A stretch of 61,920 nt of DNA, filler included, from Sphacelaria rigidula (GCA_964200075.2; 10 parts of 10 records of this genome joined end to end with filler, not necessarily neighbours in it), one strand, 5' to 3'; positions 1 through 61,920 are shown, counted from the whole stretch's first letter. Notes: generated by a model from the sequence alone, not told the origin. Numbers and translations: made by a program.

Positions 1-173
1 CGTGTACACCGCATTCGTTGGGTGCACCTAGCCCGCACTGCCCAACTCCTCCTGCGGAGTGTTGGGGGGAAATACCTTCGTTTTGTGTTACTGTTTTGTA
101 TTTTCCCAACGGAAGCGATTTGCGGGTTGAACCTCATTTTATAGTTCAACCCGAAATATTAGGATCGACTGTT
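1..173 (+). mobile_element. Right end of an AACA...TGTT-type LTR/TIR-like repeat
   Basis: Reverse-complement similarity to 57009-57181 (CGTGTACACCGCATTCGTT.GGTGCACC...). Ends GGATCGACTGTT, followed by TA then TGG (possible PBS start). Confidence 0.6.
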
Positions 174-504
174 TATGGTTGTTGCCAATTTTAATCCTAT
201 TGATATGACGTCCGCATATATATGTCGCGCTTACACGATTCAGATGCCTAGCTCTATGGTTTGAGGAAATATAATCGCGTTATCGTTTGAACGCCATGTG
301 TTGCACATATACAATAAAGACTGCGATTGCCTAATAATAGACAACCCAGAAAGAGATGAAAAAACAAAAAACTGCGACACAAATATTCGCCGAAACAAAG
401 ACACGCCTGAGGAAAAAGCGCCGCGCGGTAAGCTGCAATATTTATTGTCCTTGCTTACGCTTTCACTGATCGGACGCCTACGCTGTAAGGAAAACTAACC
501 GTGT

Positions 505-1110
505 TACCGCTTCAACGTGAGTGTGTTGCACATGTACAGTCATATATGGTCCAAAGAAAACTCCAGCCTGAAGGAAACATCCACGCTTTTCTTGCCCTTT
601 GGTGTCTTTAGCGCGTTCATTGTGTATGCATGTAAGTGAGATTCAAGTTTCCGTTTTTCAGAAACAACGCTTCAGAGCCACCACCAGGGCTTCGCCTATG
701 GCCAGTTACGTGCATGTCTAGGCACTGATAGCTTGGGTCAACGTGGCTTCTTGCGCTCGTCTGAGGTTAGCGGTGATGGAAAATCATTGCGCTACCTGAT
801 CAACCTCACGTTATTATGTTTTTTGCATAATGCAGCCACATATATACAGCGACATGGTGCAAAGGAAACTCCAGCCCGAAGGAAGCAGAGACGCTCTTCT
901 TGTGTTCTGGTGTCTCCTGTGTACATCGCGTATGCTTGTGAAGAATCAAATTTCTGTTTTTCAGAACCAAAGTGTCAGAGCCACAATCAGGGCTCCGCGT
1001 ACTGCCTATTACGCGCATACTTTCAGGCACTGACAGCTGGGGTCGAAGGTCGAATCTCGCCCTCGTCGAAGGTGAACGGTGATAGGAAAACATTGCACTA
1101 TCTCATCAAG
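505..1110 (+). repeat. Diverged tandem duplication, ~305-bp unit
   Basis: AAACTCCAGCC.GAAGGAA, TTTTTCAGAA.CAA, CAGAGCCAC and GGCACTGA.AGCT recur ~305 bp apart. Confidence 0.8.
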
Positions 1111-1339
1111 CTTTCGAAAATGAAAAACGTCGCAGGGTGACGTGGAGCTGAAGGGGTTTGTGAAGTTTACTGTTTTGAGAGTAGTTCTAATTGTCCTGCT
1201 TGCACGGGAGCGTTCACACGTAATCTTGGGTAGACATAAATCTTAGTTCGACATATAACTGTACGAAGCTACGAAAATGATGAGAGATGACTGTACTACA
1301 GTAGTTTGTTTGCTACATCATCTGCGGGTTGTAAATAAA

Positions 1340-2379
1340 AAAAAAATGCTCGTAGATCGCAAGCGCGCTGCACTATCCTTCGACAGCCCACCCCGGAACC
1401 AGTTTACCCCACTGCCACGACGGAAGTGACCATACAAGGCGTGATAGCTGGTTCGGGCTGGATGAAGTGCCTCTCATGGGCGCTAGTGGCGAAACAACCC
1501 CAAGTGTGGGACTAACCCTAACTTTCATTGCGTCTGTGCAGCGTTCTGTTTAGGCACCCGTTTTATCCAACTGACTGTATTTTCCCCCGAGCAGCTCCCT
1601 AGGGAGCTTAGTATCATCACGTCTGATAATAAGTGGAAGGACTGCTCGACGAGTGGCTTCTTTTTACTGTGTATTCTTGGTCACAAACACAGGGGGTCTG
1701 ATGCCACGAGCAACTACGTGCGTCATGATGTTGTACTCTGGTAATAGTGTATCTCAGCAGACTGCTGGATGATGCTGCGTTTCAAAGATCGCTGGCGTCT
1801 GTCGCCGTGTTGAATCGTTTCGCTGACGGCGGTCGTCGCCGGCGGCAACAACATGAAGTCTCTCGCAGATGCTAAACAAGAGGCGCTCGAAAACTCGATG
1901 ACTAGTTCAAAGAAGTTTGTCTTCAGCATGCTTGCTTTCGATCAGCTACACGCTTAGATATACCCACCACGTCACGAGCTGTAGACGTTACAGGAGGTGC
2001 GGTAGCTCACGTTCGTGTGGGCGGAGCAGGCGAGTACCTCGCTGCTACATTTTCCCTGCCCTCCACTTCGAAAATATACATGTACGCAATTGACCAGCAC
2101 CGTACTTGCGTCAGCGGCAGTGGCGCGACGGGGACATCGCCCTGTCACGTGGTCTGTAGCGATTAGAGGCACGTCCTGTTCAAGAAACGCCGCAGCCTGA
2201 CGGTGGCTTTTCTTTCGAACTGCTCATCATGCTCGGACTGCCGTATGGAAGCTTCCGGCACGAATGCCATGGCCGACACTGCTTGCGTATCCCGAGCCTA
2301 TTGGACAAAATGAATGAAATTTCGATGACGACTTCAACCTCTCCCAAATGTTGAACCTCAAAATCGGATCCGGGCTGTT
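1340..2379 (+). mobile_element. Diverged, interrupted copy of one arm of the 4279-5964 fold-back element
   Basis: Blocks match 5380-5840 directly; the end GGATCCGGGCTGTT matches the reverse complement of 4279-4292. Confidence 0.75.
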
Positions 2380-3762
2380 TAATGAGGCGTTGCTCATATT
2401 GGAGAACCGTCACATACGCGATGTATAAACAGGACAAACCTTGCTCCTCCATGTAACTTGAAGCATATATATCTCGACGCCGGCTGTACCCGACGAGTAG
2501 ACGTAAGGCCCATAACTAGACCGAATCCCCCGACACTTACTCATCGTGCCCTTGGAGTAACTTGTGTGGAGCGCTTCAATTGTGTTGGTATTCACAACAA
2601 TCTTCTTCAAACGTTCGAGACAACGACGTCAAACAACTGGAAAGGCTATCGACGAAGATTCATTATGGAAAACTGTAACTTAATCGAGACGAATTTGAAG
2701 GAGACGGCCAATGCTAGCAACAAGTCTAGACCCCCACAGGAACGCAGTCGACAGGCATGTTGTAAGGCCCACTACTATCGAAAACATTTTTTTTGCAGAA
2801 ATTCTGAACTCTTGGAGATCTCCAACCTGCCCAGAGGGTGGCGTTCACATCGAGTTTTGCGGTTGCCGTTAGATCTCTCATTACAGACGCAGTGCTGATC
2901 TCGTCGTTGGCTCGCCTTTGCCGGCCTGAAGATGCCACTCACACCAACCCACGGCGCTTCCTACTTCCCGACATCGCTCATGGTGTCACTGGGAAGATCC
3001 CTGATGACTCTCGAACGCGTGCGAGCACCACGGCTAACAGACAGGGCAGCTCTACCATTCGCTGTAGTAGGGTGAGAGTTGTTCGGACTACGCCACAAAC
3101 TAAACTTCGGATAAAGTAGCCGCTTCATTCACGGAGAAGTCTGAATGCAGAGTCCGAAATGTGCAAACATTCTGGATATCTTCGAAACCCAGTGTCAATG
3201 ATGACGGGCCCTATCCTCGAATAGATTTAGTATCCTGTAGTATACCTAATATAAGCGCACTCGCTGGTTGAGAAGGTTGGTGGGTAAGGCAAATTCTCGA
3301 CTAGTACATGATTAACTTCGGCGAGACCCGCGACGAACAAGTCGCGTCCGGGTGAAGCAGTGCGGCAGACCAGGTCTGGGCGGCAGCGGGGCGGTGGTAG
3401 TGAGCGCCGAATGTCTGTGCCTAGTACCACAACAGTGCACAGTATCATATAAATCCACCGGCTTATACGAAATCTGCTGGTGATGGCACCAATATTCACC
3501 TGCTGAACTCGATCAGTAGCAGGGAGCAGTACTCACCACTCGAAATGGGCGCTAATATCCCCCTCCGGCGCAGTGAGTCAGCTTGTAGCTGTACGCGACA
3601 ATGGGCTACCCTACCGAGTACTGTACGATACCGTATTTCGTCAAGAAAAATCGGCTGTGAGCTTCACACCAGGTTTGTGACTTGTTCAGTAATATTTCTT
3701 CTCTCGCTATCTTCTCACCACCTTCCCTTGTCCCTTCACCGTCAAACCCCATCCGCACGCAG

Positions 3763-3829
3763 CGAGTGGAGACTTGGGTACGCAGCATGCAGTGGCGACC
3801 AGCAAAGCCCGATCAACCTTTCCCTTGCC
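3763..3829 (+). CDS. Probable alpha-carbonic anhydrase N-terminal exon (3' boundary uncertain)
   Basis: A pyrimidine tract and CAG acceptor precede EWRLGYAACSGDQQSPINLS, matching the alpha-CA W-x5-C-x-G-x2-QSPI[ND][IL] motif. No other exons found. Confidence 0.55.
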
Positions 3830-4137
3830 GTACAAGAAGCTGAAGCGGGCAGTTACACAGTAGTACCCTAGTAGGGCGTTTTCACGCACCGTGGGGGGTC
3901 CCATGTAGTGTGGAGGGTCGTCAGCCTAGCACAGCCGTATTAGCTGGGATCCGTACAATACTACTATGTTTCAAATAGCTGACGCTGGTATAGCGGATCG
4001 GACTTGTGGCAGATAAATTCGACCTCACTCTGGGTGAGACCCCGCTCTGTATAGCAGTATGTGCTCGAATCTCGATATCTAGGAATCATATTTCGGTGGC
4101 ATAGCTAACGTCTGAGCGGGATGTACTGTGTGCTTTT

Positions 4138-4278
4138 AATAGCCGATTATCGAAATTGAGGATTGAGATTTTCGTTGACGATGAATACCCGGAAATTTAA
4201 AATACTCATTTTGACACCAACTTTTCGAAATATGGTTGCACTTCTCCACCTGCCGGTAGCTATTGACAGCTACTACAC
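4138..4278 (+). mobile_element. Left arm of an AACA-type fold-back element, interrupted by the 4279 element
   Basis: Colinear with 31155-31290 (AATAGCCGATTATCGAAATTGAGG...TTGACAGCTACT). Confidence 0.7.
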
Positions 4279-5964
4279 AACAGCCTGGATTCGTTTTTGA
4301 GGTTCAACATTTAATTGAGGTTCGACGGACCATCGAAATTTCATTTACGTTGTTCAAAAGGCTTGGGATTCGCAACCGCTTTCGACCATGTGCCCCTAAC
4401 GCAGAAGTTTCTGCGCGGCAGCGAAAGCATGGTGGTGAGGAGTCCAACAGAAAGGTCACCGTCGTTGATTGTGCCGCATCTTTTGAGAAACCCCTCCCTG
4501 AGTCTAAGCGCTACGGAACACGTAACAAAGCATGCTGGAAACATACTTATTTGGACTAGTCATCGAGTTTTCGAGCGCCTCTTGTTGAGTATCTGAGAAA
4601 GATTTCATACTGTTGCGCCGGCGACGACCGCCGTCAGCGAAACGATCCAATGCGGCGGCAGATGCCAACGATCTTTGAAACGCATCATCATTCAGCAGTC
4701 TGCTGAGATACACCGGTGCCCCACAATAAAGCTGCAGACACACTCAACGGGGGTATGGGTTAGCCGCACGCCTGGGTTGTTTCGCCAGTAGTATGCCCAT
4801 GCAAGGCGCTTAATCCAGTCTGAACCAGCCATCACGCCTTGTATGGCCACCTCCGCCGTGGCTGTGTTGAGAACCGGTTCCGCGGTGGGCTGTGTTGCAT
4901 GATACGTAGTCTACTGTAGTGCAACGCGCTCGAACAATTCTTTTTGATTCAGAAGCCGCGGTAGCTGTAGTTTGAATATCCCTTCTGACGGTCCCAGACA
5001 GGATCTGATGCAGCGACGGAAAGCGCTGGCACCTTCCCCCTCATATGGGATTTGAGACAACCTCAGGGTTAGGATTGGACCCCAGGGGGAGTCCGGAAAT
5101 AACGGGTTGTTTTCTTGGGAAGCAGTCGTTCATTGTAACAGGTGTAAAGTGTTCAAGCAAGGAAATTTCGATTTTCAACTGGGGAAGATGTACTACGGTA
5201 CCCCCGAAAACAATTCTACATGTTTAATTCTGAGCGATGTTCACCAACCACCCCCACAGTTGTCACGAATCCCATCTGAGGGGGAAGGTGCCAGCGCTTT
5301 CCGTCGCTGCATCAGATCCTGTCTGGGACCGTCAGAAGGGATATTCAAACTACAGCTGCCGCGGCTTCTGCATTAAAAAAACAAATTTCAAGCGCGTTGC
5401 ACTACAGTAGACTACGTATTGTTCAATAGCCCACCGCGAAACCGGCTCTTAGCACAGCCACAGCGGAGGTAGCCATACAAGGCGTGATGGCTGGTTCAGA
5501 CTGGATTAAGCGCCTCGCATGGGCATACTACTGGCGAAACAACCCCAGGCGTGGGGCTAACCCTTACCCCCGCTGTGTGTGTCTGCAGCTTTATTGTGGG
5601 GCATCCATTTGATCCAAGACCACTGTACGGTAGTGATGCTGTACTCTGGTGATGGTATATCTCAGCAGACTGCTGAATGATGATGCGTTTCGAAGATCGT
5701 TGGCATCTGCCGCCGCATTGGATCGTTTCGCTGACGGCGGTCGTCGCCGGCGCAACAGTATGAAATCTTTCTCGGATACTCAACAAGAGGCGCTCGGAAA
5801 TTCGATGACTAGTCCGAATAAGTATGTTTCCAGCATGCTTTGTTACGTGTTCTGTAGCGCTCAGACGCAGGGAGGGGTTTCTCAAAAGATGCGGCACAAT
5901 GAATGACGGTGACTCTTCTGTTGGGCTCCTCACCATCATGCTTTCGCGGCCGCGCAGAAACTTC
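4279..5964. mobile_element. Large fold-back element: ~650-bp inverted arms (4404-5052 / 5268-5964) around a ~215-bp spacer; starts AACAGCC
   Basis: Arms read as reverse complements, e.g. GACGGTCCCAGACAGGATCTGATGCAGCGACGGAAAGCGCTGGCACC. The right arm is cut by a hAT MITE at 5965. Confidence 0.9.
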
Positions 5965-6102
5965 CAAGGGTCGGACAAATAATGATTCATCCGGAAATTA
6001 CTTGGTTTTGGTGTAATGAGTCGACTCGTGACGAATCAATCCCTAGGGTTTATTTCAGCGTTGCAACCCAGGTACGCGCAGCCCAGACACGTGGAATGGC
6101 GC
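5965..6102 (+). mobile_element. hAT-like MITE, left part (runs off the contig)
   Basis: CAAGGGTCGGAC...AAATTACTTG matches 47995 onward. Confidence 0.75.
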
Positions 6103-6213
6103 NNNNNNNNNNNNNNNNNNNNNNNNNNNNNNNNNNNNNNNNNNNNTTAATTAATTAANNNNNNNNNNNNNNNNNNNNNNNNNNNNNNNNNNNNNNNNNN
6201 NNGGGCGGTGGGT

Positions 6214-6248
<35 letters not shown>

Positions 6249-7238
6249 CGCGTACGTGCCCAAAAAGCGGCCTTCACGACGCAGTTGGACATCCGTGCGC
6301 GTGGTACACATCGCTCGTCTTACAAGAAGCATCTTATGTATTTTCACCCGACCTTCAGGGATTCGACTCAAACCGAGGGCATCGTACTCAGGAGATCAGC
6401 AACTCTGGCTTGGACTATATTTTGTTCAAGAATACCGGTAGGGGGTGTCAGAAGTTGATGTGTGGCTGTGGCTTAGGTTCGTGTCATATCTCTGCGCGCG
6501 TCGTCTTGTGGTAACTACGTTATATTCCTTCCGCGGTGCCATTTTCCGCTGTCTGAGTAATGCCACATAACCGAGTTAACTCACGAGTTGTCCGACGTGT
6601 GCTTGTTTTCAAGCAATGGGCTCGTAGCACCTGAAATAGCATGGTTGAACAGCCAAGTTGAGATTTTGCGTCGGTCTAGCTTGTGTGTGTGCATCGTCAG
6701 CAGCAAACAGGATGGCAGCGCCCTGTACGCCTTCGTATCCTGCTAGCGTTGCCGGTGACACTTGTAGGAGCGGAGATGCATGCACGATCGCAGAGCAGCT
6801 AGTGGTGGTATGTAAATACTGTAGGGAGAGGGGATGAGCTATGCGCGCGGCAATACACTAGCTTTGCGGGCATGGCCCCCCTAACTTACGTGAAGGCGTT
6901 TTTTCTCCAGCCAAAACAATTCCACACGTCGGACAGATCAGCTCCCTGTAGCTCGAGCTAGCTCTTCCTTAGCGTAGCTCACTAGTGAGCTATGAGAGCA
7001 ACATGAGCTACGCAGGTTCGCCCCAGATGAGCTACCAACCCGTAGCTCATCTGTGCATATCCGCCATGGGTGAGCTATGAGAGCGGCATGATCTACGCAT
7101 GTTTGTCTTGGATGGGCTATGAGAGCTACATGATCTACCCATGTTTGCTCTGGTTGAGCTAAAGAGCTGCGAGAGCTACGCCGATTTTGGAGTTGTTTGT
7201 GTTCCGATGCTTATGGATGTTGATACGTGAAAAGGGTT

Positions 7239-8362
7239 CATACGTCGGACGAGCACGAGTGTGACTCGTGGCACTCGCACTCGTTGGGCTGCTCGTTCGC
7301 CGTAAAAAATTGTAGGGCGAGCACTCGAGTCATTGCTCGTTGTTGAAAAAAATAACCCCCTTGGGACCGGGCCTCCAGAACGACCAGTGAGGCTGGTTAG
7401 GAATGACGTGTCTGGCGTCTGCACGACACAGTGACATGTTGCTGAAAATTCGCGTATGTAACCGCAAGGTTATCACGAAGACCGAAAGTTTCATTGAAGC
7501 TTTTTTCATGTGCAGGGTGCGCATCAGGTGATGTACATCTGATGTAGCATGCAGTACGTGTCGCCGTACAATAGAGAGCTTTCAACGGGATGCGGCGACC
7601 GGCGGGCCGCCCGCCACTTCTGGCTTTGGATGATGTTATTATCCCCTTCACCTTTCCACACAGCCGTTTGTGGTCGGGGTGGGCCGCCATTTCCCTCCTT
7701 GTTGCAAGCGGCAAATTATCTTGGAAGGATGTGGGCGTTGCGGTGCACATACATACAACAGTACAAAACAGTGCAGTGCGCCTCTCCAAATGCAGCAGCT
7801 GCTGCCGCTGCATACTCCCTTGCACGTTCTGGGCAGTTCTCAGCGACGGAGATCAGCTGCCTTTACACAGCTTGTTCATCCTCGTCCACTACATACATGT
7901 TCACAGTGTGCTGCAAGTCATCGGCAGAGGGATGAGCAGAATTCATGACGGTAGCTCATTTTGTCTTTCAACGACCCACCTGGGTTTGGTGCCTCGTGAA
8001 AATGACCACATTGTGGCATGTACACCCCTTCCCAGTTTTGCCCACTCCATGCACCCTGTGTTGGTGTAACTACGACGTTTGAGTTTAGTCTGGCGACCCA
8101 AAAAAACTCCTGGGAAATCCCGGGTACGCTATACTGAATGCACGTAATACAATGGGCCATGCTCTGAGCATCCTGGCTTTGGAAACTTGGGAAGACCTCA
8201 TACGTCGGACGAGCACGATTGTGACTCGTGGCACTCGCACTCGAGTCATTGCTCGTTGTGGAAAAAAACAAAAGAGCGAGCACTCGAGTCATGCTCGTTG
8301 TGTTTTGGAAAAATACCCACGAGTGCACTCGTCTAAACGAGTAATGACTCGTCCGACCTGTG
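7239..8362 (+). mobile_element. Nested composite hAT element with two left ends and ~850 bp of cargo
   Basis: TIRs CATACGTCGGACGAG / CTCGTCCGACCTGTG; perfect 8-bp TSD AAAGGGTT (7231-7238, 8363-8370); second left end at 8199; the uninterrupted site is visible at 54700-54790. Confidence 0.9.
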
Positions 8363-8622
8363 AAAGGGTTGCATGTGTACACACCTGTGTTCCGTTTCGT
8401 GTAGCGATGGATTTGCTTCTTGTAAATATCATCATAACCGCATCAGAAGCCATCCGCACTGTAGCCACCACACACACACACAACCCGCGCTACATGGCGG
8501 CCGCCGGGGGCAGCAGCTCTAGCAGCGCTTTAGTCGGAAGTGATGCCGTGGATCTGGATCCTCCGCAACAGGCGATCGATGTGGAGGAAGAAGTGAACAC
8601 ACGTACATATTTGATTGCTTAA

Positions 8623-8840
8623 CCCTTTGACCGCGAGGGTAGGCGATCTGTTGAATCGGTATCATTCACACCCGAAACATAATACCAGGTAAGAACTATG
8701 CCGATTTAACAAATCGCCAACCCTCGAGTCAAAGGGTTGGCCGTTTGACCGCGAGCAGACCTCGTGTGTTAAATCGGCTTCAATTTCACTCGAAAAAAGT
8801 ATGCATGACCAGATGGACTCATACACTCGCGGCCAAGCGG
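8623..8840. mobile_element. Two adjacent piggyBac-like MITEs (8623-8736 and 8741-8840)
   Basis: TTAA|CCCTTTGACCGCGAG...CTCGAGTCAAAGGG|TTGG|CCGTTTGACCGCGAG...CTCGCGGCCAAGCGG|TCAA. The first has a ~40-bp TIR; target sites are degenerate TTAA. Confidence 0.65.
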
Positions 8841-11409
8841 TCAAGAAATATGAATTGGTCGATCATCAAGGACACATAATCATGTTCTGAACCATCCGAC
8901 CATGCGAACGAGGATTTGTGGTGACTTATTTTCTTCCCACCGCGAAGAGCGAAGCAGAACACCACAACCTAATGACATGTTACGCCATCCGTTCGACCAA
9001 CAGTGTAACATCATGAGCGACACCGGGTTTACCAGCGGCGAGCTAGGCACATGACGTGAGTGAGCTACCGAGCGTAGCTCATCCACTCATGTTTTCCCCG
9101 GGTGAGCTTTAAGAGCTGCGTGAGCTACAAGTGTTTGCCTTCGGTGAGCTACCGGACGTAGCTCATCCGCGCATGTTTTTCCCGGGTGAACTATGAGAGC
9201 TACATGCGCTACACACGTTGACCCTAGGTGAGCTATGAGAGCTACATGAGTTACGTACGTTTGTCCTGAGTGAGCTACCAACCCACAGCCGATCAGCTCA
9301 TATTCTCCCTGGGTGAGCTATCGGACGTAGTTTGCATGTACATGTTTGACTACAACTGAGCTACAGCCGGGAGATGAGCTTGCTCATGAGCTTTCCGACG
9401 TGTAAATAATTCCGAAACCATGAATGGGGGGAAAAGAAAGAGGCCTGCTGGCCGATGGGCACCAAAGAGGTTAGAGGTTAACCCTGACTTCGAACTGCGA
9501 AGTCTTCGAGTGTTCAGAGGTACAACGGAGCTAAACAAGAAGCCAAAAAACACTATTAAACTGTTCCGATATTACACACTCTGTACTCCCCCACGACTTC
9601 TGACTGTCGTATATGTAGTTGCTGCTGTACACCATCACGAGATCTTGCATAGTGAACAGACTGGCAAGCAGAGATGTGCACTGTCGGATCTCAGTGTACG
9701 AATACCCGCACGCACGTGCTTACTTTGTATTCGTAGACCTGCAACGCGTGTTTCCCTTCAACATTAAGGACAGCACGCAAAACCAGGTTATGAAATTCGG
9801 ACCGCCAGGTGCCGCAGCCGGGTGCCAAGCACTACCATCATGAGTGTATACGTGCTGCACAGAGTCAACATCAAGTAGGAGATATTACGCGATTTCTAAT
9901 GCCAATGACACTGCTGCAGCACCATGCAGTGCAGTAGAGCTCGGTATCATACGGTACGAGTCTGCTCCTGGCTCGTTCCGTTTCGGACTCTTGAGAACTC
10001 CTGTTTTGAAAAACCTCGACCCTCATCATGGCGGAACACAACAACTTTGTGTTTGGGGGAGTTCATCTTCAACAATAGAGACAGCCGACGAAAGCGAAGC
10101 ACAAATCACTCGAGACTCACCCCATACCGGACATCATGTTGCACTCCTAATGGTCAGTTTGCCCACTTTGTTTTCGCACAGATTGCCAAACTCGACCAAC
10201 CCCGTATTATATCATACTTTTAGTTTTTCATCACCACATTAGCTTCCACAAAGCAGGCCGACCGCTATCGGGCCGCTAAACACACCGCCCATTGAGGAGC
10301 CGCCCGCCAAGAGCAACTTCCCATCTGCGTTTTCAGCAAGTCTCCTCTTGTTTAATAGGCCAAACTACATCATGCTCCATCTTTCATAATGCTAAGCAAA
10401 TATATCAAGCCAAACATGAAAGAAACGTACCCATATTTACGATTGACAAGATCGTGTTCGACCTTGCAGATTGTAGAGTACATAGGAACAGTACATACGA
10501 ATCTTCCAAAACGTTCTCGAGCATTTGCGCCGCATTTTTAGTTCCTGTTCGACAATGTCGAAAAGCAACTGCAGCAACCCCTCACGAACCTCACGAACAA
10601 ACTACAAACAGTATCCCCGACTAACGACGATATCCCACGGTGGAGAGAGAGCCGCGACCTTCATCCACTGCACTCTCGTCGACGGCAAGCAATCGGTGCC
10701 ACGGATCAGAGCACCGCACTGCAATGGGCACGTGCTCGTCGAAAGTGCGAGACAGCACAGTCGCAAATAGTGGTGGCGTCGCGGATGAGACGCCGACACC
10801 GAAGAAAGCGGCCGCGGCGGTGGTCGTGAAACCTGGCATTGCAGGCATGTATAATATCAACGTCCTCAATTGTGTTATTGTAGGTGTTATTGTACAGTAG
10901 CGCAGTGTTGATATCGGTGCACATTTATTTGTACTGCACGAGAGATCAGATGCTCGGGGACAGGTTGACTGAGAAAAGTCACGTCGAGCACAGAGACGAC
11001 TGCTGAGTGGCGGTCTTCTCCCAAGGCAGCAAGTCGCATACCTGAAGAAAAACGACGTACACACTATGATACGTTCGAAGTATCGTCGTGATTTTGAACA
11101 GAGGAAATGATCGAGCCATACGTGATTCATGTATGCTGATGCTTTTGCATAGTCTAAAGTAGATTAATGGGTGTTCGATCGTATCTCAGGATGAAAATTA
11201 ACGCCAGCTCGAAGACCAACCTATAGTGCCAGTGGAGGACACATGGGCTGCTCCCGACTGTGACATGGGATTGTTCGTGACTCTATCCGTGCTGTCCCTG
11301 GATACTAGAGGGTACAATGTAGCGGTTGCTCAGCGAAAGAGAATCGTGGGTCATTCAGAAGCATAGTGCGGGGGGATTAAGCTGGCGTGTATTGTGGGAA
11401 ACAAGCTAA

Positions 11410-12132
11410 AAGAAAGGATCCTGTAAAATGAGGTTGACCACACAGATAGCGTTGAAGTCGCCTTCCGAAAAGTCGCATTTAATGTGAAACAGCTTTGCAA
11501 AAGCAATCACCTGAGGGTTTTATTTGTCTGTTGAAACTCTCCCTAGCTTGCCTTCTCGCGCATTGTTGCTCCGATGCCTATAGCGATGTATATCTCCTTC
11601 CTTACGTTCGAAACGGCTCTCACCAGGTGAGGGAACCCCCGTTTCATCGGATTCCCTCATGGTGAACGAAAATGGTGCCTTAGTTTTAATCGCGTCGCGG
11701 GAAAATTCACAAGGAGCAGGGAATTCCCACCTAGGAAATTTCCTTTTTTTGACACCTATGTGTTTCCAGCAACGAGAATTATTTCCCGAAACACCAACGG
11801 CGGCACTTCATCTCTCATGAAAGTATTCCCTATTTTATCATTTCGAGGAGAAAATTGATGAAACTCGAAGGAAGCCGACGATGATAGTATCCTCCTCTCA
11901 CCTGGTGAAAGCCGTCTTGATTGTGCGAAGAAGGAGATACATATGGCCATAGACACCGGAGCAACAATTCGCGACAAGGCAAGCCAGGGGAATTTCTACA
12001 AACAAACAAAAAAAGTCGATTGCTTGTTTCCCCCAAACTGTTTCACGTAAAATGTGACTTGTCGGAAAGGCGACTTCAACCCCAATTTGAATGTTCAACC
12101 TGGCTCAACTTCATTTTTCAGGATCCTTTGTT
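11410..12132. mobile_element. AACA...TGTT-type fold-back element, ~230-bp TIRs, 4-bp TSD
   Basis: Ends AAGAAAGGATCCTG / CAGGATCCTTTGTT; CTAA on both sides (11406-11409, 12133-12136). Confidence 0.88.
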
Positions 12133-12404
12133 CTAAGACCGGATGTGATGGCAAACAGATTTTTTGCCCACGGATTGTTCACTTTTGGGACGTTTGACCC
12201 ACCTTTTGACCCTCAAACAGGGAAAATCGCCAACACACGTCTCGGGCACTTTGCATCACCCCACCGAGAGGAGTCTAGTCTGCTTTTCAGATTCGCTTGG
12301 CTCCNNNNNNNNNNNNNNNNNNNNNNNNNNNNNNNNNNNNNNNNNNNNTTAATTAATTAANNNNNNNNNNNNNNNNNNNNNNNNNNNNNNNNNNNNNNNN
12401 NNNN

Positions 12405-15400
12405 GCAAGAGAGATATGCCACTTCAACCCCATATTTTGTTTGAACCCCAAAATATACAATCGGCTGTTAATTGCTTCGACGTCCTATCAAAACGAAGGG
12501 GGCGAAGAGGGAGGTACAACAGGAAGCAGAGCTCCTACCTGGGGGAATCCAAAGAGAAAAAACGCCAAGATCAGTATGCGACCAAACGGATGTTGGTCGG
12601 AAGCAGAATCTGAAAATCGGTGAGCCAACGAGATCGAGCGCCAGCCGGAAGGGGATACTAGAGCTGCAGTAGTCGTAGATGGTGGGTGGCTTCAGTAGTT
12701 CTTCGATCGTCGCCCGATGTAGGTGCTCCTGTCGTGGATGTCGTAGAGGAGGGTCGTAGTGAAGAAGGGGGGACAAACAGTCCTGAAGAAGGGAGGGAAA
12801 GTTGCAGCGAAGGAGCGTGATTCAAAGCGGTGCGTGGACGTCGTGGGTGTGGTCGATGTTGCGCTGGAGACCGTGGCGAAGTCTGGACTTGAGGGGCTGA
12901 AGGCACCAGGATCCACGTGGTGCAGATGGGCTGGGGGTGTATAGTGCTGGCCGGAGCTTGTACTGGATAGGTCCAGGGTCATCGATGAAGCGCATGATGT
13001 ATGTGCCCAGAAACCAGGTTGGCGGAGTGGGTCTGACCCAACCACCAGAGGTTGTCGCTGCCTTTGAACCAAAGGTAGCTGCCCTTGGGTAGTATTCGCT
13101 GGTTTGCCAGCCTTAGAAGTCTTGGTGGGTGCAAGTTCGTAAGCATCGGCGACAAAGCGTAGTCCCTGATCGCGGTGAAGTTCGCGGGCTGCTGCACCAC
13201 GACGCATATTGCGATATTTCTTGTTGTGAGCAAGATGTTGATGTTGGCATTGCGTCCAGTTCAGGAGAATTGCACGGCGGTGCGATTGAACGTTGGATTC
13301 GCGTTCCCAAGTCGTTCTCCAAAGACCGTGTCAGTGGGTCTTATACATGATAGTAACTTTGTCACCTCGACCACGGGTTATCTGGTGGCCGGAGATGGTG
13401 GACACGGTCGATCGGAGGGACTGTTCCGTCACGTCGTTGGTGGTGACATGGTAGGGCGGAGACTTGGTCGAGTAGCTGTTGAGAATATACCGTGTGAGTC
13501 CGGCAGGCAGGTACTTAGGCATGTTGCTTGTATCATGCGGGTTCGTGTAGGGTTTGCATCTGTGCACGGAGACGCGGGGTTTGGTGTCCTTGCCCTGGAA
13601 GCCACGAGGCAGGTCGAGATAGAGCAGCTTGACACCAACGGGTTTATCATCCGGTGATGATGACGATGGTCCGGCTGGGAGGATCTTGAATGGTTCTGTC
13701 CACTTGAGGGACAATTTTGTCTTCAAAATTGTTCCGCTGGTTGCCTTGCTGGTGGCTTCGCGGATGGTCGACAAACTGTTGTAGATCCAAACCCAATCAC
13801 CAACTTTCCAATTGGAGCTTTTGTGCATGAGGTTGTAGAGAGCAGTGTTGGATTTCTCCAGGCGCCAGGCGTTGATAGCGTGTTGTTCGCGCACGAGGGT
13901 AGACGCTTTGCGTTGTCGTGAATGCGCTAGCTCGTGATGGGATATCTAATCCTGACCCAAACCTTGATGGCCATCGAACGTGTGTCGCTCAAACACGGAG
14001 ATGGGCAGCCGAGGGTAACCTCCAAGATGGAGTTCGTTCGGAGCAAGGCCTGTGGCGGCGTTAACCGAGTTGTGGTAGGACAACATGATGTGTGAGAGAT
14101 GTATGTCCCCGTCATTTTGGCGGTCATTGACAACCATAGAGAGCATCTGGGCCATGGTGTGATTAAATCTTTCGGTACCACCGTTACTGCTAGGGTGGTG
14201 GGCGCTCGTGGCAACTTCGCGGATGCCCAGGAGCTTGTAACGCTCATCAGAGAGATCTGAGCAAACTTGCTGACCATTGTCTGGAAGGAGTCGTTTCGGG
14301 CAACCGTAGTGCTTATTGTAGTCATGGACTAATATGTCGGCCGTTCCGGTGGCAGTGAAATCTGCAGCGGTTACCGCGTACATGGACGCGTGACGGCTGA
14401 AGCGGTCAGTGAAGAGTAAGATATAGGTGTTGCCGCGACCTGTGGTCGATAGAGGGCCACATTAGTCAGTGGTCAAAGGACACAAGGTGACCTGGCGCGT
14501 TGGGGAGTCCCATAGAGATGAAGGGCCAGCGTACTGTCGGTCGTGAAGTTTTTTGGGCTTGGCATTTGAAGCATCGCCGAATCCAGAAGCGGGTGGAAAT
14601 TTCCATGTTAACCCCCCAGTGGAAGCGTTCCAAGAGCGCTAGGGTACGGGTGACCCCAAGGAGACATGACACGTCTGTGTGACAGCCTTTCATGACCCAG
14701 GGGCGCATTCATAATGGGACATATATGCGCGTTGGTTCGTCATCGAGTAGTCGTGCGTGGCGTCCCGTGGTTGAGACGGAAATTGCGCCCGTCAACGGCG
14801 TGGGACGACGCACAAGTAGTTGTACACCTTCATCCGTAGTAAAAAGGGTGCCTTCACGCACGAGTCCGTATACGTCAGAGATATCTGGTGGGGGCAGTGT
14901 GCCAACCGGGGCCGGAGGGAAGGATGGAAAAGGGACTGGGCTGTCAAGTTGTAAGTGCCGGATGGCTGCGCGACATAAAGGTTCCGCGTCTTGTTCGCGA
15001 GCCCAATCGCGGTGAGAGTAAGTGGCGAGAAACTCACGTGGTTGACATTTCGCTGGCGAGTCGACCAAACATGGTGGGGTAGGCAGCGGAAGAATAGGCG
15101 ACGGCGCAGGAGTGCCGACGTCAATGTCTGCCCCGGGAGCGGTAGATGTTGGTGGCACCGTTATGGGCGACGGGGCTGTATCAGTGCGCAGCGAAGATTG
15201 TCCGCGGCGCGTGGTGCATGTTGCAGGAGTTTTCGCGGAGCGCTGCGTTCTGGTCCGTGGGACCGGTGCTGCGTGGCTCGTGGAAATCGTAGTTGTTATC
15301 GGTAGCGGCGGGGCACTCGGGGGGGTGGTGCGTGCGGCAGACCGAGAGCGCGTGTTGTCGGAGATTAGATGGGTGACCGAAGGTGTCTCCGTGAAGAACT

Positions 15401-18335
15401 TCGCGCGAGTACCGAAAGTGCGGAAATCGACAAAATCAGAGGTAGTGGGCGCTAACCCACCCAAGACGGCGTCATATGGTAGAGGGCGAGGCCCTCCCAT
15501 ATGCATACCGGTTTCTGGGCACTGGAGGTCGAGGGCTTAAACGGGCGTTGAAAAACGTCTAATCGGGTAAATTCCAGCTTCATCGGGTTCCGTTAAATGG
15601 CAAGCCGGGCTGGAATCTGCGGCCGTAGGCAGCAGGGGTAGTCGAGAAAGGAGATCAGCGTTCCCGTTGGTTTTGCCTGGACGGTGCTTAATGGTGTAGT
15701 GGTATGCTGTTGGAAACTCCAACCACCGTGGGAAACGCGGGTTGTGTTCGTCAACCTTGTCAAGTTGTTGGAGTGCTCCATGATCCGTATAGATCCCAAA
15801 GAGCATGTGAAACATATGTTGTCGAAATTGCTTAATGGCCCAGGTGATTATTTCGCCTTCCAGTTCTAGCGGGCTCCAATTGGCCTCATTGGGCAGGGTG
15901 GCGCGGCTGATGTAAAGGATAGGTCGTAGGGAAACATCAACCTGAGGTTGATTCAAAACTCCTCCAAATACGTTTGTGCTGGCGTCAGTGGAGTTGGACA
16001 AGGCTAGAGCCATCTTGTACTACTTCCCAATCAGGAAAGCAGGGTACCGGCTGTTCGATAAGCGTTTTTAGCAATTCGCGGGTGATATTCTCCATATCGG
16101 TTGTGAAGGTAAACACGGCTCCTTTCTTGCGTAACTCGGTAAGGGGGCGAATCCGTTTAGATAAGCTTGGCAAACTTTTACGGTTACGATTACGGTTAGG
16201 ATAGTCCGCTCAACGATGAGCGAAGTTGAAAAATGTTAGTTGGCATCGGCAAGTCAGTAATCGCCTTGACTTTGTTTCTATCCGGATGTAGTCCTGCTGG
16301 CGGAATGGAATGCCCCAGGAAGCCAAGTCAGTCGCACCAAGGCGAGATTTTGATGAAGACAGTTTCAAATCGTGTGTTCGTAGGCGAGAGAAAATTTCTC
16401 GTAGAGTGCGGATATGTGCAATAGGTGAGGCATCGAAAGCGATAGCGTCATCTTGGTACATGATGATGTTCTCGAGTCCCTCGGTGACGCGTTGCATTAG
16501 GCGTTGAAAGCATCCCGGGGCAGTGGCAGCGCCTTGTGACAGTCGAAGTCACTCGTAGAGCCCGAACGAGGTACTAAAGGCCGTTAGTGGGACTGTGTCA
16601 GGGTGAATATCATTCTGAAAAATCCAGAAGCGAGGTCGAAGGTGCTGAACATTCCTCCTTCGCCAAAGGAGTCGAAGAATTCATCAAAGCGGGGAAATGG
16701 AAGTATACCGACCACAGTGACGCAATTCAACCGTTAGCAATTCACGGTCATGCGTATGTTTCCACCCTTTTTGGGAACGATCACAAGTGGCGAGATCCAA
16801 GGAGAGGAGGAATGTTGTATTAACCTCGCTCCCAAGTATACATCCAAGATGGCGTAAACCTTCTTGGTAAGGATTGGGCTTGTCCGGTATGGTCAAACAC
16901 AGTTGAAGTAGTGCGCAGCAGGGGCAACGCAGAGGGCATATTCCGAAGAGAGCTACACACCAAAGGGCACTTGTTTTGAGTTCCGTGTGCTCCACGTGAG
17001 CAGGTAGAGTAGGTCTGGACTTTATCAATGCGGCGTGTCAATTAGGGCGTAGTTGTGGAAATCGCTAAAATAACTGAGTTGTGGGGGAGAATAACCAGCG
17101 GCTGGTAGGTTGGAATGTCACAGGCGCGTATTGTCGCGAATGGAACGTGTCTCGGAACAAAGGATTCTGTTTTTGGCCGAGAGCAGTTCAGTGATAAAAT
17201 TTCACAGCTGTTTAGGCTGTGTATTGCTAACTATCGGGGTGATGTACAGCGCCACTTTACGGATGTGCGAAGCACACCAGAAGAGAACAACAACAAATTA
17301 GCTACCAGTGACGTATATTGCGACGCAGCGAAAGTGCCAGAACGGGTACGAATCTCGTGTACAGATGTCCGTGGTCACCCGGTGGGGAAGAACGGGTTGT
17401 GTTACGATATGGCCCGTGAAAAAAGATGCGAGGGACCGTATACAATCGATGCTGAAATATGAAAACGGCAGAGTTGCTGACTTGGCAAAGGGCTGAGGTC
17501 AGGAACAGCAGCAGACCGTGAGCAACGATGCATCCTGTGCAGCGTTCTTGAAACAAAACTGTAGTAGAAAACGTGTCCTATCAGAAAAGAGGGAGCAACA
17601 AGGTCAAGTACGCGAGCCAGCGATGGCTGGGCGTGTGACCGTGGTGTACTGAACGACCAGGGATGGTTGCGTTGTGCAGGTAGCACGCACGTGAAGTGCG
17701 AAGTGCAGGTGTGTATTTTGCTAAATACACAGCAACATGGCAAAGCGGGGTTGGCATGTCGATGCGCGTTGACCTAGCGTGGCACAAGGCGTGCAGTCAA
17801 ACGCTTCAGCGAGCAGCGAGCAGCAAGGGTTACGAGTCGCGAGCACAACGTACGGTGTAACACAAAGAGGAAAGTTTCGCAGTAGCTCAGGACTGACTAT
17901 CCAGCAGGTTGGGAGACAGCTGAATAGATTTGCCTACCTGAATCCAAGACCGAGGAGAGAATAATCGTGAACATTAAGCCACGCGCACGTGACTCGACAA
18001 GCAGAGATATAGTCGGTGTTGAGAAGGGAAACCCAATCGCGAAAGGAGAGACTCCTTAGTCAAACGCCAAACGTGACGGGGTTACGGCGCTGTATATGGC
18101 GAGCAAGGCTCACTAGGCAGGGCAAGGGGACAGTCAACAGACCGTACGGCCAAAACACAAGGTACTGTTCAGTGTATACTCACACTGTATACCAGCCTCG
18201 CACAGATATAACAGCGGATCCTGAAAAACGCGGTCGATCTCAACAATGAGATTCAAGTGGCATATCGTTTTTGCAGGGATGACGCGAAACAGTTACACAG
18301 AGCGACACCATCCTTCCCCCCAAAACTCTGCAGCA
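12405..18335 (-). mobile_element. Decayed Ty3/Gypsy (chromodomain-bearing) LTR retrotransposon: leader, pol and candidate LTR ends
   Basis: pol domains in RT-RNaseH-integrase order; leader 16965-18200 homologous to 59090-60200; mutually inverted AACAGC.GAT termini at 12469 and 18210. Confidence 0.92.
12822..16895 (-). pseudogene. pol: Gypsy pol pseudogene: RT, RNase H, integrase, chromodomain, Tudor-like tail
   Basis: RT: SSSPWISPLVIVPKKGG, FDLASGF, IMYQDD. RNase H: TDAS, LELE, YTDH, NADLLSR. Integrase: H2C2-like ...IRRCFKCQ, HHPSSNGGTERFNHTM, KWTEPFKI. Many stops and frameshifts. Confidence 0.95.
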
Positions 18336-18506
18336 AACAGCCGATTTTCGAAAATGGGGTTGAGAAACAAAATGAGGTTCAACTCAAAAGTCGTGCTTTC
18401 CCTGACCTAAATTCAAGACAAATGGCTTTCTAATGGACCTCCCCATCCCTCCCGACCTCCTTGCAACTATTTCGAGGGATTTTTAGCCTTTCGTCCCCCC
18501 CAAGGG
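18336..18506 (+). mobile_element. Left end of another AACA-type element inserted into the candidate LTR
   Basis: AACAGCCGATTTTCGAAAATGGGGTTGA...AAAATGAGGTTCAAC begins exactly where homology to 57009-57135 stops. Confidence 0.6.
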
Positions 18507-18786
18507 NNNNNNNNNNNNNNNNNNNNNNNNNNNNNNNNNNNNNNNNNNNNTTAATTAATTAANNNNNNNNNNNNNNNNNNNNNNNNNNNNNNNNNNNNNN
18601 NNNNNNCCCCCCCCCCCCCCCCCGCCCGGCGCGCGCCCCCGCCTGCGCCTGGTCCTCGTCATCCTCCATATCGATTTCATCAAGCTTGACGGGAATATAT
18701 ATCTGATGCACCTTCCGCTCGCCCACCCGCCCGCCCGCCCACCCGCCGCGCACCTTGACTCCTGTCTGATGACATATGCCGAGCAG

Positions 18787-21700
18787 CAAACGGCCACTGA
18801 TGCATCAGCTGGAGAATCCAAGGATAACAGCAGCGATGCCGATTCGCCCGCCGAGGAATCAAAAATGGAAGTCGACGGTGACGGAGCTGCAGCCGCTGCA
18901 ACGGCGGCGGGGGCTGCTGCCGCGGCGCTCTTGGATGGCGGAGCGTCAAACACCGACGGCAACGGCAGCAGCAGCGGCGGCGGCGGCGGCGGCGGCGGTG
19001 GCAGTGTAGGAGGTGGCTCGGGACTTGCCGGGGCAGCTGCAGCAGCGGGGCTGGCTTCGGATAAGTACGAGTGGGTCAACATCCCGGCGCCGGTTGTACA
19101 GCACGAGAGGTTGCGATTGCTGTGCTCGGTGCTTAGGTTGGAGTCGTGCAGCGATAGCTCTTTCCAGGTTTGTGTAAATGGGGCAGCGAGGGAACGAGGG
19201 GCACTTGGCGTAGCTTTTGTTGTCGGCTGCTGATGTGATGGTGTTGGTGGGATTGGTTGCATGCATAGTATGGATGCTGCGGACTTGTTGAGGGTCATGC
19301 AGTCTGACTCTCAAAAAAAAAGAAGGAATTGTTAAAGGGCAAACCTCATGCGGGGTTCGAGAGTTGGGACACAAACTTTTACACTGTTTCTAAAGGTAAG
19401 CCTGAGGTCGCCTTTCTCGAGGTGATCGAACGGTGTTGCGTTCGCGCGTAGTTGTGGGCGTTACTGCTTTTCACTTACGGGAAGGCATGATCTAGGCTGT
19501 CGTGCGACTTCCGATGTAAAGCATGAAGTACCACACAAAAGAAAAAGCGTCGTTTCGGGCACCGTGAAGCAGTCGCCTTCAGAGCGCCCTGCCCAGAGGC
19601 GATGAGACTCCCCAGACGACTATCTAGGATAAAGTCTGGGAAAGGGGAAACACAGTCGATGATGTCCTCTCCCGTGTGTGCGTCTACACGTGTGTGTATG
19701 TGGGTTCTTGTCGTTAAGCCCTACATGATGGTCCAACTTGGAAGCAAAATGACGTATTGTTGGTGTGGCCGTTTGTTGTATCTTGGAAACCCCCTCAGCG
19801 CGTCGGGAACGTGGTGAACAATCTGTCCAAGGTCAAGGAAAATCGGCTCACTCTGCTGCAAGAACTGGTGTCCGTGGCTCGCTCTCTGGGCTCTGTGAGC
19901 ACAAAAGATCTGCAATCGCTGGGTCAACAGCTGGAGGTGGTGAAAACGGAGGCTGTGGCCAGGGTGCGTGCGTTCAGAGTCAAGTGGGAAATTTCTAGAC
20001 TCGTTTTGTAAGACCCGAGTCTTGTATGCCTACCAGCCTGTGTTCGCTCGTGTGGCAATTGTACGCCGTTACTATAGTGACTATTGCTTTCATCTCTAGC
20101 GTATGATTGATGCCACTCGGTTCTGACTTTTTTTTTCATGCACAGGTACACGCGATTCGTTTGTGAGTTCTCCCGTTGTGAAAAGTCCTTGTCCCTGTAT
20201 GTGATGTGATGACTACTTCATCTTGAACGGCAAATCGAATCGGGGGTAGACGGTGGATGGCGAGTGCTTGCGGGGTGGTATTGGACCGATTATGCTGATA
20301 GTTCTGACAGGTCTTCATCCGTTTCTCATTCTCTCACCATTTTTCGATAGCTGCAATTGCTCCTGTTGCTATGACTGTAGCTTTTCGTCCACCCCTTGTC
20401 TGCGAAGAATATTCGTTTTCCAGTGACTGCCGTGTATGCTAATGCGAATCTTCTGTGAATTGATTTCAATGCAACACTTGAACGCTTTTGCGAGTATCAA
20501 TCTCCAAAAGCTTGGCCATTGTCAAGGTTCAACCGGGCAACCTCTTCACTTCCTCTGTTTTGTTTTTTCCTTCATTATGTCAACGCTCCCAAGCCTTTTT
20601 TGTGACCCAATTGTCGCTGGTCTCGGAATGGTTCAGGCGGCGCAGTTGAAGGAGGAAGACCCGATTGGCTCGGCTGGCAAGGGAGCAGGAGCGGGAGCGG
20701 GCAAGAAGGGCAAGGTGCGTTGTACTGTACGTTTTTATTGTCAGGTTCTCGTCTCGTTTATTGTAGTACGTGGACTAGTGCATGTTGTCCGTGTCTCATG
20801 CCCATGTCGGAAGTGTACGCCACTTCGTGCATCTTGAAGCGCAAAAGCGTTTGTCTTGATGGTTGTGGGATAAATCAATCGCCCTCGATGGGATGGACTG
20901 AAAGGAGGGAACTTAGACCGCAGGTTGCATGTTGCACCAATACTTTCGGGTTCAAGAATGCTGCGCCGTTCACACATCGAGTTATCATCATTCACCCACG
21001 CCTTGCAACATTATAACTCCGGCATGGATTCATGGCCATGAAGTACCTGCGAAGAGAGGGGGAGTTCCCGTTAATGATGCTTGACCTTTATCGCTCTAGG
21101 TTATGGACTGCGTGACAGATTCATTCCATCGTTTTAGTTCTGTCGATGCACTACCTTCTTACCTCCAGGGTAAAGCACCCGCGGAAAGACGGAACAGGGC
21201 GGGGGGCGGCGCTCGCGGAGGCGGAGGCGGAGGCGGAGGCGGTGGCAGAGGCGGTAGCAGGGGCGGCGGTGGGAGCGGAGGCGCACGATCGATGCGAGTA
21301 GGGTTGCCACCCATTGTGGTGAATTTGAACTCCTCCACCAGCGAACTTAAACTGCTGCGAGTGCTTCAGACTTTGGTCACGCTCTCCGGCAAAGACGCGG
21401 GTAAGATGGTCATCAGTGTGTTGTTGTTTTTCCCCTGTGCATGTATCGTACGCAGACGCGGACTGGACACCCTTGCTTGCTTTGTAATAAATGTCACCTT
21501 TGACTATCTTTTGTCGCGGTTACTTCGCTGTGCGGAGGGTGCTATCGTGTGGTGTGTTGTAGTAAGTTTTCCGGTGTTATGTGCACCTCTGGATATGACA
21601 TGTCGATCACTTGCACGCCACGCTGCTTTACGTGTAAATCCTACTTCGTAAATTTGAGAAGAATCGAACTTCGACGGGCGGACCCCCCCCCCCCCCTTCC

Positions 21701-24464
21701 CTCCTCGCCTTGCCCTTGGTTCGTGTCCCGCGCAACCTGGCCGTTTAATTGATCCAGAAATGCTCGAGAATCTGTTGCGCAATTTGGAGCTAGACGGGCT
21801 GTGGGATTCGCTCTCGTCGTGCCTTACAGTGGTCTCTGTCCTCGAGGTGACTTGCGGGATAATTTTGAGTCAACATTAACCGAAATGATATTTGAGCTGG
21901 CGTTCGAAACGATTTTTTGTGATCGAATAAGTTCATATCATGTCGTCACGGTGACGCAGGCTGTTCTTGGGTGCAGTAATAGTGATGATTGGTTTCATGT
22001 AGGCTGAGGTACACGGTATGAACCCAACAACCTGTATCTTGTGAACGTCCTCGGGTTGCGATGCGGACGATCCCTTTTGTTTTGCCGCAAGTCCTGGCGC
22101 TGACTAGATTGACTTGGCTTGACTCAACTGCCGTTTACGCCGTTATAAGTTCTGTGGATCGTGTTGTATATCTTCATCCGTTTCTCTAACGCTACCCTAA
22201 ATGTGGTTTGCTCGGGAAAAAACAAATGTGGCGTCGGTGACTGTTGTACCCGTGAACTGTATTGTCAGGGCGTCGCGGACGAAGATGACGTAATTGACGA
22301 AGGTGCCCTTAGCGGAGGCTTGGCTGCCGACGACAGCGGTGGCTCATCGGGGGGCGGACGCGGCGTGCGGCGGCATGGCGCTGGCGCTGGTGCCGACGGG
22401 GTGGACGCGGGTGAGTTTTTTCGTACCCTGCACCAGCCAAAGCTATTTTTGTCTCCTCAACAGGACACGCCGCACTGTAGATGCCCACCTGCCAGTGACC
22501 CCTGCTCTCTCCTTCGCTTCCTCTCTTTCGCTATACATCTCTCTCTCTATATATGCTGCACTTAGCTCGATGAGTATTGTCCTGCGTTGGATGTTGTTGT
22601 GATCACTGTGCTCGTTACGAAGTATGTACGCACGGAAGGGTTTTGTGGGTCTTGCTTGGGCGAGCGGCTCCGGTATCAAGGCCCCAGAGCTCGAGTCCTC
22701 AACTTTTGGACTGCCAAGTGCTGTAAACGATTTTTCAGTGAGTCCCTATGTCCCGATCAAGTATTGACGTTTTTTTCACAAACTTGAATGTAAGCATGCT
22801 CGTGTAGTGAAAATCCCCCAAGCTTTTCACTCCGCAAGAGTCCTTCGGCTGTCAGAGGGTTGATGACGCCAACTTATTCGGGTTTTGCTTTCATCGTGCT
22901 GCTTTGTTGTGCGATGCTACCGGCATATTCTTCCGATATCTCACCGATCCTCGATCTATCCGCCCTTCGTCCTGCCGTCATTCGTGGACATTTTTGTGAT
23001 GTTCCAATCACTTAGGCGCTCAAGGCGCTGGAGCCCAATCGGCGAAACGCACGAGCGCGATGGCGGGATTAGTGGCTAGGTTTTTGCCGATTGTGGAGGC
23101 ATTCTTTGTGGCCAACGCTAGGGATCCCAAGGGAGCCGACAAGCTGGTGGAAGAAGAGGTGCGGATGGTGTGATATGTGGATTTTAGATTTTGCACCTGG
23201 CCCCAACCGCAGTCGGCATCGCCAACTTTGAATCCTGACCGTAGGCACTCATCTCTGGGCCTGGAGCGTATCTGCCCGTGTGTTGCTGGGTGGCTGTTGT
23301 GTACTATACGTGTGAAGGAGGTATTGCCCCAATCTGAATGCCACTGTGCCAACAATTTTTTGTCGAGTTGTAGCCTTCCGTACACGAGGTCGTACGAACG
23401 CACGCACACTGAGTTTATTTCAGTATCCCCACTGGCGCGCGCTCACCACGACCTCCCTTCCCCTCACGGTGTCACAGGATTTCTCAGAAGAACCTGAGGT
23501 AGCCGAGGAAGGCGACGAAGAGCAACAAGACGATCAAGAAGCTCCCGCAGAATCATCGACACCAGCACCGGCGCCAGCGTCCTCAGATGCTCCAGCACCG
23601 CCGGCGCCGGCGCCGTCCGAAGCGGGGGGAGCCACGGGCGCTGTCTCTTCCACTTCGGCGCTTTCATCGCCTCCCGACACTGCGGCAGCACGCACGGAGG
23701 CGCCGGCCCCGGCGGATAACGACCGCACTGATATGGAGGTGAGCGCGCCTGGGGCTGAAGGGCAAGATGCAGGCGCAGCCGCTGAGGCGACGACAACATC
23801 GGCGGCCGCCGAGGGCGAAAGTAAGACGGAGGATGGGGAAGGTGGGGGTGAAGGTGGTAGTGCGGCTGCGGCCGCGGCGTCGGGGTCGGGGTCGGGGTCG
23901 GGATCGGGATCGGGATCATCGAGATCGGGCAGGGTGTTTTCGCGCAGGGAGAGCCTGCAGCGGATGACGACCATGCCCGGAGCGGTGAGTGAGGGAGGGT
24001 ATATGCTGAGTCATTGGGCTCGGGTATAGCGGGTGTCGGCTTGACTGCCTGGCAAGTGTGTGCACAGTGGGTTTCGAGCGCTGTGCTGTGCTGGCCACCT
24101 TGACAGTATTGTCTACGTTTTGATGCCAAGACGAGATGATGCTTGTCTCGTCAAAATGTTCTGCCCGCTGCGGTCGTCTATCACTCGGGATCCTACCTCC
24201 ACCTGTTGGTGCTGATGGTCATTTTACCGCTGTCAATTGCGTGTTTTGCTGCTTTCTGTTGTCGTTTTCCTTCACAATATGCTTCTGCTGCTGCTGCTGC
24301 TGCTGGTGCTGCTGTGTGCGTGGGTGTTCCTATCCTCTGGATCATGGCGCTCTGTTACTTTTCTGCAACCGCATTCGTCAGCGCTTCCGCAAGAACGTGC
24401 CGCGAAACATGAGACCCTTAGCGGAGGCGGAGGCGGACAAAGAGGCAACGCCGGAGAGTCAGAG
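18787..24464 (+). CDS. HUWE1: HUWE1/UPL1/Tom1-type HECT E3 ubiquitin ligase, internal exons upstream of the HECT domain
   Basis: Nine phase-consistent GT-AG exons: ~18787-19167, 19799-19963, 20637-20714, 21169-21400, 21758-21846, 22269-22410, 23016-23158, 23478-23984, 24382-24464. Motifs LRLLCSVLRLESCS, SELKLLRVLQTL, LDGLWDSLSSCL, FLPIVEAFFV. Confidence 0.88.
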
Positions 24465-25267
24465 GTGCGAAAAACAGACACGAAAAAGCAGCAGCGAACC
24501 TTTGAAGACGCCACACAGAAACCAGTTGTTTATTCGCTGAAGCGTGTTGATTTCAAGGGTCCTGCCAACAACCACAAGTGTGCGGGAAGAAAAAAAGCGG
24601 AACTAGCTTGATTTTTGTAGCAAGTTGTTCCCATCTGTTGACTAATGCCGAGATAGCCCCCCCACAAAAAGTGCACCGGCACCATCCAACGAACCGGCTG
24701 CGATCCCANNNNNNNNNNNNNNNNNNNNNNNNNNNNNNNNNNNNNNNNNNNNTTAATTAATTAANNNNNNNNNNNNNNNNNNNNNNNNNNNNNNNNNNNN
24801 NNNNNNNNTGAGCTCTCTCAAACCGTGTACACCCTTGCGCGTGACTGCCGCCCTCCTTGAAGTCGCTGGTCTGTTCGCGTGCTGTTTTACCGTCTCGGTA
24901 TTACTTGTTTCTCACCCTAGCTTGCTAGATTAGAACGGCGCATGATTTTTCATTATATATATGCTCCTTTCCCATCATAACAAAGGAAAAGAAAAAGAGA
25001 AAATTGGAAGCGCGATGCAAAGCAGAGCAATCCATAGAGTACATATATAGGGACAATCCCGGATACCTCCTGAACGATGGCAGTTGCAGAATTTCCCCGT
25101 TAACTTACACATGTAAGGATCGATCCGGTTGCAGAGAACATGAGCAATATCGTGTGTTTCGTTTATTGCTTGTATCCGAGCAATAATCCTCCTCGATGTA
25201 GTTCGTCCCTCGCGACTAGAAAAAGCAAAAACACACAAAAAATGTTGAAAACAATAATGAAGGTTTG

Positions 25268-27033
25268 CGAGGGTAGGTCGAGTAGAGTATGTACTTTTGA
25301 GTACTCGAGTAAAATACTCAAGTATTTACTCTACTCGACGTTTGAGTAGGTCGAGTACGGCCTCAAATACTCTACTCCAATTTCGAGTAGGTCGAGTACG
25401 GCCTCAAATACTCGACTCCAATTTCGATTAGGTCGAGTACGACCTCAAATGCTCTACTCAAGTATTGAGTGAGCGCTTTCAGTAATACTTGAGTATAGAG
25501 TATCACCTGAGTATGATCTCGATACTCCACTCAATTTTTGAGTACGTTGAGTACGGCCTCCAATGCGTTCCTCAACTTTTGAGTAGGTTGAGTACAAGAC
25601 ACTTTCTACGATAGCCCCCCCCCAAAACCAGCTGAAAGTGGTACGAAAAAAATGGCCATAAAGCGCCTGATGTTCGGGTCCAGGCTGCATGAAGCGCCTC
25701 ATATTGGCGACATTGGCTGGAACTAACCCAAACGTGGGAATCCCCAGCTTCTCGCTGTGCTCGGCTTTTCCCATCTCGGTTTACGTGCAGATTTTGCCTC
25801 TCAAAACCATGCACTTTTTGGGGGGGGGTATCGTAGAAAGTGTCACGACCTCAAATAGTCTCCTCAAATATCGAGTAAGCACTCTCAGTAATACTTTAGT
25901 ATAGAGCATCACTTGAGTATGACCTTAATACTCTACTCAAATGTTAAGCAGGTTGAGTATGGCCTCAAAAACTCTACTCGAATTATTGAGTAGGTTGAGT
26001 ATGGTCTCAAATACTCTGCTCAAATTTTGAGTAAATCGAGTACGACCTCAAATACTCTTCTAAAATACTGGGTAAGCACTCCCAGTAATACTTGAGTATA
26101 GAATACCCCTTGGTTATGGTGAGTATTCCTGACAGTCGGTGACTTCTTGACATCACGTCAGACTATGTTGAATACATGGGCGAATGATGGCCAATAATCA
26201 GATGGGCGGCGTCACATCACAGGCAACAAGAAGTATGAGCGAATGATGGCCATGAAAAATCTGAAAAGCGTGCAGGGCCCTTCGACAATACCCCAACATT
26301 CATTCTACCCTAGTTTTGTGCCATTTGGTTCTGATCCGAATGTTTGCTGAAGTTTGACCTTGAATCAACACTCATCATGGGTGGGTAACTCTGGGAATAC
26401 CTCGGTATTTCCTCTATCCGAGTTTGAGTATCTTTCTTCAGAACTTGAAGATTGAAGTTGAAGTTATAGGTTTTCGGTACATCGGATCCGGCCTCAAATA
26501 CTCTACTCAAATTTTGAGTATGTTGAGTACGGCCTTAAATGCTCTACTCAAATTTTGAGTACGTTCAGTACGGCCTCCAATGCTCTACTCAAATTTTGAG
26601 TAGGTAGAGTACGACCTCAAAATACTCTACTCAAATATTGAGTAAGCACTCTCGGCAATACTTCAGCATAGAGTATCACTTGAGTACGACCTCAATACTC
26701 TACTCAAAATTTGAGTAGGTTGAGTATGGCCTCAAATACTCTACTCAAATTTAAGTAGGCCGAGTACGGCCTCCAATACTCTACTCAAATTTCGAGTAGG
26801 TCGAGTACGACCTCAAATACTCTACTCAAATATTGAGTGAGCACTTTCAGTAATACTTGAGAATCGAGTATCACTTGAGTATGACCTCAATTCTCTACCC
26901 AAATTTCGAGTAGACTGAGTATGATCTCAAATACTCTACTCGAATTATTGAGTAGGTTGAGTACGACCTCAAATACTCTACTCCCACTTCAAAAATACAG
27001 AGTATTGAGTACACTCTACTCAACCTACGCTTG
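25268..27033. mobile_element. Non-autonomous hAT-like element made mostly of ~39-bp palindromic repeats
   Basis: TIRs CGAGGGTAGGTCGAGTAGAGT / ACTCTACTCAACCTACGCTTG; 8-bp TSD AAGGTTTG / AAGGTCTG; repeat unit CTCAAATACTCTACTCAAATTTTGAGTAGGTTGAGTACGAC. Confidence 0.85.
25598..25844. mobile_element. Nested MITE with GAC...GTC ends and a probable 4-bp TSD; diverged relative at ~29010-29200
   Basis: GACACTTTCTACGATA / TATCGTAGAAAGTGTC; flanks ACAA / ACGA interrupt one repeat unit. Confidence 0.75.
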
Positions 27034-27774
27034 AAGGTCTGCTGATGTTGTTGTTGTTGTTGATGATGATGGTGGTGGCGAACTTCCAACTTAATCATTA
27101 TTGGTGTAAAAAGACAAGCACAAAATATAAAATGAAAACAACAACAAATCAGTCTCACAACAACAAATAGCAAATACCGCTAAAAAATCGAAATACTCAT
27201 TCTCAATTTCCTTTTGACATGAAAGCAGAGACACCTAAAGAGCGAGCGCCAGAAAAACATACGACACAGAAAACCACAAATAGACACGAAAAAGTAGACA
27301 AGACTAGATCGTCAAAAACAGTTCATCATTTCCCTTGTTGAGTTATTCGGTACAGAATTGAAATATCATCTGAGATCACAATAAAACAGATGCATGCTCC
27401 AGACACATTCATCAGTGCTCCGTGAAACGCGGGAAAAAAAACAGAGAAAATAATGATAGATTGATGAATGCGTCAGACATATCCACCACCATTCAATATG
27501 AAAACAATTTGAACAGAATCGAAGTAATAATCACAAAATGACTTGAAGCATCATCCGAACCCCCCCCCCCTCCCCCCAGAATAACGCTGATAAATGCTAA
27601 CTCTTAAAACAACCATAGCGAAAAGGGCCCAGGGCCATCATCAGATATATTCATCAATATTCCGAGAAGGAGCCCTGACGAACAAATTAACAAACAAATA
27701 AGCACACACACTCATGTATGCAGGCAAGCATGCATACAAACATGCATACATCTTACAGCGTAAAATAAACTCAC

Positions 27775-28028
27775 GAGCCATGCTACGGTAGGGGTGCACA
27801 AATATTTTTTCTGAGATTAGAATTGTCAGGAGCCCTTTACCTCATCCAATAACACGACTTTTGAAATACGTGAGAGCACGCCAGGATTACTATTCTAATG
27901 TGCTAGGGATATCCCGAATGAATTTGCAAACGGGGATGCCCTGACCCATATTCTTGTGCATCTAGGATCCTTAGGAGCCCCTGAACCAAACAAGATTTAA
28001 AAAGTGCACCCCTACCGTAGCATTGCTC
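27775..28028. mobile_element. MITE with GAG termini and a probable 4-bp TSD (Sola-like)
   Basis: GAGCCATGCTACGGTAGGGGTGCAC / GTGCACCCCTACCGTAGCATTGCTC; flanks TCAC / TTAC. Confidence 0.78.
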
Positions 28029-28036
28029 TTACTCAA

Positions 28037-28329
28037 TCAGTAATAGTCCGTTTCTTTCGACCACGGATCTTCCTGTCGACCTCCATTCTCCAAACTATCT
28101 ACGCTTTGCGCGCTTTCTCTCCTGGCACCGACCCCCCGCGGCTGCCGGCGCCCTTTACCCGCTATATCCCCGTCCAGGTCTAGGATATCCTCCTCTTCGC
28201 CATCGAGGTCGTCGTCGTATTTGCCGCCCGCTTTCTGCTCATTGCCGGCGCCGCAGCTGCCGTTACCGTCACCGCCCGAGGGCTCGCCGCCGCAGGATCT
28301 GCCGCAGTCATCGTGTTCGTCGCCTTCGT
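28037..28329 (-). CDS. Probable terminal exon of an unidentified gene (acidic, low complexity)
   Basis: CAG acceptor, then an open GC-rich frame EGDEHDDCG...DDDLDGEEEDILDLDG...PWSKETDYY*. Confidence 0.55.
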
Positions 28330-30066
28330 CTGCTTGTGGTTACAGACGAGGGGTGAGAACAATGTACTCCCCATTGGATGAGCACGCGGTCGTTTCTGTG
28401 CATGTAAACGAATTTTCGTTGGAGTTGTTGTCGGGTTTCCCCCCCCACTACATGCGACAATCAATCAAATTAAATCAAAAGGTACTGCATGGAGAGTAGA
28501 ACGTACGGTGAAACTTCTCTCGGTGCAAGTACAGAGGGGGGGGGGGGGTTGCTCATGATCATGCATGCCATAGTCATAAGACCATTGACTATGGCATGCA
28601 TGATCATGAGAGTACACCCCCCCCTCACACACACACGCACCCGAGAAAGAAAAAGAAGAAATATAAATAATTGACCGACAAATATCATTATTATTACTTG
28701 TCCATAATATATTGGTTATCTTCCGACCATCACCTTATCGGGCGTGTATTTGCTTCACCGGGAGTTCTTCTACACGCGCATGTAAATGTATGCTTGATTT
28801 GCCTCTTGACAGAAAAGGACAAACTCGCACGAGAACCCGGGAACTATACACCAAGGATGCAAGGGAAACGCACACACAGAGAACCCGGGAACTTCTCCAA
28901 CGAGATTATGTACCCGGAGAGCCGACGTACACAGGGAACGCGTGACCAGAGATGTCTAATGCCGCGATAGCTCACCGACAAACCAGCCTCAAATTAGTGC
29001 ACGAAGGAAACGGCCATATCGCGCATGATACATGGATTCAGGCTGCATGAAGCGCATCATATGGGCGACATTGGCGGAAACGATCCATAGCGTAGGAATT
29101 CCCAGCTGTTCGGTGTGCTCGGATTTTGCCCTTTTGATTCACATGTAGATTCCGCCCAATCCAAAAAGTCACGTATCTGGGTGGGGCTAGTGCGACATCG
29201 TCAGTCAGATCGTGTTGCGTATCATCGTGAAAAAAGCGGGTCGTACAGAGTGAAGGCCTCATGATGGGCAGTGCTTGTATAAAACAATTTACCTTCTCGT
29301 GATAATGGCAGATTGACACACAATAGGCGGTTGGAAATCTTCATTTAATTCAATACACAAAGGTCAAACCAGAAATTGTGTGGTGTATGATAAGGGCCGT
29401 TCGAGTAACTCTATGATCTCTCTCTCTCTCCCGCCCCCTCTCCAATTTTCATGTTCACTGACGATATCAAACGGGAGATCTGAGATATAGGTGGCCCACA
29501 GCACATACTGGAGGAGTCAGTATCCTCTACACAATCGCGTAATATAGTCACAGTCTGCCTGGTTGGTTACCTGATTGATTCTTTTTTTATCGATAGCTTG
29601 GTTATCACACATTGATCGATCCCTGAGGGATCTAGTCGTGGTTATTATCCATAAGACAGACGTACCCAAGATAAAACAATAATATGGAAACGTTCGCGGA
29701 AGGAAACTCGAGGGGAAAACATAAGACGAGATAAACATAAAACAAAAACAAAAAATAGGTACAAGCGGCAACAATGTTTTGTATGAATTCAGACGGTGCC
29801 CGAATGGTACTAGCTGGAATATCATACACGTGTAGTATATGTATATGTATATATATATATGTATATATGTGTGTATTATTCATGTCTCAAAACGTATGGG
29901 GGTGAGTATTAAATCGAACACGTCGATGAGATTCGGGAAGATTCGAGGGTGCTGATTCAAAGCTCGACGCTTGATTGTCAAATAGGTGCTCCTGCAAGGG
30001 AGAGATGGTTTGATCGCTCGAGATTACTGGCTCGTCCAGAGGAAGGGTAGCGGGGGGAGGGGGGGT

Positions 30067-30847
30067 GTACTCGTGATATTGCATGCCGTAGTCATGAGAC
30101 CATTGACCCCGTCGCTCTACAAAGCTGGGACGGAGCACGTCGGGTTTTCGCCGAACCAGGTTCGCAGTCAGTCACCAAGCGCGAAGCACCGGGGTGTGCT
30201 CGGCGAGTCGCAGTTGCACCCTGCTAAGATTGTTCAGCAGTAAGTGTATTGATTATCTTACATCTGGAGGACAACCCACAATATTATTTCATTCTCTGGT
30301 ATCGCCTCTTCTAGAGACAGGCACGGCTTACACACTGTCTCATGGGTGTCTCACGGACGGGAAGGGGGGAAAAGGGGTCAAACAAGGCCGGGGGGAAGGG
30401 GGGGGTGTACTCATTTTTTGCATGCCTTAGTCGTTTGACCATTGACCACGCACTACTTTCGAGACGGAGCACCATTCTTACTTCTAATAGAGACACCTCC
30501 AACATTGGGCGCCCATTACACCAAACATGACGGGAGGGGTGTACTCATGATCTTGCGTGACATAGTCACATGATCGTTGACCTCGCATCCCTATAAATCC
30601 GGGACGGAGCACGCCGGATTTTCGCCAGACCGAATTCGCAATCAATCACCAAGCGCGAAGAGCCGTGGTGTGTGTGTTCGGCAGGTCGCATGGAGGATCA
30701 GCTATATCCTGCTGAGATTGTTCGGCCCGAAGCCTACTAATTATCGTGCATTCGGATGACAGCCTACAATGAGTTGCTTCATTTTCTGGTATCGCAATTT
30801 CCAGAGACAGCCACATCTTATACACTGCCTCATGGGTGTCTCACCAT
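30067..30847 (-). mobile_element. Stacked copies of an abundant SINE-like repeat and a LINE 3' tail; further copies at ~31011, 35600, 36107, 38535, 40811, 43261, 48300, 49463, 50066 and 60630
   Basis: Recurrent + strand GTACTCATGATCTTGCATGCCGTAGTC...CCAGAGACAGCCAC...GGGTGTCTCA, usually preceded by a G run. Confidence 0.85.
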
Positions 30848-31154
30848 GACGGGGGGGGGGGGGGGGGGGGGGGCTTATTTTTTTTTTGCTTTGTTGTTTT
30901 TCCTTTTGACNNNNNNNNNNNNNNNNNNNNNNNNNNNNNNNNNNNNNNNNNNNNTTAATTAATTAANNNNNNNNNNNNNNNNNNNNNNNNNNNNNNNNNN
31001 NNNNNNNNNNTGATTATCTTGCATTTGGATGACAGCCTACGATGAGTTGCTTTATTCTGTGGTATCGCCACTTCCGTAGACAGCCACGGCTTATACACTG
31101 CCTCATGGGTACGTATTTTTTTTTGAGCGGGGGGTATCGGGGCATCACTCAATG

Positions 31155-31581
31155 AACAGCCGGTCATCGAAATTGAGGGTGGAGGTTTTCGTTGAGGATG
31201 AGAACCCGGAGAATTGAGATCTTCGTATCCACACCGCGTCTTCGAAATATGCTCACATTCCTTCACCTCCTGGTAGGTGTTGACAACTACTGCTCGCCGT
31301 ACAAATCATGATTTCGATACCAGGTGAACAATCGGTTTCCGGAAATTCCGACGACACGATCATATCACCTAAATTTCCCAAAAATATTTCTTCACCTGGG
31401 ACCCCAGCATTTCGGTGATCGAAATCCGAATTTGTATAGCGTGTAGTAGTTTTCAACAGCTACCAGTAGGTGAAGGAATGGAAGCATATTTCGAAGATTT
31501 GTTCTGGATACGGAGATTTTAATTCTCCGGGTTCTCATCCTCAATGAAAAGCTCCATCTTCAATTTTGATGATGGGCTGTT
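31155..31581. mobile_element. AACA...TGTT-type fold-back element, ~135-bp TIRs, 4-bp TSD
   Basis: AACAGCCGGTCATCGAAATTGA / TCAATTTTGATGATGGGCTGTT; AATG on both sides (31151-31154, 31582-31585). Confidence 0.88.
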
Positions 31582-31754
31582 AATGGTGGAATAAAAGAGG
31601 AATAATCGTAAAGCCTTTCTTAGTGTTGCTACGGTGGATAATAACTACGTAGTACCTGTCGGTCCATCACTTCGTCCATGCGCTAGTGAGGGTGGAACAC
31701 CCTTTGCCGTCGTGTATATTGTAGCATGACCGATTGTGGCGGCTCAAAACTCAC

Positions 31755-34700
31755 CTGTGTGGTCGTCTTGAGCACCTTGAATCCTCGAAAAGCCAGGATC
31801 CTCAGAATGTCATCTACGTACACCACGATACATCGAAAAAAAAGGGATATCGCGCAATCGTTGGACGGGCAAGTTCGAGAAGGTTGGACAACATGGTTCG
31901 AGCTATGTTTAATCCTTCGAGCACCTGGGCTGGCTTCGCTATCATGTCGTTGGCTGACAGCCCTGTATCAGAACTGCGCATCATGTTGCCATGATCTAGT
32001 GTTCACAACACCATAAAGTAGATATATGTATAGGAAATAGATGACTGCATACAGTACAGTACAGTACAGTAGTGCGCCGTTGCACTCCTTTGGTCATTAT
32101 CCAAGTTGCACAACACTATCATTATCCAGTCGCACGCTAGAATGCGTTTGACGTCTGTGATTTTGAACGCACGTCATGATCCATTAGCTCGAGTTGGCCT
32201 TTCCCGCCGGTTTGTCCATCTGATCCATTCAAATAGCAAGTGAAATGTTCATATGTAATCATCTTGGCTTTTGTACGAGTCCACGTCGCTCACAAACTTT
32301 CGATGACACCCTCTCGAATCATGAACTGACATAATTAGAAACTCGCGTCGTGTGGCATTTTCAGTGTGAGCGAAGCTGCCTTTTTCCCAGGTGTCTAGCA
32401 ATGGTCCAGCTGATGAGGGTTCCGGCGGCGGGCTGTGCAGAGCTGCTGCCGTAGATAACACGTGCAGGTTTGTCTGGCTTTTTCGGTTTTGATTCTGCAA
32501 GATTTTCTTCGCCGCTCGTTCGAAGTCATACCACGGAGAAATCGCACTGTTGAAGCAAAGTCGGAGAAAAGTTTGAATCATAGTTGTGGACCGCATACGG
32601 GTGATTCACAATAGGGATACGTGAGTTGATGATAATCTACCTGCGCATTCTTTCTATCCAGTTTTCACGAAAAACAGTGCGGTCCTTAACGACAATCCTG
32701 ACCCTCATTGTGAGCAGCTGTCAGGTATCCTTTTGCTTCTCGACATCAAGTCAAAGGATGATAGGTACTGTGGTCAAGCCTTGCCCCCCGATGATGAAGA
32801 TGCGAGCTCTTTGCGATAATTCGGGGTACGATTTGAAGCCCTTCGACCGTTCGGGTGAATGTACCTCTTGCATGTATTGATCATATTCCACACGGTGCAT
32901 AATGACAGTAAGTACATGATCAATACATGCAATAGGCAAAAAACACGGGGTACAGTATAGGCCTCATATATTGCAACTTTTGTAAGTCGAAACTAGTTTA
33001 CGAGAGACCCGTACTTTAATCAGTATGTTTTTTGTCTGTTGCATCTCCTATTGACAATATATTGTCGAGAGTGCGCATCATTCTCACTTGAAAAATGAAC
33101 CATCAGAACAGGCATCACTCTGCAGGCGCTCGAAGAGTTCGTGTCTCGATGTTTCTGCAGTAAAGATTCCTCAAAACCTTGCAGCGTCGAAATGGGATAG
33201 TAACCCTTTAACCGCTGGCGCGGGCAATGTGTGTCTCGGAGTCATTTCTCCAGGGAAGGCAGTGCCGACGCGTCAAAGGCAACAGATGACCCGTCGTAAT
33301 TGTGAAAGAATTAACCGTCAAGCGTGCGAACATGTTCACGCCTCTTTTTGCGAAAGTAGAATCTCGTAACAAAATACGTGCGTGTAACCAAGGTCAGCAT
33401 TGTACAGACGTAGCGACTAGTATCATTCAGTTACCGTCTCTAACCACAGTGGCAAAATTGGCGCATAAGCTGGAAGCGCTGTCTAACGGGTTCGACAGCG
33501 ACATTTTTGTTCACCTTTTCCACTTTTCCCCTACTGTACCTATTATTGGAGTCCTCCGTGCTGTCGAAGACGGGAGAAAGATCCGCACATATTCGCTTGG
33601 AGCTCCACCGTTGCTGCCTCAACAAAGGACACCTTTTGAACCCGACGCATGTACACAGTGAAAGCATGAGTGGTACGGTGAAATGCCACACCTTTGTGCA
33701 GCTCCGAGGTCCCAGGCTGGAGCAAAGCGAACACTTTCTCCTCTGGCACGAAATCACTGCGCACTGCAGGGCCGGCGGCTTCTCCTTCTTCTTGCTGTCC
33801 TCGCACGCCTTGCGCCGGATTGCGATCAGCACCCAAGCAAAAGTTGATCTCCCAGAAAGCAGAGGCCAAAGAGTCGCTTCCGTGCACAGCATTTTTCGTG
33901 CCGTCCGTACCGTACAGAGCTCTCAGACTGGAGGGGGCTGATTCCTTCGCCTCCGTCGAGTTCGTCGGCCCTGCTAGTCTCCTCCAAGCCGTTACAGCAT
34001 CCTCCTGTACATTTGTGTTGTGTTTTTATTGATGTACCATCATACACACCGCTCTTTGCATCACTTCATCCCGCTGGATACCTAAAGCATACACCAGTGC
34101 AGACCTGCCAGTTAAACCCGAAAGATATTAGTCACTTTGGTTCATTGCTCGTTTGGCGTTCATGTACGGCCGAGACGCTGGCAAGGATATCACGGCATGT
34201 ATATGTCGATATCTTTTGAAAGAGAAGGAGAGATGCCACTTCAGGCCAAAGAGGAGGCCGACTCTATTTTCGCCAAGGCGGCATGCTCTCGTTCGTGAAA
34301 TTCGCCGACAGTAAGAGGTAACGGCTCAGCTAGCCGATGTCTCATGGAACATAAATATTGGGGTATCCAAAATGGTACACGTAGGAGTTGAATAAAAAGA
34401 GCAAAGGAAACCAAGTGGCACAAGTCGAGATGAGACTTGCCGTATGTGGCCTTGTTTGAAGGTGTCACGTGTCTCCAGATGTTTCGCCCGACTTTGTGAT
34501 CGTTTGTTTGGTATAAACATATCTTGCAGCTTGGCTTGGCTTGTGATTGTGATGGTGAAATGCCGGGGTGGATAAATATTGTCAGCGTCATAAAGCGTAG
34601 AAAGGGCGTACGTACTGTACGGTAATGCGTAGGGACTGCCGCTTCGAGGACTGCCTAGCAGTATCCACGACACTGTGCCTTTGATTTGATGTAGATTCGA

Positions 34701-35453
34701 AGTTGTAGGGTAACGCCTGGACGGACGACCTTCGGTTTTGGCCAAGCATAACGCTGCGTGCCACTCTACTCCCTGCCCGTTTATGTCACCCGGGGGTCGA
34801 GAAATGAGCGGGGGAACTTGTGGAGACGTGACGTAGCACGCGGGTTGCCGTCACCATTGAACGGTGCAGCTCGCCGTCTGTGAAGTACTCCCACACATGA
34901 CAGGAGTAACACCATCCCGGCATTTCCATAATACTCCATCACTATAATCAGAAGTGACAGTCAACATCTGAACAGTACAGTGGACGCATGTGACAATGCA
35001 AAGGCGCACGACGAGGATCGCCTGTCGCAAGCACAATCAAGATGTCGAGACCCGGTTCCCCGTTGTGTTCTGGGTACCAGAAGGACAATAATTTCGATCG
35101 CCCCAGCAATATATATATATATATATATGTCAACATTTTCGCTCGAACTTCATAGACACAGGTCGGAGCTGCTCCGCGTACTCCATCAAGTGTACAATGT
35201 ACACACCATGGATCACAAATACTTTCCATGCGTCTGTCCCACAAGTAGCTGGATAGATGTGTGTGTGTGTGTGTTGTGTGTATGTCTTGCCTTTTCGAGA
35301 CAGAGCTGAACAACCGAACCGCTAGTCATGTACTCCACGAGGCTGTCGTAAAAAGGTTTCTCCTTGTGTTCTGAGTAGAAATCTTCAGCTTGTTCCCTGG
35401 GCCACGTTACCCCGTCGACCCTCGCGACCACCACGAAACCGTCGTCCCTCGCC
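31755..35453 (-). CDS. Tandem nucleoside-diphosphate-kinase-domain protein (group II, NME7/NME8-like), internal exons
   Basis: Phase-consistent exons 35453-35291, 34004-33692, 31813-31755. [55 protein letters not shown], then the start of a second domain KVFALLQPG...[11 protein letters not shown]. Confidence 0.92.
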
Positions 35454-35599
35454 CTGGACGAACGCACGCATGAACAAGGTGGGCGTGAGAGAGACTGCGG
35501 CGTATTCCACGGCACACGGAACACGAGCATTCGGGGGGCAGGAGTTGAACAAGAGGTACTCGGTGCGACTTGGCCATCTATGTGGCATGGTGTACACGT

Positions 35600-36600
35600 G
35601 ACCTTGCATGCCGCAGTCATAAGACCATTGAGCTCGCATTTCGACAAAGCCAGGACGGAGCACGCCGGGTTTTAGATGGACCAGGCTCGCAAACACCAAG
35701 CGCGAAGCGCCGTGATGTATTCGGCGAGTCGCGTGAGGGGTGACCTGCATCCTGCGAAGATTGTTCGGCCCGAAGCGTACTGAGATTCTCGCGTAAGGAT
35801 GGCAGCCTCGAATGACTTGCTTCATTGTCTGGTATCGCCACTTCCAGAGACAGCCACGGGTGTCACAGTGTCTCATGGGTGTCTCACCATGTGAACACTC
35901 GTACGTAGTAAGATCATCCCCTTTGCGCAGAGCTGAGGTTTCTTACTCTATACAATATGATCTAATCGATCACCATCGTGGTTGCCGCGAAGAAACGCAG
36001 GCGAGAAAACACGGTAACCTGGTTGCATAGCTTACCCAGCGAGTGGCGTGTGTCAAAGAGTCGCTGCCAACCATCGCCAACCCTTGAAAAGAGCGAGCAA
36101 GAGGCCGTACTCATGATATTGCATGCCGTAGTCACAAGACCATAGGCGTCGTATGCCTAAAAAGCCAGGATGGAACACACCGGGTTTTCGCCGGTCGCCA
36201 GGCGCGAATCGCCGTGATGTGGTCGGCGAGTCGCGTGACTGGTGATCTGTATTCTACCTGGAATGGTTCTTGCGTATGGATGGCAGCCTCCAATGAGTTG
36301 CTTCATTTGCTAGTATCGCAACTTCCAGAGACAGCCACGAGTTTCTCACTGCCTCATAGGTGTCTCCCCACTTAAACACTACATAGAGCCATCATCCCCT
36401 TTGTGCAGAGTTGAGTTTTTCCCATCCTGCACAAAATATGATCTAGTCGACCACCATCGCGGTGAACGCAAAAGTCTGAATCAACCACCAATATGCCTTA
36501 CCGCGAAAAGGAAGCAACCCCACCCCCCGGTAACCTGGTTGCCTAGTTCACGCAGTGATCGGCGTGTCTAACAGTGTCGTTGCCAACCGACTCAAACCCA
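35600..36600 (-). mobile_element. Two near-full-length (~500 bp) tandem copies of the SINE-like repeat
   Basis: 35600-36085 and 36107-36600 are colinear and share the head (+ strand) GGTAACCTGGTTGC...TGCCAACC, also seen at 60855-60930. Confidence 0.8.
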
Positions 36601-38349
36601 TGAAGGGGGGCGAGGGGTGGGGGATGAGAGAGAGATAGGGAGTTGGGACTGCGGACGCATAATTCCTGGGAAGCTTACACGAAGAAGTAGTGATTCCATG
36701 CAAAAGCCGCACCCTCATACCCTAAAACCAAACGGCTGATTCATATCCCCCGTGTCGTTGAGCGACTCGTGTGCCTAAACCATTCGATGCAAGTCGACAA
36801 CCTGCAGGAGTGCTGGAAAACGGAGAGCGCAAGGTAGGTGCCAGCGGAGAGGTGGGTTAATCCGTTGAGACGACGGAGTTGTCCTGAGGAAGGGAAAGCC
36901 CCCTTTCAATATAAGTAAAGAATGAAAAGAACCAATGCTGGCGATCACTCATTTTTTCGATCAGATAGAGGCGTTTTTGAGGGTGCCTGGGGTTGTTTTG
37001 TTTTCGAGTCGAATCCTAACGTGGCGGCCATACTAATCTCCTTGTGTCACCTGTCTTTTCCTGTTTTGTCCTTTATTATCTTTTGTTTTCCTTTCTTTCG
37101 GTGTACATTTTTNNNNNNNNNNNNNNNNNNNNNNNNNNNNNNNNNNNNNNNNNNNNTTAATTAATTAANNNNNNNNNNNNNNNNNNNNNNNNNNNNNNNN
37201 NNNNNNNNNNNNACAGGCCGGTGTAGGGAAGAAAAAATGGCCTTTACAATCGCGACCACTAACACGGAAGAGTTAGGAAGGGGGGGGGAGGGGGGGGGGG
37301 GGCATGATTGTGGAAGATTGCGGATGAAATAAGACAAGAACGAACGGGCGGGACACGACTGAAAACACGTCAGCCCAGAGAAGCAAACTGTATGCCCATT
37401 CAAACGCTGCAGGCGCCATGCCTGGCAGAGAACTCCCTGTCCATGCAGGCATCAGCATGTTTCACGTTTCACACAAACTCTTCCGAAGAAGGCACTGGTG
37501 ATGTCGGGCAACATCCGGAGCACAAAACAGGCCCACGTCATTTTCCTCTGTCAGGTAAGAGCATCACGGCAGCAAACACATATATAAAAACCACACTCAG
37601 GACGGAACACGTTTTCAAACACTGACTTTCAGCACTTCGCAGACGTCACACGGAACACCATAGCTCATTCTTGTACGACCGATATTCAATGTGAACATTG
37701 CAAAAGCCGCGATTCAATTTGCGCGACCCGAGGAACAGATTCGCCTGCTTACCCTGTTTCGGCAAGCGGAGATAAGTCATCTCTTCGACAGCGAGGTAGT
37801 CATATATGCCAATGCAGGCGATTGTGGCCCGATTTTTAACTTACAAAACACTGCTCCTGTTGAGATTCCAACGTCTCCGCTGTCAAAGGGTTGAAATGGC
37901 CCGAAATTAAAATGCACTGGCATATCGACAAGTCAACACAATAAGTCGCGAAAATTCACCCTCTTTATTGTAAACATAAATGTGTTCCTTTGGATAGCAC
38001 CCATGGAACCTCTTGCTTCGCGGCGATATTACCCCCCCACCCCCTCCTTCTCGAAAGGGATGCGTAGTCAATGGTCAAACGACTAAGGCAAGCAATAAAT
38101 GACTACGCCCCCCCTCCTCCTTCTCACTGATTTGATCGTAGACACGAGAGCAGCGGACCGAAGCAGGGTTCGGATGACAAGTTTCGCGGGGCAAGATTTG
38201 GTCAAGTCAGGGTAGTGCAAGGAAACATCATGTGCAGAAAGGCCAGTTCACCATGCATAGGGTTCTAGCCCTACAGCATCCACGTTCCGTGTGGAAGAAG
38301 ACTTGGATACCACCCCGCCCCCGCCCAACCGTGTGATTGCAGTCATTAC

Positions 38350-41300
38350 CTTCCATTCCGGCAGGACCTGGACCGACGCCTGACGATCGGTACGCTGACG
38401 GTCGCGTCGGTATGTACGGCCTCGCGCAAGCCTTTGGCGCTCCCACTTGTTCTTCGGGACACCGATAAATCGACCCCCGGTCCTAGCGGCACACACACGT
38501 CCAACAGTGGCAGAAAGGAAGGGGGAAAGGGGAGGTATCCATGATCTTGCATGCCGTAGTTGACCTTGCATCCCTACAAATCCGGGACAGAGCGTGCCGG
38601 GTTCTCGCCGGACCAGACTCGCGATCAATCACAAAGCGCGAAGCGCGATCATATGTTCGGCGGGTACAAGAATGGTGAGCTACATCCTGGCAACCTTGTT
38701 CCACTCGAAGCGTACTGATTATCTTGCATACGGATGAAAGCCTCCGATGGGCTACTTCATTTTTTGGTGTTGCCACTGTAAGAGAAAGTCACGGGTTATA
38801 CACTGCCTCGTAGGTGTCTCAGCATGAGGAGGCGTAAGACAACGAATTTCTCAGTGTGCATTTGACTACGGCTTGTACATTGCATTATATTATCGGCCAA
38901 TCAGAAGGCGCTTTGGTCTCCGGCGGATCATTCAAGTTCCAACACATAATACAAACCACTAGCCAGTCGCCACGGTGGCCGAGTTGGTGACCTCGAAACC
39001 TTCTGACGATTGGGTCATGGGTTCGGATCTCGGAGCGATCATGGATTTTTATCTCACACAATGCCGAACAGTGGAGAGCGACCATGTCGTGGATACACCA
39101 AAATTCGACTTGACGGTCGACGATGGAAGGGGAGTGCCGAATCCTTCTCGCGATAAAAAATAAAAGCAAGCACCGCAGGAGGACGGTGGAGGATTAAAAG
39201 AAAAGAGAAGAAGCTCCTATGTTGGCCTTCCTCCTGTGTGAGCCCAGCTGGTGCGCCCACACATACCGAGAGGTGTAAACCGGCGTCCAGTATATATGGG
39301 ATGACAACACACAACACACTACATATTTCAAGTGGGTCCGCTGGCAAGTCTGCATCGCATTGTTTTTCAGGCTTTTCATCACTTACGCCATAGTTTTCCG
39401 TACACTGTTTGGCCAGCCACATGGCAAACGCAACCATGTCACCACAAAAGCAAGAGGTACAAATCTGGATACTGTATCGACAACAGGCACGCAAATGCAT
39501 GCCATGCGTCATTGACTGTGTGGGGCGAAATTCCCTGCCGATTTTGATGCCTGTGGGCACGACAGCCTACATACGCACGCGGGCAAAACCAAGGGAGAAG
39601 AGACGAAACAAGTCGAAAATCAACCCTTCGACCGCCAGCATCATTTTGAAACACGAATACCGGATGACCGTGGAGAGGTTCGCATGTTCTCGACTGGGGG
39701 ACGGGGCGGGCGGGCGAGTTTTATGGTTGTCAGAGAACGCTCCCTAGATCAAGCATGCATGTTTCCAGGAATTTCGAGATCGGATGATGAGCCTGAAGGG
39801 ATTGGAGTCATCATTTTCATAGTTTCGGTCGGTCCAGCGATTCAACATGTTTCCTTACTCATCACTCAATATCGCCCACTTGGCGAGTATTGTGGGTTTG
39901 ACCAGTTGTGCACCGACCATTAACCTACTAAAGCACGCGAGGGAAAGGGAGGTACTTTCATGCGGTTTGGGCAGGGCTTTCAACCCGCCTACCCTCTTCT
40001 GCGTTGTCAGAGTGCCCCCTGTCTCTCGCCTCCCATGGAGGGAATCGGGCGGACTGAAAACGAAAACCTTGCATGAAGATCCAGATCTGTTTCTTACATC
40101 CGAAATGGTGGGAGGGGGCGAGGAGGGGTGAGGCGCACTCATTTGTTGCCTGCCTTAGTCGTTTGACTATTGACCACCCATCCCTTTCGAGACGGAGCAT
40201 TTCGGACATTTCAGGGTGGGAGACATTGGACCCTTTACTAATACCCCTCACACTCCGTGTTCAAGTGAAAGCGACGCTTCCTCGACCGACGGCCCAACGT
40301 ACTACACCAGACCAACTGTTGAGAGCAAGATAGATACAAGCATGAAAACTGTGACAATGAGCACCTGTCTTTTCCGGCCTGCCCCCCCTGGCTTGCCGCC
40401 GGCTGGCCGCGTGTGTTCTCTGCAAAGCGTCCCCCGAATCGGCCGCCACGGCCACGGCCGCGCCCGCGGTTGTTGGTCCATCGGTTGCGCGGTCCAAATT
40501 TGCTCTGCTTCGACTTCGTCGTGTCCACCAAATGGAAGGCCTCATCCTGACCGCATGGATATGGATACGGCACAAACGGACACAAAAAAGAAGAGTCAGA
40601 CCAACAGGACAGCGATATCATCGCCGACGCGGGATCGACTTTTTGACGCGTTTTGTACATTTGATTGATTGATTGCGTGCCCAACCAATGTATTCTTCGT
40701 TACCATGCGCGAGCGAATAGCGCCTCCACCACATGGGGGTTGTGCATCCGCAACCCAAAACTCACGTTCATTGCTCGTGCCCCATGATTCATGACAGGGG
40801 GGAAGGAAGCGTACTCATGATTTTGAATGCCGTAGTCGAAAGACCGTTGACCTCGCACCCCTACAAAGTCAGGACGGCGCACGCCGGGTTTTCGCCGGAC
40901 CATGCCCGCAATTGGCATCGAGCGCGAAGCGCCGTGGTGTTCGGGAGTGAGAGTTTCGACTTTGTTATCGTTTTGTGTCGGAGAACACAACGGACTTCAT
41001 GCGCCTGTGGTCAGTATCCAGCTCCATCGATGCCACCCTGCACCTCAGCGCGCCCAGTAAACAGTAGAAGCAGACCCTTCACTTTTTTCAGCGAGTGCTT
41101 TCATTTTGGGTAATCTCGTGTACGCCTAGTATGTGACCTCGCCTGGATCCTTGAGGGATAAGTTCACGTGCGACCATCATTCAAATCATTCAAATATTGC
41201 CTGGTGGAAGGTACAAGAATCACAGAAACTGGACACATTTTTTGCGCTCAGCAATATCACTTGAAAAGTTGAAAGTTTGCATTGCGTGAGTGATATTGCA

Positions 41301-43045
41301 ATCAAGTAAACTTGTTCGTTTGTTGGATGATGACCACTTGGTTTCGGTGGACTCATCCTCTTTTTGGTTTTAGTATATTTGAAACTTACTTGCTTGTACA
41401 TTTGTGACCACGGAAGGCGTTCGCATCAGATGCTCAGTACGGATGTACCGCGCAGATATCGGAACAGTTTCAATGTGAAGACAACAACACTTGAAACAAG
41501 TTGGTTTTTGTGCGGTCAGGAATATTTGGTTATAGTGGTTGTGCTGTCTTCACACTAAAAACCATTATGATATCTGCGCAGTACTCCGTACCGGGTATCT
41601 GATGCGGACGCCTTCCATTGTCACAGGCTAACTTCCCAAAATAAGGTATAATAATAAAAATGGTGAAGCAGGATCCAGGAAAATTCACACGGACGCGATA
41701 AAAATCAAAACATATATCATGTGGTCGAATATCTATCTTCAGCGCAGTGTACAACTACTTGAGTTCAGTATGTGGACGATGACAACAGATTACATTGGCA
41801 AAAAGTATACTACGTGCAGTATCGAATCCATTGATCAATACAATGGACAAGTTCTCGGTACTGTACGCGGTACACCACTTGCCAATGTCACACTTGTTGT
41901 CATCACTCAGCATGTCCTTTCTTGTATGTAGGCTTTGTTGGGTACGTCAATCATGCGACCACGGCTGGACCCTTCGAGGGTCAGTTGAAGTGCGATAATC
42001 AATAAATCAATCCAGCAAATCAATCAATAGGATACACATGCAATCGACATGGTATGACTCAACGAATGCAGCTCTTCACAGCGTGAAAACTAGTTGAATG
42101 GAAAAACTTCCTTCAGGATATTATATGATTTTCCCTGGGTCCCAGGGGTGTTTCTACAGGGGTAGCGCTCAACAGTGACGAGAATATCTTACAGAGTCCC
42201 GTTCAACACACAAACTTGATGGTGGGAACTGTAAATCTGAATGTTGGAGACAAGATGTACACCCGTCGTACAGATGGCCAGAAGGATCGTCATCAGCACA
42301 ACAGAAACGAAATACCTCACGCACTCGTTGCTCAATCATACAAATACCTAGGAGGGCAACAAGGAGGCTACTCTCCGCCAACGGTGTGCTGAGGTGATAC
42401 CGCTCTTCAGACACTTTCTATCCGACTGAGCTGCTGCATGATGCTGCAGCAGCAAATGCGGCGGCTCCCCCACCCGCGGCTGCTCTACGGACCAGGATAC
42501 CGCAGAGCAGCAAACACACGTTTCGATCATACCGCACCAAGGGCCCATGTATCTGGCCTGCATCGACACTCTGGGGTGAAGCCCATGTATGCCCCCTGTA
42601 AGTGCGGGTACAGCGCGACAGTACTGTATGTGCATCACACACACGGCGTAGACAAAGGATATGGCACAGTTACCGCCGAAAATACTGCCGGGAGACGCCT
42701 GGCGAATATGACCATACGTGGATACATAAGCGGGGCCTTGCATAGCCGACATGAAAAGGCCTGAAAAGAACAACGGTTTTTGACTGGCTTCACTTACATG
42801 AAAATGCTCATCATCCATGTAACGAAGACCCGAGCACGATCGACTTTGCACCCTTGCCTGACGCCTGAAGGCACAAACTCCGATATTTTCGCTGTATGGG
42901 TTTTTGCCGATATGCATATACTGTACAATACATGTCCAAAATATCCTCAATTTCTACAAAGTCGCGTCTTCAATGCTCACCTCCTCATTGTCATACTTAT
43001 ACTGGAACTCCGCGTTGACGGCGTTCTCTTCCCCGCGACGGTTAC
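38350..43045 (-). CDS. EIF3D: Eukaryotic translation initiation factor 3 subunit D, N-terminal internal exons
   Basis: Phase-consistent GT-AG exons 43045-42981, 40546-40365, 38482-38350. FQYKYDNEE|DEAFHLVDT...KFGPR and DRQASVQVLPEWK match eIF3d N-terminal motifs. Confidence 0.85.
38962..39320 (+). mobile_element. tRNA-derived SINE
   Basis: Pol III A box TGGCCGAGTTGG (38976-38987), B-box-like GGTTCGGATCT (39020-39030), CAACACA-type tail; no complete cloverleaf. Confidence 0.7.
41403..41626. mobile_element. Fold-back MITE with ~100-bp arms
   Basis: TGTGACCACGGAAGGCGTTCGCATCAGAT...GCGCAGATATC mirrors GATATCTGCGC...ATCTGATGCGGACGCCTTCCATTGTCACA. Confidence 0.75.
41956..42028 (+). repeat. Non-LTR 3' tail with an (AATC)n-type microsatellite; copies at ~41135 (+), ~49358 (+), ~29575-29645 (-)
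   Basis: GACCACGGCTGGA...GGGTCAGTTGAAGTGCGA followed by AATC repeats. Confidence 0.65.
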
Positions 43046-43713
43046 CTGTTCCGGAGTATAGGAAGTGAAAACAACACAGGGCAAGTTGTGATGAATATTC
43101 ATGGGCAACGTGAAAAACAACTAGGATCAACAGCCATCCTAGTGTGCAGCACGTACGGACACCACGAGCATAAAATTAGGGGTATTTATCCCGTACAAAC
43201 CCTCGTGGGAAGCGTCCCCATCGCAGGGGTTCCCCACATTTGACTTCGTCCCCTTCCTCTGGTGAGACACCCATGAGGCAGTGTATAAGCCATGGCTGTC
43301 TCTGGAAGTGGCGANNNNNNNNNNNNNNNNNNNNNNNNNNNNNNNNNNNNNNNNNNNNTTAATTAATTAANNNNNNNNNNNNNNNNNNNNNNNNNNNNNN
43401 NNNNNNNNNNNNNNGGGGGGGGGGCAAAAAAAGAGGTTGATCTCTTCGCTGGGAAGAAACTGCAGAGTCGTCCCGAGAAAGGGGGGGTGGTTGTAAAAGT
43501 ATGACGAGGAACAAAGATTAAAGCTGGTTCTACGAAGAATGAAAATATAAACGATTTTGTGCACAACAACACTGCCTCCTCTTTATTTTTAGCTCCAGAA
43601 TTTCAGAATCAATTCACACGCCTGCTTTTTTTCGATAAAATCGTGCATAGTTTGATGAAGCTCCGACGCCTATTATAGATGTCTGACGCACGGCACAACT
43701 GCGTAACACACGA

Positions 43714-43715
<2 letters not shown>

Positions 43716-43760
<45 letters not shown>
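43716..43760 (+). repeat. (CA)n microsatellite
   Basis: Directly visible. Confidence 0.95.
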
Positions 43761-43763
<3 letters not shown>

Positions 43764-43884
43764 TAAAGACCCCTGGAATATGACGCGTGGCCCACTGAGA
43801 TATGACATGATATACTGGAACATGAGGCACGAACCACAGGAATATATGACCCTCGAATTACGGCAATGTGACACATGCACACAG

Positions 43885-46800
43885 GTTCGTAGCTTGAGTC
43901 TGGAGGTGGCAACGAAGCTGCTGGATGTTCTGGTGGTGCAGTATCCAGCGCTAAGGGAAGCCGTTCGATCCGTGGCTGGCATCGTCATGGAGCAGACTTA
44001 CGAGGCTGCGCTCGATGAGGTGGACGATCTCCTGGCTAAGGAGAAAGACCCTTTCACGGTGAGGGATCCCTTGGTGTGGAGGGGGTGGGGCTAGAGGCTG
44101 CGATTTTAAAAACTGGTTTAATTCCCTACTCTCGGGCCTACCTGCCACCCCCTATCCTGTTGAATGGGTACAGGCTGGGCCGCCCAAGACGCGACCAGAA
44201 ATATTGACAGGCAATTATACTGCTCGATTTTGGGTCTTTTTCACTTTAGATTTTGACACGATGTACAGGACGTGTGTATGTGCGAAGATCCTATCTTTCC
44301 TTCCCTTACATTTTTGTACTTTCCTGGTGAGGTATTTGCGATTAAGTTCCAGAAAAGAAATGTTGTAAAATGTTCCGTCGCCAATAACTCACGGGGAAGA
44401 GAATAAAATACAGGGGGGGGGACTTATATTATCTTCGCTCATACTTCCCGTACATGGTGTCGAAATTTCGTAGTAAACGACTCAGAATTGAGCAGCGCAA
44501 CCGCGCTTTTCTCTTGAGAATCGGTTGGCTTGCTTTTAGATTACAACCTTAACTCGGAACTTTGACGTTCTCTACAAGTTTTCTTCGCACACTGCTCACC
44601 GGTTTGCACACTACTACCAGATGCGTTAGCGTGCTGGAGGCCTCATCTGCGTGCCATCTCAGACACTGTACGCCTACAGTACGACAGGCATTGTTGTACA
44701 ACCACAACTTGTGCAGCACCACCACTTTTCGGCCGCGGCACAACTGACTGTAACCGAAAATGCGATTTCAGCCGCGTGGGGTTTCCCCTAATTCCGCCGC
44801 ACATGTCACACTCAACTCTCTACATTTCGCAGCTGACTGCAGTTTGGGATTTCGTTTGATGGGAACTCGCCGGATCACAGTGCTACGTGGAATGAAACAC
44901 GTGCGTTGGTTTGCAGATTACCACGATGTGCCATAGTAGGCACACCTCGTGATGCATCGCCAGTCATTTTTAGAAGGGGCTAAAAGAATGTCCGATTCTT
45001 CGGCGGTCCAGCCTGTAGGAGGCATAAAAGGGGGGGGACTCTTGAATTTTGATGCTCTTGGTACAAGTACTTTCGTGTACTCACACAGCGGAGTGGCGCC
45101 GTCTGAAATGGACAGCGTGCGATGTGTTTTGGCTACTCCACGCACGAGGAGACAGCATTCGAATGCCGGTCCGATCACCGCGATTGAGAAAAAGAACCCC
45201 TTAGAGTTAAGAACGAGCAACGAAAAGTTGTGAAATTGGTAGAGGTAAGCTCACATGCTCCACCCATAAGTGTTGTGCGGAGTACATGGCTTGGTTACCC
45301 ACTCGTTGTCCCAACACACGAACAGAGGTGTGTCTAGTTCACCACTTGGTCGATGAAGAAATTTCTCAGAAACATATATTTTGAAAATAACGCGAACCCT
45401 AACCCTGAGGCGGCGTCTTTTCAGAAGTGATTATCACTTTTCAAAAAATCACTTTCGGAGAAGTGATTGCCCCTACAACGACCAGTGCTGTGTCTTATCG
45501 ACAGGCAGCTTTGTTCAGATTGAAGCCCAGATATGCGCACAGGTAAAAAATGCGGCGGTTCTGGAAGTGGCCGTTAGTCCAAAATGTCTGTACTGCTGCG
45601 GACAAGACGCGAAGAGGTAACACAGCGCCGACACACCTAGCCACGAATACAGACGGATAGGTATTCACCACGCACGCGCATTACCTCAAGCGCCAGCTCT
45701 TGATCATCTACACACGACAGCGTTTGTTTGACGGAAATCCGTCCAGTATTAGATGAAAGGCGGCAGCGTGCGTGTCAACTAGCAACCCAAAACGTGCTGT
45801 TGCTGACTATTTTTGAGCGTGTGCTGTGCGCGCGTCTCACGCAAATCATCATATCTCACTGAATTCTGAACTTTTTTTAACAAGGTCACGCACAGCGTGC
45901 CCAGCTGATGAGCAGCAATGAATTAAGCGGTGTGTTTTGGTTCGAGAGGGCAAATCCTCAGGTTCACGTTTGCTTGTGTAGACTTGTCTGTCAAGACTTC
46001 GGTTATGCCCCTGTCAACGGGATGTTGTATGTTCCCGTTCGAGGTGTCGCAAAATCACTTTTGCAAAAGTGATTTTTTGGCACTTTTTGGAGGGGGTGGT
46101 ATTGCACAACCAATCATCGTTCGTTTTTCACAAAAGTGATTTCTTGAAAAGTGATACTCACTTCTGATTTGACCCCGCCTCAGGCGGGGTCCTATCAGAA
46201 GTGAGTATCACTTTCGAAAAAATCACTTTTGGAGAAGTGATTGCCCCCACGACGACCAGTGCTTTACCGATAAGCAGTTTTTTTCTTTGTCAGATCGAAG
46301 CTCAGGTACAAAAATGCGGTGGTTCTGGAAGTGGCCGTTAGTCCAGTATCTCTGTACTGCTGCGGACAAGACGCAACGAGGTAGCACAGCGCAGACACAC
46401 CGAGCCACGAAAACCCACGCATTGACACCCACCACTCACGCGCATGAGCTCAAGCTCTACCTCTTAATCATCTACACATGACAGTCTTTGTTTGACGGAA
46501 ATCCGTCCAGTATTGGATGAGAGGAGGCCGCGTGCGTGTCAAATAGCAACCGAAGACGTGCCGTTGCAGACTGTTCGTGAGCGTGTGCTGTGCGCGCATC
46601 TCACGCAAATCATCATTTCTCATCAAATTCTGAACCCTCTTGAGCAAGGTCGCGCAGAGCATGCTCAGCTGATGAGAATCAACGAATGGAGCTGTGTGTT
46701 TTGGTTTGCGAGGGCAAAGCAATCCTCAGGTTCACGTTTGATTGTGTAGACTTGTCTGTCAAGCCTCCGATTTTGCCCCTGTCAATGGTACGTTTTATGC

Positions 46801-48636
46801 CATTCGAGGTGTCACAAAATCACTTTTGCAAAAGCGATTTTTTGGAACTTTTTTTTTAGGGGGGGGGGTGGTATCGCAGCAACCAATCATCGGTCGTTTT
46901 TTACAAAAGTGATTTTTTGAAAAGTGATAGTCACTTCTGATGAGACCCCGCCTAGCCCTCACCCTAACCCTAACCCTAACCCCAACCCAAGGCATACCGA
47001 GAACCCTCGGGCAAGAAGGATGCAAAGCGTTCGCTAGGCAAAGTGTGGCATTGGCAGACTTCGAAACGGCGCCGCAGGCGCCGACTTTGACGAAAACGCC
47101 TTCTGCGCACGCGAGGGGCACTTGGAGCTGTCAGTCCTGCTAAAGATCCGAATATCGGTGTTTACACTCAAATAAAGTAGGAATATTCCGACAAAGTTCT
47201 GACCGACCAAGTGGTGAACACTACTGTACAAACACTCCGCAAGAGATATGTGAAGAATATATATAACACATATATATATGTATATATATATACCCTCACC
47301 ACTAAGCGGCGAAACGGCGTTTTGGTACTGTATTGTAGTTCACTTTTGATCGAGCTTCATGTGCTTCATCTGTGGGGTTGGTACGCGCTGTCAATGCAAC
47401 GCAGAGTAAAGATAGTCAGATCAGTCTTCATGGGGACAAATCTGAGTCCTACGTACAAATCGGAGGAGATCAGCCAATCTCGAGGCGGTATTCTCCCGTG
47501 AATTGACTTTTCGGATACAAATCCTAATTTTTACACACAAGATAACTGTTGTTGTAGACGACGGACGATGTAGGAATGAAGCCGTTCTCTTGTGTGTAAA
47601 TCAATGTGTATTTTTTTTTCATCTTTGGAAAAGAAGGAAATAAAAGAGAGAGGGAGAGAGAGAGAGAGAGAGAGAAGGAGAACTGCGAACGACTTACAAT
47701 TGCTGTAATATGTACATATGTTGAGATTTTCCATTTCTTCCGTCAGTCGTCGTCATTCACCTTGAGTACGTTCACTTTGTGAAATGCGTACTCACTTGCA
47801 CATGACAAAAAAAAAAGGCGACAATTGGACAAAAAATTGGTTTTCGTGGCAGATCACTTGATATTGATAAGCGATAATAATCGAATCAAATCAAACAAAA
47901 GAAGTAAACCGATATGTTCATGCACCGAGCGCAGCTTCTTAACTTAGACAAGACCCACCGTCAGCATAGACTACAGTATAACGAGACAAGATTACAAGGG
48001 TCGGACGATTTGATGATTCGTCTGAAAATTACTTGATTTTAGTGTAGTTCGTACCGCACGAATTAATCCTTGAGCCTTGTTTCCAGCGTTATAACCCAGG
48101 TACGCGCAACCCAGGCACGAGGAATGGCGCGAAAATTGTGTGGAGACCTTGTTAACCAGCGTTCAACTTTTTGTTTCCTCTTTTTTGAGCAACCAGGCCT
48201 GAAAAATCGCGGATCTGGTGATTCGAACCGGCGATGATTTGTCCGAACCATGCAAGATTGATACGATATGATAGACAACACTACGCCTCATCACCTCGCC
48301 CAGCTGTAGGGATGCGACGCCAATGGTCTTATGACTACAGCATGCAAGATCATGAGCACACTGCCCCTCTCCCCCGCCCATCCCACGCTTGTTCGCGTCA
48401 ATCTGTTGGCGGGATTACGATATCCGTGATTGATCTGATGGCGACAGATCAACGATTTCCTGGAGCAGCACATCAACAAGCTGAGGTACGACCGCTTCGA
48501 GCAGGCGGTGCAACAGTCGTTTGAGGCCGTGAAGACCAACCACGAGAGCTGGATAGGGGCTAAGGAGGAAGCTGGCAGCTTTTTGAGGCAATGGTACCGC
48601 ACAACACATGGAGTCAACAGCTTCAGTAACGCCGAG
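43885..48636 (+). CDS. Mx-like dynamin-family GTPase, stalk (middle-to-GED) exons
   Basis: Phase-0 GT-AG exons 43885-44058 and 48448-48636: QYPALREAV...LLAKEKDPFT|INDFLEQHINKLRYDRF, resembling the end of the dynamin/Mx middle domain. Confidence 0.72.
45337..47219. mobile_element. Host inverted-repeat element containing a (CCCTAA)n tract, split by two MITEs
   Basis: GTTCACCACTTGGTCG / CGACCAAGTGGTGAAC; CCCTAA-like repeats at 45395-45408 and 46953-46990. Confidence 0.7.
45409..46952. mobile_element. Two tandem ~770-bp PIF/Harbinger-like MITEs (45409-46179, 46183-46952)
   Basis: TIR GGCGGGGTC..ATCAGAAGTGA.TATCACTTT; 3-bp junctions TGA / TCA / TAG, each one change from TAA. Confidence 0.85.
47995..48252. 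mobile_element. hAT-like MITE
   Basis: CAAGGGTCGGAC / GTCCGAACCATG; 8-bp TSD CAAGATTA / CAAGATTG. Confidence 0.82.
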
Positions 48637-48719
48637 GTATGTCATGTGTCATGTGTGTGTGTGTATATTCGGGGATGGGGAATGCTTTGTTTACTTTTGT
48701 AGTTCAATACTGTTTTTTT

Positions 48720-48966
48720 TAGGGTTGGGTACTGAACCAGTACGCATTTCCAGTGCATATGCACTGGTAGATAGCCCCGCCAGTACAACGGTACATGCAC
48801 ATGTACGTAGATTCCTCATTTTTTTTGCTTTAGTGAAGCCAAATCGCGTAAAAAAGTGCCTCCGGCGGGCCCCCTTCACCAGCCGGGCGGGTGGGCGATG
48901 GTGGCGCGGCCTCGCCGCGTCACCAGTATACAGGATCCCGACTGGCTTCGCCGGTACCCAGCCCTA
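48720..48966. mobile_element. hAT-like MITE
   Basis: TAGGGTTGGGTAC / GTACCCAGCCCTA; flanks GTTTTTTT / GTTTTCCT. Confidence 0.6.
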
Positions 48967-51900
48967 GTTTTCCTGGATTGTGTACGTGAGTGTCTTGTAT
49001 GTGTTCGTACTTGAGTGTTTTGCTTCTTCTTTTTTTTCACGAACTGTGGTTCGAAGTTTTTGGAATGTTTCTGTGTATGTTTTACTCTGTGGTGTTATCA
49101 GGTTCACTGTGCGCTGTATGTTGGGCGGTTTTTAACTGTGCGTTTTGTTTTCTTGATGCGTACGGCGCTGTCTGCGGAATGACTGTCGGCTGTTGATTAT
49201 GTTGATGTGATGCGTTGATATCTGCCTGTGTACTGTAATGGTAAACTGCGCGGGGCACGTGAGGAAAGGCAAAAAGTTCCACCTTTTATGTTTACTTTTT
49301 TTTATCCTTCGTCGACGAGTGTTTCAGTTTGTTTTTTCTCGAGTACGTCTATCATTTGACCATGGCTGGATCCCTAGGGGGGGTCAGTTGAAGTGCGACA
49401 AACAAATTAAATCACATCAAATCACATCAACCAATTATGAGTAGGATGGGGGGGGGGGGGGGGTACTGATGATCAGGCATGCCATAGGCATAAGAGCACG
49501 GACCTCTCATCCCTACNNNNNNNNNNNNNNNNNNNNNNNNNNNNNNNNNNNNNNNNNNNNTTAATTAATTAANNNNNNNNNNNNNNNNNNNNNNNNNNNN
49601 NNNNNNNNNNNNNNNNTGGAGCAGCGGAGCATGACGAGGGCGAGGAAAGTGTCGAGGCCTGTCGGCACTCCCGTCTGTTGGCTCTCCTTCATCAACACAG
49701 CGATCGGTTTCATCAAGCTGTACAGCTCCTCGATCTCCGTGTTGTGCGCCGCCAGATGGAAAGCGGCGCCGCGCTCGTTTTTCTGGAAGTGCTCTTCAAG
49801 CGCCGCCCAGTTGCGGAGAACCTCCTCTAGTACTTGGCATACAGATATCCAGCGATGAGGGACGGCGTTCACCAACTTGGTCGTCTTGCAGAACATCAGG
49901 TGCTGAACGTCTTCGTACTCCACCTACAAAGGAAATAGCAAGGTACGGACACGGGACGGAAAGTTACACCATGAACAGATTATTGATCATTGCCTGGTTT
50001 GAGCGCGGTGATGGTCGTGCTCAAAATCTTCTCGGAAGTACCAAACAGCGAAAGCCCTGCGTGGTGTACTCATGATCTTGCATGCCGTATGTTAGTCATG
50101 AGACTTTTGACGTAGCATCTCTACAAAGCCGGGGCGGAGCACCCCGGGTTCGCCGGACCAGGCTCGCAATGAATCCCTCAGCCCGAAGCGCCGTGACGTG
50201 TTCGGCGAGTCGCATGGAGGGTGAGCTGCATCCTGATACGATTGCTCGGCCCCAAGCGTTGACTCGCACATGGATGACCGCCTCGAATGAGTTGCGCTAT
50301 TTGTTGGTGCCGCTACTTCCAGAGACAGCCACGGGTTCACACTGCCTAATGGCTATTTCACCATATCAACACTATGTAGTACAATCATCCCCTTTGCGCG
50401 GAGTTCAGGTTCTCGACCCCACATAATATACCATACGCCAAGAAACCCCCCTGACCCAGTCAATTCAAACAGCAAATATTTTGTTTTCCTAACATGAGAC
50501 CCTGTTAATTTGTAGGGTAAGTAATTCGAGTTCCGGATTATATAAAATATCTCGGTCGTTGTTTCCTTGGAGCCTAAACGCCACAGAAAAATACGTCGAA
50601 CACAACGCGTACTTTTTTTGCGCAGCGACAGTCATCCGTTGGACACTATAGCATTCGGTACAGCGGTCTCGGGCGCAAACCGAGGCCCAACGAGCTTTCT
50701 GTCGTCAACACACACATTTTCTGCCAACTGATCCTACTCTAGCAAACAAACTTGTGCCGATGTCACGTTCCCGCCACGGACCTTGATGATGTTGCTCTTG
50801 TTCAGGTGCTCCACCACCTTTTTGACAGCATCGATTGTCTGTCTTGCTTCAGGGTTCCTGCACGCCACCCTTGATGCCGTAGTCCCGAGTACCTGTGCGG
50901 AATATTAGAACATCACATGGAAGAGAAATGCGAGCGAAGACGAAAAACAAGGCTTTAGCGCACGTTCATTGTCGACTCTCGCCGAAAAATACTGAATCAG
51001 GTGGAAGTGTCTCATGCCAAGATACCGAGAAACAAAAAAACGATGTTTCGTATTGTAAATTCCTTCCTTCCTGTTGCATGTCAAGCGGCAGTGCGGAATA
51101 GTTCGTTTCTCACCTCAACTAGGGCGCAGTTGAGCATGTGGGGAAAGCGCCACTCCCACTCCGACTGTAGGACCTTTAGGCAGAGGCCTTTCACATCGAA
51201 TCCAGCGTCCGTGACAGTGCTGAACCAATCTCTGGGGCTCAAATCGAGCTCGTTCAACACGTTCTCGACCCACAGGAGAAAGACGTCCGAGAGTTGTTGG
51301 CTTTCGCCCAGATCAGCTGCAGGGTTTAACAGCTTAACAGCCACGAGGGCCGAGTCGATGGCAAACTTAGGGGTACACCAGAACAGTCACACGCCTGATT
51401 CACAAACACGAATAGTCACATGGCAAGGAGATATTCGAGTGAGGCTGGCGAAGCGTATGAAGTCAACATATCGGCGCTGCGACTCAGGCGACCACCGACG
51501 TATACACCCTAGAAATGGCGGCAACCAACTAGGCTTATGCCTGTCACGATGGTACTGAGTCATGCTACCATACAAGTGTTACTTTCATTGTTATTGCTGG
51601 CCCCGGGCTTTGTCGGCCTAGATGAAGCCAACAGCAGCAGTACCTCATAAAGAACCGCGCGGTAGTGATACCTAACGTGCTTCATATGTTCGTGGTCTAC
51701 ATCAAAAATAAACTTCGGGTTAGACACCAAACACGAGTATTTGCAGAGACAGAACCACTCAACACCCTTCACACAAAACGAGTTCATTCGCACAACAATC
51801 TAGACTCACCTATGTACTTTTCGTTGGAGTTTTTGCTGGTCCACAGGTCAAAGTTGGCATGGAGTACGGGACCTCCCGCTCTGGTGACCGTTGTCACCAA

Positions 51901-53501
51901 AGTGTGCGAAAACCTCGAGATCGTGGCTTTGTAGAGCTCGACGACGTAGTGTTTAATCATCTTGGGGTAAATTTTGGTCTGAGGGAACTGGTCGTCACCG
52001 CACACTTGGAGGAACACGCGGACATGTTTGCTGCCGGAGAGGTTGAACGAAAGTAAGTGCATGATGATGAACACCCGAACGAACATCAGGATCATGATCC
52101 GGCCGGGGTCGCTGCTGCTTTTCATCGCCTGCTTGGACGTGCTTGCTGTGGCGGCATGGGCAGCTTTTGTCATTTTGACCCTGCTCGTTTTGCCGGATTC
52201 GATGCCTGAAAGAAAAGTGAAGCGATCCGGAAAACACAGGCGACCAATGAAGCCGTTCGAATGTCAGCATACAGGTATTTCCAGCCGTTGGAAACAGCAC
52301 ACACAGACGGGGACAGCATGGATGTGGCCTCTGCACAAACATTATTAGAATAGATCGGTCGTTCCATCTATTACCATCGTTCGCAGTGTCCACCTACCGT
52401 ACAATCCTGCCTTGTCAGCACGAAGGACCTACGATCCGAGGTCAGATACAAAGATGAAGGATTTCTCTGCGATGTACGCATTGTATTTGATTGTCAAAAT
52501 GATTCAGCAATCATTATTCCTCACCAGAAACATGTTTCTCACCATTTTTACCATCAAATACAACTGATGAGTGTTGATCAATAATAAACTAACCAACGAA
52601 TTTCGCTCCAATAAATGACAGCCTACACACAAATACAATGAAGCCGACAAAATGTACATAATGTGTCCCTCAGCCCGTTTCTTATCACTGGTATTTTGTT
52701 GTTTTTTTTGGGGGGGGGGCATTTCTCACTCTTGGGACATTCAGACACGGTGTTTGGCCCCCCAAAAGGGAATATCGCCATCAAACATTCAGACACTTCG
52801 CACCATCCCACCGAAAGAGGTCTAAAACACTTCCCCGAGTCGCTTGGCTCCGAGGTGTCGAGTATGAATTCCGAACAAAAATATGCAGATGCCCCCAAAG
52901 CACGCCCCCCCTAGAATATCAACGGCGAGAAAGGATCGTACCCCCCCCCAAAAAAAAACTCCACAATTATTATGTCGACTCGATATGTATTAGAATAGGA
53001 AAGTGTGTAGCTAATAGCCGTTTTTTTCTCACCGTATGTTTTGGGCGAGGTCGAATGTGAACCTAAAAATACCAAATACTTGTACGCCAGAGCACTCACC
53101 GTGACATATGAGATGGCGTGTAATGTTGCCTGTCTGCTTCGCGTGGCAGTTGATGCCACCCTGACATTTCGCCGAAGCTGCTCGACACGTAGGCGAACAC
53201 GCGCAAAACCACAGCTGCTTCTTGTCGTCTGGATCTGTAACATCTTGCTCAAAGCGTATGCCGTGATCATACACAATCGACCGCGTCGCCGTTTTTGGGT
53301 GGTATCTTGCACCGCCTGTACTCTGCCGGGTTTGGCATATCGCGCATTGCTGCTTGCTTTATCTCCTGTTGGTGACCGTGGGTGAGAAAATGTGAAGGAG
53401 GGGAGAAGGGCGGGTGTCATTTCGGAAATATATTGAAAGTTTCCGCTGAATCCCCGCGGGACCGTATATGTATGTACAGCCATATACTGTACTAAAAACG
53501 A

Positions 53502-53760
53502 CATCGTTGGACAGGTCATGAGCTACCTGAAATAACTATTTGAAAAAGAATCCCAAATTGCTTGTTCAATGACACGAAGTACGTCACAGCAGGGTGCGGG
53601 AAGCCAAAGCGCTACCTTTGCGCTTCGCCGCGTGCTCGGTGTCCAGTGCTGTAGAGAGAAAAGTTGGGAAAAGGGCCCAAAGGAGCTAGCTAGCCCATGA
53701 TCCGGATCAGCACGCTGATAGAAAGTAATTTCAGGTTGCTCATGAGCTGTCCGACGTATG
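53502..53760. mobile_element. Cognate hAT MITE inside transposase intron 1
   Basis: CATCGTTGGACAGGTCATGAGCTACCTGAAATAACT / AGTAATTTCAGGTTGCTCATGAGCTGTCCGACGTATG. Confidence 0.75.
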
Positions 53761-53779
53761 AAACTATGTAAATAATGCG

Positions 53780-54002
53780 CAGTACTGTAATGCGTGAGAG
53801 GACCGCGTGCTTAGAGGACCGCGCCGTAGTTCAAAACACCCCAGGATCGGCGTTTTTCAAAACCAATCGGGTCAGCCCCTGCAGGTACCACGCTCCTGAC
53901 TACAACCATAACACTAACCCTGACCCTAACCCTAACCATGGGGATGTTCAAATTCCGATGCGGTCCTCTAAGCACGTGGTTCTCTCACGTATTACAGTAC
54001 TG
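53780..54002. mobile_element. MITE with 43-bp TIRs (CAGT start) and internal CCCTAA repeats
   Basis: CAGTACTGTAATGCGTGAGAGGACCGCGTGCTTAGAGGACCGC mirrored at 53960-54002; CCCTAA-like repeats at ~53912-53937. Confidence 0.8.
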
Positions 54003-55959
54003 TAGTACAGTCCACAGTGCAGTACAGACAGTAAAGGAGAGTACAGCGAGTCTACGGGCAAATAGATACAGACTGCGGACAAATAGACTCTGGCACCGCG
54101 ATTCATGCGGCAGTGCAAACGAGATGATCAGTGACGGTGACCGTACAACCACTGGCCGGAGGCCATTGCTAGCTCGTGTTCGACTAGGGCGACTTGTTGC
54201 GCGTCAAAGAGTGGAAGGCGAACCACTGACGGTCTCGTTTGTTTCGAAGCATACAGGACAAGATATCGCAAGATCCTGTCTACCTTCCGCTGTACTTCGC
54301 AACTAAAATACAAACGATCATGATTTTCCTCCACGGTACAGCCAGGTCAAGGTAGCTCGAATCACACAAGTAGATGTGGCTTAAAACACATCCGTCAAGA
54401 TGGCTTGAATCACACGCTTTACTCTAAAGCACAGCGAAGGTAAGGCATACACGCCTTGACGCACCTCGTCTTCAGTAAGTATAGTCCCGTCTTCCACATC
54501 GATTGCCTGTTGCGAAGAATCCGGATCCATGGCATCATTTCCGACTGAAGCACCGCTAGAGCTGCCGCCCCCCGCGGTCGCCATGCAGGGCGAATTGTGT
54601 GTATGTGTGGTTGTGTGTGTATGTGATAGCTACGATCCGGATAACATCTGATGCAACCATGTTGATTGTTGATCTTCGCAAAAAGCAAATCCATCGCTAC
54701 ACGAAATGGGACAGATGTGTGCACATGTAACCGTTGTCACGTACGTACAATATCAACGTGCATGAGCATCGGAACAGAAACAACTCCAGGATCGTCGTGG
54801 CTCCCGTAGTTCTCATAGCTCATCCAGGGTAAGCATGTGTAGCTCATGCAGCTCTCGTAGCTCATCCAGAGCAAACATGTGTAGCTCATGCAGCTCTCAT
54901 AGCTCATCTGGTGCAAACATGTGTAGCTCATGCAGCTCTCGTAGCTCATCCGGAACAATCATGCGTAGCTCATGCAGCTCTCATAGCTCACCCAGGGCTA
55001 ATATGAGCTGAAGAGCTACGGGTTGGCAGCTCATCCAGGGGAAACATGCTTAGCTCAAGCAGCTCTCATAGCTCACCCAGGACGAATCTGAGCTGATGAG
55101 CTACGGGTTGGTAGCTCATCCAGGGGAAACGTGCGTAGCTCATGCAGCTCCCATAGGTCACTCAGGACGAATATGAGGTGATGGGCTACGGGTTGGTAGC
55201 TCATCCAGGAGAAACATGCGTAGCTCATACAGCTCTCATAGCTCACCCCAGGGAAAACATGCGTAGCTCATGTTCCTCTTATAGCTCACTAGGGAGCTAC
55301 GCTGAAAAAGAGCTAGCTCGAGCTATAGGGAGCTGATCCATCCGACGTGTAAATACGTTGCTTGCATACGTCGCAGCAGTGGTGGCTGCCAGCGTGCGCC
55401 ACTTGCGAAGCATGAAAACATGCACCCCACAAAGACTGCTCAGCGGAAACGTGTATACAAGTATATATACACATGAACTTGGCTTGTGTCTCAAAACCGG
55501 TCCGGGGTCCTCTGGACGTCATTCCTTCACGTGTACCCAGCATCCGCATGCGCATGTAGCAAGGCGTTTCCACTTTCGAAATACACCTGTTCTGAGGCCC
55601 AAATGTACCACAGGTTCTCTGAGGCGACTTGTGGGGGGGGGGGGGGGGGGGGGTGTTTTTTTGTTGTTTTTTTTATCTTTTTTACCAACTCCCCCCCCCT
55701 CTTTTTTGGGTCGGGCTTNNNNNNNNNNNNNNNNNNNNNNNNNNNNNNNNNNNNNNNNNNNNTTAATTAATTAANNNNNNNNNNNNNNNNNNNNNNNNNN
55801 NNNNNNNNNNNNNNNNNNAGGATGCCCTTGTCCCCTGGTCATCATCCAGGATCCACTATATACTCAACCGTGACGGCGTGATTTCGCCACAGGGCGGAAA
55901 ATACGCGGGCATATGACAACATTCGATGCGATAGCAAGCAAGAAAAGTACATTCGACAG

Positions 55960-56310
55960 TAGGCGGCAGAAGCAAAAACAACGACACCACAAGCGAGACA
56001 ACAACAGCAAACCACGGTAGCAGAAAGCACGGTGAAACCAGCAGCAGCCGCGGAAGCAGCAGCAGCCGCAGGAACGATAACAGCAGCAGCTACAGAGCAG
56101 CAGCAACAATGGCAACAAGCAGCAGCAGCAACAACAACAACAATAACGAGCAACAGGACACCAACAACAACGAGCAATAGGACACTAGCGAAACGACAGC
56201 GGCACGGCAGCAACAAATAACAGCACAGTTGCAAGGCGAAAGCACAACAACAGCAAATAGCAGCATCACACCAACGCGGCAGCGAGATGCAGACAGCAAA
56301 ACAGCAGCGC
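55960..56310 (+). repeat. Degenerate (CAG/CAA)n low-complexity tract in a retroelement leader
   Basis: Directly visible; lies downstream of the PBS on the minus strand. Confidence 0.8.
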
Positions 56311-56995
56311 AGCCGCGCGACGAAACACTACACCTGCGTAGGTAGCACACAGGAGCTACGTGGAACAGCTGCCCCGAACCGCCCTGCAGTGTGGTGACCG
56401 GAGTGAGATGACGCATCCATCGAGGTGAAATGTTGTTGCGCGTTCAGATATGCTCTCGTGCGACCGTATTTGCCATTCAATCATTCGTTTCGGGTAGGTC
56501 ATAAGTTTTGCTTTGAAGGCCGAAGGTCTGCTTATCTCCGTCATTTCGTATAGCTTGACACTCCGATGTGGCGAGAGCTAGTGTTTTTATTCACCCGTGA
56601 ACGAAGCCGCCATGATCTGTTCGGGCATGGGTATAATTATGCAGCAAGCGGGAGCAGCGCAACACAGGCCAAGAACGAGGGACACAGGCCACCACAAAAA
56701 CGAACTGCCTAACCCATGTTTGACATTTATGCTCAACGTAAGTGTGGAAAGTAGACGACAAAACAAAAAAGTGCGAAGAGCCGAAGTAGCATACCATGGT
56801 ACATTGTACAGGCTATTTAAGAGTGTATCCGTGACACCCACCTGTATACTAGCACACTGTTTGATTTATGTGGAACGGAATGATATTGCAGTGCGAATCA
56901 ACGAGTGACGCAATAACATCCTTTCCAGGAAAAAATGGTTGTTTCGGTGGGGCGTAGCCGGGGGTGGCACCATTGGCACGCAAGTAAACTACAGA

Positions 56996-57005
56996 TTGGG
57001 CGCCA
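56996..57005 (-). promoter_or_regulatory. Primer-binding site, tRNA-Lys(CUU)-like
   Basis: TGGCGCCCAA immediately after ...GGATCCGCTGTTACA on the minus strand; 10-nt match to the Lys(CUU)-type PBS TGGCGCCCAACG. Confidence 0.65.
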
Positions 57006-57650
57006 TGTAACAGCGGATCCTAAGAAATGGAGTCCATCTCAAAAATTAGGGTGAAGCGACATTTCTTTTTTGCAGGGATGACGCGAAGCACTTACGACCG
57101 AGCGAAGCCATCTTTCCCCCCAAATGTCCGCAGCAGTTAAGCAGCTGTGGCTTGGTGCACCAAACGAATGCGGTGTACACGCATGTCGATGACGATATCA
57201 CCAGAGAGAGAAGCAACGACAGAGAGGAAGCTCCTCGTCCTTTGTGTGTCCTCGCTCGGCGATTAGCAATCGCTCGAGAGACTGGCCTCATCGATGTTAC
57301 CAGCATGTACCCAAATTTTTCATGTGCCGAAACATCGAGCTGCGGAGAGATTTCCTCTCGCCTTACAATTGCCTGTCGAGCTCACGAATGCGAAGACCGA
57401 TTTCTCTCTGCCTCTCCGTTTGGACAGGACGCGCCTCTGTGCGCTGAAAAACATGTCGTCAGAAAATAGGGTAATGTTCCTGTCACCGCTAATACTCTTC
57501 TCTGTCACACACATGCCAGCAAGGGCGGTGGTGCGGCGAGAACAACAGATATATCCAATTTGAATTTGGGGGTGTTATTCATCGTTGATTTCACCCGACA
57601 TGTTTGTGAGCGACCCTCTGGGTGCCCAACGACAACAGCGTGTGAAACGT
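57006..57650 (-). mobile_element. Candidate 5' LTR (upstream boundary uncertain)
   Basis: Abuts the PBS; 57009-57135 is homologous to 18210-18335. Confidence 0.65.
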
Positions 57651-57750
57651 CAGTTAGGGGGGGGGGGGGGGGGGGGGGGAAGAAGAAAAAAGGGCGGGGG
57701 GGGTCTGGTGAGAGGGGGGGAGAAAAAAAAATCAGAGGTGNNNNNNNNNN

Positions 57751-60250
57751 GCTGTGTCTCTGGGGTGTGCCCAGGTGGGTGGGGGTGGTAGGTGGTTTGG
57801 TGGTGGGGGGGTGGTTTTGGGTGAGACATCAAACACTTGTGGAGATCTTCTTGACATGCGGAGTGAAAAAAGATACCTACGGTAGTGATCTAACCGTTGC
57901 GAGCGTGGTGCAGAGGGGTGCGTCCATACTGCGATCTGGAGCACGCGCTGGCTGCGTGAACACCTCGGTACAGAAGCTTTCAAGAATGAATTCCGATGTG
58001 ACAAGGTCACGCGTTTCCACCTGGGGCGACACATGAACCCACGAAGAACAAGAGTGCTCCATGATCATCCACGTGTCGTTCCATTTGATACCCACGCCAT
58101 CAACCGCCAATCTCAAAGGTCTTGTGGCATTCAAGCAACGCTGACGGCAGTACGGCAGGCAAACCCAATCATTGCTAGCTATCGAATCGTCACGGGGTGT
58201 GCCATTGTCGGACATGGGCGTGCAGTCGCAACTGCTGTTACGGATCGCCACGGAATGGTACGTCGTGAGGCACTTTTAACTTTTCAGCCTGCTGGTCTTC
58301 AAGTCCCGTAGATAGAGCAGCGCCTGATGTCGAGCCGCCACGGAGTGTTACGTCGTGAGGCAGTCTTGACTTTGCAGGCTGCTGGTCTTCAGGTCCCGTA
58401 GATAGAGCGGCGCTCTTAGGCTGTTGTCGTAGAGCTGTAGGTGAAACGCCGCCTTTGCCGAAGTGGCGGAACGGTGATAAGTTTGGCTTCGTGTACGGCG
58501 GGGCGTGTGCCTCCCGAGCCGGAGGAGGAAGCAGGGCTAATGGGTTGCGACATAATCAAGGGGGGGGGGGGGGGCGGTGGCGTTGAACCTGCAGTACTGA
58601 CCCTTTCAGAACAGTTAGTAGGACTGTTCGGCGCGATTTCTAAGCGCAAGTAGCTAAACGACAGAAGAAGGACTATAGGTGTGTAGGTACCACGAGTGTC
58701 CTGACTTAGACTGCAGGGCAATAGTGTGTCAACGGAGTGAGGAAATGGCGCTCGTGCCCGAAGTAATGCTCCAACTAGGGAACAGTGTCGTGATGCAGTA
58801 ATTTAAGACGCCACAGGACAAGCTGCAACGTTATACCTTTCGATAATTAGTGTACCGTAGAGGTGTGGGCAGCCTACTGTCTGCACTCTGTATAAACAAT
58901 GTGCCGGTGAAAGCAGAGAAGATTCTTGCACACAGTCAGTGCTAGGCCGCGGTGCAATGTAAAACAGGTAAAGACGAGGACAGCCTACTGTCTGTACTCT
59001 GTAAACCAATGTGCCGGTGAAAGCAGCAAAACGTTCTCGGACGCAGTCAGGACTGAGCCGCGGCGCGACGCAAAACAGGTAGATAGGGGGAGCACTGGTT
59101 CTTGAGTGCCGCGTGCTCCGAGTGAGCAGGTGCCGTAGGTGTGGGAACTATCTATGCAATGTGTCTAGTAAAGAGGAGTGTTTGGAAATTGCCACGACTA
59201 TCTGAGCTGTCGAGGGGAGGGGGGAACAGCCAGCAACTGACAGGCTGAATATGTCAGAGACGCGTCCTGTCGCGATTGTAAAGTGTCTCCGAAAACTTTA
59301 GCCGAGAGAGGTATAGTGTAAGAAAATATCACGGCTGTATGAGCTGTGGAATTCCAATATTCGCGTTTTGGCTTGTACGGCGCTGCTCAAAAGATGTGCG
59401 AAGAACACTGCAAGGACAAGAAAAACGACTGAAAAGTTGACGTCGTTCGCGACACAGCGAGGATGCCAGAATGGGTACGAATTCCGTGTACAGATGTTTG
59501 CAGTCACCTGGAAGCGGAAATAAGGGTTGTGTGACGAAGTGGGCTCGTATTAAATTGCAAGGTACCGTAAACAGGTGGTACCGAAGTGCGAAAGCAGCAG
59601 GGTTACGCCGCTGGCAAAAGGGCTATTACGCAGGAACAGCAGCAGAGAGTGTAACAACGATGCACCCTGTGCTACGCTTCTGTAGCAATTTGGTAAGGGG
59701 AAGGCTTCCCCTGTCAGAAAAGAACAGCCAGTGATGGCTGGGTGCTGGTCCGTGCTGCACTGGGCACCCACTTATGTTCTTTGGTGCACATTCGGAAAAG
59801 AGTGCGTAAGGTATGCAGTTTGCAAAAGGAACAGCAAAGTTGGGCGGCACAAGGCGTGTAGTAAAACGCAGCAGCAAGGACCGGGGTCAGACATCAAGAT
59901 ACACTGGGTAACACAGAGAGGGAGGCTTTACAGTAGAAACCAACTGGCTACTCGAGTTGGAAGAAAAACTTATGTAGGCTCGACTGCGAAAACAAACAAC
60001 GGCTGGCGGCTTGTTGAAAACCGTACGGGTGCAGGTTTCGTGCACTTGATTCAACAAAGCAGAGGGAAAATCTTTTCTAAAGGGAAAACACAATGTCAAA
60101 AGAAGAGACTCCTTAGTCAAACGCCAGTGTGATGGGGCTAGGCCGTGTGTATGGCGAGCACGCCTTACTGGGCAAGGCAAGAGGGCCGCGCAAAAGACTT
60201 CATAACCAAGCTGTATGGCAAAGTGACTCTGCAGCGTATCAGCAACGCAG
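57751..60250 (-). mobile_element. Gypsy leader and possible gag start, related to the 12405-18335 element
   Basis: 59090-60200 is colinear with 16965-18200 (e.g. GAGACTCCTTAGTCAAACGCCA). Internal tandem duplications of ~112 bp (58866-59080) and ~90 bp (58256-58415). Confidence 0.75.
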
Positions 60251-61171
60251 GCAGTTTCCCTATGTTTCATGTGTCCAAAGGTATCAGAGTTTCGCGCGTA
60301 GGTATGATAATATCTCTTCTTGATTACTTAATTCATGATCTCCTCAGTACTTACAGTACTCAATCTCTCTCGCTCAATCAGTCAGTCTCACCGTGATGTG
60401 AGAGTTCCTTGCCGGGGATGAGACGTAGTGAGTTGAGTAAGGCTCGTGGCTTTCTATATCCCTGCCATATACAAGTTCACACTCGTATCTGACGAACTCT
60501 GAACAAACCTGCAGTCTCGAAAATAGACTGGAATGATACAAGTCGTACATAAACCCGGATTCGTCGACGGGTCTGAGGCGGCATGACAACAGGCTGATGT
60601 GCTCCTCATGTTGTAAGAGCGCTCGTCCTGCATATGAATGACAGCCTCCAATGACTTGCTTCATTTTCTAGTATCGCCGCTTCCAGACACAGTCACGGGC
60701 TCCACACTGCCCCATAAGTGTCTCTCCATTTCAACATCACATAATATAAGTATCCCTTTGCGCGGAATCGAGGTTCTCCCACCCCGCACAATATGACCTA
60801 CGTTGACCACCATCATGGCTACCGCAAAATAAAACACAAGCGCGCAAAACAAAACGGTAACCTGGTTGCCTAGCTTACGCAGTGGGTGGCGCATTTTACA
60901 GCGTCATTGCCAACCGACGCCAACCCCATAGGGGGTGCGTCCCCACAAAGCCGGGACAGAGCACGCCGGGTTCTAGCCGGGCCAGGCTAAAACAATGTGT
61001 GTGTATGTGTATGTGTGTGTGTCGGGGGGGGCGGGGGGGCGTACTCATTTGTTGCTCACCTTAGTCATTCGACCATTGACCGCGCATCCCTTTAGAGACG
61101 GAGCACCGTTCCTACTCCTAATAGAGGCACCCCCAACATTCTGGCGCTCATTGTGTGTGTCGAGGGGGCGC

Positions 61172-61860
61172 GTACTCATTTTTTGCATGCCTTAGTCAGT
61201 CGTTTGACCATGGACAACACATCCCTTTCGAGATGGAGCACGTTCCTACTCCTTATAGAGCCACCTTCAACATTCCAGCGCTCATTACGTCTCTTCCATA
61301 GCTCATTACGTTTCTTCCATACATTGCACAAAAATCGCCTACATATTATCTTATTCCCCTCCTGTTTCGCCGTCTGTGGCCACCATCCATCTCCTAGTAT
61401 AGCCATCGTTTTTTCGCTACTGTCTAATGCATCAAACGATTCCATGCCACCTTCGTTCACGTCCCGCATTTCCCCCTCTAGCACGCCTATTCCTCCTTGT
61501 ATAGTTCACATTCTGCCACTGTATGACTTCTGCTCTCTATCGCTTTGCCACAGAGGTAGTTCTGTCCATCTACTTCCTCCTCCTTTCGACTACTGGTATA
61601 TCTCTTTCTTCTTTCTGGCAGATTCAGGTCCCCCACCCGAAATCGTAGTTTCAATTTTTCACCGCGTCCATGGGGTCATGCAGATATGTTTTCATTCCGA
61701 CCACCTCTCTCAACCCCGAGTATATCTCCAGGTGTTCTTCCTCGTCTACCTCACGTCTGAGCGCTCCTTTTTTCCCCTCTTTCTATCATGTATTTTACAT
61801 TTTTGTCTTGTACCCCGCGCCTTCACCTATGGACAGAATTTTGTCTTGGTTTCCGCCTAT
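61172..61860 (-). mobile_element. Non-LTR retrotransposon (LINE) ORF2 3' end, decayed; extra tail copy at 61040-61150
   Basis: KLKLRFRVGDLNLPERKKRY...(Y)LCGKAIESRSHTVAEC (degenerate CCHC)...AILGDGWW, with frameshifts; ends ATGAGTACG then a C-rich run. Confidence 0.8.
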
Positions 61861-61920
61861 AACAGTGTTTTCGTGAGATTGAGAGTAGATGATACGATTG
61901 AGAGTGAAAAGCGTTCAGAC

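Follow-up and report, generated by a model that had tools for sequence, protein, structure and literature searches.

Fold-back elements with shared AACA...TGTT ends in Sphacelaria rigidula, probably non-autonomous DNA transposons, beside a Ty3/Gypsy fragment

The AACA...TGTT units described here are probably non-autonomous fold-back or MITE DNA transposons of the cut-and-paste type, high in copy number, which lie beside a Gypsy fragment as a result of insertion. The units share ends and internal boxes, form palindromes, carry target-site duplications (TSDs), nest within one another, have unrelated flanks and show excess read-contig depth. By "the window" we mean the whole stretch of DNA analysed, 61,920 nucleotides from Sphacelaria rigidula (GCA_964200075.2), which consists of 10 unlinked blocks of 6102 bp each, with 100-nt spacers (N/TTAATTAATTAA) between them. 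An earlier, sequence-only reading had proposed, for the range 11410-18335, that the units are either LTRs of a Gypsy lineage or an unclassified TIR family in or next to retroelements. Its observation on the ends is partly confirmed and its interpretation partly supported; the second alternative fits all of the evidence. Because this range crosses a spacer, the element at 11410-12132 (block 2) and the Gypsy fragment (block 3) are not demonstrated neighbours. The coordinates are collected in Table 1.

Table 1. Features of the window discussed in the text (signs after the termini give their direction).
Feature	Position	Strand	Basis or remark
The 12 termini	173-, 2379-, 4138+, 4279+, 11410+, 12132-, 12469-, 18210+, 18336+, 31155+, 31581-, 57009+
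U-type end, AACAGTCGATCC at 173, reading leftwards	1..173	-	homologous to 57009-57181; cut by block start
Second E4-type fold-back, right arm and TGTT end (2379)	1383..2379	-	inverted likeness to E4
E3, left ~140 bp of an E2-like element	4138..4278	+	likeness to E2
E4, large fold-back, left end AACAGCCTGG	4279..5964	.	self-inverted arms
E1, complete 723-bp fold-back	11410..12132	.	self-inverted arms, DNA fold, TSD
Artificial spacer, block 2/block 3	12305..12404	.	N44 + TTAATTAATTAA + N44
U2-type right end, ...ATCGGCTGTT at 12469	12405..12469	-	terminal profile; E 2.4e-7 when left out
Decayed Ty3/Gypsy pol fragment	12788..16892	-	Pfam domains and protein homology
Gypsy domain rve	13949-14461	-
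Gypsy domain Integrase_H2C2	14469-14708	-
Gypsy domain RT_RNaseH	15540-16019	-
Gypsy domain RVT_1	16213-16548	-
Module M, 1.16-kb repeat	16967..18130	.	colinear with 59092-60185, block 10
U-type left end, 126 bp	18210..18335	+	80% alike to 57005-57135
V-type left end, AACAGCCGAT, boxes at +19 and +37	18336..18506	+	inserted in U copy; runs off block
E2, complete 427-bp whole-length palindrome	31155..31581	.	self-inversion, DNA fold, TSD
PBS-like 10-mer TGGCGCCCAA	56996..57005	-	3 nt (ACA) beyond TGTT of the 57009 end
U-type left end	57009..57181	+	at least 173 bp in common with the 173 copy

All 12 of the ends listed in the sequence-only reading exist, with the tip AACAGCNGAT and, behind it, TGRGGTTSA boxes that start 19 and 37 nt from the tip. 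The tips read AACAG, AATAG or AAGAA, and such ends recur in 5 blocks. A terminal profile, made from the first 60 nt of the 12 termini and searched over the window, recovers exactly these termini (E 8e-12 to 1.7e-8), the next match having E 1.2. When each subfamily in turn was left out of the training, all 12 left-out termini were found (E 2e-7 to 0.12), and 11 of them outrank every match other than the 12 ends. The twelfth, at 4140+ (E 0.098), stands just below a match at 123-156+ (E 0.067), which lies inside the copy that ends at 173. The boxes number 11 in the window against 2.4 +/- 1.5 expected (0 of 100 shuffles have at least 11); 9 of them share the orientation of a terminus and are spaced 19, 37 or 48 nt from it. 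The bare 10-mer AACAGCNGAT, with at most one mismatch, is not enriched alone (21 against 15.5 +/- 3.9, with 21 or more in 12 of 100 shuffles). In the 4-nt stretches just outside the 12 ends, A and T occupy 38 of 48 positions, in a window of about 50% GC.

The subfamilies (E1, E2/E3, E4, U, U2 and V) are alike only over the first ~45-60 nt. This is the pattern of non-autonomous elements that share a transposase, not that of one lineage's LTRs. We know of no terminal motif that matches the AACAGCNGAT tip, and text searches of the literature, which compare families by description and not by sequence, gave no family with these ends. A scan pattern of AACAGCNGAT plus two boxes fits only 2 of the 12 window termini and is hence a narrow probe; it had no matches in prokaryote genome contigs or viral contigs. 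Its single match among metagenome contigs, on an AT-rich, prokaryote-like contig of 2962 bp, was rejected as a chance match.

That the two complete copies are long palindromes with perfect 4-bp TSDs, as had been claimed, is borne out, and both fold as strong hairpins. E1 lies between two copies of CTAA (11406-11409 and 12133-12136) and E2 between two of AATG (31151-31154 and 31582-31585), so a 4-bp TSD is present in both complete copies; these are the only two elements that give TSDs, the other ends having no partner in view. The E1 arms (11407-11631 versus 12135-11897) are 74% alike and enclose a loop of ~265 bp; the DNA fold reaches -166.4 kcal/mol against -85.0 +/- 5.5 kcal/mol for shuffles (z -14.9; 0 of 20 equal it). 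E2 is self-inverted over 31152-31584 (74% alike), and its fold reaches -144.4 against -45.8 +/- 4.3 (z -22.9; 0 of 100 shuffles equal it). Terminal inverted repeats are present in E1, E2 and also E4, whose ~800-bp arms (4404-5169 versus 5964-5162) are 90% alike (673/746) and meet with no loop; beyond 5964 another repeat takes over the outer part of the right arm. The second E4-type copy matches E4 in inverted orientation (2268-2379 versus 4390-4279, 77%; 1747-1933 versus 4713-4528, 89%), and no left arm for it was found within its block. E3 aligns with both sides of E2 (4138-4274 with 31155-31291, and 4136-4278 with 31583-31441) and is interrupted at 4278/4279 by the left end of E4, a nested insertion. 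In the same manner, the U copy at 18210 is interrupted at 18335/18336 by the V end, and in run X1 of the public data described below, 96 contigs extend leftwards from 18336 with unlike sequence (agreement 0.38).

None of the 19 ORFs of at least 70 aa within E1, E3, E4 and the 1383-2379 arm matches a Pfam family at E<=0.001, E2 has no ORF of that length, and no transposase was seen in the window. Two sub-threshold matches to the Pfam family SOCS_box occur in the E4 arms.

Contig depth was taken for block 3 only, from four public runs belonging to two studies. In run X2, the summed contig depth, which does not equal copy number, amounts to 1.56 million over 18321-18506 and, over 12405-12608, to 0.76 million. 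Pol has 15,000-190,000, the stretch 16893-18116 has 2,100-5,200, and a clean single-copy contig stands at 75. The other three runs rank these parts as X2 does. The AACA ends thus have 10-700 times the summed depth of the Gypsy parts and, as a rough figure, ~10^4 times that of a single-copy contig. Depth over module M is low relative to pol. Contig joints (12448<->18248 and 18363->18269) had been considered as signs of hairpin copies; this explanation was dropped, and we now read them as copies intermediate between subfamilies.

The palindromes might instead be fold-back artefacts of assembly or sequencing. Such chimeras exist among long reads, as is described in part of PMC12870357, and the window is assembled from cut blocks. 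However, the arms are 74-90% alike and not identical, both complete copies are flanked by TSDs, the same ends occur in 5 blocks, and contigs from all four public runs are very deep over the block-3 ends. We therefore regard an artefact as extremely unlikely.

Under the fold-back transposon reading, each end would be a terminal inverted repeat of ~45 bp, with AACAGCNGAT as its tip and (A)AATGRGGTTSA twice behind it, in direct orientation and starting at 19 and 37 nt. These boxes are candidate binding sites for a transposase that would be encoded elsewhere in the genome. Insertion would involve a staggered 4-bp cut in AT-rich DNA, giving rise to the 4-bp duplication. The subfamilies would have their ends in common and unrelated bodies, most of these being long palindromes (from 0.4 kb to over 1.7 kb), and the density of elements would lead them to insert into each other, as V into U and E4 into E3. 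In block 3, the decayed Gypsy fragment, truncated at its 5' side, would by chance have the ends of two unrelated copies on its two sides. We infer the transposase, the movement by cut-and-paste and the superfamily; the class II mechanism, too, is inferred, since a transposase was not seen in the window and autonomous copies are not known.

The Gypsy fragment itself has broken frames. RT begins at ~16892, homology of the C-terminal ORF extends to ~12788, and the fragment is apparently 5'-truncated. Its RNase H ORF matches only generic RT_RNaseH clusters in Protein Atlas. The sequence-only reading saw a Gypsy internal region between outward-facing AACA ends. This is correct as to the ends at 12469 and 18210, which face outward around 5.74 kb, a length close to that of Gypsy interiors, and as to the presence of RT, RNase H and integrase. 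However, the region is incomplete, with its frames broken and gag and protease undetectable; neither of these genes, nor a PBS or PPT, was found for the block-3 Gypsy. The 12469 end abuts the 3' side of the fragment. Between the 18210 end and RT lie ~1.3 kb, mostly module M, where searches for a CCHC or D[ST]G motif, for Pfam families and for protein homologs gave nothing. Fifteen ORFs from module M, its block-10 copy and the 3' region gave only noise in Pfam at E<=1, and a search of near-length proteins with the module M ORF 17405-17773(-) gave no homologs. The block-10 copy (59092-60185) is accompanied by neither pol nor an AACA end, and homology of 18130-18209 to block 10 lacks significance (65 of 300 shuffles score at least as high).

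It is very unlikely, in our view, that the AACA...TGTT units are hairpin-like LTRs of a Gypsy lineage, with E1 and E2 as solo LTRs left by LTR-LTR recombination, which was the first proposal of the sequence-only reading. The outward-facing ends around RT, RNase H and integrase agree with it, as does the PBS-like site behind ...TGTTACA at 57009. Gypsy-type integrases can also produce a 4-bp TSD, so CTAA and AATG are compatible with an integrase and fall within the 4-6 bp expected, without being diagnostic. LTR pairs are directly oriented around gag-pol and near-identical at insertion; of the two block-3 units only 65 bp and 126 bp are visible, and these parts are inverted. Against LTRs, the two ends are 66% alike, no better than random pairs of subfamilies, and belong to different ones (U2 and U). 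The 18210 end is closer to 57009 (77%) than to 12469, and arms of a single element are 74-86% alike (74% for the two ends of E1, 86% for those of E2). Only 65 bp of the block remain beyond the 12469 end and 297 bp beyond the 18210 end. The pol strand of block 3 shows neither a TGG-type PBS following 18209 nor a PPT preceding 12469; purine runs within 330 nt of 12469 are at most 6 long. Also against LTRs are the undetectable gag and protease, the separate repeat (module M) between RT and the 18210 end, the absence of an AACA unit from the block-10 copy of that repeat, and the fact that only ~45 bp are common to the subfamilies. When the flanks beyond TGTT were compared among the four U/U2 copies, 5 of 6 pairs showed no likeness above that of shuffles, and the sixth has a weak one (19 of 500 shuffles). 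We know of no LTR that is palindromic over its whole length. Finally, the ends are AACAG...CTGTT, with no TG...CA, and not the TGTNR...YNACA reported for most Gypsy LTRs in PMC2836005.

One loose thread counts against the fold-back transposon reading and is hard to dismiss. As had been noted, the 57009 end is followed by ACA and a PBS-like site, TGGCGCCCAA, on the minus strand and 3 nt away, in the orientation of a PBS behind an LTR ending in ...TGTTACA. We take the 10-mer to resemble a tRNA-Lys-type PBS. It contains the only TGGCGCCC in the window; by a rough estimate, the chance of this placement is ~0.1% for this 8-mer, or a few percent if other tRNA ends are allowed. A tRNA scan and an Rfam scan of the window gave nothing. 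In addition, a PPT-like purine tract, G6AARGA, is conserved on that strand in all three U copies, ~15 nt to the inside of the GCAGCA point. The surroundings of the PBS-like site speak against a Gypsy LTR: Pfam gives no match in the region, neither BLASTN nor tblastx shows likeness to the Gypsy of block 3, and the adjacent ORF, 55845-56327(-), has no homolog among the near-length proteins searched. No inverted partner for the 57009 end was found within 56900-61920, the remaining 4.9 kb of the block.

These observations raise the question of whether the family is tied to retroelements in some other way: by a short-LTR origin, by mobilization in trans by an integrase, or by insertion at LTR/PBS borders. 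We think such a tie unlikely. In one possible variant, the fold-back families would stem from a non-autonomous retroelement with short LTRs (PPT-like tract, LTR of ~105-130 bp, PBS), of which the U units would be the end; in another, a Gypsy/Ginger-type integrase may act on the fold-backs in trans, or LTR/PBS borders may be their preferred insertion sites. The PBS-like site, the purine tract in 3 of 3 U copies and the 4-bp TSD favor a tie, as do the 4 of 12 ends that adjoin retroelement-like sequence, although with 12 ends in a repeat-rich sample such adjacency is expected by chance. Against a tie, homology between the 57009 and 173 copies continues past the supposed LTR start, the flanks behind TGTT are unrelated, and the TGTNR ends of Ginger and Gypsy, as described in part of PMC2836005, have the reverse polarity of AACAG. 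In a specific form of this idea, the AACA terminus would be, in origin or even today, the U5 end of a very short LTR (~105-130 bp, TG...TGTTACA); the fold-backs would descend from that LTR end and be moved by a Gypsy-type integrase. This seems quite unlikely, and the same assessment covers the corollaries that G6AARGA is a PPT-like tract immediately upstream of that LTR and that a tRNA-Lys-type PBS follows directly on the LTR's end. Mobilization by such an integrase would explain the 4-bp duplications.

The fold-back transposon reading can also be set against known systems. Like fold-back/MITE elements, Drosophila Foldback (FB) and Galileo, the AACA family consists mostly or wholly of two inverted arms with short direct repeats inside the TIRs, has no coding capacity, reaches high copy number and is nested. 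Its TSD of 4 bp is shorter than those of FB (9 bp) and Galileo (7 bp). In Kolobok, the TSD is also 4 bp but reads TTAA, unlike CTAA and AATG. The same difference separates the family from piggyBac, which duplicates TTAA according to part of PMC5199201. The long TIRs of Galileo hold multiple transposase-binding sites, as described in part of PMC3688188.

Our best guess is that the superfamily is possibly Sola-like, because the TSD is 4 bp and not TTAA, and the TIRs are long and variable. Sola elements have a 4-bp TSD, very variable termini and TIRs of 11 to 1124 bp in the account given in part of PMC10741241, and the likeness rests on such descriptions of TSD and TIR; unlike Sola, the AACA family shows no DDD transposase in the window. 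Pfam is without a Sola model (PMC5751038). Table 1 of PMC12477816 lists Sola-1 and Sola-2 families for Ectocarpus, a brown alga, and the genome analysed here likewise looks brown-algal. For Ginger1 and Ginger2, relevant passages of PMC2836005 give a 4-bp TSD, which the AACA family shares, and TIRs of 40-270 bp, with Ginger2 preferring AT-rich RTATAY targets and Ginger1 having TSDs of CCGG/CCGT, compared to CTAA and AATG here. Their termini, as in Gypsy LTRs, are TGTNR, while the AACA family has AACAG as its tip and TGTT as its 3' end, which is the opposite polarity. A link to Gypsy integrase, such as those same passages give for Ginger, would account for a location near retroelements. Ty3/Gypsy LTRs and solo LTRs share with the AACA family a short TSD, many copies relative to interiors and, in block 3, a position adjoining pol; they differ in having TG...CA, and from them the family is also set apart by whole-length palindromy, by block 3 having neither PBS nor PPT, by ends that are not a matched pair and by unrelated subfamily bodies.

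If the fold-back transposon reading is true, the AACA family would be an unclassified yet ordinary kind of repeat: a very abundant fold-back/MITE family with 4-bp duplications. Wider interest would arise only if the minority reading is true, i.e., that of a TIR family derived from LTRs or mobilised by an integrase; a U5 origin would then be a bridge between LTR retrotransposons and TIR elements, in the direction opposite to Ginger. The family would matter mainly for annotation: ends of this kind interrupt assemblies, look like LTR boundaries and can give a decayed retroelement fragment the appearance of a complete element. In the Ectocarpus genome, DNA transposons and 'unknown' families make up a large, poorly classified share, according to part of PMC12477816. 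A defined terminal signature and TSD would help to sort such poorly classified families.

The shared ends of the AACA...TGTT elements are real and well beyond chance. Within the window, a profile of the terminal 60 nt matches exactly 12 ends (E 8e-12 to 1.7e-8; next match E 1.2), and all 12 positions at which a sequence-only reading had placed a common AACA tip are indeed present. As a guard against circularity, each subfamily in turn was dropped from the profile's training set. The left-out ends were recovered in 12 of 12 cases (E 2e-7 to 0.12), and 11 of them outrank all matches outside the twelve; the exception, 4140+ (E 0.098), is narrowly outranked by a match at 123-156+ (E 0.067), within the copy whose end is at 173. 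It had also been proposed that the tip is followed by a motif. The 10-mer tip AACAGCNGAT, allowing one mismatch, is not enriched on its own (21 occurrences vs 15.5 +/- 3.9, with 12 of 100 shuffles reaching 21), whereas TGRGGTTSA is enriched (11 vs 2.4 +/- 1.5; none of 100 shuffles gets to 11), and nine of its 11 copies sit at offsets of 19, 37 or 48 nt from an end, oriented as that end is. Because the boxes are enriched at set offsets, the end is a unit of about 45 bp, consisting of AACAGCNGAT and then two direct TGRGGTTSA boxes about 18 nt apart. Likeness between subfamilies is confined to the terminal 45-60 nt. Immediately outside the twelve ends, 38 of the 48 bases (four per end) are A or T; the window as a whole is about 50% GC.

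The two complete copies, E1 and E2, are long palindromes with perfect 4-bp target duplications (CTAA and AATG), as had been claimed. As single-stranded DNA they fold at -166.4 kcal/mol (E1; shuffles -85.0 +/- 5.5) and -144.4 kcal/mol (E2; shuffles -45.8 +/- 4.3). The AACA end of the large fold-back E4, at 4279, interrupts an E2-like half element (4138-4278). Weak SOCS_box matches below the gathering score occur in both E4 arms, at 4914-5129 (-) (E 4e-4) and 5056-5373 (+) (E 8.5e-4), and are probably noise mirrored by the palindrome.

The window is composed of ten blocks of exactly 6102 bp with 100-nt spacers between them (N44 + TTAATTAATTAA + N44, at 6103-6202, 12305-12404, 18507-18606 and then every 6202 bases), and features crossing a spacer are not contiguous in the genome. 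The range 11410-18335, previously treated as one stretch, crosses the spacer at 12305-12404 and joins two unlinked blocks: E1 is in block 2, the Gypsy sequence is in block 3, and they are therefore not shown to be neighbours. Likely weak assembly spots are the G/C homopolymer-rich runs at 57657-57750, beside a 10-N gap (57741-57750), and a long run of this kind at the start of block 4 (18607-18630).

The proposed Gypsy internal region does contain reverse transcriptase (RT), RNase H and integrase domains, but it appears 5'-truncated, has broken frames and includes a separate repeat. The RT domain starts near 16892. Upstream of it we found no protease or gag, and relaxing the Pfam threshold to E<=1 still gave no family; CCHC and D[ST]G motifs are absent from the three minus frames of 16500-18209, and the longest upstream ORF has no homolog among the near-length proteins searched. 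Between RT and the 18210 end lies module M, a discrete 1.16-kb repeat (16967-18130) colinear with 59092-60185 in block 10, where no pol adjoins it and no AACA unit follows; past 18130 the two copies show only shuffle-level likeness (a score that 65 of 300 shuffles equal or exceed). Because no gag or protease was found and module M lies upstream of RT, the 5.74 kb between the two block-3 AACA ends is made up of an unrelated repeat and a pol fragment that appears 5'-truncated, and does not amount to an intact interior. On the C-terminal side, a search with ORF 12695-13330(-) yields 46 relatives (E<=0.001), of which most align to its first 70 residues and two extend to residue 181 (about position 12788); a weak Chromo domain in one of ten scanned relatives overlaps the matched part. 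This side is consistent with a chromovirus-like integrase tail. For the RNase H ORF, the best of the longer relatives is a partial protein that NCBI assigns to the brown alga Sphacelaria rigidula (68% identity, covering 38% of the query); together with the intron-split NDK gene of block 6, it makes a brown alga or a relative the probable host.

The suggestion that the AACA...TGTT units are the LTRs of this Gypsy fails the tests that could be run on this window. The ends at 12469 and 18210 are 66% alike over 65 nt; the corresponding values are 74% for the two ends of E1, 86% for those of E2, 77% for 18210/57009 and 71% for 12469/4279. On the pol strand, no TGG-type primer binding site (PBS) follows the 18210 unit (ATATCTGTGCGAGG...), and no PPT precedes the 12469 unit, where purine runs within 330 nt do not exceed 6. 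A third AACA end cuts the 18210 unit short at 18335/18336. This is a nested insertion, since the copies at 57009 and 173 stay alike for at least 45 bases beyond the cut point. In the 60 nt beyond TGTT, the four related copies 173, 12469, 18210 and 57009 show shuffle-level likeness in five of six pairs, the sixth being weakly alike (19 of 500 shuffles). A conserved LTR/leader junction would differ; unrelated flanks are what an outer transposon boundary shows.

The main loose thread is a possible retroelement link at 57009. There, TGGCGCCCAA stands on the minus strand 3 nt (ACA) past TGTT, and the strand reads ...GCTGTTACA-TGGCGCCCAA, which is the form of an LTR end and then a PBS. The ACA and a tRNA-Lys-type PBS-like sequence, as described earlier, are present: TGGCGCCCAA corresponds to the 3' terminus of tRNA-Lys(CUU)-type tRNAs, and no tRNA gene was found in the window for comparison. 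TGGCGCCC occurs once in the window (1.8 expected), at this site. By a rough estimate, the chance that it would fall, correctly oriented, a few bases from any of the twelve ends is about 0.1%, but this climbs to a few percent when other tRNA ends count. A G6AARGA tract on the same strand is common to the three U copies, one of the subfamilies of ends. Against a real PBS, Pfam gives no match in the adjoining 1.2 kb, the one ORF there taken to protein search (55845-56327(-)) has no homolog, and the region is unlike the block-3 Gypsy by BLASTN and tblastx.

Block 3 was compared with contigs of four public sequencing runs from two studies, one run being labelled 'algae metagenome'. Contigs were placed at 80% likeness and depth was summed over them, which gives a rough ranking and not a copy number. 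On this ranking, AACA ends exceed 'Gypsy' parts in abundance by one to nearly three orders of magnitude in run X2, and the order of regions is identical in the other three runs. In run X1, 96 contigs run leftwards from 18336 into unlike sequence (agreement 0.38), as expected at the boundary of an interspersed element. Differences from related contigs over 12405-18506 are dominated by transitions (X2: A>G 172, G>A 198, C>T 105, T>C 119, and 26-53 per transversion), as expected of old, decaying copies.

Coordinates of features in the window, with summed contig depths from run X2 (a rough ranking only)
Feature	Positions	Strand	Description
E1	11410-12132		723 bp; arms 74% alike, ~265-bp loop; flanks CTAA/CTAA
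E2	31155-31581		427 bp; palindrome over whole length; flanks AATG/AATG
E4	arms 4404-5169 and 5964-5162		block 1; much larger fold-back, 90% alike (673/746)
Second E4-type copy	right arm ends at 2379
RVT_1	16213-16548	-	block 3, Gypsy pol, broken frames
RT_RNaseH	15540-16019	-	block 3, Gypsy pol, broken frames
Integrase_H2C2	14469-14708	-	block 3, Gypsy pol, broken frames
rve	13949-14461	-	block 3, Gypsy pol, broken frames
Region of V end	18321-18506		depth 1.56 million
Region with U2 end	12405-12608		depth 0.76 million
pol bins			depth 15,000-190,000
Region of module M	16893-18116		depth 2,100-5,200
Exact single-copy contig	17776-18135		depth 75
Dispersed ~300-bp family	30053-30861, 35589-36463, 38521-38827, 40797-40940, 50063-50414, 60626-60939

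The window holds other repeats as well. The dispersed ~300-bp family (blocks 5-10; 67-77% alike, often in tandem pairs) is unclassified, and copies of it lie in the ~1.2-kb intron of a nucleoside diphosphate kinase (NDK) gene in block 6 (exons 33546-34025 and 35216-35671, minus strand; Pfam E 2e-13 and 7e-12). Arrays of a 41-bp unit, which has its own short inverted repeat, occupy 25327-26990 with higher-order periods of 81 and 195 bp, and a satellite with a unit of ~84-85 bp (half unit 42 bp) occurs in blocks 2 and 9 (6924-7225, 9060-9325, 54751-55350). At 45404-46953, a ~775-bp unit stands twice in tandem (83% alike), with short inverted repeats at its borders (88-92%), and the junction of the two copies (46131-46231) forms a palindrome of 101 bp; this is possibly another TIR element, tandemly duplicated.

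Among known families, passages of PMC2836005 give TGTNR for the ends of Gypsy LTRs, Ginger1 and Ginger2 alike, and the AACAG...CTGTT ends here have the opposite polarity. The same source gives CCGG/CCGT as the target duplication of Ginger1 and RTATAY as the preference of Ginger2. Other papers assign 6-bp duplications and TA...TA ends to GingerRoot (PMC6839031) and duplication of TTAA to piggyBac (PMC5199201). When contig collections from metagenomes, prokaryote genomes and viruses were scanned with a pattern that fits 2 of the 12 window ends, a single match came up, and it is a chance one. Our best guess, in a comparison by description, is that the superfamily may be Sola-like, Sola itself being defined by its DDD transposase, because Sola elements are described in PMC10741241 as having 4-bp duplications, highly variable termini and TIRs between 11 and 1124 bp long, and because Table 1 of PMC12477816 includes Sola-1 and Sola-2, along with 51 'DNA/Unknown' families, in Ectocarpus. 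The AACA...TGTT elements are best explained as a high-copy family of fold-back/TIR transposons that are non-autonomous and duplicate an AT-rich target of 4 bp. Copies have inserted into one another and also into other repeats. Relative to known families as described, they may represent a new, unclassified family of a known fold-back/TIR type.
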